From: a virus
Taxonomy: Duplodnaviria > Caudoviricetes
Direction: 5' to 3' (one strand)
DNA: 64,000 bases
IMG/VR virus record: IMGVR_UViG_3300020180_000003
Location: 14 to 64,013 of that record
Part shown: positions 1 through 64,000 of the stretch, one piece after another
Numbering within the stretch: position 1 is the stretch's first letter
Layout of the letters: the number at the start of each line of letters is the position of its first letter
Position numbers and translations under genes: made by a program
Notes under the pieces: model-generated
Seen by the model: only the letters and a program-made list of their open reading frames with translations
Databases searched by the model: none
Told to the model about the DNA's origin: nothing

Positions 1-521
1 GACACACGCTAATTGCTGGCGTGGACTGGGGCAAGCAGAATGATTTTACAACAGTCAGTATCGGTTGCACGCGATGCAAGGCTGAAGTGGTGCGCGATAG
101 ATTCAATCAGATTGATTATGTGTTTCAGCGCGACAGACTGAAGATTCTTTTCGCCATGTGGCAACCAGCAATAATTTTGGCTGAATCCAATAGCATTGGG
201 CAGCCTAACCTGGAAATGTTACAGCGTGATGGCCTGCCCGTGATTGCATTTGAGACAACAGCCACCACCAAGCCGCCACTAATTGAAAACCTGGCATTGG
301 CTTTTGAGCGTACGGAGTGGCAGTTTCAAGATGATCCAGTTTGGACAGGTGAAATTGAGGCATACGAACGAATCATGTCGCACCACACTGGACGCAGCCG
401 GTATTCAGCGCCGGTTGGTATGCATGACGATACGGTTATAGCGAGAGCACTAATGCTATGGCAAGCGCAACGATCAGTGATGGCAACGCCACTCGTTCAA
501 GGCAAAGCAAGAGGATGGTGA
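1..521 (+). CDS. terL: Terminase large subunit, C-terminal nuclease part
   Basis: IAGVDWG...ESNSIG...HDDTVIA RNase H-like terminase motifs; lies directly before the portal gene. Confidence 0.92.
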   Translation, partial: HTLIAGVDWGKQNDFTTVSIGCTRCKAEVVRDRFNQIDYVFQRDRLKILFAMWQPAIILAESNSIGQPNLEMLQRDGLPVIAFETTATTKPPLIENLALAFERTEWQFQDDPVWTGEIEAYERIMSHHTGRSRYSAPVGMHDDTVIARALMLWQAQRSVMATPLVQGKARGW

Positions 522-524
522 TTT

Positions 525-2036
525 ATGGCCTGGTATGACTTTTTTCGGCGTTTCCTACCAAAACGTACAGCGCCGCCGATAGCAATGCGTGCATTACCAA
601 GTGGGCGCGCTTCGGTGGATGACATGAACAGTTACGCCGCCGCTAATTGGGTGGTGATGCCGCCGAACAATTACGAAAGTAACTGGCAACTGCTCAACTT
701 TTCGTCTAAGGATTTTGATGGCATTGCGCCAACGAAGTTACTCGAAATTTTGGTGGATCTGTCGCCGGAAGTCAGCCGCGCGCACTATGATTTTCTACGC
801 ATGTGCAATCCTGGCTTTGAGGTAAAAGTCACACGGCTGGGCAGCGACACGCCAGACAAGCGCGGGCAGGCGGCGACTGATGAGTTTGTCAATCGCCTTA
901 ACGATAGATACGGCACGCTCGATGTCGTAATCGGGCGCATTTTTACCGGCGCATTTATGCGTGGCGCATTGTGTGCAGAACTCGTATTAGACAAGCGCGG
1001 TCGGATGCCGCTAGATTTGGCAACACCCGATCCGGCGTCGATTCGTTTCCGGCGACGCAGTAGCCCCGATGGTAGCGGCGACGAATGGCAACCCGGGCAA
1101 TGGCAGGCGTATGAGTTCAAGGCGCTAGACATTCCGACATTTCGCTATATCCCGATTGACCCGATGCCAAGCACGCCCTATGGCAGACCGCTGGCCGCAC
1201 CCGCACTGTTCACGTCGCTGTTTCTGCTCGGCATCATGCACGATCTAAGGCGCGTCATTCAGCAGCAAGGCTATCCGCGGATCGACTTGAGTATCGATGT
1301 TGACAAGCTGCTAGCAGCAGCGCCACATCTAGCGCAGAATCCCGAGTCGTTTAACGCATTGGTTAGCGACTTGGTTGATCAGGTAAGCACGGCTTACGCA
1401 CAATTGCAGCCCGACGATGCATACATTCATACCAGCAATGTCAACGTCAACCGTCCTGTTGGTGCAGTGGATTCCAGCAGCTTGGCCGGTATTGACAGCA
1501 TTATCACGGCACTAGAACGAATGTCGGCACGGGCACTAAAAACCATGCCGCTAATGCTGGGTATCACTGAGGCAACCGGCGACGTGCAGTCGAATCGTCA
1601 ATTCGAGATATTCGCGGCTGGCATCAAGAGCATCCAACACTATGCAGAAACCATGCTGAATCGCCTGTTTACGTTGGCCCTAGAAGCGCAGGGTATCCAG
1701 GCGAAAGTCAGCTTTGTGTTTGCAGAATTGCGTGCCGCTGAAATGCTGCGTGATGCGCAAACTGAAACCATGAAAATCAACAACGAACGCGAGAAACGCA
1801 ATCAGGGCTGGATTACGCAGGACGAGGCATCGATTGCAATCACCGGCAGCCCAGCCGTGGAAGAAGCGCCGACGATGCAAGCACCAGCGCCGCCAGGGAT
1901 TCAGCAGGGAGATGGTGAGGGCATGGAAGTTGTGCGCAGCGCTGAAGCGTTCCTGGCAGAATTACGTACCGGACGTGCCGAAGTAGCGGAAGCGCTGGGA
2001 GTTGTGCGGACAAATGGCTATCACAAAAACGATTGA
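525..2036 (+). CDS. Portal protein
   Basis: 503 aa, follows terL, PYGRP motif typical of portals. Confidence 0.8.
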   Translation: MAWYDFFRRFLPKRTAPPIAMRALPSGRASVDDMNSYAAANWVVMPPNNYESNWQLLNFSSKDFDGIAPTKLLEILVDLSPEVSRAHYDFLRMCNPGFEVKVTRLGSDTPDKRGQAATDEFVNRLNDRYGTLDVVIGRIFTGAFMRGALCAELVLDKRGRMPLDLATPDPASIRFRRRSSPDGSGDEWQPGQWQAYEFKALDIPTFRYIPIDPMPSTPYGRPLAAPALFTSLFLLGIMHDLRRVIQQQGYPRIDLSIDVDKLLAAAPHLAQNPESFNALVSDLVDQVSTAYAQLQPDDAYIHTSNVNVNRPVGAVDSSSLAGIDSIITALERMSARALKTMPLMLGITEATGDVQSNRQFEIFAAGIKSIQHYAETMLNRLFTLALEAQGIQAKVSFVFAELRAAEMLRDAQTETMKINNEREKRNQGWITQDEASIAITGSPAVEEAPTMQAPAPPGIQQGDGEGMEVVRSAEAFLAELRTGRAEVAEALGVVRTNGYHKND

Positions 2037-2847
2037 TGCGCAGCTTGAATCTGGATTGCGCAAGATGCTACGTGCCTATGAGGGTCTGCTCTCGTTGCGC
2101 GAACAAGTTTTACCAGAAGAGATCGCGCTGGGCGATCAATGGCAATCCGAGTTAGAGCCGGCGTTGCGTGACCTGTATTGGTATCCATTCCGCAACGGAT
2201 TCGCGCAAGTGCCCGATACGGCGGGTAAGCTGCGCGCATGGCTAAAACGTCGATACAAAGAGGCAGACGCTACACAGCCGATACGTGAGGTGTTGCGCCG
2301 CTACGGACGTAGAGCCGCCAATCTAGGTGGCAGCATTGCATTGTCTGATCTGGGCATTGCCGGTATGTTTCGCCTGACCAATCCTGGCTATTTGGACGCG
2401 CTAGACGAACACGCCGCCATGATGACAAAACAAGGCACCGAACTGAGCCTGATTGACACGACCATCGATGATCTGGTGACGGGCATCATTCAGGCGAACA
2501 CAAGCTCAACTAGGAGCCTGGCCGATGGCGTATCTGGCGTGGTGGGTGTGCTGATTCGTGGCTGGTCATTTGTGCGCAGTGGAATGATTGCTATCACAGA
2601 AACAACGCGGCGCGTTTCTAACATGATTGGCGAGGCGTTTTGGCGGAACAGTGTGTCGTATCAGTTTTTTGTCACACGCGAAGATCGGGCCGTTTGCAAA
2701 CTGTGCGCGCCGCTTCACGGCGAACGGATGGTGGTAAATGATGTCCCGTCCTATTTGCAAATACCCATCCATGTGAATTGTCGCTGCACCTACCGACCCG
2801 ATCTGACTGACTGGATAATACCTAACACGATATGGATAGGAGATTGA
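2014..2847 (+). CDS. Minor head morphogenesis protein (Mu gpF/SPP1 gp7-like)
   Basis: C-terminal DRAVCKLCAPLHG...PIHVNCRC motif; follows portal. Confidence 0.85.
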   Translation: MAITKTIDAQLESGLRKMLRAYEGLLSLREQVLPEEIALGDQWQSELEPALRDLYWYPFRNGFAQVPDTAGKLRAWLKRRYKEADATQPIREVLRRYGRRAANLGGSIALSDLGIAGMFRLTNPGYLDALDEHAAMMTKQGTELSLIDTTIDDLVTGIIQANTSSTRSLADGVSGVVGVLIRGWSFVRSGMIAITETTRRVSNMIGEAFWRNSVSYQFFVTREDRAVCKLCAPLHGERMVVNDVPSYLQIPIHVNCRCTYRPDLTDWIIPNTIWIGD

Positions 2848-2848
2848 C

Positions 2849-3049
2849 ATGGAAAAAAGTCGGATGACAAAGCTGGAATATGTCGATCACGCAATATCTG
2901 CTGAGGAAATGCGAGCATTGCACAATGCTATGGTGGATGTGATTAATGCCATGAGCGAACGCTTAGAGATTATTGAATCTACCTTGCCCAGAGAACGAGA
3001 CGCACGCCAGGCGCATGTCGTGGATTACCGGCAAGCGAAGCCATTGTAA
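2849..3049 (+). CDS. Hypothetical protein
   Basis: GGAGA RBS, fits operon. Confidence 0.5.
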   Translation: MEKSRMTKLEYVDHAISAEEMRALHNAMVDVINAMSERLEIIESTLPRERDARQAHVVDYRQAKPL

Positions 3050-3068
3050 GGGTAGCGGAGAGGTGGAC

Positions 3069-3272
3069 ATGTCACTTTTAACAGATCGAGAGACAGAGGT
3101 TGTCACTCTATTGGCTCAGGGTAAAAGTCAGATCATCATAGCGCGGCAGTTGATTATCAGCCGCCATACCGTCTATAGCCATGTTCGCAACATCAGAGAG
3201 AAAACCGGCGCGGCGTCGGCGTTTGAATTAGCCCTGAGCGCTGCAATGCAGATGAAATCAGGGCATCCCTAA
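3069..3272 (+). CDS. Stand-alone LuxR/GerE-family HTH regulator
   Basis: LTDRETEVVTLLAQGKSQIIIARQLIISRHTVYSHVRNIREK; GGAGAGG RBS. Confidence 0.9.
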   Translation: MSLLTDRETEVVTLLAQGKSQIIIARQLIISRHTVYSHVRNIREKTGAASAFELALSAAMQMKSGHP

Positions 3273-3293
3273 AAGTAATGACTTTTAGGGATG
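3264..3293. promoter_or_regulatory. Perfect 13-bp inverted repeat (operator or terminator) upstream of the capsid operon
   Basis: CATCCCTAAAAGT-aatg-ACTTTTAGGGATG; TACAAT at 3315-3320. Confidence 0.55.
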
Positions 3294-3356
3294 GAATAAT
3301 TGTTTTGAACTCGTTACAATCATCGTAATGAGTTATTTTTATTTACGGGAAAACAC

Positions 3357-4568
3357 ATGAGCGAACTAGACGTAACCGGCTTAACTTTCACAATTCCAGC
3401 GCGTATTTTGCGTCCATCCGAACAACGGCAGATGGATTTGCTGGCAATCATCAAAGAGCGCCACGCGTTAGATCCGGCAATCCTTGAGGAAAAAACGCCA
3501 TTCTTTTGGGATGCCGAAATCTCATCGGACCTGATCGACGCCTACTCATCTCACATGGCGCTGAGTACCCTGTCCAATTTCCGTGATGATGCCCGGGCCG
3601 GTGTATCTTTTCTGCCGGGGCACAAACATCACGAACTGCCATTTGGCCGGTCGTTTGAGGCCACGCTGCAAGACACACAAGAGCCGCCACGCACACGCGT
3701 TGTGGCTAGCTTCTACACAATCCCTGGCTTGCGCCTCAACGACATCACGACAGACGACCTGATTGGCGGCTTGCGTAGTGGCATCCTCAAAGACACCTCT
3801 GTTGGTTTTCACGGCGGTGAGCAAACTTGTGATTTGTGCAACCGCAGCATCTGGGATTGGGATTGTGTACACGTCCCGGGCCTGCGCTACGAGGTCAAAG
3901 AGGGCAACCTTGTCAGCGCAAAACTTGCAACATACGCCGTGCATAATGCGCGCCTTTCCGAGGTTAGTAGCGTATTCGACGGCGCTACACCTAGAGCAGA
4001 AGTAATCAAAGCAGAGCGCGAGGCAAGCGAAGGGCGCATGAAGCCCGACGCTGTACGCATGATCGAAGAACGCTATCGGGTAAAACTACCGACTAGGCGT
4101 CAGTTTGCTGTAAGCCAGCAGAAAGACAAAGCAATGGATTTTGAACAAGTAATTAACCAAATTCGCGAGGTGCGCGGGCTTGACGCTTCAGCGGACATTA
4201 TCACGGCGCTACAAAGCGAAGGTGCCGAACTTGGCCGGCTCCGTGCGATTGAGCCAAAATTAGCCGATGCCAGTGCTAAACTCATCGAGCTTGAACCGCT
4301 GGCCGCTGATGGGCGTGCCTATCGTGCTGATCTTGTCGCCGCGGCACTTGAGGAAGGTGTACGCGCCCACGGTGACAAGTTCGACCAAGCCACCTATGAG
4401 ACGGTGCTGCGCAGTTCACCAATCGCCATCATTAAACGGATGCGCGATGACTGGATGGCGACCGGCGATCAACGTCTCTCTGGCGGCCGTCAAAGCACCG
4501 ATGAAGGCGAACCGGCAGGTAAGCCCAAGCAGCGCACAACCGTGCCGCAGAAAGCGTACGCGGTCTAA
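3357..4568 (+). CDS. Prohead protease / scaffold
   Basis: HK97-like protease features (PGHKH, TSVGF, LSEVSSV) with a helical C-terminus; position before MCP. Confidence 0.8.
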   Translation: MSELDVTGLTFTIPARILRPSEQRQMDLLAIIKERHALDPAILEEKTPFFWDAEISSDLIDAYSSHMALSTLSNFRDDARAGVSFLPGHKHHELPFGRSFEATLQDTQEPPRTRVVASFYTIPGLRLNDITTDDLIGGLRSGILKDTSVGFHGGEQTCDLCNRSIWDWDCVHVPGLRYEVKEGNLVSAKLATYAVHNARLSEVSSVFDGATPRAEVIKAEREASEGRMKPDAVRMIEERYRVKLPTRRQFAVSQQKDKAMDFEQVINQIREVRGLDASADIITALQSEGAELGRLRAIEPKLADASAKLIELEPLAADGRAYRADLVAAALEEGVRAHGDKFDQATYETVLRSSPIAIIKRMRDDWMATGDQRLSGGRQSTDEGEPAGKPKQRTTVPQKAYAV

Positions 4569-4570
4569 TC

Positions 4571-5011
4571 ATGCGAAAAACATTCCTTTCAGGACTGATT
4601 GCCGCATTGCTTCTGGTGGCGCTACTCAATATACCAGCGCTTGCACAGGGGATCAGCAACTTTTCTAGCCTTGTGTTGAGTGGCGATCTGGTTGTCGGTG
4701 ATGACGTGACGATTGTTGGCGACGTGGTGACACAGCCGACTACTGCCATCGTTGTTACTAGTGGCAGCACGATCACGCCGTTGGGTGCATACGTGCCGAT
4801 TACCGGCAGTACGGGCGTTGGTACATCAAGCATTGCAGCACCCACAGCAGGGCGACTTATCTACATCACAAATCTGGCAAATGCCACGATCACACTAACT
4901 GACACCGGTACGCTCAAGTTATCAGCCAATTTCGCAATGGGGCAATACGACAGTATCACGCTCCGTGGCGATGGCACCAACTGGATTGAAGCCGGACGAA
5001 GCAACAACTAG
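4571..5011 (+). CDS. Hypothetical beta-rich protein with N-terminal signal peptide
   Basis: MRKTFLSGLIAALLLVALLNIPALAQ. Confidence 0.6.
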   Translation: MRKTFLSGLIAALLLVALLNIPALAQGISNFSSLVLSGDLVVGDDVTIVGDVVTQPTTAIVVTSGSTITPLGAYVPITGSTGVGTSSIAAPTAGRLIYITNLANATITLTDTGTLKLSANFAMGQYDSITLRGDGTNWIEAGRSNN

Positions 5012-5023
5012 GAGGATTTTACA

Positions 5024-5449
5024 ATGGCAGATCCACGCAACGCCGTCGCCTTCGAGGGCATCGGCTACTCAGCACAAACGTTCTGGATTGACGACAGCAC
5101 CATTACCTATAGCGCAACCGCCACCAACGGCAGCGCGGGAGTCGGCTTGGCCGTCGCCTTTTCGGCAAGTGAAACGGTCGAACTCGCCGGTGATGGCGAG
5201 GAGATTGTCGGCAAGTTGATCTCCGTCGAATCCGACAACAAAGCCGTGGTGCAGACAGGCGGCTACATGACATTGCCAGCCGGGACGGGCGCAACGCTTA
5301 CGCCTGGCAAAAAGATTGTCGGTGACTTGCTGGTATCGGCAGAAGGCTATATCCGCGAAGTTGCCACCGCAACCGCCGCCGAATTAGGCGTCGCACGCGG
5401 GATGATTGTTGACGCAGGCACGACCACAGCCGTGGTTGTCAAACTCTAA
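5024..5449 (+). CDS. Head decoration/cement protein
   Basis: 141 aa, Gly/Ala/Thr-rich, directly before MCP, AGGAGG RBS. Confidence 0.6.
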   Translation: MADPRNAVAFEGIGYSAQTFWIDDSTITYSATATNGSAGVGLAVAFSASETVELAGDGEEIVGKLISVESDNKAVVQTGGYMTLPAGTGATLTPGKKIVGDLLVSAEGYIREVATATAAELGVARGMIVDAGTTTAVVVKL

Positions 5450-5460
5450 AGGAGTGATTT

Positions 5461-6705
5461 ATGACTATCGAATTTAAGGAGTTGGGCACCCGCGAATTGT
5501 GGGAACAGTTCCAGAGAAAACCGATTGACATCTACAACACGGTTGCCAACCGTATGTTGGAGTCAGGTATCGAAGACACGCCGACATTAAGCCGCGCGCT
5601 TGAGGAAATCAGCCCCAGCCAAAAAGGCGACCAGTTGGATACCTTCGAGCGCCTTATGTTGGAAGCCGGTATTCGCACGCAATCAGATGCCACGGCAGGC
5701 TATTGGGCTAGTAACGCCAGTGCCTTCACACGCAACGCCGGGACCAAGGCGCTGTTGACCGAATTCGTGGCACGCAACTGGCGCAAAGTTAGTTACGGCA
5801 TGAGTCAGCATCGTGCCACCTTTCTGAGCAATGATGGCGTGACCGGCTCATGGGAGCGGCCCTATTCCGACGCAATGGGTATTCGGCCTAGCGAACGGAT
5901 TGCGCCCGCTATTCCGTTGAACGAACTGATCAGCATGACCACGGCCATCGACAGCGATACCTATCGCAGCTATTTCCTGACCTACGATGCCGAGGCGCTG
6001 CGCAAATATCGCGTTGGTGAAACTGCCGACATTCCGATTGCCAAACTGACCGGCGGGGACACTTCGATCCGCCTGCACAAATACGGGCGTGGCATTCAGG
6101 CATCCTACGAGGATTTGCGCCGAATGCGTGTCGATAAACTCGCCTTCTATATCCAATGGATGGCGCTACAAAGTGAAATCGACAAAGTTTCGGCCGCCAT
6201 GACTGTGCTGATTAATGGTGACGGAAATGCAAGCACCGTGCCGACCACACACAATCTGACTACACTGGACACCGCCGCGACGGCTGGCACGCTCACCCTA
6301 AAAGGCTGGCAGGCCTTCAAATTTAAGTTTGTCAATCCGTACATTGTGACCACGGCCCTCATGCAAGAGGCGGTTGCGCTGCAATTGGCACTGCTGAATA
6401 CCGGATCGGCCAACATTCCACTGGCGACCGTGCCGGTTGGGCAAGGTGGGCTGGGCACTGGCCTAACACCAATCAATCAATTTGCTGATACCGTGCGCTA
6501 CGGCTGGACCAGTGACGCACCGGCGTTGAAGATCGTCGCCTTTGACAGTCGTTTCGCCTTGGAACGTGTCACAGAAATCGGCAGCGAGATCAGTGAGTTC
6601 GAAAGATTTATCACGAATCAGACGCAGATTATGACAATGACTGAGGTAGAGGGATACGCAGTAAGTGACGGCGCTGCAACTAAAATTCTCAATGTGAACG
6701 GCTAA
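5461..6705 (+). CDS. Major capsid protein
   Basis: 414 aa, position, KYGRGIQASYE segment typical of HK97-fold MCPs, strong RBS. Confidence 0.8.
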   Translation: MTIEFKELGTRELWEQFQRKPIDIYNTVANRMLESGIEDTPTLSRALEEISPSQKGDQLDTFERLMLEAGIRTQSDATAGYWASNASAFTRNAGTKALLTEFVARNWRKVSYGMSQHRATFLSNDGVTGSWERPYSDAMGIRPSERIAPAIPLNELISMTTAIDSDTYRSYFLTYDAEALRKYRVGETADIPIAKLTGGDTSIRLHKYGRGIQASYEDLRRMRVDKLAFYIQWMALQSEIDKVSAAMTVLINGDGNASTVPTTHNLTTLDTAATAGTLTLKGWQAFKFKFVNPYIVTTALMQEAVALQLALLNTGSANIPLATVPVGQGGLGTGLTPINQFADTVRYGWTSDAPALKIVAFDSRFALERVTEIGSEISEFERFITNQTQIMTMTEVEGYAVSDGAATKILNVNG

Positions 6706-6717
6706 GGAGGCTTTCTG

Positions 6718-7035
6718 ATGGCTGAAACAATCAAAGTCAAGGCAGCGAAGAAAGACGGGAAGGTCGTGATCTGGGAAACACATCCAGATCACCCAGCCGG
6801 CGAAATCTTCATCAGCGGTGACGACAATACGCACGATGCAGCGGAGACAGCCGAGGTGCTACTGCGAATCAAGGCGGGCACGTTGGTCAAGGTATTCGAT
6901 CCATCAGCGACTAAACCGGCAGCACCTGAGCCGGACAACGATACAGCGTCTGTACCATGGGGCGATAATCCCGCTGATGTATCTGATGCTGCCACGCTCT
7001 CCGTGATTACTACCAACACGAAGGCACGCAAGTAA
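6718..7035 (+). CDS. Hypothetical virion-region protein
   Basis: AAGGAGG RBS, follows MCP. Confidence 0.6.
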   Translation: MAETIKVKAAKKDGKVVIWETHPDHPAGEIFISGDDNTHDAAETAEVLLRIKAGTLVKVFDPSATKPAAPEPDNDTASVPWGDNPADVSDAATLSVITTNTKARK

Positions 7036-7455
7036 ATGGCTGTCACGCTGACGATTGCCGACCTAGAGCAGCCGACAGGGGAACTAACTACCGAGTTATT
7101 CCCCGGCAGTGTGCTTGCTGTGCTGCTCTCTGGTTGGTTGGAACAGGCTGAAACGAAGGTTGAAGCCGACCCCGGCATCGCTACGGCTAGCCAGAATGCT
7201 GCTGCTGCGGCCTGGGTTTATCACCGCGCCTACAGCTACAAAGCGAACATGCAAGCCAGTACACCGAATCAGGTGAACTTTAGCAATCAGCCTGGCGTGT
7301 CGAAAACCATGTCATCTGATCAGCGTGAGTATTTTGTGAATCTCGCCAATCTAAAACTGGCGGAATACGAAGGCCATGCCGCGGTTGGCAGTACGACAGG
7401 CACGGCCCCGGCTTTCTTTGGACGTATCAGCGCACGGCGCGGGATTCGGTACTAG
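7036..7455 (+). CDS. Putative head-tail adaptor
   Basis: Size and synteny. Confidence 0.5.
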   Translation: MAVTLTIADLEQPTGELTTELFPGSVLAVLLSGWLEQAETKVEADPGIATASQNAAAAAWVYHRAYSYKANMQASTPNQVNFSNQPGVSKTMSSDQREYFVNLANLKLAEYEGHAAVGSTTGTAPAFFGRISARRGIRY

Positions 7456-7968
7456 ATGGCTGACGTGTTCTGGAATGCGCTAGACACCTACATGGTGAAT
7501 ATGTACACGACCGCGATGGGCGCGGGCAGTGCCTATACCACCATGAAAGCGAAGACGATTAACAAAGAGTATTACGCCGACGCCTTCGTGTGGTCTACGT
7601 GGACATTGCCAGCTATCGCGGTTGCTTGTTACCGCATTGACTATACGCTTGACGGCCACACCGGTGGCGACAGCACGCTGTACCGCAAAACCTACCGCTG
7701 CGCTGCATGGGGCATTGTTGGCGGCGTACTCAGTCCGACAGCTAATTCAACAATCGGCACGCTGGCCGAAGAGACGAAAGAATTCTACGAGCGCATGGAA
7801 GCACCTTTGCGCACCGATAAGTTTGCGATGGTTGCCGCGGGATTCAGAGCGCGTAAAGTCACCATAACCAGCGGTGATTGCGATGTGATCAGATTTGCTG
7901 ACGATGGCATCGAGAGCACTAAGCGGCTAGGCATTGCAATGATCCTATTCGACATACAAGCGAGCTAA
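7456..7968 (+). CDS. Putative tail terminator/completion protein
   Basis: Synteny, LPAIAV motif. Confidence 0.45.
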   Translation: MADVFWNALDTYMVNMYTTAMGAGSAYTTMKAKTINKEYYADAFVWSTWTLPAIAVACYRIDYTLDGHTGGDSTLYRKTYRCAAWGIVGGVLSPTANSTIGTLAEETKEFYERMEAPLRTDKFAMVAAGFRARKVTITSGDCDVIRFADDGIESTKRLGIAMILFDIQAS

Positions 7969-7974
7969 AAAATT

Positions 7975-8253
7975 ATGACAAGAGACAAGCTACTCGAATA
8001 TATCACCGACAAACACAAAGCGGCGCTAAAGAAGGTCGGCCTTGAATCAACCGACGCGCAAGAAACGCTGTTCCACATTCTCAATGATGCAATGAACGGC
8101 GTAGATGCTGCGGCGCAAAAAACCATTGCCGATCGCGAGGTGGGAATCCTGATCCGCGACCGCAAGGCGATGGCGAAAGCGGAAGTGGAAGTGGAAGTGG
8201 AAGTGGCGGAAACGCAGAAGGAAGTGACAGATGTCAGCAACGTCGGAAGCTAA
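7975..8253 (+). CDS. Hypothetical protein with EVEVEV tract
   Basis: ORF filling the operon gap. Confidence 0.5.
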   Translation: MTRDKLLEYITDKHKAALKKVGLESTDAQETLFHILNDAMNGVDAAAQKTIADREVGILIRDRKAMAKAEVEVEVEVAETQKEVTDVSNVGS

Positions 8254-9262
8254 TTCCCAATCAGCGTTCTTGGCCATCGGCAAACAGACGGCAAAGGGGA
8301 CGCCAGCTACTACGCTATTTAGGGCGCTGGCGACCGTCAGCGAACTAGCGCCAGAGTTTGAGTACCAGGAGGGGCGCATTGAACACCCGTCCTCTGTGCC
8401 AGATACAAGCTGGCTGCTAGCCGCGCCACAGGTGCCTACTGGCTACCTCGCCGGTGCGGCCGTGACGTTCGCACTGCGTCCTAATTTTATCGTGCCCGTC
8501 CTGATGGCGGCGGGTTACAAAGTGGTTACGGCTGCTTCAACCGGCTACTATACGCACACGATCACGCAAGATACGGACGTCAATCACAAATGGTTTACCA
8601 TTGCATGGAGCGTGCCGGAAAGCGACGGAACTTTTGTTACACGCGGCGTCGATATGCGCTGCACGTCATTTTCCTTCGAGATCTCACCCGAGGAAATCAT
8701 AGTGACGGCAGAGTTCCGCGGCCTGACCGTTCAACCAATGTCGGGATCGCCTACCTATACCGCGGAAGTGTTGGATGAAATCGTGCCGTGGCTGGGTACA
8801 CGCACGACCTTGACCATCGGCGGCTATTCCTGTGTAGAGCGTGTCCGTTCGATCAGCATCGAAGGCACGAACGAATTACGCGAGGATGACAAAGCGATTT
8901 GGGAGGCGGTGCGCACGGGCCTTGGTCGCACCAGATTCGGGCTAGACATCGGGATAAGTGAAGCCAATATCAGCGATGATATGTACGAGGCGCTTTCCTA
9001 TGGAGCGACGGGCGGCACAACCGTAGCCACCGGTGCGGTAATGGGCGCTGTCGATATCCAATGGCTAAGTGCTGCCGTGATTCCGACAACGATAGTGCCG
9101 TACAAATTCCAGACAGCCATGCCGTCAGTGCAGTGGAAAATGGACGGGCGTCCACAGGCGAATGGTGATGACCTGATGACGATTGCCGCCACCGGCAGTG
9201 TTATCGCAAATGTTGCGGTGCCAAACACTATCACGGTTGTGAATGGGGTAGTAGCCTACTGA
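8231..9262 (+). CDS. Major tail tube protein
   Basis: 343 aa, N-terminal LAIGKQTAKGTPAT motif common in tail tube proteins, precedes chaperone and TMP. Confidence 0.75.
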   Translation: MSATSEANSQSAFLAIGKQTAKGTPATTLFRALATVSELAPEFEYQEGRIEHPSSVPDTSWLLAAPQVPTGYLAGAAVTFALRPNFIVPVLMAAGYKVVTAASTGYYTHTITQDTDVNHKWFTIAWSVPESDGTFVTRGVDMRCTSFSFEISPEEIIVTAEFRGLTVQPMSGSPTYTAEVLDEIVPWLGTRTTLTIGGYSCVERVRSISIEGTNELREDDKAIWEAVRTGLGRTRFGLDIGISEANISDDMYEALSYGATGGTTVATGAVMGAVDIQWLSAAVIPTTIVPYKFQTAMPSVQWKMDGRPQANGDDLMTIAATGSVIANVAVPNTITVVNGVVAY

Positions 9263-9801
9263 TGACCGATATTCTAAAAAAAATCGACACGCTGGAATTT
9301 GTCGTTGACGATGGCGATGCTGAGGTCGAATACCGGCTCACCTTTGGCGCTTGCAACGGATACCAAAAGAGCCTGTTCGACCGTTACCGCGAACGGGCCT
9401 TTGGCATCATTGCCGATGAATACGCGCCACCGGTGAAAGACGGAAAAAAGGCCGACGCGGTGCCGCTTGCGCGCGTACGCTATGCCGAAACCGTAAAATC
9501 ACTTTCGACATTCGAGCGTGACGCCGCCGAAAGCAAACTGAATGCCATGATCCTACACGCAGCCAATCTTGCATCGCTGCGTAAAGTGGAAGCGAAGGAC
9601 GGCGAAACATGGAAAGAAGCCAAGCTGCCGGAATTCTGGTATGACATGAGCGCAGCGGTGGAACAGATCTCATCCGATTTGGCCGACGCTCTTTTGGTAA
9701 AAACCTTTACTGTCAACCCGCCGCGCCTGTTTGGTTTTCTGACAGATAACGACGATGAAAAAAAAATGCTACGGCTGATCGTGCCGAAATCCGTGAGCTA
9801 G
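9262..9801 (+). CDS. Tail assembly chaperone (G)
   Basis: Between tail tube and TMP; slippery A9 run near its 3' end. Confidence 0.75.
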   Translation: MTDILKKIDTLEFVVDDGDAEVEYRLTFGACNGYQKSLFDRYRERAFGIIADEYAPPVKDGKKADAVPLARVRYAETVKSLSTFERDAAESKLNAMILHAANLASLRKVEAKDGETWKEAKLPEFWYDMSAAVEQISSDLADALLVKTFTVNPPRLFGFLTDNDDEKKMLRLIVPKSVS

Positions 9802-10109
9802 CCCGGGCGATTGTCCGTGTTGAGGAAGACGGCAAATCGGATAAGCCGAAGAAGCCGCCAACCGCTGCTGAGTTACGGCAGAAACAGAAAGACGGCGAAC
9901 TAGATGGCCTATGTGATTCAACGTCACTGGACGAGTTTATTAAATGGCGCGCATTCGGCGGTGAGCAACGAGGCATGTCCTATCAGGAAGTTAGCGAGAT
10001 GCCGGCAGTGCGTCAAGCTGACTTTCTTTTTATTTTATCGGTAATCGGTGAGGAACGGGACGCCGTACCGAAGACGCCAAGGGCACCAGGCAGACGGGGG
10101 AAACGATGA
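9262..10109 (+). CDS. Tail assembly chaperone GT fusion by -1 frameshift at 9758-9766
   Basis: GAA AAA AAA ATG; the -1 frame stays open from 9765 (NATADRAEIRELAR...) to TGA at 10109. Confidence 0.75.
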
Positions 10110-10585
10110 TCACACTTACGACAAACAGTCGTTTCGATGATTTAGAAAAACTGATTGACCGTATCAATCGCCCTGGCTCCGGCAACACGCGCAAAATCGC
10201 GGACGCCATTACGCAGGGTTTTCAGGACAATTTCACGCGCCAATCATCGGGCGCTGGGCCGTGGGCACGGCTGGCAGCGGCAACGATTACCGACCGGCGA
10301 CGGAAGGGCTTTGGCGCTGGACCAATACTTGTGCGTACGGGCGGGTTACGTGCTGGCTATGTCAGCCGTGGCGCACCGAACCACCATGAGCGCATTTGGC
10401 AGAGCGCAATTGGCCTAACGATTGAGGGAGGCAGCGCAGATGAACGGGTTGCACTATTCCACGAGCGCGGCACTTCCAGGATGCCGGCACGCCCCATCAG
10501 CCTACTGGGTGAGTCGTCTGAGGCGCGGATCATCGATACGATAGAATACGTGCTTGGGCAAGTTGACAGAGAGTTTACGCGCTAA
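10106..10585 (+). CDS. Virion morphogenesis/neck protein (Mu gpG/P2 gpS-like)
   Basis: PWARLAAAT...ILVRTGGLR...FHERGTSRMPARP motifs. Confidence 0.8.
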   Translation: MITLTTNSRFDDLEKLIDRINRPGSGNTRKIADAITQGFQDNFTRQSSGAGPWARLAAATITDRRRKGFGAGPILVRTGGLRAGYVSRGAPNHHERIWQSAIGLTIEGGSADERVALFHERGTSRMPARPISLLGESSEARIIDTIEYVLGQVDREFTR

Positions 10586-13500
10586 ATGGCTAGAGAACTG
10601 ATATACCGCGTATCTATAAACACATCCGACGCCAAACGGCAGGCGGCGAATATTCGCGCCACGTTTGAATCAGAGTTGCGTAAGATCACGGTTGGCAAAC
10701 TTGACACATCCTCACTGAAAGCTGCCACCAACCAAGCCAAGCTATACGGCGATGAACTGAAAAAAGCGGCACAGGTGAAAGCTGGCGAGATAGACACATC
10801 GCACTTGCAGCGGGCCACAGGCGAAGCGCAGCGACTGCGTGCGGAGATGGAACGAGCGGGTGCCGCGGCTAGTGATATCAAGGTGGCACCCATCAGTAAC
10901 GCAGGCGGCGCGGGCATTGGCGGCGCGGGCATTGGCGGCGGTGCGTTGGCTGGCCTGGGCGGTGCGTTGGCTGGTGGCCTTGCGGTGGGCGGGGCAGTTA
11001 CAGCACTCAAGACGCTAGGCGGTGCCATTGATGGCGTGGCGCGGCGTGGCGCGATTCTTACGCAATTGAACGATGTGCTTGATAGCTATACCAAGAGCAT
11101 TGGAAGTAACTCCGAAGCATTTATATCAGCAGCGCGCAAGGCGTCCGCCGGTACGATTTCAAATTTCGATCTGATCCTTAACGCAAACCGGGCGATCCAA
11201 TTCGAGGTCGCTCAAACGGCTGAACAATATGCGCAACTAATCGAGCTATCCACGGCGCTGGGGCGTGCACAGGGGATCAGCGACACGCAGGCTCTGGAAT
11301 TCCTTACCACTGGGTTAGCGCGTGAATCGAGATTGATTCTTGATAACCTTGGGCTGATTATCAATGTGTCCAAGGCGAACGCGGATTACGCTGACTCAAT
11401 CGGGAAAACGTCTGACCAACTTACTACAGCGGAACGTAAGCAAGCGCTGTTGGCAGAGGCGGTCCGGCAGGGCGCTGTAGCGATTGAGGCAAATCGGAAT
11501 GCGTTTGATAGTGCAGCAACGCAGTACGAACGGTTTGATGCAAACGCCCAAAATCTAAAAGACTCCCTTGGCAAATTGGCTGCACGTATTTTGTCTATGC
11601 CTTTCGCCAAGGCGGCTGGTGCGCTCGAGGAGTATAACGAAAAGTATTTCCAGGGCGGTGTATCGGACGATACGCTTTTGCGACGCCGAGCCGAACTGCA
11701 AGCCGAAATAAACAAGATCGAGGCAGATGGGGGAAAATCGAATGTTCTAGGCATACAATTTGACGATGAAATGATTGGACGTGCCGAGACATACCGGGAT
11801 ACCATTGCTGAAATAGATATCCTGATCAGAAATATGAAATCGGCTGATCCGAATCCCATCACCGGGCCTAGCTTGGAAGATTTTCAACAGGGGTTTTCAA
11901 CTAAGAAGCTAACCTTTAGCGCGTCTGAAAACGCGGCCACCAATATTATTGCGCAGGAGAGCGAACAGATAGAGGCGGCACTAATTGCACGCGCCAAGCA
12001 AGCAGTCGCCAACCTGGGTGCGGAAGGCATAGCGTCTGTCACGGCGCAAATGCAATCTGTGCGAACACAGATGAATGCCGCCATTGACGAAATGATCGCA
12101 CGCGGACTCAGCGACCCGCAGCAGATATCTTTCGAGAGTACGGCACTAACTGAATCGCTGCTTGCCACATTCGATCAGCTTGAAGCCGCCGCCAGCATTG
12201 CCCCCACGCTTAATCTAGGCAATCTTGTTGCCGAATTTGACGCACTCGGTGCAGCGTCTGCCAACTTCGGCGCTGGCTTTGTGGATTTCCTGCCAGCAGT
12301 TGCGGCGGCGCGTGACGAGCTTTTTGAGCTTGGCAACGAGCTACTGACGACCGGCACACTCACCGACGAACAGGCGGCACGCCTTGAATATCTCTCGGCT
12401 GTGGCCTACAGCGTTAGCGATGGTACGTCGCATCTCGGGCAAGTCGTCAATGAACTTGGCAGCGCTTTCCTAGAAAGCAACGATCACGCGGCGGCGCTTG
12501 TAGGCAAGATGTTTGAGGTAGAAGCATCGTTTCGTGCTGGGCTTATTTCGGCTGATATTTATGCCGGTGTCACGGCGGCGCTAGGTGGCGATCTGCTGCT
12601 TCTGGCAAGTAACGCCGGTGTCGCTACGTCCGCGATTTGGGCATTGACACAGGCGCAATCTAATATGGCAAGCGCTGGCGCAATGCAGATTGGCGCGGGT
12701 ATTTCCGGTGGCATTCAGACACAGCAGGCTGCTAGCGCACGCGAGAATAACCGCAGAGAGTTAGATCGTGTTGCCAAAGCGGAAGCCGCCCAAGCGAAGC
12801 AGATCGCACGCCACCAGGAAAGCGCTGCGCGGTCAGCTGCGAGGACGACCGAGGGCTCGGCGCGGAAGGCAGGCAAGGAGCTAGAAAAGGGCGCAAAGAA
12901 AGCCTCGCAGGAACTAATCAGCGCGCTCAAGGGCGTTGAAGGCTTATTCAGCGCTAGCCAAGTCACCGAAGACGACATGAAGCTGGGCAGTGACTACACC
13001 GATAAGGCCGACGAATATCTACGCCGGTTACGGGACGAAGTAATCAACGGCGTCGATTGGGCGGATGTGTCTATTGAGGAGGCTAAGGCCGCAATCGAGG
13101 GCATCGGCGTCAACGCTGCTCAAACAAAAGAGGGCATCCTTGCCCAGTTTGAGCAACTGTGGAATAACCAAGCGCTGTTTTCCGACGCCGCAAACATTGA
13201 CAAATTTATCAATGATGAAGCGGTGCAACAGGCGTTGGATTTGCAGGAGAAGTCGGCGCAAGGCGAAAAGAACATTCTTGCTCATTTCGGCGTGGTTGTC
13301 GATGAGGCCGTCGATGCAGTGATAGCAGGCGCAAGCGGCGGTGGTGGTGGTGGCGGCGTTAGCTTTGCACCATTACAGCTAGATCCGATTGAACCGGCAA
13401 AGCTGATTGACGTAGATCTGCTTACTGATGGCGTGCAGGACGGACTAACCGACTACGTGGGCCGTGCGGCGTCCAGTATACGAAAAGTTTTCACGGACGC

Positions 13501-15049
13501 CAAAGAGCCTGTGCTTGATACCAATCGATTATTTGGTGGCATTGGTGGGAAGATCGGCAGCACGCTGCAAGAGCGAAAGGCGCAAGCAGAAGTCGTGATC
13601 ACGGCCTCGCCTGCTGCTGCACAGATCGGCGCATATCTGGCAAAAGAGGACAGCGCAGCCGGAATCAACCTCACGCCAACATTCGACGCCGTGGCTGCAC
13701 AGGCTGAACTCGATAAGCTAGAACTTACCCTAGCGATAAAGCCGACCTTGGCTGTCGATTCGGGTGAGGCACTGGCGCGAGAACTAGGCGACCAACTATC
13801 GAAACAGTCCGCCACGCTGGTGTCGCACGGCACGAACATTGGCGGCAATCTCAAGACGGGCCTGATTGCAGCGTTAGGGCTGGGCAAAGACGACGAAGCT
13901 GTAAAAGTCGATATTGCTGGATTGATTGGCGGCAACCTACAGGCGCAACAAGCGCGCTTTAGTGGGCAAGGCGAAACTATCGGCGGGCTACTGAAAGCGG
14001 GCATCGCAAAAGCCTTTGCCAACACAGACACGGCAGGCTTGCAGGACGAACTCGACAAGCTGGATTTGAAAGCAGAAATCAAGGCCAGCCTCAGTGCGGA
14101 AAATCTATTGACGATTAACGGCTTGATCACTGCGCTGACGCCTACGATTAAAGCAAAGGTAAGCCTCAGTGCGGAAAATCTATTGACGATTAACGGCATC
14201 GTCACTGCGTTGACGCCTACGATTAAAGCAAAAATCAAATTGGATGCCGAAAACATAATTGGCACCAACGGTTTGATTGCAGGGTTGACGCCGGGGATCG
14301 TTCCGTCCATTACCGCGTTTACGATAGCCGAGGGCGTGCGCCCTGCTGATGTCGGCGTGTTGGGGGTGCTAAACCAGTTCGCTATTGATGAAACGGCATT
14401 ACGCAGTGCGGAACTGACTGTACCCGTGAAAATCAAACTAGAGGAACCGAAAGCCGAACCAGGCGTCGATCCGGCGAATGCGCCGAATGCAATTACACCA
14501 CTCATTACAGGCATCAACACGCAGATCCGCGCTAGTACGGAAGGCCTCAAGCGCGAGGGTGCTACGGTGGCACAAATCATTATCGCTGGCATCATTGCTC
14601 ACTGGCAGGCTGGAGCCGGTGCGGAAGGTGACGGGGTTGGCGCGATTGCGGCGGCGCTGATGACGAATGTAGCCACGCAGTTCACCACCTCGCAGAATAT
14701 GTTTTATGCGCTGGGTTTCATTCCGGCGGGCAGTGTAGAAAGCGGCTTCAAAGCATACGTGTACACCGGCATGGATAGCGGTATTCTGGATAGCATCACC
14801 AATGGTATTCGCACCAATGCGGAGAATTATCAGCAGCGCGGCGCAACGATTGGCAACTACGTGCAGCGCGGCTTGAACGATTCATTCAGCGGCGAAGTTG
14901 GCTTGTCGTTGGCCGTGGCCGCGGGTACCGCATGGGGCAGCGCTTTCCAGAGAGGCGTGTTAAACCAACTCGCCGCGGGCAGTGGCCTAGTGACGGCAAT
15001 CACTGATAAGGTACTGGAAGGCATCGCTACGGAAATGGAGCAGCCCTGA
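10586..15049 (+). CDS. Tape measure protein
   Basis: 1487 aa, Ala/Gly-rich and helical, TGLARESRLILDNLG motif. Confidence 0.9.
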   Translation: MARELIYRVSINTSDAKRQAANIRATFESELRKITVGKLDTSSLKAATNQAKLYGDELKKAAQVKAGEIDTSHLQRATGEAQRLRAEMERAGAAASDIKVAPISNAGGAGIGGAGIGGGALAGLGGALAGGLAVGGAVTALKTLGGAIDGVARRGAILTQLNDVLDSYTKSIGSNSEAFISAARKASAGTISNFDLILNANRAIQFEVAQTAEQYAQLIELSTALGRAQGISDTQALEFLTTGLARESRLILDNLGLIINVSKANADYADSIGKTSDQLTTAERKQALLAEAVRQGAVAIEANRNAFDSAATQYERFDANAQNLKDSLGKLAARILSMPFAKAAGALEEYNEKYFQGGVSDDTLLRRRAELQAEINKIEADGGKSNVLGIQFDDEMIGRAETYRDTIAEIDILIRNMKSADPNPITGPSLEDFQQGFSTKKLTFSASENAATNIIAQESEQIEAALIARAKQAVANLGAEGIASVTAQMQSVRTQMNAAIDEMIARGLSDPQQISFESTALTESLLATFDQLEAAASIAPTLNLGNLVAEFDALGAASANFGAGFVDFLPAVAAARDELFELGNELLTTGTLTDEQAARLEYLSAVAYSVSDGTSHLGQVVNELGSAFLESNDHAAALVGKMFEVEASFRAGLISADIYAGVTAALGGDLLLLASNAGVATSAIWALTQAQSNMASAGAMQIGAGISGGIQTQQAASARENNRRELDRVAKAEAAQAKQIARHQESAARSAARTTEGSARKAGKELEKGAKKASQELISALKGVEGLFSASQVTEDDMKLGSDYTDKADEYLRRLRDEVINGVDWADVSIEEAKAAIEGIGVNAAQTKEGILAQFEQLWNNQALFSDAANIDKFINDEAVQQALDLQEKSAQGEKNILAHFGVVVDEAVDAVIAGASGGGGGGGVSFAPLQLDPIEPAKLIDVDLLTDGVQDGLTDYVGRAASSIRKVFTDAKEPVLDTNRLFGGIGGKIGSTLQERKAQAEVVITASPAAAQIGAYLAKEDSAAGINLTPTFDAVAAQAELDKLELTLAIKPTLAVDSGEALARELGDQLSKQSATLVSHGTNIGGNLKTGLIAALGLGKDDEAVKVDIAGLIGGNLQAQQARFSGQGETIGGLLKAGIAKAFANTDTAGLQDELDKLDLKAEIKASLSAENLLTINGLITALTPTIKAKVSLSAENLLTINGIVTALTPTIKAKIKLDAENIIGTNGLIAGLTPGIVPSITAFTIAEGVRPADVGVLGVLNQFAIDETALRSAELTVPVKIKLEEPKAEPGVDPANAPNAITPLITGINTQIRASTEGLKREGATVAQIIIAGIIAHWQAGAGAEGDGVGAIAAALMTNVATQFTTSQNMFYALGFIPAGSVESGFKAYVYTGMDSGILDSITNGIRTNAENYQQRGATIGNYVQRGLNDSFSGEVGLSLAVAAGTAWGSAFQRGVLNQLAAGSGLVTAITDKVLEGIATEMEQP

Positions 15050-15390
15050 TGCACTTAGGTGGAACGACAATACCAGATAGTATTGGCAAGAGCGGGCGCT
15101 ATCTCATTAATAGAGAAGTTCTGCGCTACAACGGTGATGGTGAAGCGGTGACGGCCAACTATTCCATATTAGTATGGACATTCCCGCTGATGACCATCGT
15201 TGATTTTACTTGGATTGCTACCACGCTCCTCAGTGGCAATTACAGCGTGAAATACACGAGCGCCAGCCTAAAAAGTGATCTAGGCGCCGACACCAGCTAC
15301 ACCAACGCCGTCGCCTACCGGCCTACCTATGGCGTTGCCACTGGTGGCTGGCTGGCTGATGTCACATGGGAGATCAAGCGCATCCGCTGA
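15049..15390 (+). CDS. Putative distal tail protein
   Basis: Small ORF directly after TMP. Confidence 0.5.
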   Translation: MHLGGTTIPDSIGKSGRYLINREVLRYNGDGEAVTANYSILVWTFPLMTIVDFTWIATTLLSGNYSVKYTSASLKSDLGADTSYTNAVAYRPTYGVATGGWLADVTWEIKRIR

Positions 15391-18056
15391 TGGCTACACT
15401 TACCGAAGCTAATTTTCGCATGTGGATTGGCCCACATCATACACATATCAACTGGTCAACGCTCAATCTTGGCGCGTCTTTCGTGCCTACCACCACGACC
15501 ACCACCGGCCAAATTAGTGGCGCAACATCACTGGTGTTGGCGTCTGCCACCGGCGTCACCGTACCAGGTGGCGCATGGGTGGGGCCAAACGGCAGTGGGC
15601 AGGGTTGGGAATATGAGCAGATCTTGTCTGGCGCGGGCAATACGAAAACAGTCGTTCGAGAATCAATTACCGACCGCGAGCATAACGGCATCCATACGAA
15701 CGGTGCCGCCGTGCATCAATGGTATCCCGGCACCACGAATGACGGCGTGCTGAGCGCTACTGACGAATGTGACGACACGGTGACGACCATCACCTATCGC
15801 GCTACTGTGTCCGGTGTGCGTGCCCCGCAGCACGTCTTACGCAACGGGCATGTCGTTGTAATTACCACATCCACTGATGGCGGCGCGTACACAATCGCGC
15901 TACTTGGCTTTGTGGACTCACCGACGATCACCGACGACATGTACAACAACGCCGAATGGACGCTGAACATTATTTCAGCGGCAGGGCTGGCGGCAGAAAT
16001 AGAAGCGAATGGTGTGCGGGTTGGTGATGCTGATTTGGCTGATGCCGGTAACGCGTCATCCTCGCAGGAACTCGTGCTAGCCTTTGACGAGCGCGCCAGT
16101 GGCGACTACACAGCCGCTGCGCCAGATTTTAGCGCCGCCAGTGCTGTCGATAATGACCTATCGACACTCTGGATTGCTGAGCACTACACTGGCACAGACA
16201 TTTGGAGCACCACAGCGAACAGCGATCCGGAAAATGGCTACCCGCTGCGCTTCTCACAAATCTACATCAATCCACCAGCTAGCGCGCCACCTGGAGCGAA
16301 GTTTATTGAGTTGGCAGTCGTGTCATCGTTAAATGTCGTTGGCTATAACATTTATAGTGCCAACGGGGCGCTACCTTTGGCCGCGTGGTATTTCAAGGGG
16401 CCGGGCGATCTAGAGCCGCGTGCGCGGATTATTCTAGCGGAGGATGCGGCCGTATTCAGTCAGATGAATCCACTAGCCGAGACAGCAGCCATCTACGAGA
16501 ATAAAATATTCTTCGCAGGCATCCAATCGAGTGGCGGTGAATTTTGGTTGCGCTTTGGGCCAACAAATTCGTGGCAAGCGCGCGTGCGCTGGGGCGATGG
16601 CAACGGGCTTGTCGATCATGAGGACTCGCCGTCTAGATCATGGACAGGTTCTACGCTGACTGTACCAGCGTTAGGCCAGACGATGCGTTATCTATTCAAC
16701 CACACAACAGGCACCGCATCAGCCTACTGGCAGACAGGCATGGTGCGTCACGCTGGCTATGATGTGGATGACGACGATCCGATTTGGATACTAAACACGC
16801 TGCCGGGATTGGGCTTGACGCTAGCGCAGGACATTTCATCTGCTCTGACGGGTGCCGGGAAAATCTACATCAACGGCCCCGATGATAAATACAGCACGGA
16901 CGGATTGCCGCCATCTGGCAATGTGATGATTGGTGATGAAATTATTTTCTATGGAGCGAAAACCACCGAATATCTCACCACCCTCACGCGTGCTAATTCG
17001 AGTACAACAGCAGCCGCGCACAAGGCCAAAGATGAGGTATTCGTCCTTGACGGCAGCACACCGACTGACGCCTATCTGATTAAAGAGATCGGGTGGGAGC
17101 GTTCCAACGGCACGATCTACCCAAAGAATTTCGTTGTACGTGCTTCAAATCTGATCAACACACCACGCACGCCGGACCAGGACAATTACACAGACGATTA
17201 TCATCTTGGCTATAGCGGAACTGACAACACTGCCGCAAGCTGGTCAGTACCGCTCTATGGGCAGCGCGTCAAGCATGTATTGATTGAGATCCTCAGCATG
17301 ACGACGAACCCAGCGCGCCCGCGGCTGAATGAGATCAACGCGATTGTCGATCCGGCATTGCACAATCCAGATTTGTGGTTAGCGTCCGGTACGACTGCCG
17401 GCGCATTGATTCAGAAGGTTCTAGAAATGGCAGGAATTCCCTCCGGTGCCATCTCGCACAGTGGCACGCCCGCGATTGCAAATACCGTCACCGCCGATGA
17501 GAACACATGGACCGTCGTTACAGATCTGGCTGAGTATAGCGGGTGTCGCATTACGGTGACACGCGATAGCAAATTCGTCATCACCGCCGATACCTTCTGG
17601 ACGGGCACGCCGTCCATTCTCACAACCTGGAATCGCACCAGCGCGGTCAGCGTAATGCAATCATTCAGCAAAGGCACGCCGGTATCGCAGGTGATATTAC
17701 CGTGGAAAACGCCTAGCGGTGAAGCTGATGGCAAAATTTACTATCCAGAAATGCCGGGGCGCGGTACCAAGCTAGAACAGCCGGAAACACTATACGCGTC
17801 CGAAGCAGCGGCCACGAGTGCCGCGCGGCGTCTCTATTTTATGCGTCTCTACCCGTTTGAGTCAATGGTAACGGCCTCCGGCAGCGTACCAGACAAGCGC
17901 GCTGGCGAGGCACATCAGCTTGTCTGGCAGTTTGCCGATGATATGCAGTCGCTAGATAGGCTGTGTGTTTGTATGTCGGCAGAACACAGACTAGAAAAAG
18001 GCAGTTGGAGCAGCACTTTTAGATTGCGCCAGTACGGGCACGAAAGCAACTTATGA
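15390..18056 (+). CDS. Tail tip/baseplate hub protein
   Basis: About 888 aa beta-rich protein after the distal tail gene; coupled TGATG start. Confidence 0.6.
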   Translation: MATLTEANFRMWIGPHHTHINWSTLNLGASFVPTTTTTTGQISGATSLVLASATGVTVPGGAWVGPNGSGQGWEYEQILSGAGNTKTVVRESITDREHNGIHTNGAAVHQWYPGTTNDGVLSATDECDDTVTTITYRATVSGVRAPQHVLRNGHVVVITTSTDGGAYTIALLGFVDSPTITDDMYNNAEWTLNIISAAGLAAEIEANGVRVGDADLADAGNASSSQELVLAFDERASGDYTAAAPDFSAASAVDNDLSTLWIAEHYTGTDIWSTTANSDPENGYPLRFSQIYINPPASAPPGAKFIELAVVSSLNVVGYNIYSANGALPLAAWYFKGPGDLEPRARIILAEDAAVFSQMNPLAETAAIYENKIFFAGIQSSGGEFWLRFGPTNSWQARVRWGDGNGLVDHEDSPSRSWTGSTLTVPALGQTMRYLFNHTTGTASAYWQTGMVRHAGYDVDDDDPIWILNTLPGLGLTLAQDISSALTGAGKIYINGPDDKYSTDGLPPSGNVMIGDEIIFYGAKTTEYLTTLTRANSSTTAAAHKAKDEVFVLDGSTPTDAYLIKEIGWERSNGTIYPKNFVVRASNLINTPRTPDQDNYTDDYHLGYSGTDNTAASWSVPLYGQRVKHVLIEILSMTTNPARPRLNEINAIVDPALHNPDLWLASGTTAGALIQKVLEMAGIPSGAISHSGTPAIANTVTADENTWTVVTDLAEYSGCRITVTRDSKFVITADTFWTGTPSILTTWNRTSAVSVMQSFSKGTPVSQVILPWKTPSGEADGKIYYPEMPGRGTKLEQPETLYASEAAATSAARRLYFMRLYPFESMVTASGSVPDKRAGEAHQLVWQFADDMQSLDRLCVCMSAEHRLEKGSWSSTFRLRQYGHESNL

Positions 18057-21000
18057 CCTCAGCGACATTCAAGCGCAACGCGAAACGAATCAAAGACGCC
18101 ATCGCTGCCAAGACTGAGCCGAAGCAGACCACATCCATAGCGGGTGCAGTCGGTGGAACAAAACTGTTCATCGGCGGGCAAATATTCCCAGGCTCTATCA
18201 CAGGCACGCAGGAAGTTGTCAACGCAGGCCGTCCAGCGGCGGCGTCCTATGTGGCAAAAAATGGTGGCGGTGGCGGCAGTGTTTCCGTAAGTAGCGGTGG
18301 CGGAGCAGCATCTGTTTTGCCAACCACCGTGTATCTGCCGCGTGACGGCTCATTGTCCATGACTGGCAGTCTGGACATGGGCGAAAATAGTATTATCAAT
18401 GTTCAACGCGTAGACGGGCGCGACTTGCAGGCTGATGGCGTTATCCTGGACGGCATGAAAAACGCCGATGTGTTGGTGCTGACCGCCAACGCCGATTACA
18501 CGAATGAGCGCGTGTTGACTTTCAGCGCAGCTTTTACGACCGTGGATTCAGGCGCAAATAACGCATACACTGTTAGCATTGTGACGCCGCCAACATTGTC
18601 AGTTTCCTCAACCAACAACGGCACCACACGGTCCCATGCGATTACTACGTCAAGTAACCCGGGGGCGGCGGCTAGTATCCTGGCATCCAGTGCCGCGGGC
18701 ATGTTGACGCTACCAACATTCACGGCCAGCACGAAAGTGCGCACGCCACTACTGGATACGGCGTCAGGCAATATGACGATACAGCCAGCCGGTAATTTGA
18801 TTATCCGTGCTGGCGTCGGTGTTAGTCCGATTGCGCTTATTCCGTTTGAGCGTGATGCCGTATCCGAAACACGCATTGGATCGGATGACTATGCTAGCCA
18901 AACGACAGGCTGGGCAATCGAGCATTACGGCGGGGGTGACTTCCGCTATCTCTACACTGACGAAATGCACGCGAAGGTATTCATTGCCGATTTGGAGCAA
19001 GCGCTAGCCGGTGGGCAGATCATTGCCAAGTCGGTGACGTTGCTGTTCCTTGTGTTTACGGCTCCGGCAGCGGGTGGCACTACAACATTGACGGTTCGCG
19101 ATTTGCCTAGCGCCACGGGGATGGCCGTCTTTCAAAATGGCGATATGATTCGCCTGCGCAACTTTAGCCGTGCTGGTGGTAGCCTGGACATTTCCGATTG
19201 TTGGGGTATTGCCACGCTCGATACTAGCTATGGGACAGGCGGTTTCGACTCTACCACCAAATCGCAACGATACACCTTTGTGCGATCTAGCGGTAGCTAT
19301 GCGGGCCACATGACGACGGGGACTACAGTGCAGCCGGAAAGTATTGTACTGGACTACGGCATCAGTGGCAATGGCTACTATGAAGTCAATGCGATTGATG
19401 GTTACTACGCTGCCAACTCACCTTACGCGCAAATCGTAACCTGGACGGTTCATCCCGCAGCTACGGCACCAGGAACCGGGCTAAAGATAAAGGCGCGTCT
19501 TGGCAACCTAGTAGGCATTACCGATGTTAACCTAAACCCTACGGGCTACGGGTTGTATTCTGAGAATACCTATTTAAAGGGCGACTTTCTCACCGGCGAT
19601 GGTGTGATTCGCATGTACAACGCGACCGGCATCAATATTCTACAAGACGTGTGGAGCAGTTGGGACAACAAGCGCGCTGTGCAATGGTGGCCTGATATTA
19701 CGAGCGTGTCCGGCGATCCATCGTTGAGTATCTACACCGGCAAGGTTGTCGGCGGCTTTACAGCCAATCAGAATTTCAGTTATATCGACGCTAATCCAAC
19801 GGGCAATGTTTTGGCTGGGCTATCACTCTCGGCGTTCGGACAAGGTACGGCATCGGATGCCATTGTCTACATTGAAGGCGGGAGTCAGTCGCTTGGCACG
19901 ACACCGACAATTACACTGACGGCGACGACTATCGAAGCGGTTGGCACACTCGCCATCACCGGCAACATCACCGTCACGGGCACTGTTGACGGCGTGGACA
20001 TATCCGCATTTAAGGCAACTTACGATAGTCACACCCATGACAGCACGTATCTAAAATTGATTGGTGGCACGCTGACCGGCACCTTGACCAGTCGTACGGT
20101 GGCACCATCAGCGAACAATACCTATGATATTGGTACAACCGGCAACTACTTTAATTATGCCTATATCCGTAATCTCGTAGTCGATACGGTGGTCGGCACG
20201 CCTACCTATAGCCATACCCATGCAGCCGGTGACATTACCAGTGGCACGCTGGCATCTGCAAGAATCCCCGACCTCTACGTTTTGACGGCGGGCGACACAA
20301 TGAGCGGCGCTCTGGTCATCGATGCAGACACCGGCACCACATCCAATTATGTGCGCTGGCTGACACAGACATCAACTGGCAAAGCCTGGGACATGATCGG
20401 GCGCGCTCACGACTACGCCACTAGCGCACAGCAGAACGACCTACTACTGACCTACTACGATGGCGCAACCATTTACGTTGCGCTGCAATTCGACAGCGGT
20501 ACGCGGGTGGCTGATTTCCTCAATACGCCAACGGTTGCAGGCACGGCGGTCAGTCTGTCCACGCATAATCACGACGCGGCTTATGTGCCGGTAGCGCGCA
20601 CTGTCACTGCTGGAGCGGGATTGACTGGCGGCGGCTCTCTCTCTGCTAATATCACCATCAGCCATAACGACACAAGCACTCAGGCATCCGTCACAAACAC
20701 CACTTCGCTTATTCGGGATGTCACGCTCGATACATACGGACACGTCACCGCGCTTGTCTCCGCGACTGTCCTATCAATCGCTCCCGAATTGCATCTTGGT
20801 GCTAGTTCCACAGCCGGAACATTGGACTGGAATGACGTGTCCAACACAAAGCCCAATAGCGGAAGCACCCTTCTGAGGGGGACTGCGGCTAACGCGATGG
20901 GCGGATTGGGTTATTATCACCCTATCAACTTTGAGTATGCCACAAAGAACGGCACGGGCAACGTCACGCAATGGGCAGTGCCCTACAGTAATGATTCATT

Positions 21001-23581
21001 AAATTCTGGATTTTATTACCGAGGTCGGTTTTCGGGAACGTGGTCGAGTTGGTACAAAATGTGGTCCGAGACAAACGATGGTCACGGTAGCGGATTAGAC
21101 GCCGATACCGTTGACACCATTCAGGGCGCGAGTATTGTCCAGATCACACGTCTCGTGTCTGCGGGAAGTGGCTTGACGGGTGGCGGCGCACTGTCTGCTG
21201 ATATTACACTGAGCCTCGCCACGCCTGGTTCATTGACTGTTTCTACAACGAACAGTGCAGCAGCGCATACACACGCGATCACATCGTCGGCGGCACCTGG
21301 TGCAGCGGCGTCCCTGCTTGCCTCGTCTGGCGCTGGCATGTTGACACTACCGACATTTACGGCTACAACCAAAGTTACGACGCCGCTAATAGACACAGCA
21401 AGTGGGAACTTGACACTGACCCCCGCGGGCGGCACCGTAACCGTAACAGGCGCGGGCACGTTCACGACCAAAGTCACATCGCCACTAATTGACACAGCGA
21501 GCGGTGATCTGCAACTACTTCCAGCAGGGGGCAGGGTGGGCATCAACCGCGTGCCCAGTGGCGCTGCGCTCGATGTGATTGCCGACAACAACGCCGATCA
21601 TACGCAACGCATAAAGCAAAAAAGTGGACAGACGGGCCGATTATGGCGTATTGAGGACACGACCAGCAATGAGTTGATTGTCCTCGATAGTGTTGGCAAT
21701 CTACAGAGTGGCAGCCCCGGCTTTGCGTCCGGTCTCACTGGTTGGCAAATTACGCCGTGGGGGAAGGCGGAATTCAACGACGTGTGGGTGCGTGGCGAAT
21801 TGCACGCGTCCATATTCGTCATGGATGAGTTCCACGCTTCGGGCGGCACGCTATTTGTGTCACCGGCGGGCAAGCTGGAAAACGACGCGATTATCAACGT
21901 CACCACCGGCATAGAATCCATAATGGATATCCGCACCACATCGGCATCAGGTAGCGGCACACAAGTCACGATTCGCACCACATCGGCATCGGGTAGCGGC
22001 ACGCAGATTACAGCGCGCTGGATTGGAAACTATTTCGACATAACCGATCCTCCATCGGGGCACGCGATGATTTTCCAGCCCGGAGATGTGATCCGCTGCA
22101 AGGCGCTCGGTATGGGTGTAGGGATTGACCTGTGGGACATCTGGGGAACGATCACCGCAATCGAGGACGTGACGGACTATTATCGTTATTTCTTCACACG
22201 TGAAAACGGCGGTAGCCAGGGTGTGGTGATTCCGTCCGGCACCGCCATCGTGAGTTATGGAGCGGAGGGTGATGGGCGCATTTTGATTACCGCTGACCAG
22301 AACTATGCGCCATATATTGATATTTTCACCAGCGGCAAGAAACCGTGGATTGGTGAGATTGTCCCACATGTGCGCCAGGGTCGTTTGGATGGGGTGGGCC
22401 TACCTGGGGTGAGCGGCGTCGAGCAGTATGGCATGGTAGGCAGTACGAATTTAGCCAATGCGAACTCGCCTTACTTCATTATGTCGAATCTTCAAATGGC
22501 GATGTACAAAATCAATAGCCGCTGGAATGATGGAGCAAACGACACGGTACAGATTGAAGCGAATGGACGCGTTCGCTTTGGCACGAACATCGGGCAGTCT
22601 GCAACGACCGGCTTTGATTTTGAGCCAAGTACCGGCGACCTGACGATCGGGTCTCCGTCCTATGCAGGTAACGTCACGATATACGGTCAGATATTCCTGC
22701 CGGACGGCTCACCGGCGGGCGTCGTGTGGCGCGGCGCATGGGCTGCTACCACAAACTACGAGAAAAATGATACAGTCAGTAATGGCGGCAAAAGTTACAT
22801 TTGTATTCTAGCCCATACGAGCGGTGGCAGCTTCCCCGGCATTGGCGCAAATTGGGATCTGATTGCCGACCAGGGCACGACAGGCTCAACGGGATCGACA
22901 GGCGCTACAGGATCACCAGGCGCTACAGGGGCGACGGGGCCAGCCGGTGCGGACAATCAGGATTTCCCCTTCCTTGAGGCGAACTCAGCCGCGATGGTGG
23001 GCAAGGCAGCGGGCCTGTATATGATAAACACGCACCTGGGCTACTGGAATGGCACATCCTTCAACGCCTATATCGACAATGGCGGAAATTTCCGTTTCGG
23101 GCAATCAGGCAGCGCGTACGTGGGCTTTGATGCATCCACGGGTCTATTGCTAGGCAAAGACAGCAGTAGCGTTACACAGTGGTATGCTAGTAGTACCGAT
23201 GGTAAATTTCGAGCCGGGGCGGGGGCTATCGTTATCGACAGGGGTGGTATCCATGTCGCCAATAGTGGCGTATCCAACGGTATCGTTATGTACAACATTG
23301 ACACTTTCACCAATGCAAACAAGGCAGGGCGACTGTGGGCACTGAGTGACCTAGGCCGACAAGTTTATCTGACGGCTGGACGTAGCACAGGCGACAGCGA
23401 CGCCACGAATGCCACAGGCATTCTCAGTCTATTTGCCTACAACGGCAGCGGAAACCCTGGGGCGGGGTTGGTGTTGACAGGTGGCACAGGGATAATTTCA
23501 GTTACTGGCGACCTCGATATAAACGGATACGACATAATCGAAGCGAATAACATGGTAGGAGTAAGAACAACAGCATGGTAA
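18053..23581 (+). CDS. Large tail fibre / host-specificity protein
   Basis: 1842 aa, Thr/Gly-rich, HTH/HNH metal-binding motifs, collagen-like GXT stretch, internal duplications. Confidence 0.8.
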   Translation: MTSATFKRNAKRIKDAIAAKTEPKQTTSIAGAVGGTKLFIGGQIFPGSITGTQEVVNAGRPAAASYVAKNGGGGGSVSVSSGGGAASVLPTTVYLPRDGSLSMTGSLDMGENSIINVQRVDGRDLQADGVILDGMKNADVLVLTANADYTNERVLTFSAAFTTVDSGANNAYTVSIVTPPTLSVSSTNNGTTRSHAITTSSNPGAAASILASSAAGMLTLPTFTASTKVRTPLLDTASGNMTIQPAGNLIIRAGVGVSPIALIPFERDAVSETRIGSDDYASQTTGWAIEHYGGGDFRYLYTDEMHAKVFIADLEQALAGGQIIAKSVTLLFLVFTAPAAGGTTTLTVRDLPSATGMAVFQNGDMIRLRNFSRAGGSLDISDCWGIATLDTSYGTGGFDSTTKSQRYTFVRSSGSYAGHMTTGTTVQPESIVLDYGISGNGYYEVNAIDGYYAANSPYAQIVTWTVHPAATAPGTGLKIKARLGNLVGITDVNLNPTGYGLYSENTYLKGDFLTGDGVIRMYNATGINILQDVWSSWDNKRAVQWWPDITSVSGDPSLSIYTGKVVGGFTANQNFSYIDANPTGNVLAGLSLSAFGQGTASDAIVYIEGGSQSLGTTPTITLTATTIEAVGTLAITGNITVTGTVDGVDISAFKATYDSHTHDSTYLKLIGGTLTGTLTSRTVAPSANNTYDIGTTGNYFNYAYIRNLVVDTVVGTPTYSHTHAAGDITSGTLASARIPDLYVLTAGDTMSGALVIDADTGTTSNYVRWLTQTSTGKAWDMIGRAHDYATSAQQNDLLLTYYDGATIYVALQFDSGTRVADFLNTPTVAGTAVSLSTHNHDAAYVPVARTVTAGAGLTGGGSLSANITISHNDTSTQASVTNTTSLIRDVTLDTYGHVTALVSATVLSIAPELHLGASSTAGTLDWNDVSNTKPNSGSTLLRGTAANAMGGLGYYHPINFEYATKNGTGNVTQWAVPYSNDSLNSGFYYRGRFSGTWSSWYKMWSETNDGHGSGLDADTVDTIQGASIVQITRLVSAGSGLTGGGALSADITLSLATPGSLTVSTTNSAAAHTHAITSSAAPGAAASLLASSGAGMLTLPTFTATTKVTTPLIDTASGNLTLTPAGGTVTVTGAGTFTTKVTSPLIDTASGDLQLLPAGGRVGINRVPSGAALDVIADNNADHTQRIKQKSGQTGRLWRIEDTTSNELIVLDSVGNLQSGSPGFASGLTGWQITPWGKAEFNDVWVRGELHASIFVMDEFHASGGTLFVSPAGKLENDAIINVTTGIESIMDIRTTSASGSGTQVTIRTTSASGSGTQITARWIGNYFDITDPPSGHAMIFQPGDVIRCKALGMGVGIDLWDIWGTITAIEDVTDYYRYFFTRENGGSQGVVIPSGTAIVSYGAEGDGRILITADQNYAPYIDIFTSGKKPWIGEIVPHVRQGRLDGVGLPGVSGVEQYGMVGSTNLANANSPYFIMSNLQMAMYKINSRWNDGANDTVQIEANGRVRFGTNIGQSATTGFDFEPSTGDLTIGSPSYAGNVTIYGQIFLPDGSPAGVVWRGAWAATTNYEKNDTVSNGGKSYICILAHTSGGSFPGIGANWDLIADQGTTGSTGSTGATGSPGATGATGPAGADNQDFPFLEANSAAMVGKAAGLYMINTHLGYWNGTSFNAYIDNGGNFRFGQSGSAYVGFDASTGLLLGKDSSSVTQWYASSTDGKFRAGAGAIVIDRGGIHVANSGVSNGIVMYNIDTFTNANKAGRLWALSDLGRQVYLTAGRSTGDSDATNATGILSLFAYNGSGNPGAGLVLTGGTGIISVTGDLDINGYDIIEANNMVGVRTTAW

Positions 23582-23766
23582 AATCGTTGACACTCAGCCA
23601 GCAACAGCACCTGTTGGCATTGATTGAACGGCAACGGGCGGCACAGGTGGCCGTGGCTACATTTATCGAGTATCTACGCGACGAACACAGCGCACCGGAA
23701 CAGATGGGCTGGCAGATTCAGGATATACAAACGGGATTTGTGCAGCCGGAGGAGGAAACGAAATGA
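23575..23766 (+). CDS. Hypothetical protein
   Basis: Overlapping-operon ORF. Confidence 0.5.
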   Translation: MVKSLTLSQQQHLLALIERQRAAQVAVATFIEYLRDEHSAPEQMGWQIQDIQTGFVQPEEETK

Positions 23767-24569
23767 CACGATATGTTGAACAATTTAACGAATGCACCGA
23801 TCCAGTAACGGGTGATTTCCTCTGGATTGTAGATGCCAGCGCAGGAGCCACCGATAAAGATCGCAAGGTGAATATCAGCCGGTTCGCCATCCTCGCGAAC
23901 GCGCAGACATTCACGACAACGCAGACGATTGCGCCGACTGCGACTGGCGTGGCGGCACTAAATGTTACGTCACCATCGGGGTCGAGTGTGCCGATTTTGA
24001 ACATAAATTATGCGGCGAGCAGACGGATCTCTGTTGTCGAAACCGCAACGAGTTCATCGGTTCAGTTGGATTCGGCAGATTTAGGCAATGGTGCAGTTGG
24101 CCCATACATCCGAATCCTCGGCAACACAAACGCGACCCAATCGTCTAGTGGATCGCTGATCCTTGATGATCGGGCTGGATCTCCGCGTTCACTCTGGATC
24201 GACGCCGCCAATAATCTGCGCACGCATTCAACCAGCCCGACGAATTTTGCCACGGATACCAGCGGCACGGTTGTCGGCACGCAAACAAGCTCGCTGGATA
24301 GTAAAAATGTACTAGGCGAGTTTACCGACTATGACGCAGCGCTGCAATCCATCGTGAACGCACCGCTGTATGATTTTACGTATAAATCGGGCGCTTTCAA
24401 CGGTGAACGATTCACCGGCGTTATCACCGACTATGCACCTCTGTTCGGTATGGATAGAGACGAGGCACATCCAGCGGGCAAGTCGCTAAATGAGGTAACG
24501 GCACACGGTTACACGATGGCAGCAATCAAGGCATTGGCGAAACGAATTGAACAATTGGAGGCAAGATGA
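23763..24569 (+). CDS. Tail fibre protein with C-terminal intramolecular chaperone (peptidase S74-like) domain
   Basis: TSSLDSKN...LYDFTYK...GVI...AAIKALAKRIEQLE pattern. Confidence 0.7.
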   Translation: MTRYVEQFNECTDPVTGDFLWIVDASAGATDKDRKVNISRFAILANAQTFTTTQTIAPTATGVAALNVTSPSGSSVPILNINYAASRRISVVETATSSSVQLDSADLGNGAVGPYIRILGNTNATQSSSGSLILDDRAGSPRSLWIDAANNLRTHSTSPTNFATDTSGTVVGTQTSSLDSKNVLGEFTDYDAALQSIVNAPLYDFTYKSGAFNGERFTGVITDYAPLFGMDRDEAHPAGKSLNEVTAHGYTMAAIKALAKRIEQLEAR

Positions 24570-24985
24570 TTACTAGAAATTTATCGAGTCAGATAGAAGG
24601 CTATTGGCAACAATCGGACTCGCCAGAACTAACCCCAGCGGCACGGCTTGAGTTGAAGCTCGTTAGCTTCCAGATGCTGATGACTGCCGTTATTAGCGGC
24701 GTTGACGGTGTACAGCGCTTCTGGGATAGCACGGCGTTACTAGTGGCATTACTGGCAGCGGCAGAGGGTGCGGCACTGGATAGCGGCGGCGCCGTAACAA
24801 AGGAGGCATGGGTGAAGTATCAGACATTGTTTATATCGTTTCGCACCTGGTTGAACACACCAGTAAGCGCAAATCTGCCCACGGGCACGCTCGACGCAAA
24901 CGGTGTGATGATTGCTTTTCTGTCTGAGTTAGAAGAGACTCCGGCAATGCTGATCATGCGTCAACCGGAGAAAGTGACGCCTTGA
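24566..24985 (+). CDS. Hypothetical protein
   Basis: Coupled ORF with GGAGG RBS. Confidence 0.55.
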   Translation: MITRNLSSQIEGYWQQSDSPELTPAARLELKLVSFQMLMTAVISGVDGVQRFWDSTALLVALLAAAEGAALDSGGAVTKEAWVKYQTLFISFRTWLNTPVSANLPTGTLDANGVMIAFLSELEETPAMLIMRQPEKVTP

Positions 24986-25182
24986 TGAATCTCAAACAAC
25001 GCCGCGCCGAACTGACCACAGTGTTGGCCGAACAACGTGACATTCAACGCCAAGCGCAGCAGGCAATCGACAGTGCCCGCGCCGCCGAGCATCAGGTTCT
25101 GGGGGCGATTGCCATGATCGACGAAATAGAATCGTCTACGAAAACAAAGAAGGCCCGCGAGGAGGAAGTGGTTCAGGAATGA
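24982..25182 (+). CDS. Small coiled-coil protein
   Basis: Coupled ORF. Confidence 0.5.
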   Translation: MMNLKQRRAELTTVLAEQRDIQRQAQQAIDSARAAEHQVLGAIAMIDEIESSTKTKKAREEEVVQE

Positions 25183-25228
25183 TGATGCCTAGTACCCACA
25201 CAGTGGATTGGACGCTCAGAGAGGCGCC

Positions 25229-25738
25229 GTGACCAATATCTATTTGCCCATCGCGGGCAACGGCATCGCTGACCCCGCGGCCACCATTTTCGACAACCCG
25301 TTCGCGCTGGCATTCTACCGGATCTTGATCACCGATCCGCGCCAGAAGCGCGCCATGCTCGACCCCTGCCCGACCCTGGTCGCCGCGGCACGCCATCGGG
25401 CGGCGATGCTGTCCACCATGCCCAACATCGCGCACGTTGACCCAGACGGCACAACGCCCAATGAAATCGCTCGACGATTCGGCTGTGCGTTGCCGCCAGA
25501 CTATCCAGAGAGCGGCAATGGCATAGAATCGCTCGTCGCGGGCACCGGTGACCCACAGGCGGCGTTTACTGCGCTGGCGAACAGTCCTAGCCATGCCAAG
25601 CACTTGTTTGCGCTAGCTGGTGATGGGCGGGCTGACGCATATTATGGCCGACAGAATGCGTGTGGGATTGCGATGCTGGACGCTCCGGGCAGCCGATGGG
25701 GCTGGTATTGGGTGGTGTTGCTCTCTTCGTGTGGGTAA
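25229..25738 (+). CDS. CAP/SCP-domain protein
   Basis: LVAAARHRAAML..IAH, GIESL, NSPSHAKHL, CGIA, YWVV motifs; GTG start after GAGAGG. Confidence 0.8.
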   Translation: MTNIYLPIAGNGIADPAATIFDNPFALAFYRILITDPRQKRAMLDPCPTLVAAARHRAAMLSTMPNIAHVDPDGTTPNEIARRFGCALPPDYPESGNGIESLVAGTGDPQAAFTALANSPSHAKHLFALAGDGRADAYYGRQNACGIAMLDAPGSRWGWYWVVLLSSCG

Positions 25739-25739
25739 C

Positions 25740-25767
25740 AAAAAAGCGCACCGGCTAGGGTGCGCTT
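25740..25767 (-). terminator. Intrinsic terminator between convergent blocks
   Basis: AAGCGCACC-ggctag-GGTGCGCTT hairpin with an A-run on its left (U-tract on the minus strand). Confidence 0.7.
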
Positions 25768-25784
25768 GGTTGTGGGACTAGGAG

Positions 25785-26036
25785 CTACGGCTGAAATTTA
25801 GCCGTGATGCCATTCTCGCTGGCGATTGACTCGGCGGCGTTGCGAGCGCCCGCCTGAGACCAGTAGGAGGTGGTTTCCTCCTGGTTGTCTCCGTCTTGGT
25901 TGGTAAACCACACAATCACCATGTAAACGGGGCAGTCCTCGCCGTTCTTGGGCTGGGTGCCGCGTTGTCCGGTGTAGTACACTTCTGCTTCTACTTCTAC
26001 TTCTACTTCTACTTCTACTTCTACTTCGTTACGCAT
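25785..26036 (-). CDS. Hypothetical protein with (EV)n microsatellite
   Basis: GGAGA RBS; (acttct)n at about 25981-26026. Confidence 0.55.
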   Translation of the reverse strand: MRNEVEVEVEVEVEVEAEVYYTGQRGTQPKNGEDCPVYMVIVWFTNQDGDNQEETTSYWSQAGARNAAESIASENGITAKFQP

Positions 26037-26086
26037 GATTGTTTCTTTCTCCCGCGCTATAGCCGGCGCGGGTCGGCTTCACTTTA

Positions 26087-26458
26087 TTAGCCTGTGTTAG
26101 GAATCCACGGGGTACGCTTGAATGTCGAGCCACTCCAAAATCCTGGGGAGCCGATGCGCCGCAGTGATATGGGCACCCCCTTGCTGTACAGGAATAACTC
26201 AACTGGGTTAGACCCGAGTATCTCAAATGTGATGGCCCACACTTTTTGGGCCATCGGCGGGGATTTGCGAATTTTTTCCGCTATCTCCCGTCTAGCAGCG
26301 TAGACTGCCGACAGGCCATCTTCGCTTGGCTTGTCTATCTCTATCTCGTGGTCATCAATTAGGAGATAGTATGCAGCGAAGTCGCTCGGTGGGCGGTAGT
26401 CGCCCCCGACTTGTCGCCCGCGTAAATGTCGATCTTGTTTCTCTATGCTGATTGGCAT
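26087..26458 (-). CDS. Hypothetical protein
   Basis: MPISIEKQ start with AAGGA RBS. Confidence 0.5.
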   Translation of the reverse strand: MPISIEKQDRHLRGRQVGGDYRPPSDFAAYYLLIDDHEIEIDKPSEDGLSAVYAARREIAEKIRKSPPMAQKVWAITFEILGSNPVELFLYSKGVPISLRRIGSPGFWSGSTFKRTPWIPNTG

Positions 26459-26766
26459 AGTTTTCCTTCTCCCGCACATTGCCGGTGCGGGGCGGCGTTA
26501 CTCAACATGATTGTCAACAGTGTGTCCGCCGCTTCGGACATGCTCGTGTCCATTACTACGGCGTAGGCGATCAGCTTCGATTTGGTTCCGGGTTCCAGGC
26601 TTATCGTCACCCGTACTTTCCGCTCCTCCTCCGGCATCGGCTTGGGGCCGGTACCGCGCCGTGCGCCGCCGTTGTTGCGCCGCCCGTCGCGCTTGGGCTG
26701 AGGCTCGTACATCTCAGGCGGCTCCGCTGCCATGTCGGCCAGCGCTTTGGTGTAGGTGTCAGTCAT
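26443..26766 (-). CDS. Ribbon-helix-helix-type DNA-binding protein
   Basis: GGARRGTGPKP followed by RVTISLEPGTKSKL...SMSEAAD. Confidence 0.65.
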   Translation of the reverse strand: MTDTYTKALADMAAEPPEMYEPQPKRDGRRNNGGARRGTGPKPMPEEERKVRVTISLEPGTKSKLIAYAVVMDTSMSEAADTLLTIMLSNAAPHRQCAGEGKLCQSA

Positions 26767-26950
26767 ACCGCGCCTGCTCCGCCTCGAATTGCGCGATCTC
26801 GATCAGGTGTGCCCGCATTCGATCAAACATGTCCTCTGGCGTGGTGTTGGTCGTCCACATGTCACGTTTGGGGTACATGGTGGCCGGGCTATTTACCCCG
26901 GCGTCACGCAGTTCCTTCAGTAGTTTTTCGCGTTCTTGTTCAGTAGTCAT
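26759..26950 (-). CDS. Hypothetical protein (cassette 3)
   Basis: MTTEQEREKLL start after the repeated leader. Confidence 0.6.
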   Translation of the reverse strand: MTTEQEREKLLKELRDAGVNSPATMYPKRDMWTTNTTPEDMFDRMRAHLIEIAQFEAEQARYD

Positions 26951-26991
26951 TTTTTGTTTTCTCTGTTGATTGATTGTGGCCCAGTGGCCCA

Positions 26992-27044
26992 GTTGGTTGA
27001 TTGTTGGTGTATGCCCCGGCATTTCACGCCGGGGCTTGGGACTA
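26992..27044 (-). repeat. 53-bp intergenic leader repeat, copy 1
   Basis: gttggttgattgttggtgtatgccccggcatttcacgccggggcttgggacta. Confidence 0.95.
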
Positions 27045-27296
27045 CGCTGCCTGCTTCAAATACGCTTTGACGTAATCAAAAACAGATAGCTCGCAGCCGT
27101 CGTAGTCAACCCATGTGGCCCCGCTTTCTGCGAACAGATCGCTGATGGCGTAGGCGGCAATCACAACTGAACCATAGGCAGCGACTGCTTCGGCAACCGA
27201 CATGTCGCCGGAACCGGCCCACATATCCTCACCAATGCTGGCTGGTGTGTCCGTTCGAGTATCAACTTCTGTCTGACCAAATTCGTTTGTGCGCAT
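27042..27296 (-). CDS. Hypothetical protein (cassette 2)
   Basis: MRTNEFGQ start with CAGGAGA RBS. Confidence 0.65.
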   Translation of the reverse strand: MRTNEFGQTEVDTRTDTPASIGEDMWAGSGDMSVAEAVAAYGSVVIAAYAISDLFAESGATWVDYDGCELSVFDYVKAYLKQAA

Positions 27297-27326
27297 GATG
27301 TTTCTCCTGTTGATTGTTGGTTGAAT

Positions 27327-27379
27327 GTTGGTTGATTGTTGGTGTATGCCCCGGCATTTCACGCCGGGGCTTGGGACTA
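27327..27379 (-). repeat. 53-bp intergenic leader repeat, copy 2
   Basis: Identical to copy 1. Confidence 0.95.
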
Positions 27380-27380
27380 G

Positions 27381-27614
27381 TTAGCGATTGTTTAGCTCCC
27401 GTTCGATTTCTGGCCGCCAGTCATCCGCAGACAGAACTTTACCGTCATAGTCTGTGATGGACACTGCTGCGTCTATGTACTTTATCGTTTCATAGTAATC
27501 AAACGCTTCTATTTTTTCTAACTGCTGTCCGCATACGTCCGACAGCAGTCCTTGCACGAAATCGAGTTGGTTGTAATCGCGGGTATCTACGTTGTATGTT
27601 GGTAAGCTACGCAT
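27381..27614 (-). CDS. Hypothetical protein (cassette 1)
   Basis: MRSLPTY start with CAGGAGA RBS. Confidence 0.65.
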   Translation of the reverse strand: MRSLPTYNVDTRDYNQLDFVQGLLSDVCGQQLEKIEAFDYYETIKYIDAAVSITDYDGKVLSADDWRPEIERELNNR

Positions 27615-27632
27615 TTCATTCTCCTGTTGATT

Positions 27633-27685
27633 GTTGGTTGATTGTTGGTGTATGCCCCGACATTTCACGCCGGGGCTTGGGACTA
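27633..27685 (-). repeat. 53-bp intergenic leader repeat, copy 3
   Basis: One mismatch (27660) relative to copies 1 and 2. Confidence 0.95.
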
Positions 27686-27940
27686 GCGAAGTGATTCTGC
27701 CACATAGGTAGTGACGGCGTGGCGTAAGAGGTCGATGGTGAACCCTTTCACCCCGTCCCTCGTTCGCTGGATGTTTTTTGTCCAGCGAACATTGTCTGGA
27801 TTCACTTGCTGAAAAACAGCAGCGCATTCGTCAATCGTCAGATGCTTACACACCTGCACAATAGCGCCGGCCATTTTCGTTCCCATTTGTTCGGCCTGGA
27901 TTTTTTTTGCATTGTTGGCTAGTTTTTCGATTGTAATCAT
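27683..27940 (-). CDS. Hypothetical protein
   Basis: CAGGAGA RBS, downstream of a sigma70-like promoter. Confidence 0.65.
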   Translation of the reverse strand: MITIEKLANNAKKIQAEQMGTKMAGAIVQVCKHLTIDECAAVFQQVNPDNVRWTKNIQRTRDGVKGFTIDLLRHAVTTYVAESLR

Positions 27941-27996
27941 AATTTTGATTCTCCTGTTGCTTATCGGCCCGGTCTCGTTTGCCTTGCCTTGATTGA

Positions 27997-28025
27997 ATCA
28001 TACCATACTCTATTCAATAATTCAA
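27997..28025 (-). promoter_or_regulatory. Sigma70-like promoter
   Basis: TTGAAT-N17-TATGAT with TG extension. Confidence 0.6.
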
Positions 28026-28139
28026 TAGGCAAAACACACCAATATCGCCAAAATCCACCCGAAAATGCGGTCACGCCTTACGATTGTACACACAATCATC
28101 AAACGCACCGGTCACGGTGCGCGTTGTTGGTGGTGGTGA

Positions 28140-28571
28140 TCAGGCTGGTTGCCCTTGCGGATCGTAGCCTTTTTGCCGTAGGAATTCGTCGATGACGATG
28201 CAGGCATTCGCTGGCGTTGGTTCGATGTTGTAAAATTTGGGATCTATTTTCTCCCAGTTCCATTGATAAAACAGTGCCTTGGTTTCGGCTTCGGTCATGC
28301 CTGTGACTTTCCGCGTGCAACCTACCCAATCGTCATCCCAATCGGATAGGTTGCCCGGGTATACGTCGCCATGTTCATCCACGTGGATGCCGAAGTACCG
28401 GATCGTTATGGAGCCGCCTATACAGAACACCGTACCACAATCGATCTGTTTAATTACCTCGTTCAGTTCCCGGTCGTCCGTGATGAGCACGAAGTTAGCC
28501 ATGTTGAATAACTCAGCGTGCGCCATGATGTCGGCCTTCGCTTCGACTAGTGGGGTGGGGTTGAATTTCAT
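28140..28571 (-). CDS. Hypothetical protein
   Basis: AAGGAGA RBS; CGTVFCIGG motif seen in small phage proteins. Confidence 0.65.
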   Translation of the reverse strand: MKFNPTPLVEAKADIMAHAELFNMANFVLITDDRELNEVIKQIDCGTVFCIGGSITIRYFGIHVDEHGDVYPGNLSDWDDDWVGCTRKVTGMTEAETKALFYQWNWEKIDPKFYNIEPTPANACIVIDEFLRQKGYDPQGQPA

Positions 28572-28630
28572 TTTGTTTCTCCTTGTTGGTGGTGGTGGTG
28601 ATTAGTGAGTGACTCCTTGCTATGCACGCA

Positions 28631-29551
28631 CTAGGTCGCCAAGTATTCCTCGTGGCGACCATTGACTGTTACGACTTTGCGCCGACCTTCCTTGACAGCA
28701 TCAAAAACGCCAATGCCAACAAGTGTTGAAATCTCCTTAGACACTGCCGGAACTGACCATCCTACATGCATCGCTGCGTCCTCGAATTTGGCACCAGGAT
28801 TTGCCTTATAGTACATCACTAACTTTTTGCCCAAGCTTTCGCCAGATACTTTCTCAACACTTTCTGGAAAGTTTCCGCCAGATAGTTCACCACCTGTAGA
28901 TAAGTTTTTTGTATCTTTATCAGAAAGTTTCACTGCTGCTTTTTTCTCTTTGATTCGTAACTCAGCAAGTGCGCGCTCGCGATCTAATTCGACATCCTGT
29001 GTAAGCTTTGCCTTGTACGCGTCAAGATCAACTTGTTGACGCTGGCGCTTTAATTCACGGTCTGATTGAGTATCTAACTCTTGATCGGCGCGTGCCGTAT
29101 CTTTTTCATACTGTGTATCAATTTGTATTTCCTTCAAATATTCATGGAAGGCATATAGCCCAGCGCCCGCCAGTGTGAAGAATGGATAAAGCATAGGCAC
29201 GCTAGATCGGATCGCATCAGCCCATAGGAAGTCACCTGTCCAAGCCGGAATAACTTTGTAGCCCAACATTAGCCCTTCGATGATTATGGCATACACAATC
29301 AGCGGAATCATAGCCTGTCTCATCGGCAATACTTTTCGGCGCACTGCTTCAACCATTTTATCTCCGATGGCATAGCCAACCATCTCAATCGTAACGACTG
29401 TGAACCACGCGAAAGCCGAGTAATTCGACACCTCTAAAATTACCGCAATCGATGGGATGGGCGCAATCACTGGCGCAAAGCGCACGGTAGCATACCCCAA
29501 GCTATCAACGATCAAATCAACTCCCTTTTCCCAACCATTTTTCATTTTCAT
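28631..29551 (-). CDS. Multi-pass membrane protein with coiled coil and C-terminal wHTH
   Basis: About 4 hydrophobic segments, charged coiled coil, NPGAKFEDAAMHVGWSVPAVSKEISTL HTH. Confidence 0.7.
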   Translation of the reverse strand: MKMKNGWEKGVDLIVDSLGYATVRFAPVIAPIPSIAVILEVSNYSAFAWFTVVTIEMVGYAIGDKMVEAVRRKVLPMRQAMIPLIVYAIIIEGLMLGYKVIPAWTGDFLWADAIRSSVPMLYPFFTLAGAGLYAFHEYLKEIQIDTQYEKDTARADQELDTQSDRELKRQRQQVDLDAYKAKLTQDVELDRERALAELRIKEKKAAVKLSDKDTKNLSTGGELSGGNFPESVEKVSGESLGKKLVMYYKANPGAKFEDAAMHVGWSVPAVSKEISTLVGIGVFDAVKEGRRKVVTVNGRHEEYLAT

Positions 29552-29580
29552 AATCTCATCCCCTTTTTTCTATACAAAAC

Positions 29581-30027
29581 CTATCGTTGCCAAAACAGCA
29601 TTCTGTCCAGCCGCAGATGGTCCAGATCCTGCAATCCCTGCCCCACCAACACCAGCGCCCAGAGTAGTGCCGCTTCGGGCATCCAGAGTAGCGTAGCTGC
29701 AATGGGCAGCCAGAACAGGTACAGGAAGCGCTCAACCGTGCCGCGTAGCGTGTGGCTGCGTCCACGGTGCGGATTCAGTTTCGCGTAGGGCCACCAGAAG
29801 GCCACCCACAGCCAACCGAACAGCTTGAAACGGCGCAACATCCGACGTTCTTCTATCGTGATCCGGTGATGATCAATGTCGGGCGTCAGGCAATGCCCAA
29901 CCCATGCACCCACGGCAATCGCCAGCGGCCACGTTTTGCCGGCTACTACGAACCAACCCACGCACAGGCAGGTGATGATAATGCCGTTCCGCAACGTGCT
30001 GGATGAGTGTAGTTTGCCAGAGGACAT
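29581..30027 (-). CDS. Membrane metal-binding protein (DUF2227-like)
   Basis: MSSGKLH, LTPDID, WWPY..L.PHRGRSH, DH motifs. Confidence 0.75.
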   Translation of the reverse strand: MSSGKLHSSSTLRNGIIITCLCVGWFVVAGKTWPLAIAVGAWVGHCLTPDIDHHRITIEERRMLRRFKLFGWLWVAFWWPYAKLNPHRGRSHTLRGTVERFLYLFWLPIAATLLWMPEAALLWALVLVGQGLQDLDHLRLDRMLFWQR

Positions 30028-30305
30028 TAGGCCATCACCACGCGCTGCACACCGAACTGCATTCGATACGCGCTATGACTGTCGGCGTGCATCGCTGGTT
30101 GACGGCGAAACACCGTGAATGGCACCGGCCCCAGCGCCATGCCTAGGATATTGTGCAGCGCATAGCCAGCGATGCACGCCGACAGGAGCCGCATGGTGAC
30201 CGGTAGCAGCCGCCCGGCATCGGTTGACGTGATGTGCGTCTCTCTGGCAAGCAGAACAGCGACAACGCCGATGATAATAGTCAAAACGTACTGGATGATT
30301 GTCAT
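30027..30305 (-). CDS. Small membrane protein
   Basis: Two hydrophobic segments; coupled ORF. Confidence 0.55.
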   Translation of the reverse strand: MTIIQYVLTIIIGVVAVLLARETHITSTDAGRLLPVTMRLLSACIAGYALHNILGMALGPVPFTVFRRQPAMHADSHSAYRMQFGVQRVVMA

Positions 30306-30745
30306 TTCTGTTTACCCTTCTTCGCGTTTCGCCAGGCATTCTTGCCTTCGCTGCAACTTGATTCCAACCACGGCTGGCCTGCCTTCCACGCTGGTGGCAT
30401 CTGTCCGGCGTGACGTGCTGCCCAGGCCTGATTGCGCTTGTCGATGTACGGGCCATAGACGCGAAACGTACCCGTTCGTAGGATCAGGTATTCAGCCCAT
30501 GACGCCGCCTTTGCGGATACTGTGACCTCGGCCACTTGCAACGCCGGAACCATGCGCCCTAGGTGGTCAACTTGCTCGGTATACTCCTTGAATCCGTGAA
30601 TCACCACCCCATACGGCTGTAATGCGCCTGTGATTTGGTCACGTGCCGGGCAACAATATGGCTTGGCGACAATGATTGTGCGCGTAGCGCTGCCACCGAA
30701 CGCTGATTTAATTTCCGTGACCAATTCACCAAACATCAGCGCCAC
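30302..30745 (-). CDS. Hypothetical protein
   Basis: Coupled ORF. Confidence 0.55.
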   Translation of the reverse strand: MALMFGELVTEIKSAFGGSATRTIIVAKPYCCPARDQITGALQPYGVVIHGFKEYTEQVDHLGRMVPALQVAEVTVSAKAASWAEYLILRTGTFRVYGPYIDKRNQAWAARHAGQMPPAWKAGQPWLESSCSEGKNAWRNAKKGKQK

Positions 30746-31203
30746 TCCGTGAAAGTCTGATCTTCGGCGTCATCGTCATCACTATCCATGTCCCACAGAG
30801 CAGCCGTTGCGGGTTGCGCCAATCTGCTCTGGGCGTCCGTCAACAGCTTTGCCTGCTGTGTGGCTAGACTATTGACGCGGCGTGCATCCAGCACGGTCAG
30901 TTGTGCCGCTGCACGATTCATGGCTGATTCACCCTGACTCATAGCCTTGAAGGATTGCAAACGGTATTTGTCGATCTGTGCGTCATTCGCATTGAATTTG
31001 GTTATGGCGTCCAGTGTCATTTTTTGATTCATGTGGGCGAACATGGCACCACCCGCAAACACAATCACGCCGACCAGTGCGAAAATCACCAGCACGGTAT
31101 AGTCTTTGCCGATTGCCCCGTCTAGCCACCACACGGCTAGCCCGATGAAACCCAGCACGGCTGCTAATTTTAGAAAGTCCCACGTCCCATCATGGTTGTG
31201 CAT
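30736..31203 (-). CDS. Two-TM membrane protein
   Basis: MHNHDGTW start with GGAGG RBS; two hydrophobic helices. Confidence 0.6.
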   Translation of the reverse strand: MHNHDGTWDFLKLAAVLGFIGLAVWWLDGAIGKDYTVLVIFALVGVIVFAGGAMFAHMNQKMTLDAITKFNANDAQIDKYRLQSFKAMSQGESAMNRAAAQLTVLDARRVNSLATQQAKLLTDAQSRLAQPATAALWDMDSDDDDAEDQTFTEWR

Positions 31204-31327
31204 TGCTATCCCCTCCCCATTCTCTGATGGGCAAACAACAACCCGATGAATGTTATCGACAGAACAAGCAGCAACCCCGCCTGCCCAGCCGATAAACTCA
31301 CGACCTGATTTACCCAGAGGTCGATCA

Positions 31328-32698
31328 TCAGTCACCCCCAGCCGCGCGGCGTGGCAGACGAATAATTTTGGTATCGACAACGGGCTCGATCCGATCCAAT
31401 GCCTGATTGATTTTTGCCGTCCAGGTATTCCCCGCAAATGGCTTGCCAAACGCTGCTTGTGACGCCGCGCTTTTGCTCATGCCAGGAACCCACACGCTGC
31501 GCAATCTAGCCACCATTCTGCTGATCTCATCCTCTACTGACGGCTCTACTGACGGCTCTACTGACGGCTCTACTGACGGCTCTACTGACGGCTCTACTGG
31601 TGGCTCTACCGCACTGCTCACACGAGTGAAAACAGGAAATTCCTGTGCAGTAGAGAAAGCAGTAGAGGTCACACCACGCCACTTGCGCCCAATGCGCGTA
31701 ATCAATGATTCGCTGGCTACTTCATCCAACAGGTACGACTGGTAGCGGATGCAATCCAGGCCCGTGACATACAAAAACGCACCTTTGCCGGGCAACAGTT
31801 CGGCGTGCGTGCCCGGCCGGCCGGCTGCACAACTGGCGGCGCTTGCATCAGCGACCAACCCAACACACCGCGCTGAGAAATTATTTTTGATGGTTGAATC
31901 GCCCATCGCTTTGCCGGTCGGATGCTGGGTTGCAACCAACAGATTGATGTTGGCAGCTCGTCCCTTGCATACCAGTTCACCAACCAAACGCATACAATCA
32001 GCGTCGGCGGTCAGGTCGGCGTACTCGTCGATCACAATCAACAGGCGGGGCATGGCGACACGTTTAGCCTGTCGGCGTGCCATTTCATTGACGGCATCGG
32101 CAAGCACGGTTGAGGCACGGCTAATGGTTGTCGCCAGTACAGTGGCATGGGGCAATCTAGCCAGTGGCACAAGGTCAGTATTCTTCATATCGATCAACAG
32201 AATCCGCAGATCGTCGGGCGACGTATTCCAGCACAATGGCAATAACATATTCAGCATTGCCACACTCTTGCCCGCGCCGGTTGTGCCTGCTATCAGGACA
32301 TGCGGCGCATCGCTGAAACTGTGCCATAGGTCACGCGCCGCGCCGTCGTATGTGCGTCCCAGTAGCATCGAATGTGGTTCGCCGGTCAACGCTTCGGCAT
32401 TCCATAGCAGCGGCTTGCGGTGTGGATGTGTCACCTCCAACCGCAACGGGTGACGCAACAGGCGCACCAGGGTTTTCGTCCGGCGCTTGTTGCTGATAGA
32501 TTCGCTAATCTCCGGTAGGCGGCGCTCGATGTCGCTAATCGCCTGCCCTGCGACGGCACGCAGGCCGTAGATGACAAGCTGATCGCCGCCGACCACGGCC
32601 CAGGCTGGTTTCGTTCCGGCTTTCAGTTTGAAAGCTCGGAGCGTGGCGTTGATTGCCGAAATTTCCGACAGCAGATGTTGGCGTAGTTTGTCGTTCAT
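31328..32698 (-). CDS. FtsK/SpoIIIE-family ATPase (DNA translocase)
   Basis: APHVLIAGTTGAGKS, LIDMK, LLIVIDEYADL, GRAANINLLVATQHP. Confidence 0.92.
   Translation of the reverse strand: MNDKLRQHLLSEISAINATLRAFKLKAGTKPAWAVVGGDQLVIYGLRAVAGQAISDIERRLPEISESISNKRRTKTLVRLLRHPLRLEVTHPHRKPLLWNAEALTGEPHSMLLGRTYDGAARDLWHSFSDAPHVLIAGTTGAGKSVAMLNMLLPLCWNTSPDDLRILLIDMKNTDLVPLARLPHATVLATTISRASTVLADAVNEMARRQAKRVAMPRLLIVIDEYADLTADADCMRLVGELVCKGRAANINLLVATQHPTGKAMGDSTIKNNFSARCVGLVADASAASCAAGRPGTHAELLPGKGAFLYVTGLDCIRYQSYLLDEVASESLITRIGRKWRGVTSTAFSTAQEFPVFTRVSSAVEPPVEPSVEPSVEPSVEPSVEPSVEDEISRMVARLRSVWVPGMSKSAASQAAFGKPFAGNTWTAKINQALDRIEPVVDTKIIRLPRRAAGGD
31531..31609. repeat. 12-bp tandem repeat (VEPS)n in the FtsK linker
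   Basis: (ctctactgacgg) x about 6. Confidence 0.9.
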
Positions 32699-33219
32699 GC
32701 TCCGGCCTCCTCTGACTTGCTGCGTGGCTTGCGCTTGCGCCGGTTAGCCTGTTGCTCTTTGGCCGTGGCCCATCGGCAATTACCCGGGCTGTACCCTTTG
32801 TCATTGTCGATACGATCTATGCTCTTACCTGGTGGCCGTTCCCCCATGTCTGCGTAGAAATTCGCAAAGCTAGTCCAGCGTTCGCAAACGGCTATGCCGC
32901 GTCCCCCGTAGTCGGCATATTGTTTGTGGTTTGAGTTAGTGCAGCGCTGGATCACATGTGCCCATGTCACGTAAGTGCTGGTGCCGGTCAGCCCGTGCGT
33001 GGTGCTGCGCTCGGTGCTGCTCTCGATACGGCGCTCGGCATTAAGACAGCCACATCTGCGCGTAGCCCCGCCTTGCAGGTTGTCACCCCTCACTGTGGTC
33101 TCCTGTCCGCACTCACATCGACACACCCAGCGGGCATTGCCGCTACTGGCATTCGCCGCCCTGCTGATGACGGTCAACCGGCCGTGGTTTTGGCCGGATA
33201 TATCAATTAGCTTTGTCAT
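32695..33219 (-). CDS. HNH homing endonuclease-like protein
   Basis: GRLTV..WVCRCECG, YGGRGIAVCERW, SIDRIDNDKGYSPGNCRWAT..Q..N. Confidence 0.9.
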   Translation of the reverse strand: MTKLIDISGQNHGRLTVISRAANASSGNARWVCRCECGQETTVRGDNLQGGATRRCGCLNAERRIESSTERSTTHGLTGTSTYVTWAHVIQRCTNSNHKQYADYGGRGIAVCERWTSFANFYADMGERPPGKSIDRIDNDKGYSPGNCRWATAKEQQANRRKRKPRSKSEEAGA

Positions 33220-33434
33220 AGTGTCACCTTGCGCGGGAACGTAGCCACCGCGAACACGGCTGTAAGCGCCAGGCCAACCCATAAAGTCGTTGGGATAGCC
33301 ATAATGGACACCGCGACGGCCACCACGGCCACGATAAGCAGAGTGACAAGCAGCAGGGCTTGCAGCAACGTAGCCTGCCATGCTGTGGCGTCACGTACAA
33401 CGTGGGACGTTCCAAATACGATAGTCGATAGCAT
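33216..33434 (-). CDS. Small hydrophobic membrane protein
   Basis: MLSTIVFG start with GGAGG RBS. Confidence 0.55.
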   Translation of the reverse strand: MLSTIVFGTSHVVRDATAWQATLLQALLLVTLLIVAVVAVAVSIMAIPTTLWVGLALTAVFAVATFPRKVTL

Positions 33435-33512
33435 ATTGCCTCCGGTAAATGGATTATGGAGGGCAAACAAATGCCCACCAAAACGATAGAAGATTACCGT
33501 TAGATGGGCATG

Positions 33513-33600
33513 TGCTATACTTGGTATAGCCTGCCCGTTAGGTCTGCTCTAACGGTTATGGGTTACAGGGTGGATAGGTGTTTGCGCACCTGCTACCCTG
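33513..33600 (+). ncRNA. Putative antisense regulatory RNA (extended -10 promoter plus two hairpins)
   Basis: TGcTATACT at 33513-33521, then CCGTTAG/CTAACGG and CAGGGT..AGGTG/CACCT..ACCCTG stems. Confidence 0.4.
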
Positions 33601-33746
33601 GTACAATCTAGATACTGAGTCGAACGCTGCCAGACTTAACATCGGGTAGGCTGCGCAGTCGTGACATTTCTGCCTTAGCATCGGCCTCGTTCACGAGTTT
33701 TGAATGCTTCGTGCCCCGCATTGATTCCCACACGATTTTGATTTTT

Positions 33747-34001
33747 CTATTCGCCATGATTTCCCCCCCGACTATAGCGCTGCTTGATATGGCTAGCTAT
33801 CCCTAGCAGGCGCAACGATTCAGTATATTCATTGCCGGTGAACTTGGTTGCCAGTGCCCCGGCATTCAGCGACGTAATGTCTCCATCTTTGCCGACAATT
33901 GCACGTAACTTGTGGCCGACTCTAGTCGATAGCCGCACAGCGCAATGCGCCTGTATGCGCCGGTACACTTTTTGGCACTGCGTAGGCTCCGGTCGGTTCA
34001 T
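33747..34001 (-). CDS. Hypothetical protein
   Basis: Coupled (ATGA) to the upstream ORF. Confidence 0.5.
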   Translation of the reverse strand: MNRPEPTQCQKVYRRIQAHCAVRLSTRVGHKLRAIVGKDGDITSLNAGALATKFTGNEYTESLRLLGIASHIKQRYSRGGNHGE

Positions 34002-34258
34002 AACTGTTTTGCCTTATCCGCAGTCAGTGCCGCCATCTGTGCATGTAACCGCATTAGCTCACCCTCTAGGCTTTTCAGTCGCCCCCCTAGTCCTTGTACC
34101 ATCAGGCGCAATGACTCAACGTCCAGGCCCGTTACATCCTGCCCGGCGTCAATCGAGCGTAGCAGATTAGACAGGTAGTCGCCCCTTTTGCGCTCACCTC
34201 TGGCCAACTTGTTGAGTAACTCCCCGATCCCATCGTCTACCGACAGGTTTAGACGTTC
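33998..34258 (-). pseudogene. RHH (CopG-like) gene apparently lacking its start, abutting the last CRISPR repeat
   Basis: Frame reads ERLNLSVDDGIGELLNKLARGERKRGDYLSNLLR from the first base after the repeat; in-frame TAG inside the repeat. Confidence 0.55.
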
Positions 34259-34470
34259 CCCCTAACCCCTGCGCGTGTGGGGCGACCGTTTGCCCCGGCC
34301 AATGACAATTCCTGTGCAGCCCCTAACCCCTGCGCGTGTGGGGCGACCCTCGATACGTTGTTCGTGGTTCTGCAACGTTGCCCCTAACCCCTGCGCGTGT
34401 GGGGCGACCTGTTTCCAGGTCAACGAGTTTGGCAGACGCATCCCCTAACCCCTGCGCGTGTGGGGCGACC
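34259..34470 (-). CRISPR. Mini CRISPR array: 4 identical 29-bp repeats, 3 spacers of 32 bp
   Basis: Repeat (minus strand) GGTCGCCCCACACGCGCAGGGGTTAGGGG at 34259-34287, 34320-34348, 34381-34409, 34442-34470; unique spacers; 61-bp period as in type I-E. Confidence 0.97.
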
Positions 34471-34597
34471 CCTATTACGGCAGTCACCCGCAAGGTTATC
34501 CACGCTTACAGGGTTCCTAGTTCATCGGCGCACTATCGTGCTGTCCTCCCTAGGCCATTTTAACGACCACGGTGTAGGTACTCCCGCAGTCGGCGCA
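34471..34597 (-). ncRNA. omegaRNA/tracrRNA-like scaffold with anti-repeat
   Basis: Stems CGACUGCGG/CCGUGGUCG, CCUAG/CUAGG, GCAC/GUGC; segments AACCCUG..GCGUG and GGGUGACU complementary to the repeat. Confidence 0.75.
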
Positions 34598-35770
34598 TTA
34601 GGCTGCGCTTGCCAATCTAACGGCCTCATTGCGAATATTGATTGCAGCGTTGCCGTCTCGTTCGTGTTCAGCCCCACAATCAGGACAAGCCCAGGTTCGT
34701 ATTGACAATGGCAGTTCCTTGACCTTTTCACCACAATTAGAACAGGTCTTGCTGCTGGCGAACCAGCGATCTACAGCGATGACCTTGCCGCCAACAGAAA
34801 TAGACTTGTATTGCAACTGTAGGCGCACTTGATACATGCCTGCATCGCTGACGGCTTTGGCTAATCGGCGATTCTTGACCATGCCTTTGATATTCAGGTC
34901 TTCCACTCCAATCAATCCATATTCGCCAACGATTTCCGTTGTCATCTTATGGGCATTATCCCTGCGAACGTCAGCAATGCTTGCATGTAGCTTGGCAATT
35001 TCCAGTTTTCGCTTTTGGTAGTTTCTCCCCTTCACGTCTGCATCACGCATTCGCTGAAACGACCGTTGCAGTTTTGCGAGCTTGCGTTGATGTTGTTTTA
35101 GCGCCTTGGGGTTGCGATAAACCACCCCGTCGCTAGTGACGGCCCGATACCTGATTCCCATATCAATCCCGACCGTCTTCGATATGTCGGCGGTCTGTTC
35201 AAGGTCGGCGACTTCGGACTGTACGGCAAGATACCAGTACCCGCCCGTGTAGCTGACGCGTCCGCCCAATACTTTCCCTTCAAAGCGCAAAGGTTCGGCC
35301 ATATTAACGGCCCCGTCTGGGCAGCGTGAAATCATGACGCCGTGACCGTCAAACTTCATTCCGCCATTGTTAGCAAGTCCAAAGGACGGCGTTACCTTGT
35401 CGCGTGACTTGAAGCGCGGCCAACCAAACGGCTTCCCGTCCTTGCGCGGTTTCCAGCCTACTGGTGCCTTCAAGGTGCCTTTTTTCCTTAGATCAAAGTA
35501 TCGGCTGATCGAAGATTGTAAATCTTGAAAGGCGTACTGATTGGCGTAGGTTTGTACTTCTGCCACAAAAGGTGCAAATTCTTCCTGATTGCGCCGACGA
35601 TTAAACTCCTTCTTTAATTCTAGAATTTTGGGCTTCTCGCCACGTGTTAACCCGTTGTTGTATTCAGCCAACGCCCAGTTCCATGTAAAGCGGGCGATTC
35701 CTGCGCACTGCCAAAAGTAGCGAGCCTGTTCGTCAGTTGGGTTCAATCGTATTCTGTGCGCCCGAATCAT
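34598..35770 (-). CDS. tnpB: TnpB-family RNA-guided endonuclease (Cas12-like, CRISPR-associated)
   Basis: N-terminal HTH (IRLNPTDEQ), RuvC-I GIDMG, RuvC-II VEDL, Zn finger CSNCG/CPDCG, RuvC-III RDGNAAINI; catalytic D-E-D intact. Confidence 0.95.
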   Translation of the reverse strand: MIRAHRIRLNPTDEQARYFWQCAGIARFTWNWALAEYNNGLTRGEKPKILELKKEFNRRRNQEEFAPFVAEVQTYANQYAFQDLQSSISRYFDLRKKGTLKAPVGWKPRKDGKPFGWPRFKSRDKVTPSFGLANNGGMKFDGHGVMISRCPDGAVNMAEPLRFEGKVLGGRVSYTGGYWYLAVQSEVADLEQTADISKTVGIDMGIRYRAVTSDGVVYRNPKALKQHQRKLAKLQRSFQRMRDADVKGRNYQKRKLEIAKLHASIADVRRDNAHKMTTEIVGEYGLIGVEDLNIKGMVKNRRLAKAVSDAGMYQVRLQLQYKSISVGGKVIAVDRWFASSKTCSNCGEKVKELPLSIRTWACPDCGAEHERDGNAAINIRNEAVRLASAA

Positions 35771-35831
35771 CTAGAACTCCTATCCACAATATCGCCAGAA
35801 TGACTGTATGCCACCTAGATTTGATTTTATA

Positions 35832-36050
35832 CTATATTGCCGTGTATTCCGGTGTTGCGCTTGTTTCTAGCGCCTCTATGCGCTGTTCATGATTATCTAG
35901 TCGTTTCGCAATTGAGTCGTGGTGTCGATAATCACGAACAAACATTTCCACCAACGCGGCGCGTCCTTTGGTGCCTTCCACTTTACAAATCTTATCCATT
36001 GCATCTATCGTCTGTTGAGATAATCGCAATGACAAAGGTTTATTTGCCAC
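35832..36050 (-). CDS. RHH-type DNA-binding protein
   Basis: GTG start with GGAGG RBS; KPLSLRLSQQTIDAMDKIC...RAALVEMFV. Confidence 0.7.
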   Translation of the reverse strand: MANKPLSLRLSQQTIDAMDKICKVEGTKGRAALVEMFVRDYRHHDSIAKRLDNHEQRIEALETSATPEYTAI

Positions 36051-36089
36051 ATCGCCTCCGTAGTCCGTTCGTATCACCATTTGGGCTAC

Positions 36090-36119
36090 ATTCTAACACG
36101 ACTCCATCCCCCGTGTCAA
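36090..36119 (-). promoter_or_regulatory. Sigma70-like promoter for the RHH-tnpB-scaffold-array unit
   Basis: TTGACA-N18-TAGAAT with TG extension. Confidence 0.65.
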
Positions 36120-36529
36120 GCACCAGTTTTCAATGGTGTCCGTTCTGTGCGGTTGTAGCATTCGTTGATGCGCGCCCGCAATGTTTCGCGCTCGGCATCG
36201 CTCAGTCGGAGCCAGGGTCGCACGCTTTGAGCGATGGTCGTTTCGATACGCGGTGCGGGGCGTTTCTCTGGGCGTGGCGACGCTCTGGCTTTTTTGCGCA
36301 GTGGCGGCTGGCGCGGCGTCCCGGCAATCTCCTGCTGTGTGCGGCGTTTCACGCAACCGCAACTCCGCACTTTGCCTTTAACAATGTCGGCGGCGGCCAC
36401 GTTGCGCGTACCGCCACAATCGCAGAGGCATTCCCAGAGGATGCCGCCGCTTTTGTTTTTGCCGACCACGCGCACGGCTACCAGTTTCGTCGATCTCATC
36501 CCTGCTACGTTCAATGACTGCCTGATCAT
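36116..36529 (-). CDS. Protein with HNH-endonuclease-type N-terminal Cys domain
   Basis: LWECLCDCG...VRSCGC resembles the N-terminus of 32695..33219. Confidence 0.55.
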   Translation of the reverse strand: MIRQSLNVAGMRSTKLVAVRVVGKNKSGGILWECLCDCGGTRNVAAADIVKGKVRSCGCVKRRTQQEIAGTPRQPPLRKKARASPRPEKRPAPRIETTIAQSVRPWLRLSDAERETLRARINECYNRTERTPLKTGA

Positions 36530-37137
36530 TTCGTTTGCCCCTTTCGATACAATTTGAAACAATTACTACACATCGTTGTCAGCGGCCACGCCCGTCGATC
36601 CCTGGCCGTCTGCGCTGTCACCCACTGCGCTTGCACCGACCGACCGCAAAGGCCCACGGTGCCCATATCGCGGCTGATGTGGATACGTGCCCCATTTCGC
36701 CCGATTAGCGCCCATTGCGGAGGCGCCGGAGGACAGACGCAGCCGTTGATGCACCCGCAGTCAGAACACACGATATCGGCGGCGGGTAGCTGTTCGCCGT
36801 AGACGTACCACGGCGCCGCAGCTAGTGTTTCGATATCGGCCAACACTGGCGCAAACTCCATGGAGCGGCCCACATTGTTGGCCGCGAATAGGCCGCATAA
36901 CATTTCGGCATAATGCCGGCTCGCGATCGGATCGGGCCCAACCGGGATGACTGGCACACACCGGCCTGGATGTTGGGCATTGGTGTAGCGTCGGCCCTCC
37001 TTCTCCAGCGACGTACCGCCACTAATTGCCGACAGAGGCCAGCGAATTTCGACAATCCAGAACAGCCGGTGCAATTCGTTCTGACGAGATGCCCCGGCGA
37101 TGACTTTGCGCTGGAAGGTGTTAGTCTGGGTTGACAT
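36526..37137 (-). CDS. Hypothetical Cys-rich protein
   Basis: Coupled ORF. Confidence 0.55.
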   Translation of the reverse strand: MSTQTNTFQRKVIAGASRQNELHRLFWIVEIRWPLSAISGGTSLEKEGRRYTNAQHPGRCVPVIPVGPDPIASRHYAEMLCGLFAANNVGRSMEFAPVLADIETLAAAPWYVYGEQLPAADIVCSDCGCINGCVCPPAPPQWALIGRNGARIHISRDMGTVGLCGRSVQAQWVTAQTARDRRAWPLTTMCSNCFKLYRKGQTK

Positions 37138-37895
37138 CAGTTATACGCTCCGTCCCCGGCATCCTGTAGCATGTCGGCGTTTGGTGTGCAGCGCTCTGTT
37201 TGCGCCGTCGCCTTCGCTGCGAGTGCCGCTTTGATTGCCTCCAACTCGGCAACCTCGGCTTTGCGTTCGGCGGCCAGCGTTGCTAGCGCTGCTTCTAGTA
37301 TGGCGATCTGTGAGTCCTTCGCTGCGAGGGCTGCTTCGTACTCTTTTCGCATTTCAAACACTGGTGTAAGTAGATCGTAAATCTGGTTATCGCTCCATAG
37401 TGTTTCAGTCATTTTGCAATTCCCCTTTTTATGGTGACAAGCATGTAAATCGTTCGCGTCCGTGACGTGGGCTAGCGAATCAACAATCTGCTGCAAGTAC
37501 TGAGCCGTCGCGAATCCTGTCGGTATGCGGAACACACGGTATCCGAGTAGCGTGGCGGTGTTGTATTTTACGCAATCCTCGACAAATCCTTTTCCCCGTG
37601 TGTGCCTTCCGCCTGTCCATACTCCGCCCTCGAGTTCAATCAGCCATTTGCCTGTCGCTGTTTCACAGTAATAATCCGCGTGCCACTTTCGCCACTCACA
37701 GAAGCGAAACTCCGGCGTAAGCGCTGGCCCGCCCAATGTGCGCCACACCGCCTCGAACTGCATAGCGAAGTTGCGGCGCTGCTCCGCCTCTAACCGCTTG
37801 CGGGCCTGCGTCTTGTCTTCCTTCGGCGGCGCGGCTAGGTGTTTGTTGGCGGCGTATACTTCGTCGCTGACCTCAACTCCGAATAGATGGGGCAT
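37137..37895 (-). CDS. PD-(D/E)XK endonuclease-like protein (DUF559/Vsr-like) with coiled-coil tail
   Basis: EFRF..RKWHADY...IELEGGVWTGGRHTRGKGF.ED..KYN.A...GY. Confidence 0.75.
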   Translation of the reverse strand: MPHLFGVEVSDEVYAANKHLAAPPKEDKTQARKRLEAEQRRNFAMQFEAVWRTLGGPALTPEFRFCEWRKWHADYYCETATGKWLIELEGGVWTGGRHTRGKGFVEDCVKYNTATLLGYRVFRIPTGFATAQYLQQIVDSLAHVTDANDLHACHHKKGNCKMTETLWSDNQIYDLLTPVFEMRKEYEAALAAKDSQIAILEAALATLAAERKAEVAELEAIKAALAAKATAQTERCTPNADMLQDAGDGAYN

Positions 37896-37918
37896 GGGTT
37901 GGCACCTTCTTTCGCTGA

Positions 37919-39322
37919 TTATCGATTTAGGCTAGTCACGTCAAACCCAGCCGGCAAGTCACCAACACGGTAGCATTCACCACGAAACACTTGGTGGAAT
38001 GTTTTCGTAGCACCTCGGTTTTGCTTGTCAATGCGCAGCGTAGCGATAGGCGAATAGTCGCCTTCTTCGGCAATCTTGGTGGGACCGTCCCACTGCCCGC
38101 CGACGCCGACAATCTGGCGCGTGAGAATCATCACAAGCTGCGCCCGTTGCGACTTTTTGCCACTGCCATCAATCGATTGGCGAGTCTGGATCTTGCCCTG
38201 CTCCTGCATAGACTTGTTGCCTTGCGTGGCTGTGAAGATCGGAATACCGGCTTTCTCGGCAAAGTTCTTAAGCATGTTCATGTTGTCGCCTTCGCGCAGA
38301 TACTGATTATTGCCGTACAATTGTAGCTGTCGGCGATCCGGTTCGCATTTGTCGATGTAGTCCAGTACGACTGATTCGCATTCACCTTCGTCTGCCAACT
38401 TCTGCAACTCACGAATCACCTCGGACATTGACCAGCCCGGAGCGTGCGTGTAATGCAGATTATCTGCCCAATCACTCATTTGCCGTTCCGCTTCCAACAT
38501 AGCTGCAATCTGCTGTTGCGTTAGGTTGCCATCTTCGATAGCAGCTAGTGGCACGCTTGAATGTCGAGCCATGCGCCGGTCCAGCTTATACTGGTGATCA
38601 TCTTCCAAGTGGACCATCACAACCTTGTTGTTGCGTTTGGCCCAATGTTCGGCAATCCATTCCAGATAGGTTGATTTGCCTACGCCGTCCGGCGCTGCGA
38701 GCACGGCCACCAGTCCAGACCGTAATGGACGAACGTAATCATTCCATGACTTCCACGGCCAGTTAAAGCGCTGAGACAATCCCGACTCGGCCTCTAGTCT
38801 GCGATCCTTGACTGACTCACGGTGACTGTCGATTGTCTGCCAACCGTACAGCGTTGCACCACGATCCGTCTTAGGGGCCAGCGTCTGCAATCGTTCCTGC
38901 GCGGCCGTAAATAATTCATCAGGTGCCGGATTCGACTTGAGTTCGTCTACCATCCAGTAAGCGAAGTCTCCGGCGCTACGGAGCCAAGCCAGGCGCTTGA
39001 CAGTACCAGCGTAGGCCACGGCGCGCCGTGCATCGCCAGACAATCCAGCCACAAAATCTGCGCTAACGATTGTTGCGATCTTGTGTTCACGCGCCATGTT
39101 ACTGCACTCGGTAGCGATAGCCTGTGCGTCAATCGCCTCTACGCTGTTGAGTAAACTTTTAATCGCCAAAAAAATCAGCTTGTGCTTATCGTTGGCAAAA
39201 TCGGCAGAGTCCAGCATTTCAGCCAACTGTGTTGCTTGATCGACGTTGTCACGCATAGCTGCCAGTGTAGTTGATTCGGCTGTCGGGTGAATCAGGTTTT
39301 CAAAAACAGGTTTTGTTTTCAT
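37919..39322 (-). CDS. dnaB: Replicative DNA helicase
   Basis: DnaB N-terminal domain, APDGVGKST Walker A, VVLDY, ATQ, KQNRG. Confidence 0.9.
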   Translation of the reverse strand: MKTKPVFENLIHPTAESTTLAAMRDNVDQATQLAEMLDSADFANDKHKLIFLAIKSLLNSVEAIDAQAIATECSNMAREHKIATIVSADFVAGLSGDARRAVAYAGTVKRLAWLRSAGDFAYWMVDELKSNPAPDELFTAAQERLQTLAPKTDRGATLYGWQTIDSHRESVKDRRLEAESGLSQRFNWPWKSWNDYVRPLRSGLVAVLAAPDGVGKSTYLEWIAEHWAKRNNKVVMVHLEDDHQYKLDRRMARHSSVPLAAIEDGNLTQQQIAAMLEAERQMSDWADNLHYTHAPGWSMSEVIRELQKLADEGECESVVLDYIDKCEPDRRQLQLYGNNQYLREGDNMNMLKNFAEKAGIPIFTATQGNKSMQEQGKIQTRQSIDGSGKKSQRAQLVMILTRQIVGVGGQWDGPTKIAEEGDYSPIATLRIDKQNRGATKTFHQVFRGECYRVGDLPAGFDVTSLNR

Positions 39323-39334
39323 TTCGCCTATCTC

Positions 39335-40258
39335 CTAAATCGTTGCCATGTTGATACCAGTAACGTCCGTAACCGGCTTGCGATTAATCAATTCCTGAGA
39401 ATCACGCCAGCCATGCAAATACACGTCCAGCACGTTCGGATAGGATCGGAATGCCTTAATCGAACAATCTGCCGTCACCTGTCGCCACTTGTCCAAGTCC
39501 GTCGCCTTTTCGTTCATGTCCCGGATTTGCGCGGCTGTCGGTACCCAGGCGAACGACTCTTTCCAAATCTCAATCTGTGTTTTGCCTGTGCCTTTCGGTA
39601 ACAACCCTGCTTGAACCTGTCTAGGATCAAAAAGCGTTACCGTGCCTCTGATTTTTTCCGGTTTATGATTTGGTTGAGGAGCGCTTGGCGGCGTTTCCGT
39701 TGGCGGCGGCACTTCGCCGCTATTACCTTCTACTTCTACTTCCCTTAAACTTCTACTTACCTTAGGCTGGACTTTATCCGGAGTTAGTCCGGAGTTAGTC
39801 CGGAGTTTGTTTGGATTAGGTTCGGCACTTGTCCGCTGCTTGATTTCTTGTTCGTTTTTTACCTGCGCCGTAGGTGTATGACCAGTCAGTAGAAGTCCGG
39901 ACGGTGAGCGCGTGTAGCCTGGTGGTGGGCCGAAGCCACTAGGTGCCTCGCGGTCGTAGCGCATTCCTTGCTGATTTTTGGCAAAGCCTACGAAAAACAG
40001 AACAACATCATCTTTATCTTCGTAGGAGACAACAAGACCTGCTGCAACTAATTCATCAATTAAGCCAGATATTTTAGGCATCAGTTCGGATCGGCGTGGA
40101 CATGTCTGGGCCCACAAAAGCATTGGATCACCAAAGATTAAGCCGTCTCTGTCTAGGTGGGGAATCGTCTTTAGATAGACAAGCTCTGCTTCCAAGCTGA
40201 GTCCATTTAGCTTTTTGTCGGTTGCTACTGACTGACTTAACATTCTACCGCGTGCCAT
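39335..40258 (-). CDS. Replication initiator protein
   Basis: MARGRML...DRDG wHTH N-terminus, upstream of dnaB, internal iteron-like repeats. Confidence 0.75.
   Translation of the reverse strand: MARGRMLSQSVATDKKLNGLSLEAELVYLKTIPHLDRDGLIFGDPMLLWAQTCPRRSELMPKISGLIDELVAAGLVVSYEDKDDVVLFFVGFAKNQQGMRYDREAPSGFGPPPGYTRSPSGLLLTGHTPTAQVKNEQEIKQRTSAEPNPNKLRTNSGLTPDKVQPKVSRSLREVEVEGNSGEVPPPTETPPSAPQPNHKPEKIRGTVTLFDPRQVQAGLLPKGTGKTQIEIWKESFAWVPTAAQIRDMNEKATDLDKWRQVTADCSIKAFRSYPNVLDVYLHGWRDSQELINRKPVTDVTGINMATI
39777..39809. repeat. Three 11-bp iteron-like repeats (putative origin)
   Basis: TCCGGAGTTAG x2 plus TCCGGAGTTTG inside the initiator gene. Confidence 0.6.
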
Positions 40259-40260
40259 AA

Positions 40261-40509
40261 TTATGCCTCTCTCGCGCTTATAATCACGTCTATCCAGGCA
40301 CGTTCTAGCGCTGCCTGTTCTGCAACTTCGTCTAGCGCTGGCGGTTCGGTAGGCAGTCGTGCAACGTCTTCATCGGTGGCCGAACCTAACGACTTTCCGC
40401 AATCATCGCATTGATACAGGTTGAGTGACAAATGCTCCGGGCCTGTATCAATGCCTAGATCGTAAATTCCTTCATAGGTGACAATCGTTGTGTGTTTATG
40501 TTTGCACAT
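40261..40509 (-). CDS. Small Zn-binding protein
   Basis: CKH...CDDCG. Confidence 0.55.
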   Translation of the reverse strand: MCKHKHTTIVTYEGIYDLGIDTGPEHLSLNLYQCDDCGKSLGSATDEDVARLPTEPPALDEVAEQAALERAWIDVIISAREA

Positions 40510-41156
40510 GGTTTTCTACTTCTCTCAGGAATGCGTCATAGCATTCTAGCATCCATTCAGTGTCAACGTGTTTAGCTAGATAGCGGCCAGCAGCGGCGGG
40601 GTCTGTGGGTAGCTGATAGCGCCGCGTCTTGTCTGGGTCAATGATCCCGGCTGCAATGGCGGCGGCTCTTGCGCTGCGATATTCGCCCCGCTTCATTCCT
40701 TCCAAGAATGTCCGGATTATCGCGGGCTATGCGGGCGGTCAGGTATTTGGCGTTATCACCTCTTTGTTTAATCGAATCAAGGTGATAATCATTACCTTGA
40801 TTATTGCATTCATCCAACTGTCTGTCGCCACCATTTACCGCTAATGGCTGCGCAGTCTCGGCCAGCGTCTGCGTTGTCTTGCGCTGAGTGACTTCAATGT
40901 TTATGGATATCTTAGTCTTGCCCAGCCCGCTAGGCGGCGGCGCTGCACAGAATTCATCGAAGGAAGAAAAGCCAAGTGCTTGGTAGCCAGACTTTTCTTC
41001 CATCAGCTTGATCATGCCTTCGAGGTGATCCGCGCTACTTTCCACATTGTGAAGGGCAGACAAGATTTCTCCTTTTACTGCCACTGCCCAAGATCGGCTA
41101 CCTGGCTTTGCAGCTAGGTCGCCAACCTCATCCATTGTGATTGTTCTGTTGGACAT
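40496..41156 (-). pseudogene. Single gene split by a +1 frameshift near 40705
   Basis: ...YLTARIARDNPDIL continues as EGMKRGEYRSARAAAIAAGI in the next frame. Confidence 0.6.
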
Positions 41157-41221
41157 TGACCGGGTACCTTTTCTGCAAATACGCCCACACCGCACCGAGT
41201 TCACTTTCGGTCATAACGTTC

Positions 41222-41731
41222 CTATCCGCCCTTGCGCCGCTTTTCCATTTCGTCCAACTTGCCCCACTCCGCCATCATGATTTCGCAATAGTTACGTCCC
41301 TTGCGTCGCCAAAATGCCCGTGCAACTTTGGATGGATCAGTGGTTTCCACACCGCTGGCGCTGTTGGCAAATTCAAACCATTGCTTGACAAGCCAGCGCA
41401 ACTTTTCGATATCTGCGTCTTCATAGAGAATATCCTTAAATGGGGTATATAGATGAATGGTTTCGATCTCTTTGTCGCTACCCCAAATGATCATTACCGT
41501 ATGCCCATCGTCAACCAGGCTCATCATCGTCATCATTTGCCCTATCGGGACGGGCGCTCCTGGTTGCTTTGTTTCCAAAAATAATTTACGCCCGCGTCGC
41601 TCGACGCAACCATCAATGTCTGTTGGGCTGATCTTGGTTGTACCAAAGCAGCCTTCCAAGATGCTCCAATCCCACACGCCGCGATCATAAGATGCCATAT
41701 TTCGGATTTGACCGCGCTTAATTTGCGCCAA
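41222..41731 (-). CDS. PD-(D/E)XK-fold protein
   Basis: PTDIDG...LFLETK. Confidence 0.55.
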   Translation of the reverse strand: MAQIKRGQIRNMASYDRGVWDWSILEGCFGTTKISPTDIDGCVERRGRKLFLETKQPGAPVPIGQMMTMMSLVDDGHTVMIIWGSDKEIETIHLYTPFKDILYEDADIEKLRWLVKQWFEFANSASGVETTDPSKVARAFWRRKGRNYCEIMMAEWGKLDEMEKRRKGG

Positions 41732-41734
41732 GAT

Positions 41735-43006
41735 TCACCCCCGAATCACCCCTACGAAACCGAACGATCTAAATTCATCCGAAAAGTCACTTTTCTTTGT
41801 GCCAAAATATAGAATTGCTTGCCCTTGCAGAGGTGCGCCTGTTTCACCATCTGGTCGCCAGAATCTCACTCGGCTTTTTGGGAAACAAACGCAAGTTGCC
41901 ATGCGCGCCATGCGCTGAAACCAGGCTGTCTCAGTAGCGTTATTGACTAACACGATAGCCTCTGTCACGTCGCCAGCCTGATAGTGATTACACAGCTTTT
42001 TAGAAAATCGCCCAACGAGATCGGAAGAATAGGGCGGGTTCATCCACACCTTGCCTGTCCATTCTTGCGTTAGCCCATCGTCATCTACCGTGTAAAATTC
42101 GCCAGCCTGTACAATTGTGTTGGCAATCTCTGACGTTGCTGGATCTAAGTCAATTCTCCCCAACACGCGGCGCGCAGATTCGACATATTCCCTCGGCGTG
42201 TACCATTCATTATTGCCGGAGTTATTCGCGACGTGTGGCTTGGATGACTCGTGTGCCCTGACATCTGGTGATATGTTGCAATAAGGACAATAGGGAAGAT
42301 CCGCTATCCATAGCTTACTGCAAACTCCGCACTGCTTCGTATCACCACGCTGCTTGTAATTGCCGGATACCCCCACTATTACCGGAGAGAACGCCCAGGG
42401 ATCATCGTTATATTCGCCGCCATCATAGTTGCCGCCATCCTCGGCTAATGCTTCGGCTTCCTGATCGTATGTATCGCCGCTGTCGTGCGTGCCGTTGGTG
42501 CGCGGCGCATTGCGTTCTGGATTGTCGAATTGTGGTTCGACGGTGGTGTCTTCAACTGGCTGTATCTGCTTGAGGTTGGCTTCGTACTCACGAGCGGACT
42601 CAAGTAGATCACGGCTACTTAGGTTGTGATCAATGGCGTAGCTAAGTAAAGAGCGTTGGGTATCTTCATCAAATTTTGCAACATGCCAATGGTGTGTCCA
42701 TGATAGTTTCTCTGTGCGCACAGAGAAATGTACGTTGCGAGAGGTGTATGAATAATTCATCAAATTTTGCAACGTATTGCCCGTGACCTCAATCGCTTGG
42801 GTATACTTGTCGCCCCAGCGATTTTCCCCCTCGTTTATCCAATCGCCAAGCCACCAGTTTTTTGCACTGTCAATGTACCTGAATCTTTCTCCAACATCTG
42901 TCCACTGATCGTAAGTCATGTTGGCTGGGGGTTGCCACGATACAGCGTCAATGACGCCGTAATTAGAAAGTAATTCGTCTAGATTCGATTTAGCTAGGTG
43001 CTTCAC
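41735..43006 (-). CDS. Phage N6-adenine DNA methyltransferase with N-terminal extension
   Basis: NEWYTP, IDLDPA, DDGL, WMNPPY, TETAWFQ. Confidence 0.9.
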   Translation of the reverse strand: MKHLAKSNLDELLSNYGVIDAVSWQPPANMTYDQWTDVGERFRYIDSAKNWWLGDWINEGENRWGDKYTQAIEVTGNTLQNLMNYSYTSRNVHFSVRTEKLSWTHHWHVAKFDEDTQRSLLSYAIDHNLSSRDLLESAREYEANLKQIQPVEDTTVEPQFDNPERNAPRTNGTHDSGDTYDQEAEALAEDGGNYDGGEYNDDPWAFSPVIVGVSGNYKQRGDTKQCGVCSKLWIADLPYCPYCNISPDVRAHESSKPHVANNSGNNEWYTPREYVESARRVLGRIDLDPATSEIANTIVQAGEFYTVDDDGLTQEWTGKVWMNPPYSSDLVGRFSKKLCNHYQAGDVTEAIVLVNNATETAWFQRMARMATCVCFPKSRVRFWRPDGETGAPLQGQAILYFGTKKSDFSDEFRSFGFVGVIRG

Positions 43007-43015
43007 TGTTGATCC

Positions 43016-43192
43016 TTATTCCTCTACCGGCTTGCAATCGGCAGCGTTCTGAATGCTACGAATGCGATTAATTTCGGCGGACAGCAGGCGATCAACAATA
43101 TCAAGCATTCTTTCGCCTGTCTCAGCATGAATGCGTCGCAAATTTTGCAACGCGTCCGTATAAATTCGCGTATGTGTTGATTCTTTTATCAT
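43016..43192 (-). CDS. Small RHH-like protein, probably leaderless mRNA
   Basis: MIKESTHTRIY; ATG lies 6 nt after the -10 box. Confidence 0.55.
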   Translation of the reverse strand: MIKESTHTRIYTDALQNLRRIHAETGERMLDIVDRLLSAEINRIRSIQNAADCKPVEE

Positions 43193-43198
43193 GAGTAC

Positions 43199-43227
43199 AG
43201 TATACCTCGATATACTTGTTATGTCAA
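43199..43227 (-). promoter_or_regulatory. Sigma70 promoter
   Basis: TTGACA-N17-TATACT. Confidence 0.75.
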
Positions 43228-43230
43228 AAT

Positions 43231-43260
43231 GAAAGAAAGCCGCGAATCGATTCGCGGCTT
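43231..43260 (-). terminator. Terminator after ssb
   Basis: Palindrome AAGCCGCGAATCGATTCGCGGCTT followed by a T-rich tract on the minus strand. Confidence 0.7.
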
Positions 43261-43281
43261 CCACCTATACACTTGCGCTAC

Positions 43282-43662
43282 TCAGAACTGAACTTCTGCC
43301 GAAGTCTCTACACTGACGTTGTCTGTGGTGTCATTGCGTCCACTGAGGAATCGCACATTCTGCGCCTTGATTTCCAGGCCAGCGCGTGCCTCGCCAGCCT
43401 TATCCGTATAGACGTTCGGATCCTCTACTTCACCAGTCACTAACACCTTGCTGCCTTTGTGTAGGTACTGGCTCACGGTCTCGGCTTGTTTGCCCCACAC
43501 AGAGACGCGAAACCACGTCGTCTTCTCTTGCCGCTCTCCGTTGGCATTGCTCCATGTACGGCTGGTTGCCATACGAAACGACGCCACTGCTACACCACTC
43601 GGCGTGTAGCGCATTTCTGGATCGTTGCCCAGGTGCCCGATCAACGTAATCTGTTGATACAT
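43282..43662 (-). CDS. ssb: Single-stranded DNA-binding protein
   Basis: LIGHLGNDPEMRYTPSG...TTWFRVSVWGKQAE...KGSKVLVTG. Confidence 0.97.
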   Translation of the reverse strand: MYQQITLIGHLGNDPEMRYTPSGVAVASFRMATSRTWSNANGERQEKTTWFRVSVWGKQAETVSQYLHKGSKVLVTGEVEDPNVYTDKAGEARAGLEIKAQNVRFLSGRNDTTDNVSVETSAEVQF

Positions 43663-43674
43663 GTGTTATTCTCC

Positions 43675-44514
43675 TTAAGCCGTTTCAGGCTGTGCTTCGA
43701 TTTGCACCTTCGGCTTGCTGAGACAATCCTCAACGAATGCGGCAATGACAGCTTTCAGATTCGCCGGTGTGACTCTGTTGCTGAACTTGGCTTTTGCGAG
43801 TTGCGCCCAGCGATTCTGTGCGTGGTGTGTGTTGCTGCACCATTTACCGTCGATAGCCCACAGTTGCGCTGCTTGTGGTGAACTCAACCCGGCTGCAATG
43901 GTGACGGCTTCGGTGGCGATTGCGTTATCGGATTCGGTGGCATTGGGTATCGCCTCAAAAGACTCAGCGGCGGGCGCTGGCAACGCCTTCGGTTGTTCCG
44001 GCTGACGGTGCGTAGCGTTGACGGCAGGCGGCGCTTGGCGCACTGGCTGCTGTGGACGTTGCGCTTGCTGGCGATTGCTTGCCAGTTCCACCGGTGCGCT
44101 TTCACCGTCTGGATCTTCACCACCGGCACCGACAACGAATAGCTTGATCAGAAATGTCTTAGTGGCATAGGTGATTGCTTTCGTCAACGCCTTGTCTGCG
44201 TTGCCGTAGTCGATACCTTCAGCGATCCAACGACTGGTAAACGTGTCGCCATCAGCGCAGCAAATGTGCATATCGAATTCGACTTTACACCGTGTCATTT
44301 TGCCTTCTGTTACAGTTTCGTAGTTCGCTATTGACGGGATAACACAGACGCCGAACTCAGCCATTGCTTTGCCGATAGCCTCTAGCGCCGTGTCACTAGT
44401 GATGTATCGGTAGTCGCTTTGCTTGTTGTGTCCATCCTTGGGCAGGCTGCGAACCTTGCCCATCACCTGGGCAATGCGTCCGAACAATTTGCCGTTGTTA
44501 ACTTCCTCTGTCAT
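43675..44514 (-). CDS. erf: ERF-family single-strand annealing recombinase
   Basis: KDGHN..YRY...DKALTKAITYATK.FL...DPD. Confidence 0.85.
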   Translation of the reverse strand: MTEEVNNGKLFGRIAQVMGKVRSLPKDGHNKQSDYRYITSDTALEAIGKAMAEFGVCVIPSIANYETVTEGKMTRCKVEFDMHICCADGDTFTSRWIAEGIDYGNADKALTKAITYATKTFLIKLFVVGAGGEDPDGESAPVELASNRQQAQRPQQPVRQAPPAVNATHRQPEQPKALPAPAAESFEAIPNATESDNAIATEAVTIAAGLSSPQAAQLWAIDGKWCSNTHHAQNRWAQLAKAKFSNRVTPANLKAVIAAFVEDCLSKPKVQIEAQPETA

Positions 44515-44638
44515 AACTGTTCCTTCTGCCGGTTACGGTGACGGCGCACCAGGTTGTAACGTGCTGCGTTTTGCAGCAATGCACCGGCTGCGCTTCGAGT
44601 CGCACTGTGGGCAGGCCATACTGCCACCGGTGTTTTGT

Positions 44639-45016
44639 TTACCACTGCTCGATATCTGCGTGATCGTACTGACCTTCGTATGATCTGCCGCGCTGGTGGC
44701 CCGTCAGGACATATCCATGCTGCGCTAGGTTGGATTGAATAAACACTGTCGGCGCAACAGCGAATTCGCTAGTAATATGGCGATCTAGGTGCTGGATGAT
44801 CACCTCGTTCGTGTGGTCGCCACCCGTGACATTCGGGTAGAATTCCAACAATATCGTTGTCGTTTTCGGGTACTGCTGGATGGAAATATCCAGCGCCCCG
44901 CCTTCTACTTCCAGGTTGTTAACCTGTGTATGGACATAAGGTACGCCGTGCTGACTCTCACACCGGCGTATCGTGGACTGGTAGTTGCGTTTGTATAGCG
45001 AGATCGTGTTACTCAT
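44639..45016 (-). CDS. Hypothetical protein
   Basis: Coupled ORF. Confidence 0.5.
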   Translation of the reverse strand: MSNTISLYKRNYQSTIRRCESQHGVPYVHTQVNNLEVEGGALDISIQQYPKTTTILLEFYPNVTGGDHTNEVIIQHLDRHITSEFAVAPTVFIQSNLAQHGYVLTGHQRGRSYEGQYDHADIEQW

Positions 45017-45420
45017 TTGCGAATCCTGCCAAACAGGGCGAGTTGCAGGAATATGTCGGCCTCTTCTGCGTCGGCTTCCCCACTGAGAACGGCATCAAGG
45101 TGCTCCGGGTAATTCGCCGCCAGCAGTTGGAAGCCATTGATACAGGCGGTACGATCCAGAGAAAGCCAATTTCCTCCGACTTTCTTAAACGTGATCGAGC
45201 CGCCCTTGACAGCTGCCCATAATAGGCGATCCCATTCGTTGACTGCTTGTGGTACAATTGCCGGTGCCGTTTGCTTCATGCCGTAGTACAAAAACCCAGT
45301 CGCCTCATCCTCAAATGCGCTGGACAACAATGCCAGTAGGATGTCATCGCTCACCTCCAACGACAGTCGGACGTCAAAGTCAGTTTCGATTTCAACAATG
45401 CATGGCGTTAGATCGTTCAT
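45013..45420 (-). CDS. Hypothetical protein
   Basis: MNDLTPC start; DAEEADIFLQLALFG motif. Confidence 0.6.
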   Translation of the reverse strand: MNDLTPCIVEIETDFDVRLSLEVSDDILLALLSSAFEDEATGFLYYGMKQTAPAIVPQAVNEWDRLLWAAVKGGSITFKKVGGNWLSLDRTACINGFQLLAANYPEHLDAVLSGEADAEEADIFLQLALFGRIRK

Positions 45421-45698
45421 GATCCTCTCCGTTCCTCCTGGCGCTCTGCTATTCCTGCGTCCATCGTGTACCGCTCCCAATCGCCATCGTCAATCAAGCT
45501 GCGTATCGCCTTCGCCATCAAGTCATATTCGTTCGGTGCGCAGATCGCTGCGACTTCTGCCTCTGTGGGCCAGTCGGCTGGCGGCGTTATGACACGGAAG
45601 CTACTGCCATTGACACAGCGCCCGATTGCAATCACACGACGATTGTCGGTTGGTGTGCCTAGTCCACGGAAGGTTAAATCTGTGAATCGGTGGCTCAT
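45417..45698 (-). CDS. Hypothetical protein
   Basis: Coupled ORF. Confidence 0.55.
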   Translation of the reverse strand: MSHRFTDLTFRGLGTPTDNRRVIAIGRCVNGSSFRVITPPADWPTEAEVAAICAPNEYDLMAKAIRSLIDDGDWERYTMDAGIAERQEERRGS

Positions 45699-45834
45699 TT
45701 TTTCTTGTCCTTTCGTTCCTGTGCGGCTTCACGTAGGAGTATTGCGGCTTCGGCGTCTTTCTCGGCTTGATCGACTTCGTCTTGCATCGGCGGTATTGAC
45801 GCCTTCTCATCTTCGGTTAGTGCTGGTGTCTTTC

Positions 45835-46038
45835 TCATTCGCCTGCCTCCCACATCGCAGTACGGTACGCCCGCTGTCCAGCGAATTCCCAACCGGCCAG
45901 TTGGCGAGGTGTCCAATCCTTACTAGGTATGAACCCTAGACGATGGCACTCTTTGCCTAGCGCAAAATCGTCAACGGGTGCGACATAATTCTTGTGGCTT
46001 GACTCACGTTTGATGTTTTGCAGAGTTGCTTCTGTCAT
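45835..46038 (-). CDS. Hypothetical protein
   Basis: CAGGAGA RBS, downstream of promoter 46125-46153. Confidence 0.6.
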   Translation of the reverse strand: MTEATLQNIKRESSHKNYVAPVDDFALGKECHRLGFIPSKDWTPRQLAGWEFAGQRAYRTAMWEAGE

Positions 46039-46124
46039 GTTATAATCTCCTGTGTGTGTGGTTGTAACGAGCGCCCGTCTGTTTGTAGCAGATTGGGCGC
46101 TTTACGTTTTTGTGGTAGATACCT

Positions 46125-46153
46125 AGTTTACCATACGTCTTGCCATTTGTCAA
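46125..46153 (-). promoter_or_regulatory. Sigma70 promoter with operator-like motif
   Basis: TTGACA-aatggcaagacgtatgg-TAAACT. Confidence 0.7.
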
Positions 46154-46204
46154 GTAGCAATGTAGAAGTCACCCCACATCCGCAAACAGAGGCGTATGTT
46201 AATC

Positions 46205-46465
46205 TCATCGCGCCAGCAGCATCACCGCGCAAAGAGAACCCACCGTCATAATGAATAAACAGGCAGTCATCAGCTTCCACCGGTGTGCCTCAGCAGCGTG
46301 TCGGCCAGCCGCTTGGCACAGGCGCAAGTCACGCGCCATGAGTTCACGGACGCGTGACTTTAATCGTGTGTTCTCTAGTAGCGCGTCGTTCAACTCTCTC
46401 ATCGCATTGCTAGATTCTGCGCAGATGTGCGCTGGCGTGCGTGTGCCTACCCACAATTCTCGCAT
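46205..46465 (-). CDS. Hypothetical protein with C-terminal TM
   Basis: GGAGG RBS. Confidence 0.5.
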   Translation of the reverse strand: MRELWVGTRTPAHICAESSNAMRELNDALLENTRLKSRVRELMARDLRLCQAAGRHAAEAHRWKLMTACLFIMTVGSLCAVMLLAR

Positions 46466-46689
46466 TGTGCCTCCGCTTCTTTGACGCGCACTGCCGGTTG
46501 GATACTCATGCCGGTAGCGCAGATTATCCGATAGAGCGCCGGTCCTGATGGCCTGCGATCCTGGCTGATGTAGCGACTAACAGCGCTTTCTGATAGTCTG
46601 CACCGCTTCGCTAATTCCGCAGCTGTTATCTCGTGTTCTTCCAGGTAGGCCACGAGGTGCGCCGATACCTGTTGTCCAATGTCTGTCAT
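46447..46689 (-). CDS. XRE/Cro-family HTH regulator
   Basis: ITAAELAKRCRLSESAVSRYISQDRRPS. Confidence 0.9.
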   Translation of the reverse strand: MTDIGQQVSAHLVAYLEEHEITAAELAKRCRLSESAVSRYISQDRRPSGPALYRIICATGMSIQPAVRVKEAEAQCENCG

Positions 46690-46952
46690 TATTCGCCTGC
46701 CTCCAATTCGATTTCAAACTCAAAGGGTTCTACCTTTTTGGAGTTGTCGAAATTCTCCAAAAAGGTACCGACGATCTTTGGCGTCGGTACTGATACTCCA
46801 ATACATTCGCCAATCGGAAAAACATCAATAGACACAATGTCTACAGTGACATCCCCGCCAACAGCATCGCGTATGGCTCTGTTGATAGGACACCACTTTA
46901 TGTTCATTTTGCAACCAGCGTCAATATGATCCTGCGTCACTTTGATAATCAT
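46689..46952 (-). CDS. Hypothetical protein
   Basis: AAGGAGA RBS; first gene of the leftward operon. Confidence 0.7.
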   Translation of the reverse strand: MIIKVTQDHIDAGCKMNIKWCPINRAIRDAVGGDVTVDIVSIDVFPIGECIGVSVPTPKIVGTFLENFDNSKKVEPFEFEIELEAGE

Positions 46953-46990
46953 TGAAAATCTCCTTTTTGTTTTATATATGTGTCATCCGC

Positions 46991-47067
46991 ATATTAGCAT
47001 GGATATTGCCGAATGTCAAGCATTATCCATTTTGGTACTTGACAAATGGCAACGGATGTGATAGACT
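46991..47067. promoter_or_regulatory. Back-to-back divergent sigma70 promoters
   Basis: Minus: TTGACA(47019)-N17-TAATAT; plus: TTGACA(47039)-N17-TAGACT. Confidence 0.75.
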
Positions 47068-47116
47068 AGATACATCGAACAAAATTGTATAATTCAGAGG
47101 AAGGGACATAATTACT

Positions 47117-47347
47117 ATGTTTATTGAAACTTTTGACGGGGAACTAGTGAATCTGGATCGTGTTGGGATTATCCGTGTCAGCCCCCGCGGCACCGAGTCG
47201 GAGGTAATGGCGTGTATGGGGGCGCTCGACCGCGACGGTGATGAGATAAGTTATCAATTGTTCCGGGGCACAGGAGAGGCGTGTAAGGCATACATGACGG
47301 CTCTCAAAGAGCGCCTGCGTGGCTGGGATCGCTGGATGAAGTTGTAA
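47117..47347 (+). CDS. Hypothetical protein
   Basis: First rightward gene after the promoter. Confidence 0.65.
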   Translation: MFIETFDGELVNLDRVGIIRVSPRGTESEVMACMGALDRDGDEISYQLFRGTGEACKAYMTALKERLRGWDRWMKL

Positions 47348-47556
47348 TGGCAATTACCACATGCGGATATGACCCCACAAAGATGGCAGACCATTTTACC
47401 ATCACTCAGTTGGAGGAAATGCTCCATAGACGGCGTGACGACCCAGATAACCGGGCAAAAAAGCCTGGTATCTATTTGTTCGACAAAAAAACCAATAAGC
47501 GGATCGACAACATTACTTGGGCAATCTACTACAAAACGAAAACGAAGGGGACATAA
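47347..47556 (+). CDS. Hypothetical protein
   Basis: Coupled ORF. Confidence 0.55.
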   Translation: MAITTCGYDPTKMADHFTITQLEEMLHRRRDDPDNRAKKPGIYLFDKKTNKRIDNITWAIYYKTKTKGT

Positions 47557-47558
47557 AC

Positions 47559-47819
47559 ATGGCAAAGAAAAAAGCACCGCCACTGAATAAGCCATTTGGT
47601 AGAACTGCTCGACAGGAGCTAGTGGCCGCTGCACAATTGAAGCTGCTTATTTGGCGGCGAGACGGGCAAACTGCCACACCGGGAGACGCAATAGAGTCTG
47701 TTGTCGACGGCAGTCAACCCAACACGTTGGGCGGTATGATGAAAATCTATGTCTTGGGATTAAACGCCACCGGTTGGCGTAGAATCGAATGTGAAATAGA
47801 GAGAGAGGCGGCAAAATGA
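47559..47819 (+). CDS. Hypothetical protein
   Basis: MAKKKAPP start. Confidence 0.5.
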   Translation: MAKKKAPPLNKPFGRTARQELVAAAQLKLLIWRRDGQTATPGDAIESVVDGSQPNTLGGMMKIYVLGLNATGWRRIECEIEREAAK

Positions 47820-48328
47820 TCGAAAAATACCCATACTTTGAGATGCACAGGATCTCCGTTGGATTAGTGCAACGGCTGCTCCCCGCCTGTGTACGTATCG
47901 AAGTCGTGGGCAGTATTCGCCGCAGGGAGGCGGAGATTGGCGACATCAAGATTATCGTCATCCCACACACCCCGCTAGATGCGCTACTTGCATCCCTGCA
48001 AGTATCGTTCCTAAAAAACGATGCTCAGCACAAACAATTTCTGTTTTCTGAAAATAGGCGTCGGCGTGGACAGGTGTACCAGGCCGAAATACTCCTGCAA
48101 CGTGACCCGGCGACGTGGGGCATCAATATGCTGTTGCACACCGGTGCCGCCGATTTCAACCATCAGATGATGATACCGAAGCGAAGCGGCGGACTGATGC
48201 CGAATGATTTCCAAATACGCGAGCGTCGCGTATGGTTTGGAGGGTTGGCGCTGGACACGCCGACAGAGGAAAGTATTTTCGAGTTATGGGGGATGGAATG
48301 GATCGCTCCAGAGGATCGCCATGATTGA
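47816..48328 (+). CDS. Minimal DNA polymerase X-family protein (palm and thumb), catalytic motif altered
   Basis: VVGSIRR...GDIKI, LLHTG...FN, TPTEESIFELWGMEWIAPEDR. Confidence 0.85.
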   Translation: MIEKYPYFEMHRISVGLVQRLLPACVRIEVVGSIRRREAEIGDIKIIVIPHTPLDALLASLQVSFLKNDAQHKQFLFSENRRRRGQVYQAEILLQRDPATWGINMLLHTGAADFNHQMMIPKRSGGLMPNDFQIRERRVWFGGLALDTPTEESIFELWGMEWIAPEDRHD

Positions 48329-48479
48329 CTTAACCGAACTTTTGCGCCACCTAGCGCAATCGTCACAGCCCGTCAAGATGCAATGCGCAGGCTGTGACGG
48401 CTGGTTTCATTCGCGGATCATGGGCAGAGACGGGATTGGTCGGTGCAAAAAGTGTAACGAGAATCAGGAGGTGCTATGA
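48321..48479 (+). CDS. Small Zn-finger protein (paralog of 51625..51822)
   Basis: MIDLTELLR...CAGC...CKKC. Confidence 0.65.
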   Translation: MIDLTELLRHLAQSSQPVKMQCAGCDGWFHSRIMGRDGIGRCKKCNENQEVL

Positions 48480-48811
48480 CCATGACTGAATCAGTAATCA
48501 GAATCAGCGACATGCCAGCAACGCCGATGGATGAAGAGGGCGACTTCATCCACGAGTATACGACCGCTGGTATATTCGTCAAGCCCGATCCGCCTGACGA
48601 GGGCTGGGGGTGTTCGTTTGGGGCGTGGTACGAGAATCCAGTCTACCTTAAAGGGTTTGACTCCTCGTTCGACGCTTGGGCTTTTGTTGTGGCAGCTACC
48701 GGAATCAATCCAACTGCCGGCAGTCCAGATAAATTTAATCAATGGACAAAGAGGCCGCAACCAGACACGGCGGGAATGGTGGCCGAGCCGGAACAAATGA
48801 GGCTGATGTGA
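48476..48811 (+). CDS. Hypothetical protein
   Basis: AGGAGGT RBS. Confidence 0.6.
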   Translation: MTMTESVIRISDMPATPMDEEGDFIHEYTTAGIFVKPDPPDEGWGCSFGAWYENPVYLKGFDSSFDAWAFVVAATGINPTAGSPDKFNQWTKRPQPDTAGMVAEPEQMRLM

Positions 48812-48993
48812 GAACTCGCGACAAACGTCCAACCGGCTGCGAGTCCACCAGCCACGACCACGACGATTGCCGCGGCGAACTGTGGCAGTGTGAGAAGTGC
48901 GGCAAACAGGTGTGCTACGCCGATGGCACCGACAACGACCCGGAAATATGCGACGCGTGTTGGAATGAGAAACACAAAGGGGACATAAAATGA
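48808..48993 (+). CDS. Small Cys-rich protein
   Basis: CEKCGKQVC...CDAC. Confidence 0.5.
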   Translation: MRTRDKRPTGCESTSHDHDDCRGELWQCEKCGKQVCYADGTDNDPEICDACWNEKHKGDIK

Positions 48994-49310
48994 ACAATGT
49001 CAAAATAGCAATCGCCGCTGTCGGCCTAGTAGTCCTGCTGATATGGCTTGCTGTTGAAGCACAGGCCCAGGCAGTCTGCGCAACCCAGCCGGACGGTAGC
49101 GTGTTGTGTTGCGTAACCCAGCCGGATGGCTCTCAACTATGCATGAGCAGTATCAGCAGCACACTGACGCCGTTCGTGCCAACCAGCACGCCGGTGCCGA
49201 CAGCGCAGCCCACACTGACGCCCACGCCGGTGCCAACAGTGGTGATACGTCCGTGGAAGAGATTCGTTTATTTGCCAATAGTCAATCGTCAAGAATTGAG
49301 TCGCGATTAA
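48990..49310 (+). CDS. Secreted Pro/Thr-rich protein with C-terminal YLPIV motif
   Basis: Signal peptide, PT repeats, FVYLPIVNR. Confidence 0.7.
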   Translation: MNNVKIAIAAVGLVVLLIWLAVEAQAQAVCATQPDGSVLCCVTQPDGSQLCMSSISSTLTPFVPTSTPVPTAQPTLTPTPVPTVVIRPWKRFVYLPIVNRQELSRD

Positions 49311-49347
49311 GCCGCGGACGTGCTGCACTGAGAGCGAGGATCGAGAG

Positions 49348-49596
49348 ATGAATGGAAAATTGCCACCACCAGTTTGGGAAGATGGCTACCCAGCCAATCT
49401 GTCCGCCACAATCGAGGATTCTCTGATGTGGATGAGGGCGCACCGAGACTACATCGCCACTATCTGTCGAATCAACCGCAGTGCTAAGGCGAGCATCGCT
49501 GATAATCTGCAGCGCATAGAGCAATGCATCGAGTTCATGGAGTCCTACCTACCAGACGCGGAAAGCCACATCGAGAAAATCATCGAATCAGCCTAG
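49348..49596 (+). CDS. Hypothetical protein
   Basis: GAGGA RBS. Confidence 0.5.
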   Translation: MNGKLPPPVWEDGYPANLSATIEDSLMWMRAHRDYIATICRINRSAKASIADNLQRIEQCIEFMESYLPDAESHIEKIIESA

Positions 49597-49742
49597 TCGC
49601 TTCACGGTCGCCGCCGCCTGCAACATGCTGCAACGTCGCACCCCGCAGGCTATCGACCATCAATCCACCGGCGAAGGCGGGCAGTCGGGTAGCTCACACT
49701 CTTATTTGGAACGAGCCTGTTCTGGTCCAATCAAGGAAAATC

Positions 49743-50567
49743 ATGAACAACAAAACCAATGGTATGCGCGCAAACCTAGCTGGCGCAAACCTATGGGGTA
49801 AAAACCTAGTTGGCGCTAACCTAGTCGGTGCGAAACTGCGGGGCGCTGATCTAGGGAGCGCTTTGCTGGATGGCGCGAATCTGCGGGATGCGGATCTAGG
49901 GGGCGCTTCTCTGTGGAATTCTCGCCTAGAGGGTGCCGATCTAAAAGGTGCCAATCTAGTCGGTACCGATCTAGTCGGTACCATTCTGACGGGTGCAAAT
50001 CTAGAGGGTGCCAATCTGTCGGGTGCCAATCTGGAAGGTTCGGATCTGACGGGTGCCAATCTGGTCGGTGCCAAGCTAGTTGGCGCTAACCTAGTCGGTG
50101 CGAAACTACGGGGCACCAATCTGGAGTGTGCCAATCTGTTCGGTGCCAATCTGGAGGGTGCCAATCTGGAGTGTGCCAATCTGTTCGGTGCCAATCTGGA
50201 GGGTGCCAATCTGGAGTGTGCCAATCTGGAGGGTGCCAATCTAGTCGGTGCCAATCTGTCGGGTGCGGATATGTCGGGCGCGGCTCTAGAAGGTTCGGAT
50301 CTGACGGGCACTGTTCTAGAAAATGTCAAAAATATTATTATAGCGGGTACCGATCCCCGCGGGCATCTATTCTATGGCTCCATTGACAAGAACGGATGCC
50401 TGATCGTAAAAGCCGGTTGCCGGAAATTCGCTGGCGTGGATGCTGCGAATATGCACTGGCGGGTTCGACATCATGACGATCCAGTACTCCACGCGGCTTG
50501 CCTGGATCTGGTTAGTGAGATCGAAGAAAAAGCTGCTCGCAATGGGTGGCAGCTTAACCCCAATTAG
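49743..50567 (+). CDS. Pentapeptide repeat protein
   Basis: Long A(N/D)LxG tract (15-bp repeats); C-terminal VKAGC domain. Confidence 0.95.
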   Translation: MNNKTNGMRANLAGANLWGKNLVGANLVGAKLRGADLGSALLDGANLRDADLGGASLWNSRLEGADLKGANLVGTDLVGTILTGANLEGANLSGANLEGSDLTGANLVGAKLVGANLVGAKLRGTNLECANLFGANLEGANLECANLFGANLEGANLECANLEGANLVGANLSGADMSGAALEGSDLTGTVLENVKNIIIAGTDPRGHLFYGSIDKNGCLIVKAGCRKFAGVDAANMHWRVRHHDDPVLHAACLDLVSEIEEKAARNGWQLNPN

Positions 50568-50628
50568 ATGACGTCATCGGTCATTGGTCTCACTCATAGT
50601 ATACTAGCTCACATAGAGAAAGGCATTT

Positions 50629-50844
50629 ATGGCATACACAAGCAAGCAATACGCGGCTCAAGCCGCTGTGCAACAACTGATTTGCAGGGCCGAGGCAGAC
50701 GGACTATGTGCAGTCTGCCACCAAAAAAAGCGCGCCCGATGGCGTGATACAGGCGAGATGCGCATGACATGTGGTAGCGACAAGTGTTTCATAGACTGGC
50801 TTCCGGTGAAAGGATTACATCAAGCCCGAAAGGAAAAGTTATGA
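50629..50844 (+). CDS. Small Zn-finger protein
   Basis: CAVC...TCGSDKC. Confidence 0.55.
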
Positions 50845-51404
50845 TATGGAATGATACCAAGATACGCGAATGGGGCGCATCTGGTGGACTCACACCATTT
50901 GAACCTAATCAGGTACGCATGGTTGATGACAAGAAAATCATCAGCTATGGGTGTGGCAGCTACGGCTACGATATTCGACTAGAAGATGAATTCCAGGTTT
51001 TTGCCGTCCCACTAGATCGGCAAGGCATTATCGATCCGTTGAATTTCGATCCCCAAAACTTGCGTGAGCATAGAGGCGATGTTTGTATCATTCCACCTAA
51101 TAGCTTTACGTTGGCACGCAGTTTGGAGTATTTCCGTATGCCCCGCAATGTAACGGGTCTAGCTGTAGGTAAATCAACCTACGCACGCTGTGGCATTATC
51201 GTCAATATAACGCCACTAGAAGCAGCATGGGAAGGCATTTTGACAATCGAGATTAGCAACACTACGCCGTTACCATGCAAGATTTATGCACACATGGGGA
51301 TTGCTCAAATCTTATTCTTCGAGGGCGACGCACCTTCTGTCAGTTACGCTGACCGACAAGGAAAATACCAGGGGCAGCGAGGGATCACTCTAGCTAAAGT
51401 GTGA
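50841..51404 (+). CDS. dcd: dCTP deaminase
   Basis: [41 protein letters not shown]. Confidence 0.95.
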
Positions 51405-51416
51405 GGAGATTGTCGG

Positions 51417-51632
51417 ATGACTGAAGAGTCGCAACGCTACTCAAGGCGAACGGTCCGTTGGCAAGTCCATTTTTTCGAGAATGGTGAATGGTGGAATGAC
51501 ACCGCTGCCGGTGATCACATGTCTCTGGAGACGGCTGCATTGACAATGCGGGTTCGAATGCGAAAGCCGGGCGTGACACATGGGCGTATTATGGAAGTCA
51601 TCAAAACTGAAACCGAGGTGACGAATGATTGA
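51417..51632 (+). CDS. Hypothetical protein
   Basis: GAGGAG RBS. Confidence 0.55.
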   Translation: MTEESQRYSRRTVRWQVHFFENGEWWNDTAAGDHMSLETAALTMRVRMRKPGVTHGRIMEVIKTETEVTND

Positions 51633-51822
51633 CTTAACCGAACTTTTGCGCCGTCTAACGCAATCGTCACAGCCCGTCACGTTGCAATGCGCAGAATGCG
51701 AGGACATGTTCGTGTCGCTGATCGTTGGCGGTGACGGCTGGGGCCGGTGTGTGAAATGTAACGAAAATCAGGAGAAAAAAACAGGAGAAAAAAATGAGAT
51801 ACACAGCAACCCCCAGCGATGA
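51625..51822 (+). CDS. Small Zn-finger protein (paralog of 48321..48479)
   Basis: MIDLTELLR...CAEC...CVKC. Confidence 0.65.
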   Translation: MIDLTELLRRLTQSSQPVTLQCAECEDMFVSLIVGGDGWGRCVKCNENQEKKTGEKNEIHSNPQR

Positions 51823-51994
51823 CGGAATCGCCTGGGGAGTGACAGACGGACTGGGAGCGATAAGCTACCAGCCCGATATGACAGAAATGCAGGCCCGAAT
51901 TGTGGCTATGTTCCACAACAATGAATTTGCGCAGGAGTTTGATAAAATCTGCGCAATCCTAGAAGATGCCGGCATTGATTTCGAGGCACTGTGA
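51794..51994 (+). CDS. Hypothetical protein
   Basis: CAGGAGA RBS. Confidence 0.6.
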   Translation: MRYTATPSDDGIAWGVTDGLGAISYQPDMTEMQARIVAMFHNNEFAQEFDKICAILEDAGIDFEAL

Positions 51995-52086
51995 TCTGCC
52001 CAAGGCTAAAGCGCTTAGGCTTCCAAGTCGGTGACTTGGCCCGTTGGCGTCAAGCCCTGTATGATACTAGCTACACCTCGAAGGGT

Positions 52087-52314
52087 GTGGGCGAATAGTG
52101 TGTGGATTGCGCCGGGTGTCCACACACCTCGTGCCCGCGTGGGCAAACATGAAAAGGATCAAAATGATACTTTTCAACCGACCTTCACACCATACCCACG
52201 TGGGGCCAACATGTCGGTAAATGAGGATCAAAATGACCCTCATATTCAGCCCATGCCCACGTGGGCAATTAGTGTGTGGATTGCGTCGGGTGTCCACACA
52301 CCTCGCGCCCGCGT
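52087..52314. repeat. Non-coding array of degenerate CCC(A/G)CGTGGG palindromes separated by hairpin units (A-B-B'-A')
   Basis: GTGGG cores at 52087, 52139, 52200, 52261; unit A repeated at 52097-52140 and 52271-52314; GGATCAAAATGA at 52156 and 52225. Confidence 0.8.
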
Positions 52315-52614
52315 ATTGCCTCACCTACGCAACGCATTCTCGTCCAGCCTATTGCGTTCCCCAACAACTGTGATATACTGATTGTGGCTTTCCTGTAAAA
52401 TATTTACCTGACGCCAACCAGGACAGACGCGGCGGCGTGCAGACGTCGAGAAACTTTTCCCTGGTGCCACCCTGCCGAATCCGCGCCCAAAGGGTGGCCG
52501 CGGCAACTTTGATTCTCCTTTGTGACTGGGGCGGCGTTTCATGGCGCTGCTCCAGGAGAGGGAAAACATGGACACAGTGAGTGCAATTATCGGGCACACG
52601 GGGGCGCTTGAATA

Positions 52615-53220
52615 GTGCTCAACCGTGACGAGTTGCGCCGCCTAGTAATCCCTAATGAGCCTCTTCTTAACACCGCGCTTTATTCCCGCGTTGAGCGCGC
52701 CACGGCACCGACTGCGTGGCGCGCTATCCTCGTCTACCACCTGCTGCCCCACGAAAACGGCAATCAACATAATATTTTCATTGACTGCCTAGACACTGGC
52801 GGCAGATGGGCCAGAGCGGACGAGATGCAGGTGGGCTGGACGTGGGAGGGCAGACGAGAACACGAACCGGCACCAGCGCGACCCTTTGAGAAGCGGCCAC
52901 CCGAGCCGCGCGCCCAGGTGGATTTGTACGCGCGTCAGGTGACGAGTGTGTGGATACAGGATAATATGGGCGTGCCGTCTGACCGCGTGCATGGGTTGCG
53001 TTCTGACGTTGAGGACGTGCCGGGGAACAACCTATTTCACAATAGTTTTTTTTGTATATTCCAGCTAATGACGCGCGAAGTCGCACCGCCCCCGGTCGTG
53101 ATTGCGCCCGGGCCCGACGAACCACAGCAGCCTACATTGACGCTAGAACAGAGAGTTGCAGCAACCGAACGTGCTATCGCTGAATTGGCAGCGTGGCGGC
53201 GATCAATGGAAGGCGATTAA
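52615..53220 (+). CDS. Hypothetical protein
   Basis: 201-aa ORF coupled to the CHAT gene. Confidence 0.6.
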   Translation: MLNRDELRRLVIPNEPLLNTALYSRVERATAPTAWRAILVYHLLPHENGNQHNIFIDCLDTGGRWARADEMQVGWTWEGRREHEPAPARPFEKRPPEPRAQVDLYARQVTSVWIQDNMGVPSDRVHGLRSDVEDVPGNNLFHNSFFCIFQLMTREVAPPPVVIAPGPDEPQQPTLTLEQRVAATERAIAELAAWRRSMEGD

Positions 53221-54024
53221 ATGCGTGTATTGTTTGTGGCACCGCTAACAGACCTCATGTTCGCGGATGAGGAAGCGCAGGACGTGTCAAATAGTGGTTT
53301 GGATATTACGTCACTACGCGGCACGGTTACACAGGCCGAATTGCTACGGGCTATAACAGGCGGCGAGCATGATTTACTGTGGTTGGCCACGCACGGCAAT
53401 AAAGACGGCGTATTGCTGAGTGACGGTATTCTGTCCGCTTCGCTGCTGACCTCTCTGGTGCGTGGGCGATTCGATACCGTGTTCCTGAATACCTGTGAAA
53501 GTTTCGAGGCTGCACGTATGCTACAGAACGAGACGCAGGCTTCCGTTATCGCGACAATTCAAGCGGTGCCAGACAAAGAGGCTTACCAGACTGGCGCGCT
53601 GTTCGCCTACTGGCTACAAAAAACAGATGACGTAGCTGAGGCATATCAGCACAGCAAACCTGGCGGAAATCGCACCTACGTGCATCTGGCCGGTAGTAAA
53701 AAAAAAATGAGCGCTGACAAAAATCAGAATTTCCCGGCATCTTCATTGAGTGAGCAATTGTTGCTGGCTTATATCAAAGAGGATCGAGAATGGAAGCGCA
53801 GCATCGAGCAACGCCTAGGGGATGTCGAAAGCAGTCGCCCAATAGCCATCACGCCGCAAACAATGTGGCTATTGTTGATCATCATGGGACTAGTGATTTC
53901 ATTTGTGGTTTTCGGCCTCGAGTATGTACGTAGCTCAGGATATGGTTTCGGAGGGAGCATCACGTTTCCACTACCGTGCGCTGAAGTGGTGCGACAATAT
54001 TGTCAGGAAAAACAATGGATCTAA
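53221..54024 (+). CDS. CHAT (caspase-like) domain protein with C-terminal TM helix
   Basis: LLWLATHG and VFLNTCES (His/Cys dyad); hydrophobic C-terminal segment. Confidence 0.8.
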   Translation: MRVLFVAPLTDLMFADEEAQDVSNSGLDITSLRGTVTQAELLRAITGGEHDLLWLATHGNKDGVLLSDGILSASLLTSLVRGRFDTVFLNTCESFEAARMLQNETQASVIATIQAVPDKEAYQTGALFAYWLQKTDDVAEAYQHSKPGGNRTYVHLAGSKKKMSADKNQNFPASSLSEQLLLAYIKEDREWKRSIEQRLGDVESSRPIAITPQTMWLLLIIMGLVISFVVFGLEYVRSSGYGFGGSITFPLPCAEVVRQYCQEKQWI

Positions 54025-54359
54025 CGATTGCGTATCTCCTGACGTGTATATTGGGGATATCGAAAACGATTCGACACCTATTTGACTACTATTGGGGGCC
54101 ATACGTACCGAATAACGGTTGGTATTTCACGATTGGTGTGACATCTAGCCTATTTCTGGCCGCGTGCGGCGCGTTGCTCTGGATAGGTGTTGGCGATCAT
54201 CCCATGTTTGCTGCTGCTTCAATCCGTTATTATGTGCGTATAAGTTTTTTGGGATTTGTATTATTCGGTATCCCGTTTGAGGCAATCTACTGGATTGATA
54301 GATTATTCGTCCATCAGGTGCCGGGCAAACTAGAAGTGACGGAATCGAAAACCGATTAA
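54015..54359 (+). CDS. Three-TM membrane protein
   Basis: Hydrophobic segments; AGGA RBS. Confidence 0.6.
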   Translation: MDLTIAYLLTCILGISKTIRHLFDYYWGPYVPNNGWYFTIGVTSSLFLAACGALLWIGVGDHPMFAAASIRYYVRISFLGFVLFGIPFEAIYWIDRLFVHQVPGKLEVTESKTD

Positions 54360-54374
54360 TAGGAGAAAACATCG

Positions 54375-56258
54375 ATGTCAATTTGGATTTCAAAAGAAGA
54401 GATTGCCGCGTTGCCCACAAGCGGCACTGCATGGAATAGTGTTCTAAGTGCAGCGAATAGCAGCTGGGGCAGCGCGGACCTGTCCGACAACAACAGTTCG
54501 CACGATGTCGCCACACTAGCCGGGGCACTGGTGGCGGTGCGCAATGCAGACAATGCCATGCGCGAGAAAACGATTGCAGGCCTCAAGTCTGCAATGGCGT
54601 CGAAGTTTGCGCGGGCGCTTGAACTGAGCCGTGGGCTGCAAACGTATATCATAGTTGCCGACATCATCGGCTACCGTGATGCAGCTTTTCTGACGTGGGT
54701 AGAGAAAGCTACCACGGCCACCGTGCAAGGCCATTCTGGTGGCGACGGCGTTATCGGCACAGCCGAGCAATCCGCCAACAACTGGGGCGGTCATGCCCGG
54801 GCATCACTAGCCGCCGCCGCTGTATTCCTGAACCGTACCGATTGGAAGGCATTGATCATCACCGCTCACCGTGCCTTCATCGGGGCAAGCGCACCGGGAA
54901 ACAAGATGCGCTATGGCAGTACCGGCTGGCACGCTGGCACACCACAGTCGGGTATCAACCGGCCTGATGCAAAAAGAGGTGCAGTCAGTCTGTCCGGCGT
55001 GCTTGCCGAAGACTGGCGGCGTGGTGCTGATTTCAAGTGGCCCCCGTCTGCTAGCGGCTATATGTGGGAGGGTATGCAGGGGCTGGTTGTGACCGCGGTC
55101 ATCCTACACCGTGCTGGCTGGGTAGCGTTCAATGAGTCTGACAATGCGATTGTGCGCGCTATGGATGTGCTCTATGGTACCGGCGCGGCGGCTGGCAATA
55201 GTCCAGTATTCAAAAACCCCGCAGCCAGTGATGACACATGGATCCCCTGGATAGTCAACGCTGTTGCTGGGACAAGTTACCCGACGACCGCCGCTTCGTC
55301 TGGTAAAAATATGGGATACACCGACTGGACGCACGCCAAAGCGGGCACAGCGCCACCAGTGGAACCACCCGTGGACCCGCCACCCGTCGATCCGCCACCG
55401 ACTGGTACATCGCCAATGGATTTTCTGGATTCATCAAGCTGGTATCTCACGCTCCCGACAAAAATCAAGGCTACGCCTGACACGGTGAAAATACCAGAGT
55501 TGCGAACCTACGCTAGCGAATGGTTTCGTTTGAATAGTGCCAAGGACGGCGTTGTTTTCAAAGCGCCCACAGACGGGGCAACGACAACGAACTCAAAGAA
55601 CCCACGTTCTGAATTGCGCGAGATGTCACCCGATGGCAAGACGCAAGCCGCCTGGTCATCGACCACGGGCACGCATTCGATGGATATTGAGCAGATGGTC
55701 AGTGCCGTGCCGATTGGCAGCAAGCCCGTCGTGGTGGTGGGGCAAATTCACGACGAAGACGACGATGTAACCGTATTCCGATTCGAGGGCAATACCAGCG
55801 GCGACCGCAATGTCGGGGAACTCTGGATCACCGATGGCAACACATCGCATGGTCATCTCGTAGATGACAACCTGGCGTTAGGCACCAAGTTCAGCGTAGG
55901 GTTCCAGGTGGCTGATGGCAAAATAACCTACACCTACAACGGCCAGACGGTGGATTATACACAATCCAAGAAACTCAGCGGCTGTTATTTCAAGGCTGGC
56001 TCCTACAACCAAGCCGGTGGCATTGTTACTAAGCTGCCCGATGGTAAAGCCGACTATGCCGAGGTCACGATCTACGCGCTTCAGGTATGCCATGATGGAA
56101 AATGCACCGGACGCAAGCCAGGCGTTATCGTGCCACCTGTTGACCCACCCGTAGACCCGCCCATCACATACAGCCTGACGGTTACGGGCGCCGCGACATC
56201 TATCGCTGCGTTAAAGGCTTTCATCAAGGCTGACACGTCTTCGCTGAAAGTCAGCTAG
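54375..56258 (+). CDS. Two-domain polysaccharide (alginate-type) lyase
   Basis: C-terminal PL7 motifs PRSELRE, QIH, YFKAGSYNQ; N-terminal helical domain with ANNWG; Pro-rich linkers. Confidence 0.8.
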   Translation: MSIWISKEEIAALPTSGTAWNSVLSAANSSWGSADLSDNNSSHDVATLAGALVAVRNADNAMREKTIAGLKSAMASKFARALELSRGLQTYIIVADIIGYRDAAFLTWVEKATTATVQGHSGGDGVIGTAEQSANNWGGHARASLAAAAVFLNRTDWKALIITAHRAFIGASAPGNKMRYGSTGWHAGTPQSGINRPDAKRGAVSLSGVLAEDWRRGADFKWPPSASGYMWEGMQGLVVTAVILHRAGWVAFNESDNAIVRAMDVLYGTGAAAGNSPVFKNPAASDDTWIPWIVNAVAGTSYPTTAASSGKNMGYTDWTHAKAGTAPPVEPPVDPPPVDPPPTGTSPMDFLDSSSWYLTLPTKIKATPDTVKIPELRTYASEWFRLNSAKDGVVFKAPTDGATTTNSKNPRSELREMSPDGKTQAAWSSTTGTHSMDIEQMVSAVPIGSKPVVVVGQIHDEDDDVTVFRFEGNTSGDRNVGELWITDGNTSHGHLVDDNLALGTKFSVGFQVADGKITYTYNGQTVDYTQSKKLSGCYFKAGSYNQAGGIVTKLPDGKADYAEVTIYALQVCHDGKCTGRKPGVIVPPVDPPVDPPITYSLTVTGAATSIAALKAFIKADTSSLKVS

Positions 56259-56270
56259 GGGCGGCGTCGC

Positions 56271-56561
56271 ATGATCGCGAAACGCAAAGCCCAGCCTAAC
56301 CGCAGAATTCTGATGGAGACGGACCAAGGCCACGGGTTGAGTTTATCGCCAACCGAAGAACGGGTTGTCCGTGCTGTGTTGGCTGGGCATGTGACTGGTA
56401 AGGAATTAGGCAAGTATCTCGGCATGACGCAACGGGCACTGATATGGCACCAGCACAGAGTTTATATCAAAACCGGAGCGCGCAATCTAGTCGATTTGGT
56501 GTTAATGATAACTGGACGCATAGAGCGCCCGGGGAATCTGGATGACATAGAAAAGGAATAA
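56271..56561 (+). CDS. LuxR-family HTH protein
   Basis: LSPTEERVVRAVLAG...ELGKYLGM...HRVYIKTGARN. Confidence 0.75.
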   Translation: MIAKRKAQPNRRILMETDQGHGLSLSPTEERVVRAVLAGHVTGKELGKYLGMTQRALIWHQHRVYIKTGARNLVDLVLMITGRIERPGNLDDIEKE

Positions 56562-56562
56562 C

Positions 56563-56820
56563 ATGACAAAAGGCATTCTTGTACCTGGTGTAATTTATAG
56601 TTTGGTTTTGGCCGTCGCGACCTGGGCAATCGATTATTTTAGCGTGGGCGCGGGCGGCGGCATTCCGTGGGCACCGATTCTCATCGCAACAATTCCGGTG
56701 CTACTAAAACTCATAACCGTACAGGCACCAGAACCGGTGCAGCCTGCGTCTACTACGCGCGGCTTTGACGATGAGCCGGCAGAACAGCCGACTAAAGTGC
56801 AGCGCTTTCTGTTAGGATAA
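56563..56820 (+). CDS. Putative holin (two TM)
   Basis: 85 aa, two hydrophobic helices, charged tail. Confidence 0.5.
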   Translation: MTKGILVPGVIYSLVLAVATWAIDYFSVGAGGGIPWAPILIATIPVLLKLITVQAPEPVQPASTTRGFDDEPAEQPTKVQRFLLG

Positions 56821-56827
56821 CCAACCA

Positions 56828-58921
56828 ATGACCGTCGCACGCATTATCCCGAAACGCATACGTGACCAACAGGATGCCAACCTAACACTAGGAGCGGGCA
56901 CCAATGGCTATGCCGTCATCTACAGCCATACCACCGGCTTATTCGAGTTGGCGGCGCTTGAGGCCGTAGGCGTGGCGGCTGGGCTGATTACCGCGCACGT
57001 TGGATTGTCGAATCCACACACCCAATACACTCTTGCATCGTCATTCACCACGCACCAAGCGCTGACCACGGCGCATGGTATCAGCGCGTATGGCGCAACG
57101 CTGGTTGATGACGCCGACGCTACAACAGCGCGTGGTACGCTGGGACTGGGCACAATGGCGACGCAGGACAGCACTGCGTATCTGTTGGCAAGCGGCTACA
57201 CGGCAGCAGATGTACTCAGCAAACTATTGACTGTAGACGGCAGCGGTAGCGGTCTGGACGCTGATTTACTGGACGGGTTGAGTAGCGCCGCGTTTGAGGC
57301 TGTGGGTGTGGCGGCCACACATGCGGCTCTTACCGCGGCGCATGGCGCAACCGGTGCGGTGGTCGGTACCACGAACACGCAGACCCTGACTGGCAAAACC
57401 ATCGCGGGCGGGGCTGCTGCTACAGAGTCGGCCAATCTTGTCGTCAATGGCACATTTGACACTGATACCAGTTGGACGAAAGGCACCAACTGGACGATTG
57501 CGGCAGGGGTAGCAACAAAAACGGCGGGGAGCGCAGCGGATCTCACACAGAATCTAGGCGAGGCGGCGGGAAAAATGTACAGTGTGCGCTTCGGCTACAC
57601 ACGCACGGCGGGCACGTTGTCGGTCTCCATCGGCGGGGTCACGCACGCAACGACATTTAGTGCGGCCAGTGGTAGCGGCGATTTGTATATGCTGGCAATC
57701 AGCACAGCAGATTTGTCATTCATAGCAGATGCTACGTTCGCCGGTACGATTGACAATGTAATTGTTGGTGAGATTGTGGCGACCACTACCGTGATGTCAC
57801 TCAGTAATGCTGCTGGCACTGTCGTACGTCCGGTGCGTCTGGCGACTGGCTCCATCGGCATAGATGGCGGTGGGACATTCAACACGACAGGCAACTACTG
57901 GAATGCCCTTGGGCAACAAGCAGGCTACAGTAACACGACAGGCGGCTACTGGAACGCCTTCGGCTATCAGGCAGGCTACTTTAACACGACAGGCGGCTAC
58001 TGGAATGCCCTTGGGCAACAAGCAGGCTACAGTAACACGACAGGCACCTACTGGAACGCCTTCGGGCGGGAGGCAGGCTACAGTAACACGACTGGCAGCC
58101 AATGGAACGCCTTTGGCTTACAGGCAGGCTACTTTAACACGACAGGCGGCTTCTGGAACGCCTTCGGCTATCAGGCAGGCTACTTTAACACGACAGGCGG
58201 CTACTGGAACGCCTTCGGGCGGGAGGCAGGCTACAGTAACACGACTGGCAGCCAATGGAACGCCTTTGGGCGGCAGGCGGGCTACTTTAACACGACAGGC
58301 AGCTTCTGGAACGCCTTCGGCTATCGAGCGCTCTATCTAGCGACCGGATCCGGCAACCAGGGATTTGGCTTCCAGGCTGGCGACAATATCACGACCGGCC
58401 AATATAATCTCGTACTGGGCTACGACCTGGATGCACCATCTGCCACCGCCGATTACCAACTAGCCATCGGTGGCTATATCGTTGGCGATGGTAGCCGTAT
58501 TTGGCTTGAACCACGCACCGACTCGACGACGGGAGTCCAGTTTCGCGCAGCGAACGGCACGACTGTGCTGTTTAATGTGGACACGACATCTGGGCTGACG
58601 ACGCTCACCGGCACCAGTACGGCGACTCATGCCGCTTTCCAAATGATGAGCAGCACAACGCCTGGGCGAGATGCCGGTCGACTGGCATGGGACTGGCCTA
58701 CGCCAACCGATGCCGTACGAGCTAGTCGTGGCAAACTGACGGCCTATTTTACGTCAACCGAACAGGAAGCAATCCGCTGGACTGGCGACACGGGCGGGAT
58801 TCTGCTTGGCTTTTACGGGCAGGCGGGGGCAGCACGGCAACTACTCGCCACCGGAGCAGCACGCACGGTTGACGATGTGATCACGTTCTTGCAAAATTTA
58901 GGATTAGCAAAGCAGTCATAG
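56828..58921 (+). CDS. Fibre-like virion protein with carbohydrate-binding-like domain and 14-aa beta-roll repeats
   Basis: GSGLDADLLDG fibre motif, LVVNGTFDTDTSW, (GYxNTTGxxWNAFG)n. Confidence 0.7.
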   Translation: MTVARIIPKRIRDQQDANLTLGAGTNGYAVIYSHTTGLFELAALEAVGVAAGLITAHVGLSNPHTQYTLASSFTTHQALTTAHGISAYGATLVDDADATTARGTLGLGTMATQDSTAYLLASGYTAADVLSKLLTVDGSGSGLDADLLDGLSSAAFEAVGVAATHAALTAAHGATGAVVGTTNTQTLTGKTIAGGAAATESANLVVNGTFDTDTSWTKGTNWTIAAGVATKTAGSAADLTQNLGEAAGKMYSVRFGYTRTAGTLSVSIGGVTHATTFSAASGSGDLYMLAISTADLSFIADATFAGTIDNVIVGEIVATTTVMSLSNAAGTVVRPVRLATGSIGIDGGGTFNTTGNYWNALGQQAGYSNTTGGYWNAFGYQAGYFNTTGGYWNALGQQAGYSNTTGTYWNAFGREAGYSNTTGSQWNAFGLQAGYFNTTGGFWNAFGYQAGYFNTTGGYWNAFGREAGYSNTTGSQWNAFGRQAGYFNTTGSFWNAFGYRALYLATGSGNQGFGFQAGDNITTGQYNLVLGYDLDAPSATADYQLAIGGYIVGDGSRIWLEPRTDSTTGVQFRAANGTTVLFNVDTTSGLTTLTGTSTATHAAFQMMSSTTPGRDAGRLAWDWPTPTDAVRASRGKLTAYFTSTEQEAIRWTGDTGGILLGFYGQAGAARQLLATGAARTVDDVITFLQNLGLAKQS
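57878..58325 (+). repeat. 42-bp tandem repeat, about 10.5 copies
   Basis: aacacgacaggc..ctggaacgccttcgg...caggctac recurring. Confidence 0.9.
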
Positions 58922-58930
58922 GAGACAATC

Positions 58931-59206
58931 ATGGCAGTTGACCAGACATCAAAACAACGCAATTTGGCGACCAATCTTATCCAGCAGGCGGTCGCGCTGG
59001 AGGCGATTCTGACGCAGGCGGAGGCGCTCGTAGCGCAACACCCGCTCGCCGGGGAGTATAAGGTGTTAACGTTCGAGGGAACCGACTTGCAACATATTGA
59101 CGGCGCTGATTTGAGTACGCTGATCGCTGGCTTCGACGCGCTACTGGCATGGATCAACGAGTCTGGGCAATTCCGGCGTGACATTTTCCGCAAGGTGCTG
59201 CCGTGA
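58931..59206 (+). CDS. Hypothetical protein
   Basis: AGGAGA RBS. Confidence 0.65.
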   Translation: MAVDQTSKQRNLATNLIQQAVALEAILTQAEALVAQHPLAGEYKVLTFEGTDLQHIDGADLSTLIAGFDALLAWINESGQFRRDIFRKVLP

Positions 59207-59421
59207 CCGAACAATCAGAAGCGCCACTGACCATTGAGCAGCACCGCGCCCACATTGCCAAATATCTAGCTGACAACGGGCTGAAAATCATCATCATCGC
59301 GGTGGGCATTCGTAGCGGCCAGCCGTCGAATATTAGTGATTTTCTCGGGCACAATCACTTTGCTGATTGCATGATCATGGAGGCGGGAACCAATGCCACA
59401 AACAACAGCAGTAGCGGCTGA
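59203..59421 (+). CDS. Hypothetical protein
   Basis: Coupled ORF. Confidence 0.5.
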   Translation: MTEQSEAPLTIEQHRAHIAKYLADNGLKIIIIAVGIRSGQPSNISDFLGHNHFADCMIMEAGTNATNNSSSG

Positions 59422-61072
59422 TCTGGGGCTACTTCACACGGCTAAAGCTATCGGATATCGCGTCCTCAATTTGGACGCAACTATCTACAGCGCATTCAGC
59501 ACAACCGGCGTTGCAGAAACGAACGTGCTTGGTTTCTACCGCAAAGACAATGGAGCGGTTGTACCCGACGCTGGCGGCTATATCGTTTGGGGCGTGAGCG
59601 GCACGGATTACGCCGCGGATACTATACCGCCAGCCGCGCCGACTGCCGCGCAGATTAACGCTGAGGTAGACACGGCATTGGCTGATTATGACGGCCCAAC
59701 CAAAGCGGAACTCGATAGCGCCGTCGCACCCCTGGCGAGTGCGACGAATCTGGCGACTCTTGCGGGCTACGTCGATACGGAGGTAGCGGCAATCAAAACC
59801 AAAACCGACGCATTGCCGGCTGATCCGGCTGATGCCAGCGACATTGCCGCGGCAATTAGCGGACTGAATAATCTAAGTAGTGCTCAGGCCCAAACCGCAG
59901 CCGAAGCCGCATTGGCATCCGCTGGCGTAACAACCACGGTTACCGGACGCATTGACGCTGCAATTACAAGCCGATCAACCCTGACTGCGCAACAGGTGTG
60001 GGAGTACAGCACGCGCACGCTGTCCAGTTTCGGCACGCTGATTGCAGACATTTGGTCGAACGCAATCCGCACGATCACGGGTGGTAGCTTGACCACAGCA
60101 CCTCCAACCGCCGCACAGATTGACACGCAACTGAGCGGCACACACGGCGCGGGCGCATGGTCTACGGCGACAGGGTTCGCAACACCGACCAATATCACGG
60201 CTGGCACGATTACCACCGTCACGAATCTAACAAACGCACCGACTGCCGGCGACTTGACCGCCACCATGAAAACCAGCGTAACCACGGCTGCAACAGCGGC
60301 GACACCGACCGTCGCAGCCGTCACCGGTAACGTGGGCGGCAATGTTGTTGGCAGCGTTGGTAGTGCCACGATTGTCAATGGATTAGCTGCCAACGTTATC
60401 ACGGCTGCGAGCATCGCCACAGACGCCATTACCGCCGCAAAGGTGGCCGCCGATGCAGTGACGAAGATCCAGCTTGGACTAGCAACGCCAACCAACATCA
60501 CGGCTGGCACGATTACCACCGTCACGAATCTAACAAACGCACCGACTGCCGGTGACCTAACCGCCACCATGAAAACATCAGTTGCTACAGCGGTGTGGGC
60601 AGCGGCTACGCGCACGCTCACAGGTTACGGGACACTGGTGGCAGACGTATGGGCCGCTGTTTCGCGTACCATCACTGGCGGCACGATTGCAACTGTGTCA
60701 GATAAGACCGGCTACAGCTTGAGTGTTACCCCTCCAACCGCCGCACAGATTGATACGCAACTGAGTGGCACACACGGCGCGGGTGCATGGGCGACAGCGA
60801 CAGGGTTCGCAACACCGGCAAACGTCACCGCCGCGCAGGCGGCAATCATTGCGGCCCAGCCGAGCGCCGCAGCGGTCGTGGCTGCAATCATGGCGTACGC
60901 GGTGGCAACCGGCCTGACGTTTGAACAGGCCATGTTGAACATCTGGTCGGTAACGGCTGGCGATTCCACCGCCAATGATGCGCAGAATCCAACCAGCATT
61001 GTGTACGATGATCCGGACGGTACAACCAACGTGACGCACACACTGACCGATACAACCCGGGTGAACGTGTGA
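59393..61072 (+). CDS. Ala/Thr-rich repetitive protein (fibre-like)
   Basis: VW..TRTL repeats and duplicated blocks. Confidence 0.7.
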   Translation: MPQTTAVAADLGLLHTAKAIGYRVLNLDATIYSAFSTTGVAETNVLGFYRKDNGAVVPDAGGYIVWGVSGTDYAADTIPPAAPTAAQINAEVDTALADYDGPTKAELDSAVAPLASATNLATLAGYVDTEVAAIKTKTDALPADPADASDIAAAISGLNNLSSAQAQTAAEAALASAGVTTTVTGRIDAAITSRSTLTAQQVWEYSTRTLSSFGTLIADIWSNAIRTITGGSLTTAPPTAAQIDTQLSGTHGAGAWSTATGFATPTNITAGTITTVTNLTNAPTAGDLTATMKTSVTTAATAATPTVAAVTGNVGGNVVGSVGSATIVNGLAANVITAASIATDAITAAKVAADAVTKIQLGLATPTNITAGTITTVTNLTNAPTAGDLTATMKTSVATAVWAAATRTLTGYGTLVADVWAAVSRTITGGTIATVSDKTGYSLSVTPPTAAQIDTQLSGTHGAGAWATATGFATPANVTAAQAAIIAAQPSAAAVVAAIMAYAVATGLTFEQAMLNIWSVTAGDSTANDAQNPTSIVYDDPDGTTNVTHTLTDTTRVNV

Positions 61073-61266
61073 GCCGATTCAAGCGGATAGCTAGCCGCGG
61101 CTGGCTAGGCAATGCGCTATCCGTGTTGACATACGGATACTTTCCGTACCGCGACGTTGCCATCGGTACAATTTGCATCGGTGCAATTCTCATGACAACA
61201 CCGTCCGCGTCTGTGTCTATGGCGATACCGAATACACTAATTGAATTCGAGGATTGCGAAGAATGA
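61069..61266 (+). CDS. Hypothetical protein
   Basis: Coupled ORF. Confidence 0.45.
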   Translation: MSRFKRIASRGWLGNALSVLTYGYFPYRDVAIGTICIGAILMTTPSASVSMAIPNTLIEFEDCEE

Positions 61267-61604
61267 TTGACATCAGTGTTACGCCAGCGGAAAAAGGCAC
61301 AGCAAAAGTCACCGTTGGCCCGTTTGCGGATGAAGACGGCACCGTGATCACACCGCTGACCATAACATGGATGCTAACCGACCGGCGCGGCACCGTGATC
61401 AATAATCGCACCGCCGTAGTGGTGACACCCGCGGATACGGTGATGTTTGCGCTGACAGGCGACGATTTGGCGATTGCCGGAAACGCGCTACAGCGTGTGA
61501 TTACGGTTAGCTGGACATACAACAGCACGCTGGGCAGCGGCTTGACGGGTAGAGCACAAGCTCGATTTAGTATCGAACAGATGGCAGGGATTGCAGATGG
61601 CTAA
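61263..61604 (+). CDS. Hypothetical beta-sandwich protein
   Basis: Coupled ORF. Confidence 0.55.
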   Translation: MIDISVTPAEKGTAKVTVGPFADEDGTVITPLTITWMLTDRRGTVINNRTAVVVTPADTVMFALTGDDLAIAGNALQRVITVSWTYNSTLGSGLTGRAQARFSIEQMAGIADG

Positions 61605-62826
61605 GTCAATCACCTGGACGAACGAAAAGCGCAAACTCCGCGACCTCAAACCGTGGGCACGCAATCCGCGCGTTATCAAAAACAAGCAAGCCGAACGCTT
61701 GGTTGAATCGGTCAACGACTTCGGTCAGGTGGAAACGCTAGCGATTGGGCCGAACGATGGCGAACTCTACAACGGGCATCAGCGATTGTCTGTGCTAGCC
61801 GGTGCATACGGCCTTGACTATGAGGTTGACGTGCGTGTGGCAAGCCGCCCACTGTCTGAGAAAGAACGCGAACGGCTCACCGTATATCTCCATCGCGGCG
61901 CGACCGGCGATTTCGACATGGATCTGCTGGCGAATGAGTTTGAGGTAGACGATCTGCTTTCCTGGGGCTTTGACGCATTTGAGTTGGGCATAGAGGAACC
62001 AGAGGCAGACGCAGGCAGCGATACAGAGCCACAGATAGACAAAGCTGAGGAGTTGCGCACAAAGTGGGATGTGGAGTTGGGGCAGACGTGGCAGCTTGGT
62101 GATCACCGGCTCATCTGTGGCGATTGCACGGACGCTGCGACGGTGGCGCGGTTGATGGGTGGAGAGAAGGCGGAAGTCGTGGTCACCGATCCACCTTATG
62201 GAATTATGGCGCTGGGCGGACGCCGACAAACTCACGCAGCAAAGGGGATTCAGCTAATTGAGAATGACGATCTTACTGGGGATACTCTGATAAGGTTTTT
62301 GGCTGATTTTATAAACTTGTGTCCAGTTAAGAATGAATCATCCTTCTATGTCTGCTATGGGTGGAAGTCTCAATCAGAATTTACTCAGGCAATGAGAGAC
62401 AATAGCTTAACATTGCGCGCAACTATTACATGGGTGAAAAACGTATTTGGATTGAGCGCAAAAAACAGCGTTGGCTACAGGCCGCAAACAGAATTTATGT
62501 ACTTTGCAACGAAGTCGCAGGACTATAATTGGAAATGGAACGGTGGCGGTACACAATCGGACGCGTGGTTTATTGACCGCCCCACTGAGCGCGAAGGTAA
62601 TCACCCAACCAACAAGCCCATAGAGTTGCCGGTGAAATGTATTGAAAACTCTAGTGATATTGGCGACATTGTTTATGACCCATTTTTGGGCAGCGGCACA
62701 ACACTGATCGCCTGCGAGAATCTTGGGCGCAAATGTCGTGCTGTGGAACTTTCGCCCGCGTACGTTGCGGTAGCACTTCAGAGATTCGCAGACCATACCG
62801 GCATCGAGCCTGTGTTAGTGAAGTAG
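61597..62826 (+). CDS. ParB-like domain fused to DNA methyltransferase (N4/N6)
   Basis: LKPWARNPR, NGHQRL; TDPPYG, HPTNKP, DPFLGSGTT. Confidence 0.92.
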   Translation: MAKSITWTNEKRKLRDLKPWARNPRVIKNKQAERLVESVNDFGQVETLAIGPNDGELYNGHQRLSVLAGAYGLDYEVDVRVASRPLSEKERERLTVYLHRGATGDFDMDLLANEFEVDDLLSWGFDAFELGIEEPEADAGSDTEPQIDKAEELRTKWDVELGQTWQLGDHRLICGDCTDAATVARLMGGEKAEVVVTDPPYGIMALGGRRQTHAAKGIQLIENDDLTGDTLIRFLADFINLCPVKNESSFYVCYGWKSQSEFTQAMRDNSLTLRATITWVKNVFGLSAKNSVGYRPQTEFMYFATKSQDYNWKWNGGGTQSDAWFIDRPTEREGNHPTNKPIELPVKCIENSSDIGDIVYDPFLGSGTTLIACENLGRKCRAVELSPAYVAVALQRFADHTGIEPVLVK

Positions 62827-62852
62827 TTATACAAGTTGAAACAAGCTGAAAC

Positions 62853-63188
62853 ATGGCAAATCCAACCGGCAAAGGTGGCTTCGGGGAAAACAGGCAGCGC
62901 ATAAATCGCAAAGGGCGACCGAAGACGTTCGACGCGCTGCGCACCCTGGCCCAAGAGATCAGCCATGAGACCATTCCCGGCAAAGACGGCAATCCTTACA
63001 CCGTAGCCGAGGCCATCTTACGCAAGTGGGCGACCAGTCCCAACCCAGCGCTACAAATGAAGTTTGTTGAGGTGGCCTTCGGCAAAGTGCCCGAGGAGGT
63101 GAAATTGTCCGGCGATGTGAGCGGCGAGGTCGTTATAAGGATTATCTACGGCAACGATGGAAGTAATGACGAACGAATTAATAGTTAA
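62853..63188 (+). CDS. terS: Terminase small subunit (putative)
   Basis: NRKGRPK motif; directly before terL. Confidence 0.65.
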   Translation: MANPTGKGGFGENRQRINRKGRPKTFDALRTLAQEISHETIPGKDGNPYTVAEAILRKWATSPNPALQMKFVEVAFGKVPEEVKLSGDVSGEVVIRIIYGNDGSNDERINS

Positions 63189-64000
63189 CCTACCATTGCC
63201 GCACGAGAAGCAGCTTAGCTTTATGCGCAGTCCCGCAAAGCGCAAAGTTGTCTGTGCTGGGCGACGCGGCGGCAAAACTACCGGCATGGTGTCGCTGGCG
63301 GTTGAGTCCATGCTGAGCGGCAAACGTGTATTAGAAGCTGCTCCAACATCTGATCAGACAAATGTTTTTTGGACTGGTTGCAAGCGCGCTTTGGTGGACT
63401 TGGTCTCTGCTGGTGTTGTCTACAAAAACGAAACCGAACGCGTATTGGAAATCAAAAACGGTGGACGCATTCGCACAAAAACGGCATGGGATGCCGATTC
63501 TCTACGTGGTGATCATGCTGATTTATTAATACTGGACGAGTACAGTATTATGAATCCAGACACATGGACAGAGGTTGGCGCTCCAATGTTGCTCGATAAC
63601 GATGGCGATGCCGTATTCATATTTACGCCAAAGCGTAAAAATCATGCACACAAGATCTATCATCAGGCCATGGGCGACACAACAGGCCGCTGGGCGGCGT
63701 TTCATTTTACAAGCCACGACAATCCGTATTTGAGCAAAGACGCGTTGGAGGAAATTACCTCTGATATGACAGAGGAAACCTATCGACAAGAAGTCCTTGC
63801 TGAGTTTCTCGAAGGCGAAGGTGCTGTTTTTCGCAATATTGCGGCTTGTATGAGTGCGCCAGTCACAACGCCTAGCGCACACGTTGGACACACGCTAATT
63901 GCTGGCGTGGACTGGGGCAAGCAGAATGATTTTACAACAGTCAGTATCGGTTGCACGCGATGCAAGGCTGAAGTGGTGCGCGATAGATTCAATCAGATTG
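63166..64000 (+). CDS. terL: Terminase large subunit, N-terminal ATPase part (continues across the circular junction into 1..521; about 413 aa in total)
   Basis: Not in the ORF track. Reads MTNELIVNLPLPHEKQ...CAGRRGGKT (Walker A)...LLILDEYS (Walker B). In frame with 21..521 through the 114-bp end overlap. Confidence 0.93.
   Translation, partial: MTNELIVNLPLPHEKQLSFMRSPAKRKVVCAGRRGGKTTGMVSLAVESMLSGKRVLEAAPTSDQTNVFWTGCKRALVDLVSAGVVYKNETERVLEIKNGGRIRTKTAWDADSLRGDHADLLILDEYSIMNPDTWTEVGAPMLLDNDGDAVFIFTPKRKNHAHKIYHQAMGDTTGRWAAFHFTSHDNPYLSKDALEEITSDMTEETYRQEVLAEFLEGEGAVFRNIAACMSAPVTTPSAHVGHTLIAGVDWGKQNDFTTVSIGCTRCKAEVVRDRFNQI
63887..64000. repeat. 114-bp direct repeat of positions 1-114 (circular assembly overlap)
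   Basis: Identical sequence gacacacgct...tcagattg at both ends. Confidence 0.97.

Follow-up and report, generated by a model that had tools for sequence, protein, structure and literature searches.

The window, a 64,000-nucleotide stretch of phage DNA, carries a TnpB gene followed by a mini-array whose last repeat directly adjoins codon 5 of a conserved gene of 87-90 amino acids, with no base between them, and the same TnpB-scaffold-array design occurs in an unrelated phage, where one spacer matches the start of the adjoining gene. We tentatively propose, at a little short of an even chance, that this TnpB-linked mini-array aims guides at the gene that adjoins it, and that the junction is most probably the product of recombination between a fourth spacer and its target.

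Architecture of the module and its junction

On the minus strand the module runs from the TnpB gene (35770-34598) across 127 nt into four 29-nt repeats and three 32-nt spacers (Table 1), and matches to the 29-nt repeat appeared in 0/100 of the dinucleotide shuffles that served as a control. This geometry, together with a CCCC-N9-GGGG core, is what we take to be that of class 1 type I-E arrays, a point against our proposal, and the core is common to a seven-repeat array in a phage record without TnpB (G406). The repeat's own hairpin contains only 4 G-C pairs. Because the terminal repeat (34287-34259) is the same as the other three copies, it is not degenerate, as an earlier note on this DNA had stated. 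The array is reproduced by independent unitigs of one public DNA run with the locus, which is a possible source sample and not an independent one. The unitig breaks in that run are accounted for by the repeat structure itself, and no variants or joints were seen at the locus in its contigs.

Minus-strand translation from 34285 to 33995 gives SPHTRRG*GERLNLSVDDGIGELLNKLARGERKRGDYLSNLLR...KQL*, in which an in-frame TAG sits within the last repeat and the frame is open from 34258, the first base past the repeat. A search of this frame for ATG, GTG and TTG found none ahead of the TTG at 34207, which is the first candidate start. The earlier note had described the same open frame, the in-frame TAG and the lack of an ATG ahead of the putative first strand, and the translation bears out all of these points.

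DNA homology to the closest relative (L006) amounts to 96.2% over 262 nt and extends from 34258 to the gene end at 33997; its onset coincides with the first base past the repeat, and this exactness is a point for the spacer-recombination reading. The 32 nt past the last repeat, for which we infer a role as a guide, differ from L006 at positions 6 and 7 only. Against the proposal, the first 20 nt of the flank are perfectly matched in 0/3 close relatives, L006 having 2 mismatches and L007 and L008 more. The bases 5' of the flank in these relatives are GCAAA, GGAAA and ACAAA.

Table 1. Coordinates of the features discussed in the text
Feature	Position	Strand	Remarks
Sigma-70-like promoter site	36090..36119	(-)	TTGACA-18-TAGAAT (11/12); only strong one upstream of the module on this strand
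82-aa ORF 'RHH-A', then coiled-coil tail	35832..36080	(-)	Weak Pfam RHH_1 match, E=0.0072, below the curated cut-off
61-nt gap, RHH-A stop to tnpB ATG	35771..35831	(-)	Candidate left end of the TnpB element
tnpB, 390 aa	34598..35770	(-)	Catalytically intact by sequence (Pfam and alignment)
OmegaRNA-like scaffold, 127 nt, tnpB stop to first repeat	34471..34597	(-)	Motif GAACTAGGAAC at 34523-34513
Mini-array	34259..34470	(-)	4 repeats, 3 spacers
Repeats, 29 nt	34470-34442, 34409-34381, 34348-34320, 34287-34259	(-)	All identical
Spacers, 32 nt each	34441-34410, 34380-34349, 34319-34288	(-)	
First 32 nt past the last repeat	34227..34258	(-)	Putative guide or former spacer; codons 5-15 of the truncated gene
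5'-truncated gene 'RHH-B'	33998..34258	(-)	86 codons and stop; without promoter, ribosome-binding site, ATG and 4 codons
Next ORF, 84 aa	33747..34001	(-)	Start (ATG) and the truncated gene's stop share bases (ATGA)

The truncated gene and its surroundings

Homologues of the truncated gene numbered 64 among 84 candidates, with lengths of 52-103 aa. In the aligned homologues (n=23) the motif ERLNL is preceded by 2-4 residues (M-x-x-K or M-x), and R2, N4 and L5 are invariant in 23/23. All 12 fetched loci have an ATG 2-4 codons upstream, accompanied by a ribosome-binding site and a promoter-like TTGACA, and because the relatives start upstream with these signals, the window gene is missing its first four codons and everything needed for its expression. 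The gene is decapitated, as the earlier note had claimed, if only slightly, and the homologues start at this upstream ATG instead of at the downstream CTG or TTG that the note had considered. The truncated gene differs from L006 by 10 bases, of which 8 are synonymous and 2 conservative.

The label 'RHH', like the strand-helix-helix pattern of the earlier note, is a lead only. In ESM Atlas the neighbours belong to RHH_1, CopG, NikA and TacA1 clusters at 0.87-0.90, with RHH_1 on only 14-15% of cluster members. With the truncated gene product, Pfam and PHROG searches gave no match, a PDB profile search gave nothing relevant, and Foldseek against the PDB gave nothing at E<=0.001. Furthermore, the AlphaFold2 monomer (pLDDT 82.8) is predicted to consist of an N-terminal coil, a helix, a helix and a long helix. 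As a single query in IMG/VR the truncated gene returned no relative, and the alignment as query returned one distant locus. RHH-A was tried as a paralogue of the truncated gene and rejected, BLASTP and hhalign both being negative.

Downstream of the truncated gene the synteny is native, as homologues of the two following ORFs are present in L007 and the membrane protein in L006; because of this gene order, the idea that the gene fragment is captured foreign target DNA was rejected. The overlap of its stop codon with the next ATG places the 84-aa ORF in the same native operon. In intact relatives a divergent integrase gene usually adjoins, and 9/10 of the upstream neighbours are site-specific recombinases, while no integrase or site-specific recombinase was found in the window's complete genome. 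Likewise, a search upstream of the module and in the remainder of the window turned up no trace of the promoter, 5' UTR or first codons of the gene, and the stop codon of another ORF lies directly upstream of the module. Under the recombination reading, the missing integrase and promoter still demand an additional event.

A minus-strand scan revealed no promoter-like or terminator-like site separating tnpB, the array and the remnant. The window genome has no Y1 TnpA and only a single copy of the TnpB element, and neither the window record nor that of the second phage described below (G407) contains Cas1 or Y1 TnpA. INPHARED returned no DNA match to window positions 33400-36600, and Rfam no family over 33000-37000.

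TnpB and the omegaRNA-like scaffold

The TnpB protein matches the Pfam families HTH_OrfB_IS605 (8e-16), OrfB_IS605 (RuvC; 3e-24) and Cas12f1-like_TNB (zinc ribbon; 6.5e-21), and the RuvC triad D203/E290/D372 and the CxxC...CxxC motif are conserved in the TnpB alignment, as they are in G407. In the TnpB tree the window is sister to L018 and then to L074, and the window and G407 proteins fall in one clade of 9 rows among 123 (SH-aLRT 97), which favours a TnpB-linked reading of the array. On the other side, the two proteins are only ~34% identical, G407 sits on a long branch, and the other members of the clade have no array. A crude repeat detector flagged 8/56 viral and 2/80 genome TnpB loci, with inspection covering L055, L048 and L023 only, and by this detector none of the 80 genome loci has an array adjoining TnpB. 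RHH-A is absent upstream of L018, the closest TnpB. The 61-nt gap ahead of tnpB aligns weakly to the region upstream of the L018 TnpB, and the TTTAAC/TTAAC that precedes cyanobacterial and Psychrobacter copies was sought in this gap and not found.

The window scaffold shares a GAAnnAGGAAn motif followed by a hairpin with 13 cyanobacterial, 2-3 Moraxella and 5 viral copies. Within the window scaffold, the stretch 34521-34481 is predicted to be able to pair with the repeat; the duplex has -32.4 kcal/mol as compared with -26.7+-3.1 for shuffled repeats, a value reached by 19/500 of them. The predicted MFE fold likewise pairs repeat 1 with this stretch (z = -1.98), in the same topology as G407. 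Genome-wide, the pairing falls outside the top 8 of 2119 windows and outside the top 10 of the pairing scan, which speaks against it. In 13 cyanobacterial TnpB relatives, moreover, the element ends 53 nt past the conserved scaffold motif, and the same distance in the window leads to the start of the first repeat, not to the last. The TnpB element could end ahead of the array, and we count this against the TnpB-linked reading.

A second phage with the same design

The TnpB-scaffold-array design is also present in G407, an unrelated 58-kb phage record whose locus has no DNA similarity to the window and no DNA match in INPHARED. Its TnpB is 405 aa long with the same three Pfam domains, and ~105 nt past it lies an array of four 29-nt repeats (period 61) and three 32-nt spacers. 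Positions 4-22 of the G407 repeat are, in one copy, the same as in the window repeat. The terminal repeat of G407 is its most degenerate, at 86% identity to repeat 1, and against this background the identical repeats of the window would be expected if the original terminus of the array had been lost. A possible partial copy of the repeat ahead of the G407 tnpB was not significant (E=0.24) and was discarded.

Repeat 1 of G407 is predicted to pair over its full length, ~26 bp, with the scaffold. The duplex scores -44.9 against -35.4+-3.3 for shuffled controls (reached by 1/500), ranks 4 of 1914 genome windows and has a fold z of -3.0, whereas non-cognate scaffold/repeat pairs are unremarkable (114/500 and 181/500).

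Spacer 3 of G407 agrees at 31/32 bases with the beginning of the gene that follows, which has the same orientation as the spacer and lies 73 nt downstream, and the 5' flank of this protospacer is TGAAG. The lone mismatch is at position 1, where the spacer has ATC and the gene GTC. In P0065, the closest homologue of the target gene at 95% identity, the N-terminus reads MDAVKIELTG and has Ile at the position of the mismatch; since P0065 was compared as protein only, the spacer match to it is at codon level. As P0065 has the Ile that the spacer encodes, G407 spacer 3 fits the allele of a relative better than its own. These observations suggest that arrays of this type direct guides against the beginning of the gene beside them, though against this the design has been seen in only two loci, the window and G407.

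The spacers of the window offer no comparable clue. Spacers 1-3 matched nothing in the window, the fetched loci or the phage database, and their 20-mers had 0 exact matches in IMG/VR, a search that diverged protospacers would escape; because these spacers have no known target, no TAM or PAM is derivable from them. INPHARED searched with the array and flank gave only one chance match (E=0.7).

How the junction may have arisen

We propose that the array belongs to the TnpB gene ahead of it, the whole being a phage-borne mini-CRISPR of the V-U-like or 'split omegaRNA' kind, in which the last stem of the scaffold would take its 3' strand from the repeat and the spacers would act as guides. The guides of such modules would target the 5' end of the gene behind them, as found in related phages. 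In the phage's own copy of the gene, the protospacer would then have undergone homologous recombination with a fourth spacer, with loss of the old terminal repeat(s), the ribosome-binding site, the ATG and four codons, and the outcome would be an undegenerate 'last' repeat joined to codon 5. The regulator gene, which in relatives is the integrase-linked first gene of an operon, would now be a recently made remnant. As G407 spacer 3 lies next to its 31/32 target, recombination there would recreate the structure of the window. The anatomy, the exactness of the junction, the homologues with an intact start and the second locus, with its spacer that matches the neighbour, are observations; the route by recombination, the use of the repeats by TnpB, the TAM and any guide activity at present are proposals.

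A related exchange is on record: in Varble et al. 2019 (Nat Microbiol), crossovers between spacers of CRISPR arrays and protospacers of phages reportedly link the arrays of phage and host and drive transduction. The two cases are alike in that an identity of 30-odd bp between spacer and protospacer would serve as the crossover and phage DNA lands directly past a repeat. They differ in that the event proposed here would be an intragenomic deletion in the array-carrying phage, a step that we infer only from the precursor-like state of G407.

Transcription from the upstream promoter would run through tnpB, the array and the remnant, and an RNA consisting of 'last repeat + GAACGUCUAAAC...' would on that account have the form of a type V/TnpB guide. 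Such an RNA would match intact alleles preceded by NAAA, a candidate TAM, and the phage's own copy would not be cleavably matched because repeat bases occupy the place of the TAM. That the last repeat and its flank still act as a guide today, the possibility raised by the earlier note, is doubtful in our estimate.

Other derivations of the array were also considered and set aside. A double spacer-protospacer exchange flanking the array is contradicted by the bases ahead of the left 'spacer', which are GCG and unlike the AAA at the right. A neo-array grown from a resident 29-nt sequence does not agree with the repeat being unlike the gene's 5' region in relatives, and a degenerate repeat suspected 61 nt upstream of repeat 1 matches by eye at only 9/29 bases.

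Alternative explanations

The main rival, which we regard as rather improbable, holds that the mini-array is of host type (I-E-like) and that its junction with the gene is incidental. The array would be used with host Cascade against rival phages, the TnpB would be a chance neighbouring insertion sequence, the junction would be the scar of an illegitimate deletion or aberrant excision, and the remnant would be junk. The last repeat and flank would yield no usable crRNA, because no repeat follows downstream. The 29-nt repeats and exact 32-nt spacers presumably fit type I-E, and the shared core of G406 belongs to a phage record that has no TnpB. AAG, the canonical type I-E PAM, precedes the G407 protospacer. 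In addition, the TnpB element ends of relatives fit an end just ahead of repeat 1, and the recombinases that adjoin the gene in relatives and are missing from the window resemble a replacement of the kind seen in transducing phages. Viral mini-arrays that carry host repeats and are directed against related viruses are known from parts of PMC11656645 and PMC7099407.

Yet both unrelated phages have TnpB, scaffold and array in the same order, and in both of them repeat 1 follows the scaffold without an intervening leader. Class 1 arrays, moreover, have no need of a scaffold sequence complementary to the entire repeat, such as G407 possesses. Deletions that occur at random would also rarely stop as close as 1 nt to the edge of a repeat. 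Furthermore, the repeat itself was not encountered in possible hosts: its exact 23-mer had 0 matches in 185,579 species genomes, although the host may simply be unsampled, its exact 29-mer had 0 matches in IMG/VR, and among 401 genomes of the phylum of L074 it formed no array, 6 of them having single chance-level matches with 3 mismatches (one of these being G178). Host prediction from the portal protein was uninformative.

The earlier note had envisaged an insertion, which the observations support in part and which in its strict form we consider unlikely. An IS200/IS605-type element, reaching from its left end through the last repeat, would have entered the gene at codon 4/5, the flank would be the original homing guide, and spacers 1-3 would have been added later on the scaffold side. 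The rule invoked by the note is published (PMC8612924): TnpB guides derive from the right-end flank and direct cleavage of the donor joint once it is empty. The exact truncation at the repeat and the native downstream genes agree with an insertion, repeat 1 is predicted to be able to serve as the scaffold's last stem, and the oldest spacer of G407 targets a site 44 nt from the array end, within the neighbouring gene. Moreover, AAA ends the bases ahead of the flank in all three close relatives, and, more speculatively, CAAA lies 49 nt upstream of the tnpB ATG. Nevertheless, the window contains no copy of the missing gene start (promoter, ribosome-binding site, ATG, first codons), the stop codon of another ORF stands directly upstream, and the genome has no TnpA. 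The TTTAAC/TTAAC of the relatives is absent both at the window's left end and ahead of the flank in relatives, the relatives' element ends map to the array start, and exact 32-nt spacers are left unexplained where there is no Cas1-Cas2 ruler. As no left-hand remnant of the gene exists, simple insertion is at most a candidate; the comparison with relatives proposed in the note places the right junction at 34258.

A further possibility, also unlikely, is that a plain-sized phage TnpB took over a class 1 (29/32) array as split omegaRNA guides and became a homing or competition cassette directed against the adjoining gene of rival phages. A cut at this gene's 5' end in a competing genome would allow the cassette to be copied in by recombination, and self-protection would be provided by the mismatch at guide position 1 in G407 or by the repeat-target fusion in the window.

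Finally, it is very improbable that the truncated gene is still expressed as a shortened functional protein from a CTG (the ninth codon in intact copies) or from the TTG at 34207, with the array contributing both transcription and GGGGG as a Shine-Dalgarno-like stretch. In favour of this, 86 codons remain open with mostly synonymous changes, read-through transcription is likely, the repeat ends in GGGG followed by G, and GGGGAG lies 12 nt ahead of the TTG. Against it, either start would delete the R, N and L residues kept by all aligned homologues, both candidate starts are poorly spaced (11 nt for the CTG and 12 nt for the TTG), an equally clean frame would be expected after a recent truncation, and the partner integrase is gone.

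Relation to known systems

The module resembles the IS200/IS605 TnpB and omegaRNA system of ISDra2, as portrayed in sections of PMC8612924, in its small TnpB with HTH, RuvC and zinc ribbon domains and an intact D-E-D triad. According to the same sections, ISDra2-type elements also have a non-coding scaffold from the tnpB 3' end with the guide directly 3' of it, and they avoid self-cutting because the element end stands in the place of the TAM, features that would recur here. In contrast to that system, what lies behind the window scaffold is an array (four 29-nt repeats, three 32-nt spacers) in place of a single flank-derived guide, there is neither a TnpA nor a second copy, and the element ends of relatives fall at the start of the array and not at its end.

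Adaptation-less type V systems (Cas12f-like, V-U*), as covered in parts of PMC10691335, share with the module a short co-oriented array downstream of the effector, the lack of cas1, cas2 and cas4, a predicted tracr-like repeat complement between gene and array (clear in G407), and the clustering of two TnpBs that are linked to arrays. Indeed, the cluster of the window and G407 may already be among the 40 V-U* branches of that work. Unlike such systems, the module has an effector of plain TnpB size (390-405 aa) and the 29/32 geometry of class 1 I-E arrays, its first repeat is contiguous with the scaffold, and one guide matches the adjoining gene.

Viral mini-arrays that use host Cas proteins, as described in excerpts of PMC11656645 and PMC7099407, are likewise phage-borne, with 1-3 spacers and no cas genes, and resemble the present arrays also in aim, as G407 spacer 3, if no other, is directed at the allele of a close relative. 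The module differs from them in that the array is welded to a TnpB scaffold without a leader, the target is the array's own neighbour gene, and the window joins the end of the array to its target.

Implications

Arrays downstream of TnpB-derived effectors have been ascribed, in PMC10691335, to one of two origins, the duplication of omegaRNA segments or the insertion of tnpB beside an existing array. Intermediates in the origin of Cas12 arrays are scarce, and the design of a TnpB of 390-405 aa, a scaffold and a 29/32 array in two unrelated phages provides a concrete and testable one. If the host-array explanation is true, the window holds an ordinary mini-array beside an insertion sequence and a deletion scar. 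If, on the other hand, the homing-cassette explanation is true, the window would be a living intermediate on the way from TnpB to type V CRISPR, with a flank-derived 'fourth guide' at work. Recombination between guide and target would offer a mechanistic reason for a truncation exactly at a repeat boundary, a pattern that can be searched for elsewhere, and modules of this kind could show phages using RNA-guided nucleases against each other's alleles, for homing or exclusion.

A headless gene at the end of the array

For the open frame that begins immediately 3' of the last repeat, 64 of 84 candidates proved to be homologues, and the 23 of them that were aligned begin earlier, with an N-terminus of the form M-x-x-K-ERLNLSV or M-x-ERLNLSV. 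An ATG lies 2–4 codons upstream in all 12 fetched loci (two of which, L005 and L017, are identical in sequence), accompanied by a ribosome-binding site and a TTGACA-type promoter. The nearest relative contig, L006, encodes a protein (P0001) that is 98% identical to the product of the truncated gene, and its DNA matches the window at 96.2% over 262 nt (window 34258 to 33997), exactly from the first base 3' of the repeat to the gene end, with ten differences in the gene, eight synonymous and two conservative. With the ATG upstream in every fetched locus and DNA similarity reaching back to the very base that follows the repeat, a natural start at the downstream CTG or TTG, the counter-reading considered in the earlier note, is not what the homologues use. 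Judged against these relatives, the gene really is headless, as that note had claimed, with the loss limited to four codons and all of its signals. The RHH label attached to it is not established, as only Atlas neighbours hint at the RHH clan. Pfam, PHROGs and PDB profile searches gave no match, a Foldseek search against PDB returned nothing at E<=0.001, and the AlphaFold2 model consists of a coil, two helices and a long helix.

Coordinates of the TnpB-array locus and of two further phage arrays
Feature	Position	Strand	Basis
Sigma-70-like promoter site	36119-36090	minus	sequence scan
82-aa ORF, weak RHH_1 match	36080-35832	minus	Pfam
Gap between 82-aa ORF and tnpB	61 nt	minus	
tnpB, 390 aa	35770-34598	minus	three Pfam domains
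Stretch between tnpB and first repeat	127 nt	minus	
Array: four identical 29-nt repeats, three 32-nt spacers	34470-34259	minus	repeat comparison
Open frame directly 3' of last repeat, 86 codons	34258-33998	minus	translation
Array of second TnpB-bearing phage G407 (locus L165): four 29-nt repeats, period 61, three 32-nt spacers	1644-1433 (record coordinates 28099-27888)	minus	
Array of TnpB-less phage record G406 (locus L176): 7 repeats of 28-29 nt, 32-33-nt spacers	record coordinates 34490-34905		

The truncated gene's stop overlaps the ATG of the next ORF, and the downstream order is native, since the next two ORFs have homologues in L007, another relative with the intact gene, and the membrane protein is present in L006. 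The similarity to L006 stops exactly at this ATGA overlap (window 33998), a second sharp mosaic boundary, and a gene of about 434 aa that separates the intact regulator gene from the following ORFs in L006 (L006:1397-2701) and L007 is missing from the window. At the other end of the locus, the strong promoter-like site stops only about 9 nt ahead of the ATG of the 82-aa ORF, so that the mRNA translated for this ORF may have no leader or almost none.

Among ten relatives scanned, the upstream neighbour of the gene is of the tyrosine-integrase type in eight (two of them truncated at contig ends, one showing a SAM-like domain only and one falling below the cut-off), a serine resolvase in one and without a match in one, and all ten are transcribed divergently from it. 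The gene thus looks like the first of an operon facing an integrase, and may be either a switch regulator or a directionality factor. The IMG/VR virus record, of which the window covers almost the full 64,013 bp, has direct terminal repeats and an estimated completeness of 100%, and no tyrosine integrase, resolvase/serine recombinase, Y1 TnpA or Cas1 was found in this complete genome. With a recombinase gene beside the counterpart in nine of the ten relatives and none here, this phage has apparently lost its lysogeny module. The genome codes for a portal, major head proteins, an FtsK-like ATPase, a DnaB-like helicase, a replication initiator and a methyltransferase. For the region of interest, the phage database yielded no relatives at the DNA level. 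Within the FtsK-like ORF (31328-32698, minus), at least six copies of a 12-nt tandem repeat (31520-31615) specify a (VEPS)n run close to the C-terminus, while 51-nt (about 8 copies, 57830-58390) and 15-nt (about 14 copies, 50000-50333) tandem repeats within long plus-strand ORFs probably code for repetitive structural proteins.

The TnpB-array module in a second phage

The window TnpB has an intact RuvC triad and zinc ribbon in alignment, and its closest relatives are those of L018 (53–55% identical), inserted between phage structural genes on a contig that ends 51 nt past the gene, and L074 (43%), which has no array. In TnpB copies with mappable ends, as mapped by comparison among copies, the scaffold motif GAAnnAGGAAn stands at a fixed distance before the element end (53 nt for 13 copies from cyanobacteria, 61 nt for those from Moraxella and 101 nt for 5 from viruses), and in the window it lies 53 nt ahead of the start of repeat 1. 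A 29/32 repeat/spacer geometry is that of type I-E arrays. The comparison with L018 and L074, these distances and this geometry at first pointed away from a link between array and TnpB.

That view shifted with an IMG/VR scan for a 17-nt repeat core, which gave three matches, one of them G407, a 57,890-bp record without DNA similarity to the window. Its module has the design of the window's, lies entirely on one strand and comprises a TnpB of 405 aa with the same domains, a spacing of about 105 nt and the array, 25 nt past which stands the ATG of a phage gene (phrog_4652). Positions 4–22 of its repeat are those of the window repeat in one copy, and the last 7 nt differ. The two TnpBs share one clade of 9 rows (SH-aLRT 97) in a tree of 123 such proteins, and that of G407 occupies a long branch within it. 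An AT-rich viral contig (L055:72-1141) carries a TnpB-like gene, 39% identical over the C-terminal part, followed after about 175 nt by four 37-nt repeats with a period of 73–74, which makes it another, unrelated phage TnpB/Cas12-like array.

The G407 scaffold contains a compact complement of the entire repeat, including its divergent 3' end (about 26 pairs). The duplex energy is -44.9 kcal/mol versus -35.4±3.3 for shuffled repeats and was reached by 1/500 shuffles; the pairing ranks 4th of 1914 genome windows and ties for 2nd–3rd in a stricter pairing scan, and the fold z-score is -3.0. The window scaffold and repeat 1 adopt the same predicted fold topology (z = -1.98), with a duplex energy reached by 19 of 500 shuffles and a pairing that is not outstanding genome-wide; non-cognate scaffold/repeat combinations do not stand out. 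On these statistics, the case for a tracr-like link is fair in G407 and weak in the window. The terminal G407 repeat forms a perfect 6-bp hairpin (CCCCAC...GTGGGG) that repeats 1–3 lack, and this older repeat looks closer to repeats of class 1, the others closer to pairing partners for the scaffold.

The last G407 spacer matches 31 of 32 bases of codons 7–17 of the very next gene, 73 nt downstream and in the same orientation. The two disagree only at guide position 1, where the spacer reads ATC and the gene GTC; the gene's closest homologue, P0065 (95% identical), has Ile there in line with the spacer, an agreement at codon level in a protein comparison. The spacer therefore fits a relative's allele, the phage's own copy differing beside the TAM/PAM. 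Immediately 5' of the protospacer stands TGAAG, and the counterpart of the window flank in three close relatives is preceded by GCAAA, GGAAA and ACAAA; none of the three sampled relatives has a perfect 20-nt match to that flank.

Origin of the junction

According to the earlier note, the module inserted into the 5' end of the gene. Nowhere in the window was a remnant of this promoter region or of the 5' UTR of the gene found, and therefore a simple insertion is not what the sequence supports. As a synthesis, two unrelated phages share a TnpB-scaffold-array module with a distal guide that would concern the 5' end of the adjacent gene, guide and target lying side by side in G407 and merged in the window. 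The likeliest route to the merger is that a fourth spacer recombined with its target in the gene copy of the phage itself. Such a crossover would remove the distal repeat(s) together with the gene's ribosome-binding site, ATG and first codons, so that the array would now end in a perfect repeat that was once internal. As this predicts, the window's last repeat is undegenerate, in keeping with the earlier observation, while the terminal repeat of G407 is its most degenerate one.

The main rival holds that the array is a host-type (I-E-like) mini-array, with TnpB incidental and the junction left as a scar when a deletion or aberrant excision removed the integrase module. Two reports describe host-type mini-arrays for many viruses (PMC11656645, PMC7099407). 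The 29/32 geometry and the AAG before the G407 protospacer fit this explanation, as does the array of G406 (81% complete, no TnpB in the record), which has degenerate distal repeats, resembles the usual kind of viral mini-array and is built on a repeat core like that of the window. However, the TnpB-array pair recurs, a leader is absent and G407 has an anti-repeat. The window repeat was found neither as an exact 29-mer in IMG/VR nor as an exact 23-mer in 185,579 species genomes, and no array of it was found in 401 genomes of the L074 phylum, where six genomes have single chance-level matches (one of the six, G178, is unpublished and supports no claim here). As first proposed, the junction would be the right-end/flank joint that a TnpB element had from the start; this fits TnpB biology but requires a second event for the missing left-hand gene fragment and leaves the 32-nt spacers unexplained.

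Whether the junction arose by crossover or is such an original joint, an RNA of the last repeat plus flank, if made, would be laid out like a type V/TnpB guide aimed at intact alleles, and could not direct cutting of the phage's own genome because repeat bases fill the TAM position. The earlier observation is confirmed and its interpretation upheld in part, for the headless gene and not for simple insertion, and guide activity of the flank stands as an unproven proposal. The locus is best filed as a variant of the TnpB-derived, array-bearing phage systems.

Follow-up and report, generated by a model that had tools for sequence, protein, structure and literature searches.

Among IS200/IS605 transposons, TnpB is provided with one guide, which comes from the flank of the element. 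Can a phage keep such a nuclease without the transposon and supply it with several guides from a CRISPR-like array instead? This question is raised by a locus in an IMG/VR virus record of 64,013 bp, which is classed with direct terminal repeats and as 100% complete. We analyzed a window of 64,000 nucleotides (positions 14 to 64,013 of the record), and all coordinates refer to this window. The whole locus lies on the minus strand and comprises a promoter-like site, an RHH-like gene, tnpB, a 127-nt segment, and then the array. A first-pass annotation of this DNA had proposed that a TnpB-sized effector was domesticated by a phage, with a multi-guide array replacing the flank guide. Our results support this proposal, as relatives of the protein also carry arrays. 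We consider it likely that a phage has domesticated a TnpB system here, which is no longer mobile and belongs with the transposon-to-CRISPR intermediates (TranC or type V-U-like).

The layout of the locus correlates well with its initial description. A sigma-70-type promoter-like site (TTGACA-18-TAGAAT; 36090..36119, minus strand) lies upstream of the RHH-like gene. This site matches the consensus at 11 of 12 positions and bears a TG extension, in agreement with the promoter previously annotated on the minus strand. The 2.4-kb region holds three promoter-like sites, compared with 2.0 ± 1.3 in shuffled sequences. The array (34259..34470, minus strand) contains four identical 29-nt repeats and three spacers of 32 nt, each unique, and shares the strand of tnpB, exactly as annotated, and these four are the only copies of the repeat in the 64,013-bp record. 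The segment between tnpB and the first repeat (34471-34597), annotated as a structured segment of 127 bp, is indeed 127 nt long. In a separate observation, the contigs of one DNA sequencing run, probably of the source sample, break at the repeats, and the depth of the inner piece is 55, against 79-83. The annotation had also recognised no tnpA, serine recombinase, cas1, cas2, cas6 or Cascade gene. Accordingly, Pfam searches of 83 genome-covering ORFs (E <= 1e-4) revealed no Cas1, Cas2, Cas6, Cascade, Y1 transposase or serine recombinase, and Cas1 was also absent in a six-frame search. Apart from tnpB itself, none of the 83 ORFs was of the tnpB type. Searches of IMG/VR with the DnaB-like helicase and the RHH-like protein returned no phage relatives.

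The tnpB gene (34598..35770, minus strand) encodes a protein of 390 aa with matches in Pfam, PDB, and NCBIfam. The Pfam matches are OrfB_IS605 (2.8e-24), Cas12f1-like_TNB (6.5e-21), and HTH_OrfB_IS605 (8e-16), and the NCBIfam model guided_TnpB scores 269 bits against a cut-off of 100. The closest solved relative is ISDra2 TnpB (PDB 8bf8/8exa/8h1j), which aligns over residues 4-387 of our protein and 6-376 of its own 408 with an E value of 4e-46. The catalytic residues D203, E290, and D372, as well as both CxxC pairs of the C4 zinc finger, align with their ISDra2 counterparts, as expected from the intact RuvC D-E-D triad and zinc finger reported in the first-pass annotation. Domain order and length are likewise shared with the TnpB of IS200/IS605 elements. 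Unlike ISDra2 TnpB, which matches over the full length, the solved LaTranC (9jfo) aligns with the C-terminal RuvC part only (E 4.5e-27), and the matches to solved Cas12f chains are far weaker (E 6e-9 to 3e-5). By this comparison of PDB chains, the sequence is nearer to TnpB than to Cas12f. The top PADLOC models were Cas12u4 (2e-70) and a Cas12f model (1e-66); these models are very TnpB-like, and we would not expect them to discriminate well between the families. Judged by these alignments, the protein is a full-length TnpB of the ISDra2 type, with its catalytic triad and zinc finger intact.

Several lines of evidence indicate that the segment downstream of tnpB belongs to an omegaRNA. The omegaRNA structure of 15 Chloroflexota relatives is well defined: 92% of the cells are paired, 20 of 32 pairs are changed on both sides, and none of 500 shuffles was as good. 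A covariance model built from these 15 omegaRNAs alone, with the window excluded, matches positions 34466-34633 with 16.1 bits (E 7e-5; 1 kb searched, filters off). In this match helices 5 and 6 are unpaired, the model ends 4 nt into repeat 1, and the register is about 25 nt off the one favoured by the alignment. With default filters over 94 kb, the model matched neither the window nor the related loci L140 and L141; with the filters off, L140 and L141 again gave no match. Aligning the window with its relatives revealed covariation in helix 1. The position of the segment is also informative. The distance from the tnpB stop codon is exactly 127 nt to the start of repeat 1 and 156 nt to its end, and the scaffolds of relatives end 150-160 nt past the stop in 12 of 17 cases (longer, 202 nt, in two; shorter in three). 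In the genome of L141, two scaffold copies share 99% identity over 94 nt and part directly after ...GGGGTGAGG(A/G). A search of all Rfam families (E <= 1) over positions 33800-36300 gave no match. On structure and position, the 127-nt segment and the omegaRNA scaffold of related TnpBs are homologous, a result that gives the previously annotated structured segment a predicted identity. The omegaRNA-type scaffold would extend from 34471 to 34633 (minus strand), including the last ~36 nt of tnpB. As in IS200/IS605 elements, its start lies inside the 3' end of the gene, and it continues for about 155 nt beyond the stop codon.

The repeat itself seems to complete this scaffold. The four copies (34442-34470, 34381-34409, 34320-34348, and 34259-34287) have the sequence GGTCGCCCCACACGCGCAGGGGTTAGGGG and enclose spacers at 34410-34441, 34349-34380, and 34288-34319. 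Their 3' end carries the motif after which the two scaffold copies of L141 part; it is common to the clade and reads ...GGGGTTAGGGG in the window, ...AGGGTGAGGG in L061, ...GGGGTGAGGG in L140, ...GGGTCAGGGG in L224, and ...AGCAGGGG in L226. The last 8 nt of the repeat correspond to the omegaRNA tail. By this shared motif, the 3' end of the repeat is identified as the conserved boundary between omegaRNA scaffold and guide in the clade. Because this motif also closes the scaffold of relatives, each spacer would occupy the position of a TnpB guide. The hairpin inside the repeat has 4 bp in the window, is poor in L061, and has 5-6 bp in L224, L226, and L140. Moreover, a candidate anti-repeat, CCTTGCGGGTGAC (34483..34495, minus strand), is predicted to pair with nt 2-8 and 16-21 of the repeat, and one helix shows changes on both sides in 4 of 7 pairs when the window is compared with L140.

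These features suggest a way in which the array could be used. One promoter would give rise to a single transcript of the RHH-like gene, tnpB, the omegaRNA scaffold, and the array. Repeat 1 would close the scaffold as its terminal module, which consists of a short hairpin and the tail ...GGGGTTAGGGG. Because it supplies this module, the scaffold, repeat 1, and spacer 1 would together form a natural single-guide omegaRNA. Repeats 2-4 would offer the same guide-adjacent module, each ahead of another spacer. Processed units of repeats 2-4 may then join TnpB together with the 5' scaffold, which would behave like a tracrRNA through the anti-repeat. TnpB is expected to cut spacer-matching DNA beside a TAM. 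The probable targets are competing phages, and the outcome could be superinfection exclusion or homing. The RHH-like protein would most likely repress the operon; alternatively, it may restrain TnpB.

The presence of arrays in homologs, which the first-pass annotation had put forward as a check, turned out to be informative. The clade of our protein comprises 64 rows (SH support 100), and seven of its loci have readable DNA. Arrays of related 28-29-nt repeats and spacers of about 32 nt occur in four of these seven (the window, L061, L224, and L226), and two (L140 and L141) have a single unit. In the remaining locus, L005 (= L225), the contig ends 42 nt past the tnpB stop, too early to show an array. 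The genomic places and arrangements of the arrays are varied. In the window, four repeats follow tnpB. L061, which is 84% identical over the 176 residues present, has at least nine repeats with a 29/32-nt geometry upstream of tnpB. L224 (54% identity) has three repeats of the 29/32-nt type downstream of tnpB, and L226 (47%) has two to three downstream repeats plus a divergent orphan scaffold with six repeats. Thus, the association between effector and array is conserved among relatives. Other close homologues, outside these seven loci, have 55-78% identity, several of them from contigs of 8-70 kb. In a protein scan of a metagenome collection, L061 was the only close relative, the others being about 35% identical. 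As side observations, the repeat pairs in L089, L200, L142, L144, L183, and L192 are raw script flags, and in longer homologues the C-terminal tail seems to be a translation of the repeat-like module, a by-eye back-translation that we do not count as evidence.

The comparison of relatives also bears on mobility. Nucleotide homology between the window and L061 starts exactly at the tnpB ATG (77.5% over 529 nt), and the neighbours of the cassette differ: HNH-type genes in the window, a prohead protease in L224 and L226, and a portal gene in L005. The tnpB copy of L140 is single in its genome, and its repeat-like 27-mer has no second copy there. Unlike IS200/IS605 elements, the locus has no TnpA in the genome, no conserved left end, and a single copy, and several guides follow repeated terminal modules in place of one flank guide. 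The missing transposase, the homology starting at the ATG, and the varied neighbour genes indicate a loss of mobility.

An alternative that we regard as improbable is that only the first unit works. The window would then carry an ordinary immobilised TnpB with one omegaRNA made of scaffold, repeat 1, and spacer 1, and the additional units would not serve as guides: they would be inert traces that local duplication or recombination has left, or scars from the repair of RNA-guided cuts. Some of our data fit this explanation. The pairing between repeat and scaffold is statistically weak: a pairing energy as good as that of the whole repeat was reached in 101 of 1990 random phage windows and with 44 of 1000 shuffled repeats. 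When the first 10 nt of the repeat were compared against the shuffled upstream 47 nt in five units of the clade (1000 shuffles each), the numbers of shuffles as good were uneven, namely 60 in the window, 101 in L140, 19 in L224, 34 in the upstream unit of L226, and 521 in its downstream unit. The arrays can be short, with three spacers in the window and two in L224. In L224, the third repeat is followed by a truncated repeat fragment without a spacer, and spacer 2 closely resembles DNA of this phage itself: about 29 of its 32 positions agree with an intergenic terminator region, and one indel lies close to the 5' end. Finally, L140 and L141 each have just one unit. However, the four repeats of the window are identical, and the arrays of L061 (at least nine repeats) and of the upstream unit of L226 (six repeats) have been kept with unique spacers. 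Spacer length points in the same direction. Among 18 spacers measured (three in the window, eight in L061, two in L224, and five in the upstream array of L226), 15 are exactly 32 nt long and three have 33-34 nt, and this constancy argues for a ruler-type insertion and not for sloppy duplication. Moreover, L226 keeps one scaffold with its array as a separate transcription unit, away from the 3' end of tnpB.

The RHH gene reported in the first-pass annotation is the least secure element of the locus. A small ORF is present, as described (35832..36050 from a GTG, the likely start, or to 36080 with an ATG; minus strand), and would encode 72 or 82 aa, respectively. The family assignment, on the other hand, falls below the Pfam cut-off: RHH_1 matches the ORF 35832-36080 with an E value of 0.007 and 16.7 bits against a cut-off of 20.5, and only three homologues of the protein were found. 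A small antitoxin-family gene lies directly upstream of tnpB in three of the four array-bearing loci. It is an RHH gene above the cut-off in L226 and a Phd/YefM-like ORF in L061, and in both loci it overlaps the tnpB start. From this position, the RHH-like product is a putative regulator or inhibitor. The same arrangement would suit a toxin-antitoxin-like or regulatory module, in which the guides would serve addiction or the regulation of phage or host genes and not competition between phages. Altae-Tran et al. (PMC10691335) describe an archaeal RHH/MazE-TnpB clade, without an array and with a rearranged catalytic site, for which a toxin-antitoxin role is proposed. Our locus shares with that clade, as described there, a small RHH/antitoxin-type gene directly upstream, an immobilised tnpB, and a long 3' untranslated region. 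The location of L224 spacer 2, near its own terminator, may also fit. Nonetheless, this explanation seems very doubtful to us. The published clade is archaeal and catalytically rearranged, whereas the locus studied here has the canonical triad as well as arrays. The three small upstream proteins are mutually unrelated in sequence, a pattern more in keeping with exchangeable regulators than with an antitoxin that co-evolved. In addition, L224 lacks a small upstream gene, and the spacers of the window match nothing in its own genome.

The search for targets and for related arrays in hosts gave mostly negative results. The three spacers of the window have no protospacer in the phage itself, the fetched loci, GenBank phages, plasmids, or the three related virus records. 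Against GenBank phages, the window array gave only chance-level matches (best E 0.7) and the L061 array none, and cross-matches among the four virus records were 14-nt chance matches only. The last spacer of L061 matches a stretch inside the window ORF 40638-41204 at 20 of 32 positions, 16 of them contiguous, a run that none of 300 shuffles reached. Together with L224 spacer 2, this match suggests that spacers of the relatives are of phage origin. The near-self spacer of L224 could also point to a copying of spacers from the phage's own DNA, as opposed to their capture from enemies. The hosts are probably Chloroflexota of microbial mats. The 24-nt core of the repeat had no exact match among the genomes of 185,579 species, each represented once, nor did the repeat match any of 401 genomes of the phylum of L140 at up to three mismatches. 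In IMG/VR, the exact repeat and a degenerate two-repeat consensus had no matches.

Virus-borne orphan mini-arrays use host Cas proteins. Type I-E arrays have 29-nt repeats, 32-nt spacers, and a C-rich/G-rich hairpin; their repeats form a stable Cas6e-type hairpin and carry a conserved 8-nt handle. Our array resembles both in its shortness, its 29/32-nt geometry with a C-rich/G-rich hairpin, and its residence in a phage without cas genes for adaptation or processing. The covariance alignment stops at the start of repeat 1, as though the repeat were flank, and in L110, L115, and L124 a complete scaffold precedes an array of two similar repeats. Still, the least probable explanation among those considered is that TnpB was inserted beside or into an older type I-E-style mini-array read by host Cascade, because the last 8-10 nt of the repeat are the scaffold terminus of the clade and not a foreign handle, the repeat thus belonging to the guide RNA of the neighbouring TnpB; repeats related to it accompany the TnpB clade in different phages and at different positions; the hairpin is degenerate in the window and L061; Rfam, which includes CRISPR direct-repeat families, gave no match; and the host genomes searched lack the repeat. 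The chance adjacency to a host Cascade array considered in the first-pass annotation is disfavored by the arrays of relatives, by the absence of the repeat from the host genomes searched, and by the identity of the repeat 3' end.

The principle of a CRISPR-associated TnpB is not new. The first-pass annotation implied otherwise, yet TnpB-sized nucleases with CRISPR arrays, one of them in a phage (CauTranC9), have already been reported. TranC systems (Jin et al., Cell 2025, via bioRxiv 10.1101/2025.09.28.678669, bioRxiv 10.64898/2026.03.27.714800, and PMC13565253) are presented as transposon-CRISPR intermediates, phage-borne CauTranC9 included, with RuvC nucleases of about 300-600 aa, a CRISPR array, and no cas1 or cas2 nearby. 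Their guide RNA is described there as the right-end RNA of the transposon split into tracr-like and cr parts. The locus in the window likewise combines a TnpB-sized RuvC nuclease with an array and no cas1 or cas2 nearby. In contrast, its clade has 32-nt spacers and repeats of 28-29 nt, a repeat length outside those given for four TranC clades (38 bp in clade 9, 32/36 bp in clade 3, 32-36 bp in clade 11, and 36/38 bp in clade 20), and its 390 aa compare with a mean of 414 aa stated for clade 9. Type V-U* effectors, as described by Altae-Tran et al. 2023 (PMC10691335), are TnpB-like proteins whose sole link to CRISPR is a downstream array where the omegaRNA lies, an arrangement found here too. 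Such arrays are proposed in that text to derive from serial duplication of omegaRNA segments or from insertion beside an existing array. The principle is thus already published, and the locus is a good new example of it.

A more ambitious version of the transposon-to-CRISPR reading can be formulated, which we consider conceivable but unlikely as a whole. According to this version, phages would have kept a lineage apart from the published TranC clades, with the smallest array-linked nucleases known (~380-440 aa). The terminal hairpin and tail of the omegaRNA would have become the 28-29-nt repeat, extended in exact 32-nt steps by a type I-E/I-F-like Cas1-Cas2 acting in trans, whether of host origin or from a co-infecting element. 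In this way, the phage would act as a parasite of host adaptation and arm its TnpB. The system would also include stand-alone scaffold-plus-array units, as in L226, and interchangeable RHH/Phd-type regulators.

Provided that the array is used, the 390-aa protein would rank with the smallest nucleases that a CRISPR-like array programs in nature, and no added protein domains would be needed for this. The exact 32-nt length of most spacers (15 of 18) stands beside a lack of adaptation genes, Cas1 included, in all four virus records searched. Within one clade, several stages stand side by side, namely a single omegaRNA (L141 and L140), a scaffold with a short array (the window and L224), and a detached array (L061 and L226). 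Because these stages coexist in phage genomes, the step from a transposon guide to a CRISPR array can be compared within a single protein family. For the biology of phages, the locus adds a likely weapon of phage-against-phage competition.

The locus on the minus strand (36119 down to 34259) is built exactly, to the base, as the first-pass annotation had described it. A promoter-like site near consensus, predicted by sequence match, stands at the upstream end (36119). It is followed by an RHH-like ORF of 82 aa, whose Pfam RHH match falls below threshold and which shortens to 72 aa from an alternative GTG start with GGAGG just before it. Then come tnpB (390 aa), a non-coding segment of 127 nt, and an array of four identical 29-nt repeats with three unique 32-nt spacers. 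Within the window sequence of the locus, no terminator-like site was found between tnpB and the array. In the probable source run, a Logan contig shows a depth of 55 from repeat 3 to repeat 1 (window 34320-34471) versus 79-83 in the flanks, which could reflect array variants in the population or an assembly effect.

By sequence, the nearest solved structure to the encoded protein is ISDra2 TnpB (E 4e-46, residues 4-387 versus 6-376 of 408), the matches to LaTranC, Cas12n-like and Cas12f chains being partial and far weaker. In the alignment, D203, E290, D372 and two CxxC pairs face the corresponding ISDra2 residues; those opposite the three acidic positions are its catalytic D191, E278 and D361. 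NCBIfam assigns the protein to the RNA-guided endonuclease TnpB family, and the PADLOC Cas12u4 and Cas12f models, both very TnpB-like, also match it. Among 3,157 homologues at E <= 1e-20, the closest genomic ones belong to Chloroflexota MAGs and isolates. Fifteen of these Chloroflexota genes are followed by a conserved RNA (about 175 nt) whose last bases are ...GTAGCAG, beyond which the copies diverge. Its structure is well supported, with 92% of cells paired and both-side changes in 20 of 32 pairs, and none of 500 shuffles was as good. A covariance model of these 15 omegaRNAs, with the window left out, returned no match in the window with default filters; with filters off and 1 kb searched, it matched 34466-34633 (16.1 bits, E 7e-5), with helices 1-4 in place and helices 5 and 6 unpaired. 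Repeat 1 of the window ends 156 nt past the tnpB stop codon, and the scaffold ends 150-160 nt past the stop in 12 of the 17 relatives measured. These comparisons indicate that the 127-nt segment is an omegaRNA scaffold.

The genome of L141, a locus whose TnpB is 44% identical to that of the window, holds a second, orphan scaffold copy, 99% identical over 94 nt. This copy (L223 1500-1598, minus strand, genome G404) lies about 1.3 kb from the L141 tnpB and has a different guide. The two copies turn unrelated directly past ...TATG(C/T)GGGGTGAGG(A/G), and because they diverge there, we place the scaffold/guide boundary after this motif. L140 has a single repeat-like unit that closes with the same motif, as do the repeats of the window, L061, L224 and L226; each spacer therefore starts where a TnpB guide starts. 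Our central result, as read from these sequences, is that the repeat is the terminal module of the scaffold. In its own alignment, the covariance model stops where repeat 1 starts, about 25 nt short of the repeat end. We prefer the register in which the scaffold ends at the repeat 3' end, because of the L141 boundary and because helices 5 and 6 of the model are broken in its alignment. When the window is compared with L140, four of the seven pairs in the helix joining an upstream anti-repeat to repeat nt 2-8 differ on both sides. Energetically, this helix outperforms controls by a small margin only, and the downstream unit of L226 shows no clear sign of it. We infer that later repeats would pair with the scaffold in trans. 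In addition, four repeat-tail bases able to pair with the helix-1 loop recur in the loop just before repeat 1, and on our reading both copies change together (TAGG in the window versus TGAG in L140).

In a FastTree phylogeny of 84 rows (subsampled at every second or third homologue, with selected loci added), the window falls within a 64-row clade (SH support 100) made of two halves of 32 rows (support 96 and 99). Canonical Chloroflexaceae insertion-sequence copies adjoin this clade, a join that is weak (support 30). The first-pass annotation had asked whether homologues also have arrays, and they do: among the clade loci with DNA (n=7), arrays are found in the window, L061, L224 and L226. In L061 (176 residues present, 84% identical), an array of at least nine repeats (29 nt) with 32-nt spacers precedes a Phd/YefM-like ORF. 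This 62-aa ORF (520-708; E 1e-5, below the Pfam cut-off) overlaps the tnpB start and occupies the same place as the RHH-type genes of the window and L226. L224 (54% identity; 54.6-kb virus record) has the scaffold and then three repeats at 61-nt spacing, the third followed by a truncated repeat fragment. L226 (47% identity; 82.5-kb virus record rated complete) has two good and one degenerate repeat downstream, and an RHH gene above the Pfam cut-off that overlaps the tnpB start. At 2382-2820 (minus strand), L226 also holds a stand-alone scaffold of about 100 nt with six repeats and without its own tnpB. This unit and the RHH-tnpB operon point away from each other, separated by a palindromic AT-rich stretch, and the unit would give the same nuclease a second guide locus. 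L140 and L141 have one unit each, and the L005 (= L225) contig ends 42 nt past the stop.

Arrays outside this clade are rare. Of 215 loci retrieved, 184 included the C-terminus together with 400 nt or more of downstream sequence. In seven of these, a script detected repeat pairs no further than 700 nt downstream, and five of the seven were inspected. L035, a viral contig encoding a TnpB of 39% identity, combines a scaffold with three to four 37-nt repeats and a 9-bp anti-repeat/repeat pair (728-1130), and may be of the CauTranC9 type (38-bp repeats). Another scaffold, an orphan with a single repeat, is found 2.6 kb further downstream (3320-3470). In L110 (1550-1650), L115 (1700-1800) and L124 (945-1045), a complete scaffold precedes a two-repeat array. 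These three metagenome contigs share one TnpB (35-39% identity to that of the window) and a repeat similar to the window repeat, at a spacing of 62 nt; L110 and L115 differ from L124 in the spacer. The repeats of L126 are of another type. A further 20 viral loci yielded repeats in L224 and L226 alone. The array label requires at least three changes on the 84-row tree, in agreement with the view of repeated origins published by Altae-Tran et al. (2023).

The virus record (64,013 bp, IMG/VR) carries direct terminal repeats and a completeness rating of 100%, and the window covers nearly all of it. A Pfam scan of 83 ORFs revealed a tailed-phage gene set, comprising capsid and Mu-F-like proteins, FtsK/SpoIIIE, a DnaB-like helicase, SSB, an ERF recombinase, a dCTP deaminase and two DNA methyltransferases. 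Other products include a pentapeptide-repeat protein (49524-50564, E 1.5e-57), a 627-aa protein with an alginate-lyase domain (54375-56255, E 3e-43), possibly a depolymerase, and an 1842-aa protein with a CBM_5_12 module (18053-23578). Two HNH-endonuclease-like genes of PHROG 374 bracket the cassette region (36116-36562 and 32695-33381, both minus strand; E 7e-18 and 1e-68) and share a Cys-rich N-terminal motif; the region between them may be a hotspot for mobile genes.

The locus itself appears to be neither a host array nor a mobile element. The repeat's 24-nt core had no exact match in the species-representative genome collection, the repeat at up to three mismatches had none in 401 sampled genomes of the L140 phylum, and it had none in IMG/VR. 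Cas1 was absent from all four virus records searched, the same search being positive in 7 of 14 control genomes. The Pfam scan of the 83 ORFs found no transposase, homology between the window and L061 begins exactly at the tnpB ATG, the cassettes lie in different phage modules, and the L140 tnpB is single-copy in its genome. An actin-like ParM/Alp-type gene (L140 4488-5471) 1.4 kb from the latter, in an Anaerolineales MAG, suggests a plasmid or prophage context.

The three window spacers matched nothing in anything searched. The last spacer of L061 shares 16 contiguous bases (20/32 overall) with a window ORF (40638-41204), a run length reached by none of 300 shuffles; the pattern is compatible with a homologous gene in a different phage. 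Spacer 2 of L224 is an approximately 29/32 copy of its own intergenic terminator region (2757-2790 versus 4347-4378), with one indel near the 5' end. The copied region is a bidirectional terminator upstream of tnpB. On thin evidence, the two spacers fit targeting of close relatives with self spared; on equally thin evidence, L224 spacer 2 is also compatible with a copy made from the DNA of the phage itself. Fifteen of 18 measured spacers are exactly 32 nt, and the other three (33-34 nt) all belong to the upstream array of L226. This near-uniformity implies insertion by a ruler. The 32-nt geometry is that of type I-E/I-F adaptation, and no adaptation gene was found in the four virus records searched.

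Altae-Tran et al. (2023; PMC10691335) tie 40 TnpB-like branches to arrays, which lie downstream, as the omegaRNA does. TranCs, as defined in papers citing their description, are intermediates in which the right-end RNA has separated into a tracrRNA and a crRNA. CauTranC9, reported in a 2026 preprint, comes from a Caudoviricetes genome, is TnpB-like without added domains, and has an array of five 38-bp repeats with spacers matching phages. Compared with these, the window locus differs in repeat length, in effector size and in having a small upstream gene, of a sort that accompanies three of the four array-bearing loci of its clade. The first-pass proposal of a domesticated TnpB with a multi-guide array gains support from the comparative evidence, and the locus most probably belongs to a TranC-like kind and would work like it. 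TnpB-CRISPR intermediates are already known, and this phage locus most probably adds an example to that known kind.

Follow-up and report, generated by a model that had tools for sequence, protein, structure and literature searches.

In a complete 64-kb tailed phage genome we find a CRISPR-like mini-array lying just downstream of an intact tnpB-like gene, and the tnpB-proximal spacer of this array matches, in frame, part of the phage's own head-morphogenesis gene. In the window (the whole stretch of 64,000 nucleotides that we analysed) we observe directly the array, the match with its statistics, the intact TnpB, the layout of the locus and, among the matches listed, no other cas genes. The explanation that we prefer, and which we consider about evenly balanced between right and wrong, is that this spacer came from the protease-scaffold gene of a sister phage and guides cleavage of relatives. 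If the spacer does come from a sister phage, the locus is a bacterial-phage example of CRISPR warfare between related viruses, and the weapon may be carried complete, guide array plus nuclease, in roughly 1.6 kb.

The array (34259..34470) consists of four identical 29-nt repeats (34259-34287, 34320-34348, 34381-34409 and 34442-34470; plus-strand reading CCCCTAACCCCTGCGCGTGTGGGGCGACC) that alternate with three mutually unrelated 32-nt spacers, S1 (34288-34319), S2 (34349-34380) and S3 (34410..34441), with a period of 61 nt. It shows the features by which a CRISPR array is recognised, namely at least three near-identical direct repeats of 23-50 nt and unique spacers of constant length, and S3 is a genuine spacer of this three-spacer array. 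We assign the array, with its repeats and spacers, presumptively to the minus strand because all neighbouring genes from 29581 to 40258 lie on that strand. Iterons and a coding tandem repeat were considered and dropped, since the spacing of exactly 29/32 and the unrelated spacers do not fit them; a 56-aa reading frame through the array, compared with proteins of 30-98 aa, gave no candidate with three common words. Among the matches listed for the 83 ORFs (PADLOC and Pfam, with 25 of 79 PADLOC families among the matches listed), we find no cas family beyond the TnpB/Cas12 type, no adaptation genes cas1/cas2 near the array and nothing of Cascade or Cas3.

Virus-borne mini-arrays and TnpB-derived type V / TranC loci, one of the latter in a phage, are already known. 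The repeat of the present array is found nowhere else in the collections searched (GTDB species genomes, IMG/VR and JGI metagenome contigs). Two copies of its 17-nt core separated by 40-48 nt occur 0 times in GTDB species genomes and 0 times in IMG/VR, and a 20-nt core has a single chance match in JGI metagenome contigs (L150), in one copy with no flanking repeats. The full repeat, allowing up to 3 mismatches, is absent from the bacterial genome G001 and occurs in 0 of 401 genomes of its phylum. Rfam, run on 33900-36200 at E up to 10, returned 0 matches, CRISPR-DR families included. The repeat folds no better than its shuffles on either strand (57/200 and 80/200), and the candidate stem in its minus-strand reading contains two mismatches and forms no stable stem-loop.

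Read on the minus strand, S3 shares 22 of its 32 bases with the plus-strand site 4267..4298 and differs from it at spacer positions 5, 6, 7, 11, 18, 20, 23, 26, 30 and 32. Base 4267 is the second codon base of ORF 3357-4568 and the match is in frame: the gene encodes DASAKLIELEP there (residues 304-314), and S3 encodes (x)ASAKLVDLET. The preliminary description of this DNA had given the minus-strand string of S3 with its translation ASAKLVDLET, the peptide DASAKLIELEP for 4267-4298, the identity of 22/32 and the mismatches at guide positions 5-7, and our alignment in the frame of ORF 3357-4568 confirms each of these. Of the ten mismatches, which it also calls mostly synonymous or conservative, six fall in the 11 third codon positions (hypergeometric P = 0.050), and the two peptides score 34 by BLOSUM62.

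How easily could such a match arise by coincidence? S3 may stem from an unrelated source, like most environmental spacers, and resemble 4267-4298 by chance somewhere in a 64-kb genome, possibly helped by an Ala/Leu/Lys/Glu-rich helical coding segment; we regard this as a serious contender whose probability falls somewhat short of even. Base identity alone is marginal: at least 22/32 is reached somewhere in the genome by 11 of 300 shuffles of S3, by 92 of 3000 in a larger run and by 99 of 3000 natural GC-matched 32-mers from unrelated loci, that is, by about 3% of random 32-mers. S1 and S2 are also without similarity to the genome, their best matches (19 and 20 of 32) being background. Against coincidence stand the third-position enrichment (P = 0.05) and the combination of base and peptide similarity: among 3000 shuffles just 2 reach at least 22/32 together with an in-frame BLOSUM62 score at or above the observed 34, and among 3000 natural 32-mers just 3 do. 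A single spacer then has a joint chance of about 0.001, and a set of three one of about 0.003, and so the resemblance of S3 exceeds what chance usually gives, though not overwhelmingly.

The matched gene (3357..4568, plus strand, 403 aa) is a head-morphogenesis gene with an N-terminal protease-like domain and a C-terminal helical, scaffold-like domain. The portal/minor-head genes flank it on one side and the major capsid gene on the other (PHROGs assigns these neighbours to portal and major head), an order that fits a phage prohead protease. In an AlphaFold model of the product (pLDDT 79.9), the top PDB match by Foldseek to the N-terminal domain is the T4 gp21 protease (5jbl; prob 0.99, E 0.012, TM(target) 0.55), and two residues, His89 and Ser148, do not vary among 28 homologues. 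The name 'prohead protease' that the gene had been given has only partial support: the gp21 fold match speaks for it, Pfam returns no match to the product, protease families included, and the S3-like site lies outside the protease domain, in a predicted helix (281-341) of the C-terminal scaffold-like part. The PHROGs matches of the product are to families without assigned function, and a profile of the 28 homologues against PDB sequences gives chance-level matches to V-ATPase subunit E (E at least 0.065).

A perfect protospacer inside a homologous protease gene was, in the preliminary description, the result that would confirm its idea, and the spacer search returned none in IMG/VR, JGI metagenome contigs, INPHARED or PLSDB. 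Exact S3 has 0 matches in IMG/VR, exact S1 and S2 have none there, and a degenerate pattern that covers all synonymous codings of ASAKLVDLET has 0 in IMG/VR and 0 in JGI metagenome contigs. The whole array in blastn (word 11, E up to 10) hits 5 INPHARED and 4 PLSDB records, all at chance level with E of at least 0.7; one of these records (H6) proved to be an intergenic chance match without an array. At the protein level, 0 of 118 homologues carry the spacer peptide within 2 substitutions.

What the relatives do offer can be read in both directions. The closest sampled DNA relatives (L005, L006, L007 and L009) reach 23/32 to S3, compared with 22/32 for the phage's own site, and their polymorphic sites shift toward S3. 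The peptide that S3 shares with the phage, moreover, is specific to the phage's own clade, Ser occurring in its column in 2 of the 118 homologues and Asp in 7, and S3 therefore resembles the allele of the phage's own clade and not the family in general; this involvement of the D-A-S residues speaks against coincidence. On the side of coincidence, no allele better than 23/32 is found among the five DNA relatives, nor a better one among the 118 protein homologues, and S3 encodes Thr at the last peptide position, a residue that 0 of 118 homologues show there, Pro being the residue in 103. In the relatives at 80% and 73% the peptide is changed in this variable segment. The earlier proposal of a related phage as the source is thus partly supported: it keeps its in-frame and statistically unusual pattern, and it lacks the perfect protospacer, with relatives at 23/32 or less. 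The five relatives in the protease gene are fragmentary (completeness 7-33%) and contain no tnpB, which is evidence neither way. Megablast of 1-20000 against INPHARED gives no match, and the helicase gene (37919-39322) has no relative in IMG/VR. Sequencing run X1 contains all sampled words of 33700-36100, and over 3300-4700 it yields the phage contig without differences and no variant at the S3-like site, plus one 357-nt contig that touches only 4305-4340; since X1 is a possible source of this DNA, we do not treat it as independent.

Under our preferred explanation, S3 would be a copy of part of the protease-scaffold gene in a sister phage that has not been sampled and that kept the peptide DASAKL with different codons, an origin which, on sequence comparison, has about even standing with coincidence. 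This origin is something we infer, as are the transcription, loading, cleavage and target that follow from it. Since it lies in a minus-strand gene block and just downstream of tnpB, the array would form the 3' end of the tnpB transcript; the guide would then be loaded into an RNA-guided nuclease, and the nuclease would cut an incoming relative with a perfect protospacer, amounting to superinfection exclusion between phages. The carrier's own copy would be spared because 10 of 32 positions mismatch, four of them (5, 6, 7 and 11) in the repeat-proximal third that needs seed pairing. A further feature weakens the sister-phage idea: four of six codons are changed, including a switch between Ser codon families, and yet the peptide is kept in a variable region. 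A peptide preserved while its codons change is hard to square with the variability of this segment among relatives, which counts for coincidence.

The proposed behaviour has published counterparts. Virus-borne mini-arrays target close relatives, and the orthologous site of the carrier is mutated (Medvedeva et al. 2019, PMC6858448), and the idea of the preliminary description fits this behaviour. Like those mini-arrays, ours is a short array in a virus genome without adaptation genes among the matches listed, its proposed target is a related virus and the carrier's own site is mutated. The differences, as far as the same source describes its mini-arrays, are threefold: their spacers match co-occurring relatives at or near 100%, whereas here the best relative reaches 23/32; their repeats and leaders are host-like, whereas our repeat is in no host or metagenome array searched, though its host may lie outside the genomes sampled; and here, unlike there, a nuclease gene adjoins the array (PMC6858448).

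This adjoining gene (34598..35770, minus strand, 390 aa) is tnpB-like and belongs to an RNA-guided nuclease family by Pfam, by alignment to ISDra2 and by PADLOC. Its product matches HTH_OrfB_IS605, OrfB_IS605 and Cas12f1-like_TNB in Pfam, all above cut-offs, as well as the PADLOC Cas12u4/Cas12f models, and residues 4-387 align full-length to ISDra2 TnpB (E 4e-46). The residues D203, E290 and D372 align with D191, E278 and D361 of ISDra2, the last of which we take to have a catalytic role, and the RuvC residues are therefore intact. In ISDra2 TnpB, D191A and E278A are dead variants (PMC8612924), and the phage protein is like the ISDra2 protein in domain set, length and aligned RuvC residues (Karvelis et al. 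2021, PMC8612924). Judged by its sequence, the phage tnpB product is intact and a canonical TnpB of the IS605 type. The relatives closest to it, at 78% identity, lie on contigs of 1.3-1.7 kb, typical of multicopy insertion sequences, and these small contigs suggest mobility elsewhere. The phage has a single copy of tnpB; the Pfam families include no tnpA, and transposon ends could not be recognised. Across 251 genomes of the class of G001, G001 alone has it at E <= 1e-80. The GC content of tnpB is 50.8% and that of the genome 53.8%, a difference that is not telling.

From the layout, it is plausible that the phage supplies its own effector in the form of this adjacent TnpB, whose catalytic residues are intact by alignment, and we give TnpB as the effector a somewhat better than even chance. 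From the end of the tnpB stop codon at 34598 to the start of the first repeat at 34470, on the same strand, runs a non-coding stretch of 127 nt (34471..34597, minus strand) that is a candidate omega-RNA or tracr-like scaffold. Within it, 34481-34521 can pair imperfectly with the adjoining repeat. The fold of 34442-34525 has -34.2 kcal/mol and z -1.89, which 10 of 200 shuffles match or exceed; a duplex of the repeat with the 430 nt upstream lacks significance, 74 of 500 shuffles doing as well. TnpB would use the 127-nt stretch and the 29-nt repeat together as an omega-RNA or tracr-crRNA-like scaffold. The omega-RNA of ISDra2 comprises a tracr-like part, a loop, a crRNA-like part and then the guide (PMC8612924; Nakagawa et al. 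2023, PMC10097598), and this is the shape that we propose for 34471-34597 plus repeat plus S3. In ISDra2, too, the non-coding RNA region is directly downstream of the gene, but, as those two accounts describe it, there is one fixed guide taken from the transposon-flanking DNA and no repeats, in contrast to the phage locus (PMC8612924; PMC10097598). Weighing against TnpB as the effector are its canonical insertion-sequence type, the near-singleton pairing of gene and array, the non-significant duplex and the 29-nt length of the repeats.

Known type V relatives sharpen this comparison. TnpB-derived type V loci have the effector followed by the array on one strand (Altae-Tran et al. 2023, PMC10691335), with the tracrRNA in the 100-200 nt between the two (bioRxiv 10.64898/2026.03.27.714800), and TranC systems are described as transposon-CRISPR intermediates (Jin et al. 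2025, as cited in PMC13565253); one of them, CauTranC9, is in a Caudoviricetes genome and has spacers against phages (bioRxiv 10.64898/2026.03.27.714800). Our locus is like TranC and type V-U, as these sources portray them, in its TnpB-sized RuvC nuclease, in its short array directly downstream of the effector on the same strand, in the lack of cas1/cas2/cas4 among the matches listed and in its 127-nt gap, which is within the 100-200 nt range. It is unlike TranC in that the repeats are 29 nt, as opposed to the 32-38 nt reported for TranC clades (bioRxiv 10.64898/2026.03.27.714800), in that the phage TnpB aligns over its full length to ISDra2 and only by its C-terminal part to LaTranC (E 4.5e-27), and in that the tracrRNA or anti-repeat is at candidate level and the tnpB-array pairing a singleton. 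TranC assignment asks that the CRISPR association be conserved in at least two clusters (PMC10691335), and here the association is a singleton so far across 56 viral and 80 bacterial tnpB loci, a survey that covered loci other than the DNA of the 60-78% TnpB relatives. A repeat scan flagged 7 of the 56 viral loci, and one (L047), whose TnpB is a distant relative with 39% identity over half the protein, has an adjoining CRISPR-like array; of the 80 bacterial loci, one (L071) was flagged and 0 have a confirmed array.

The sequence features thus point two ways: the layout of the locus matches TnpB-derived type V / TranC loci, and the 29/32 geometry looks like type I-E. Arrays of type I-E have 29-nt repeats, 32-nt spacers and a 61-nt period, and the phage array shares all three. 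It may accordingly be a class 1 (type I-E-like) array that works on Cas proteins of the host with the same targeting logic, as published virus-borne mini-arrays do. On that view tnpB would be a passenger, an ordinary insertion sequence that came to lie between the RHH gene and the array and takes the DNA flanking its right end as its guide; we think both this account and the insertion that it assumes rather improbable. The classic geometry argues for it, implying that the spacers were laid by an adaptation complex, which the phage lacks among the matches listed, and so do the canonical TnpB and its mobile-looking nearest relatives. The right end follows the stop codon by 138 nt in the nearest bacterial relatives. 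At that distance the phage element would end no more than about 11 nt from where the first repeat starts, leaving room for an omega-RNA scaffold of full size that does not include the repeat. When the right ends of the G001 elements are made into an nhmmer profile, homology to the phage ends with the ORF, and a MAFFT alignment of the non-coding tails is too weak for placing the end of the phage element. The stretch from the RHH stop to the array, 1361 nt, is about the size of the shortest contigs with TnpB relatives, and insertion of tnpB beside a pre-existing array is an accepted possibility (PMC10691335). Against reliance on host Cas proteins, the repeat core is in no array of the GTDB species genomes, IMG/VR, the 401 genomes or the JGI metagenome contigs, the repeat has no strong hairpin or stable stem-loop on either strand, Cascade and Cas3 are missing among the matches listed, and an accidental insertion within about 10 nt of the sole array in 64 kb is improbable (by our estimate about 1% or less of viable sites).

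It would also be possible in principle for the array to guide no cleavage whatsoever, as a decaying remnant or as an RNA decoy for host Cas proteins (an RNA anti-CRISPR), in which case the spacers are irrelevant. Repeat decoys carried by phages have been described, adaptation and class 1 cas genes are missing from the matches listed for the phage, and no target was found for any spacer in IMG/VR, INPHARED or PLSDB. Decay, however, is made less likely by repeats that are all identical and spacers that are all exactly 32 nt. A decoy would be expected to resemble the repeat of a host, and the genomes and metagenome contigs searched contain no such repeat; the adjoining tnpB, too, is intact. We consider a remnant or decoy very unlikely.

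Should TnpB use the array, as our preferred explanation has it, the locus would represent an intermediate stage, with hardly any modification, on the way from transposon nuclease to type V CRISPR effector, and it would be a very compact candidate editor; it would bear on how arrays and TnpB become coupled, by duplication of the omega-RNA or by insertion beside an existing array. A bolder version, which we hold to be doubtful, is that a canonical and recently mobile IS605-type TnpB has been caught turning into a CRISPR effector on a phage, as an independent type V-like origin. The omega-RNA would then be split, its last 29 nt serving as the CRISPR repeat, a host adaptation complex acting in trans would extend the array with type I-E-like 29/32 geometry, and the phage would destroy sister phages via their head-assembly gene. 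If true, this would be the smallest and least modified type V-like system so far, with class 1-style repeats, whereas coincidence together with a passenger tnpB would leave an ordinary orphan mini-array.

Upstream of tnpB lies a small ORF of 82 aa (35832..36080, minus strand) with a weak ribbon-helix-helix match (Pfam RHH_1, E 0.0072, below the curated cut-off) and no PHROG match. Ahead of it, a candidate sigma-70-like promoter (36090..36119, minus strand) combines TTGACA, an 18-nt spacer and TAGAAT, with TG before the second hexamer, for 11 of 12 consensus bases; promoter-like sites in the region are no more numerous than in shuffles, and as a lead this site could drive the RHH-tnpB-array unit.

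The CRISPR-like mini-array of this phage (34259-34470) has three 32-nt spacers (S1 to S3) set between four identical repeats of 29 nt. Read on the minus strand, S3 (34410-34441) is identical at 22/32 positions to 4267-4298, in frame of ORF 3357-4568, where the gene encodes DASAKLIELEP and the spacer xASAKLVDLET. The preliminary description had given this identity, both in-frame translations and mismatches at positions 5-7, and all of these facts hold. The mismatches lie at positions 5, 6, 7, 11, 18, 20, 23, 26, 30 and 32; six of the ten are at third codon positions (P = 0.050) and two further ones represent a switch between both serine codon families. On bases alone the match barely exceeds chance: at least 22/32 somewhere in the genome is reached by 11/300 and 92/3000 shuffles of S3 (two runs), and 22/32 by 99/3000 GC-matched natural 32-mers taken at unrelated loci, while S1 and S2 have best genome matches of 19 and 20, which is background. 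The coding pattern is informative beyond base identity, as 22/32 together with an in-frame BLOSUM62 score of at least the observed 34 occurs in only 2/3000 shuffles and 3/3000 natural 32-mers. The joint base and peptide chance is about 0.001 per spacer and about 0.003 for the array.

The matched gene, here called the protease-scaffold gene, has no Pfam match, and its PHROGs matches are families of unknown function and nothing else. An AlphaFold prediction from 28 homologues (pLDDT 79.9) shows a mixed alpha/beta N-terminal domain that ends at about residue 205; in the PDB this domain most resembles gp21, the capsid assembly protease of T4 (probability 0.99, E 0.012, TM 0.55 on target). Residues 214-373 are helical, and the S3-like site (residues 304-314) lies within a 60-residue helix. 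Calling the gene a prohead protease, as had been done from the sequence, is therefore reasonable given the fold match to gp21 and the invariance of His89 and Ser148 across the family, but the S3-like site itself falls in the scaffold-like tail. Cys158, Cys170 and His172 are likewise invariant and Cys161 nearly so, which suggests a zinc site within the protease-like domain (residues 158-172); we know of no description of such a site in gp21-type proteases. Among four close relatives, the gene's most variable 32-nt segment (4231-4262, 10-11 differences) immediately precedes the S3-like site, where only 1-5 positions differ.

The preliminary description proposed that S3 was copied from a related phage, with a perfect BLASTn hit in a homologous protease gene as confirmation. 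No such protospacer appeared in our searches of IMG/VR, JGI, INPHARED and PLSDB: exact S3 has 0 matches in IMG/VR, a pattern for all synonymous codings of the S3 peptide (exact S3 included) has 0 in IMG/VR and 0 in JGI metagenome contigs, and whole-array blastn against INPHARED and PLSDB gives matches at chance level only. Five DNA relatives of the gene are found in IMG/VR, four of them 93-95% identical in the gene and 23/32 against S3, the fifth 67% identical and 18/32 at the aligned position. Protein homologues number 118 among 5.8 billion cluster representatives, with 0/118 within two substitutions of the S3 peptide; the best agreement, 8/11, belongs to the phage's own allele and to one homologue, P0002. 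Two features of the peptide bear in opposite directions on a sister-phage origin: D-A-S is common to the spacer and the phage's own clade and peculiar to that clade (Ser in 2/118, Asp in 7/118), whereas the last residue of S3, Thr, occurs in 0/118 homologues at a column that is Pro in 103/118. Furthermore, because the peptide at this site is already altered in relatives of 80% and 73% identity, a source that kept DASAKL with four of six codons changed is somewhat unexpected. The proposed origin thus keeps in its favor an in-frame, peptide-level match that is rare by chance, and has against it the empty protospacer searches and the Thr at the Pro column. Weighing the chance of 0.003 against the peptide oddities and the empty searches, we put derivation of S3 from a sister phage's protease-scaffold gene at roughly a coin toss, and regard a coincidental resemblance to 4267-4298 as a serious possibility.

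Upstream of the array on the minus strand is a 390-aa tnpB ORF (34598-35770) with the three TnpB domains by Pfam, its stop codon separated from the first repeat by 127 nt. Residues 4-387 align with ISDra2 TnpB (E 4e-46), and LaTranC (E 4.5e-27) and Cas12n/Cas12f entries align with the C-terminal part only. In the RuvC alignment D203, E290 and D372 correspond to ISDra2 D191, E278 and D361; D191A and E278A are reported to abolish ISDra2 activity (PMC8612924). Among the matches listed for 83 ORFs there are no other cas families. The closest relatives of this TnpB (78%) sit on 1.3-1.7-kb contigs, as for multicopy insertion sequences. The nearest bacterial tnpB (L066, about 2500-3750; 43% identity) is in a Caldilineaceae MAG, G001, which carries two further copies, one at 82% identity and the other, tail-only, at 74% (L066, L147, L148). 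All three terminate at one 12-nt motif 138 nt past the stop codon, which defines the right end of that element.

As to what uses the array, we lean toward TnpB. The layout (gene, 100-200 nt, array, all on a single strand with no adaptation genes) has been described for type V systems derived from TnpB (PMC10691335), and Cas12f/TranC tracrRNA positions reported in a preprint fit it as well (bioRxiv 10.64898/2026.03.27.714800). That an element would by accident insert about 10 nt or less from the genome's sole array is unlikely. Also in favor, the first repeat and the 40 nt just upstream fold back (-34.2 kcal/mol, z -1.89, 10/200 shuffles), resembling the tracr-like / loop / crRNA-like / guide shape of the ISDra2 omega-RNA (Nakagawa et al., PMC10097598). 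Against the link, a CRISPR-like array is adjacent in only one, distant locus (L047) among 56 viral tnpB loci, and confirmed adjacent arrays number 0/80 among bacterial tnpB loci. A wider scan gives no significant duplex between the repeat and its upstream sequence, and as a TnpB the protein is ordinary. Given the right end 138 nt past the stop in the nearest bacterial relatives, a full scaffold could stop roughly at the start of the first repeat. The 29-nt repeats are also shorter than the 32-38 nt reported for TranC clades (bioRxiv 10.64898/2026.03.27.714800). That the three unrelated spacers are each exactly 32 nt long points to an adaptation complex over duplication of an omega-RNA segment. 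The 29/32 repeat/spacer geometry, which we take to be that of type I-E arrays, likewise counts against TnpB. Yet the repeat lacks a convincing hairpin, and no array with it was found in GTDB species genomes, IMG/VR, 401 genomes from a single phylum or JGI metagenome contigs. Overall, we rate use of the array by a host class 1 system as rather unlikely and absence of any guiding function as improbable.

Taking TnpB as the user, we infer the following mechanism as a whole. Every gene from 29581 to 40258 is on the minus strand and a putative near-consensus promoter (36119-36090) precedes a small RHH-like ORF (35832-36080; Pfam RHH_1, E 0.0072, below cut-off) directly adjoining tnpB upstream, so that the array is probably transcribed as the tail of the RHH-tnpB unit. 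The 3' region of such an RHH-tnpB-array transcript would be bound by TnpB, whose processing of its own mRNA has been reported (PMC10278001), and the repeat-proximal S3 would serve as guide, in cis or once split, with S2 and S1 guiding after their repeats pair with the tracr-like stretch. An incoming sister phage would be cut if a perfect protospacer adjoins the right flanking motif, and the carrier's own site, with four mismatches in guide positions 1-11 and ten overall, would be left uncut. Contigs made from the probable source run by an independent assembler also contain the entire tnpB-array stretch, so that the junction recurs beyond a single assembly. RHH/MazE-TnpB pairs of archaea have been proposed as toxin-antitoxin modules (PMC10691335); the RHH-like ORF may also regulate the tnpB-array locus.

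The locus belongs among known kinds, its unusual feature being a canonical TnpB with a 29/32 array. Virus-borne mini-arrays aimed at close relatives, with the carrier's own site mutated, are described in PMC6858448, in agreement with the preliminary description, which had called such arrays established. Effectors derived from TnpB that have a short array downstream and lack adaptation genes include V-U6 to V-U45 and TranC (PMC13565253, PMC10691335), and a 2026 preprint reports a TnpB-sized TranC with a phage-targeting array in a Caudoviricetes genome (bioRxiv 10.64898/2026.03.27.714800). Since we found neither a near-perfect S3 target in a relative nor a conserved gene-array association among related TnpBs, we class the locus as working like these systems and not as a member of them. 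What was first observed stands; its interpretation does so in part, with a sister-phage origin of S3 and coincidence about equally likely, and with TnpB as effector slightly likelier than not.

L047, an IMG/VR contig, is a separate phage-borne TnpB-plus-array locus: its TnpB-like gene (72-1141), cut by the contig start, has 39% identity over query residues 163-380, and a CRISPR-like array begins 177 nt downstream, with at least three copies of an AT-rich repeat of 37-41 nt, 73-74 nt apart. About 2.5 kb downstream of their tnpB homologues, two IMG/VR contigs from one metagenome (L015:6591-6932 and L057:2900-3058) share an identical palindromic repeat of 39 nt, spaced at 51-68 nt, which may be either an array or a set of protein-binding sites.

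The window covers almost all of an IMG/VR virus record of 64,013 bp that has direct terminal repeats and is rated complete. The virus is a tailed phage, with portal (525-2036) and major head protein (5461-6705) by PHROGs and, among its 83 ORFs, Pfam phage capsid, DnaB-like helicase, SSB, ERF, FtsK-like and methylase families; its first 20 kb has no megablast-level INPHARED match. The FtsK/SpoIIIE-like protein (31328-32698) carries about six PSVE/VEPS tetrapeptide repeats in a run near its C-terminus. The family tallies also include a pentapeptide-repeat protein (E 1.5e-57), an alginate-lyase domain, a dCTP deaminase-like protein and two DNA methylase families (N6_N4_Mtase, Dam), and PADLOC matches the SspH and mad8 models.
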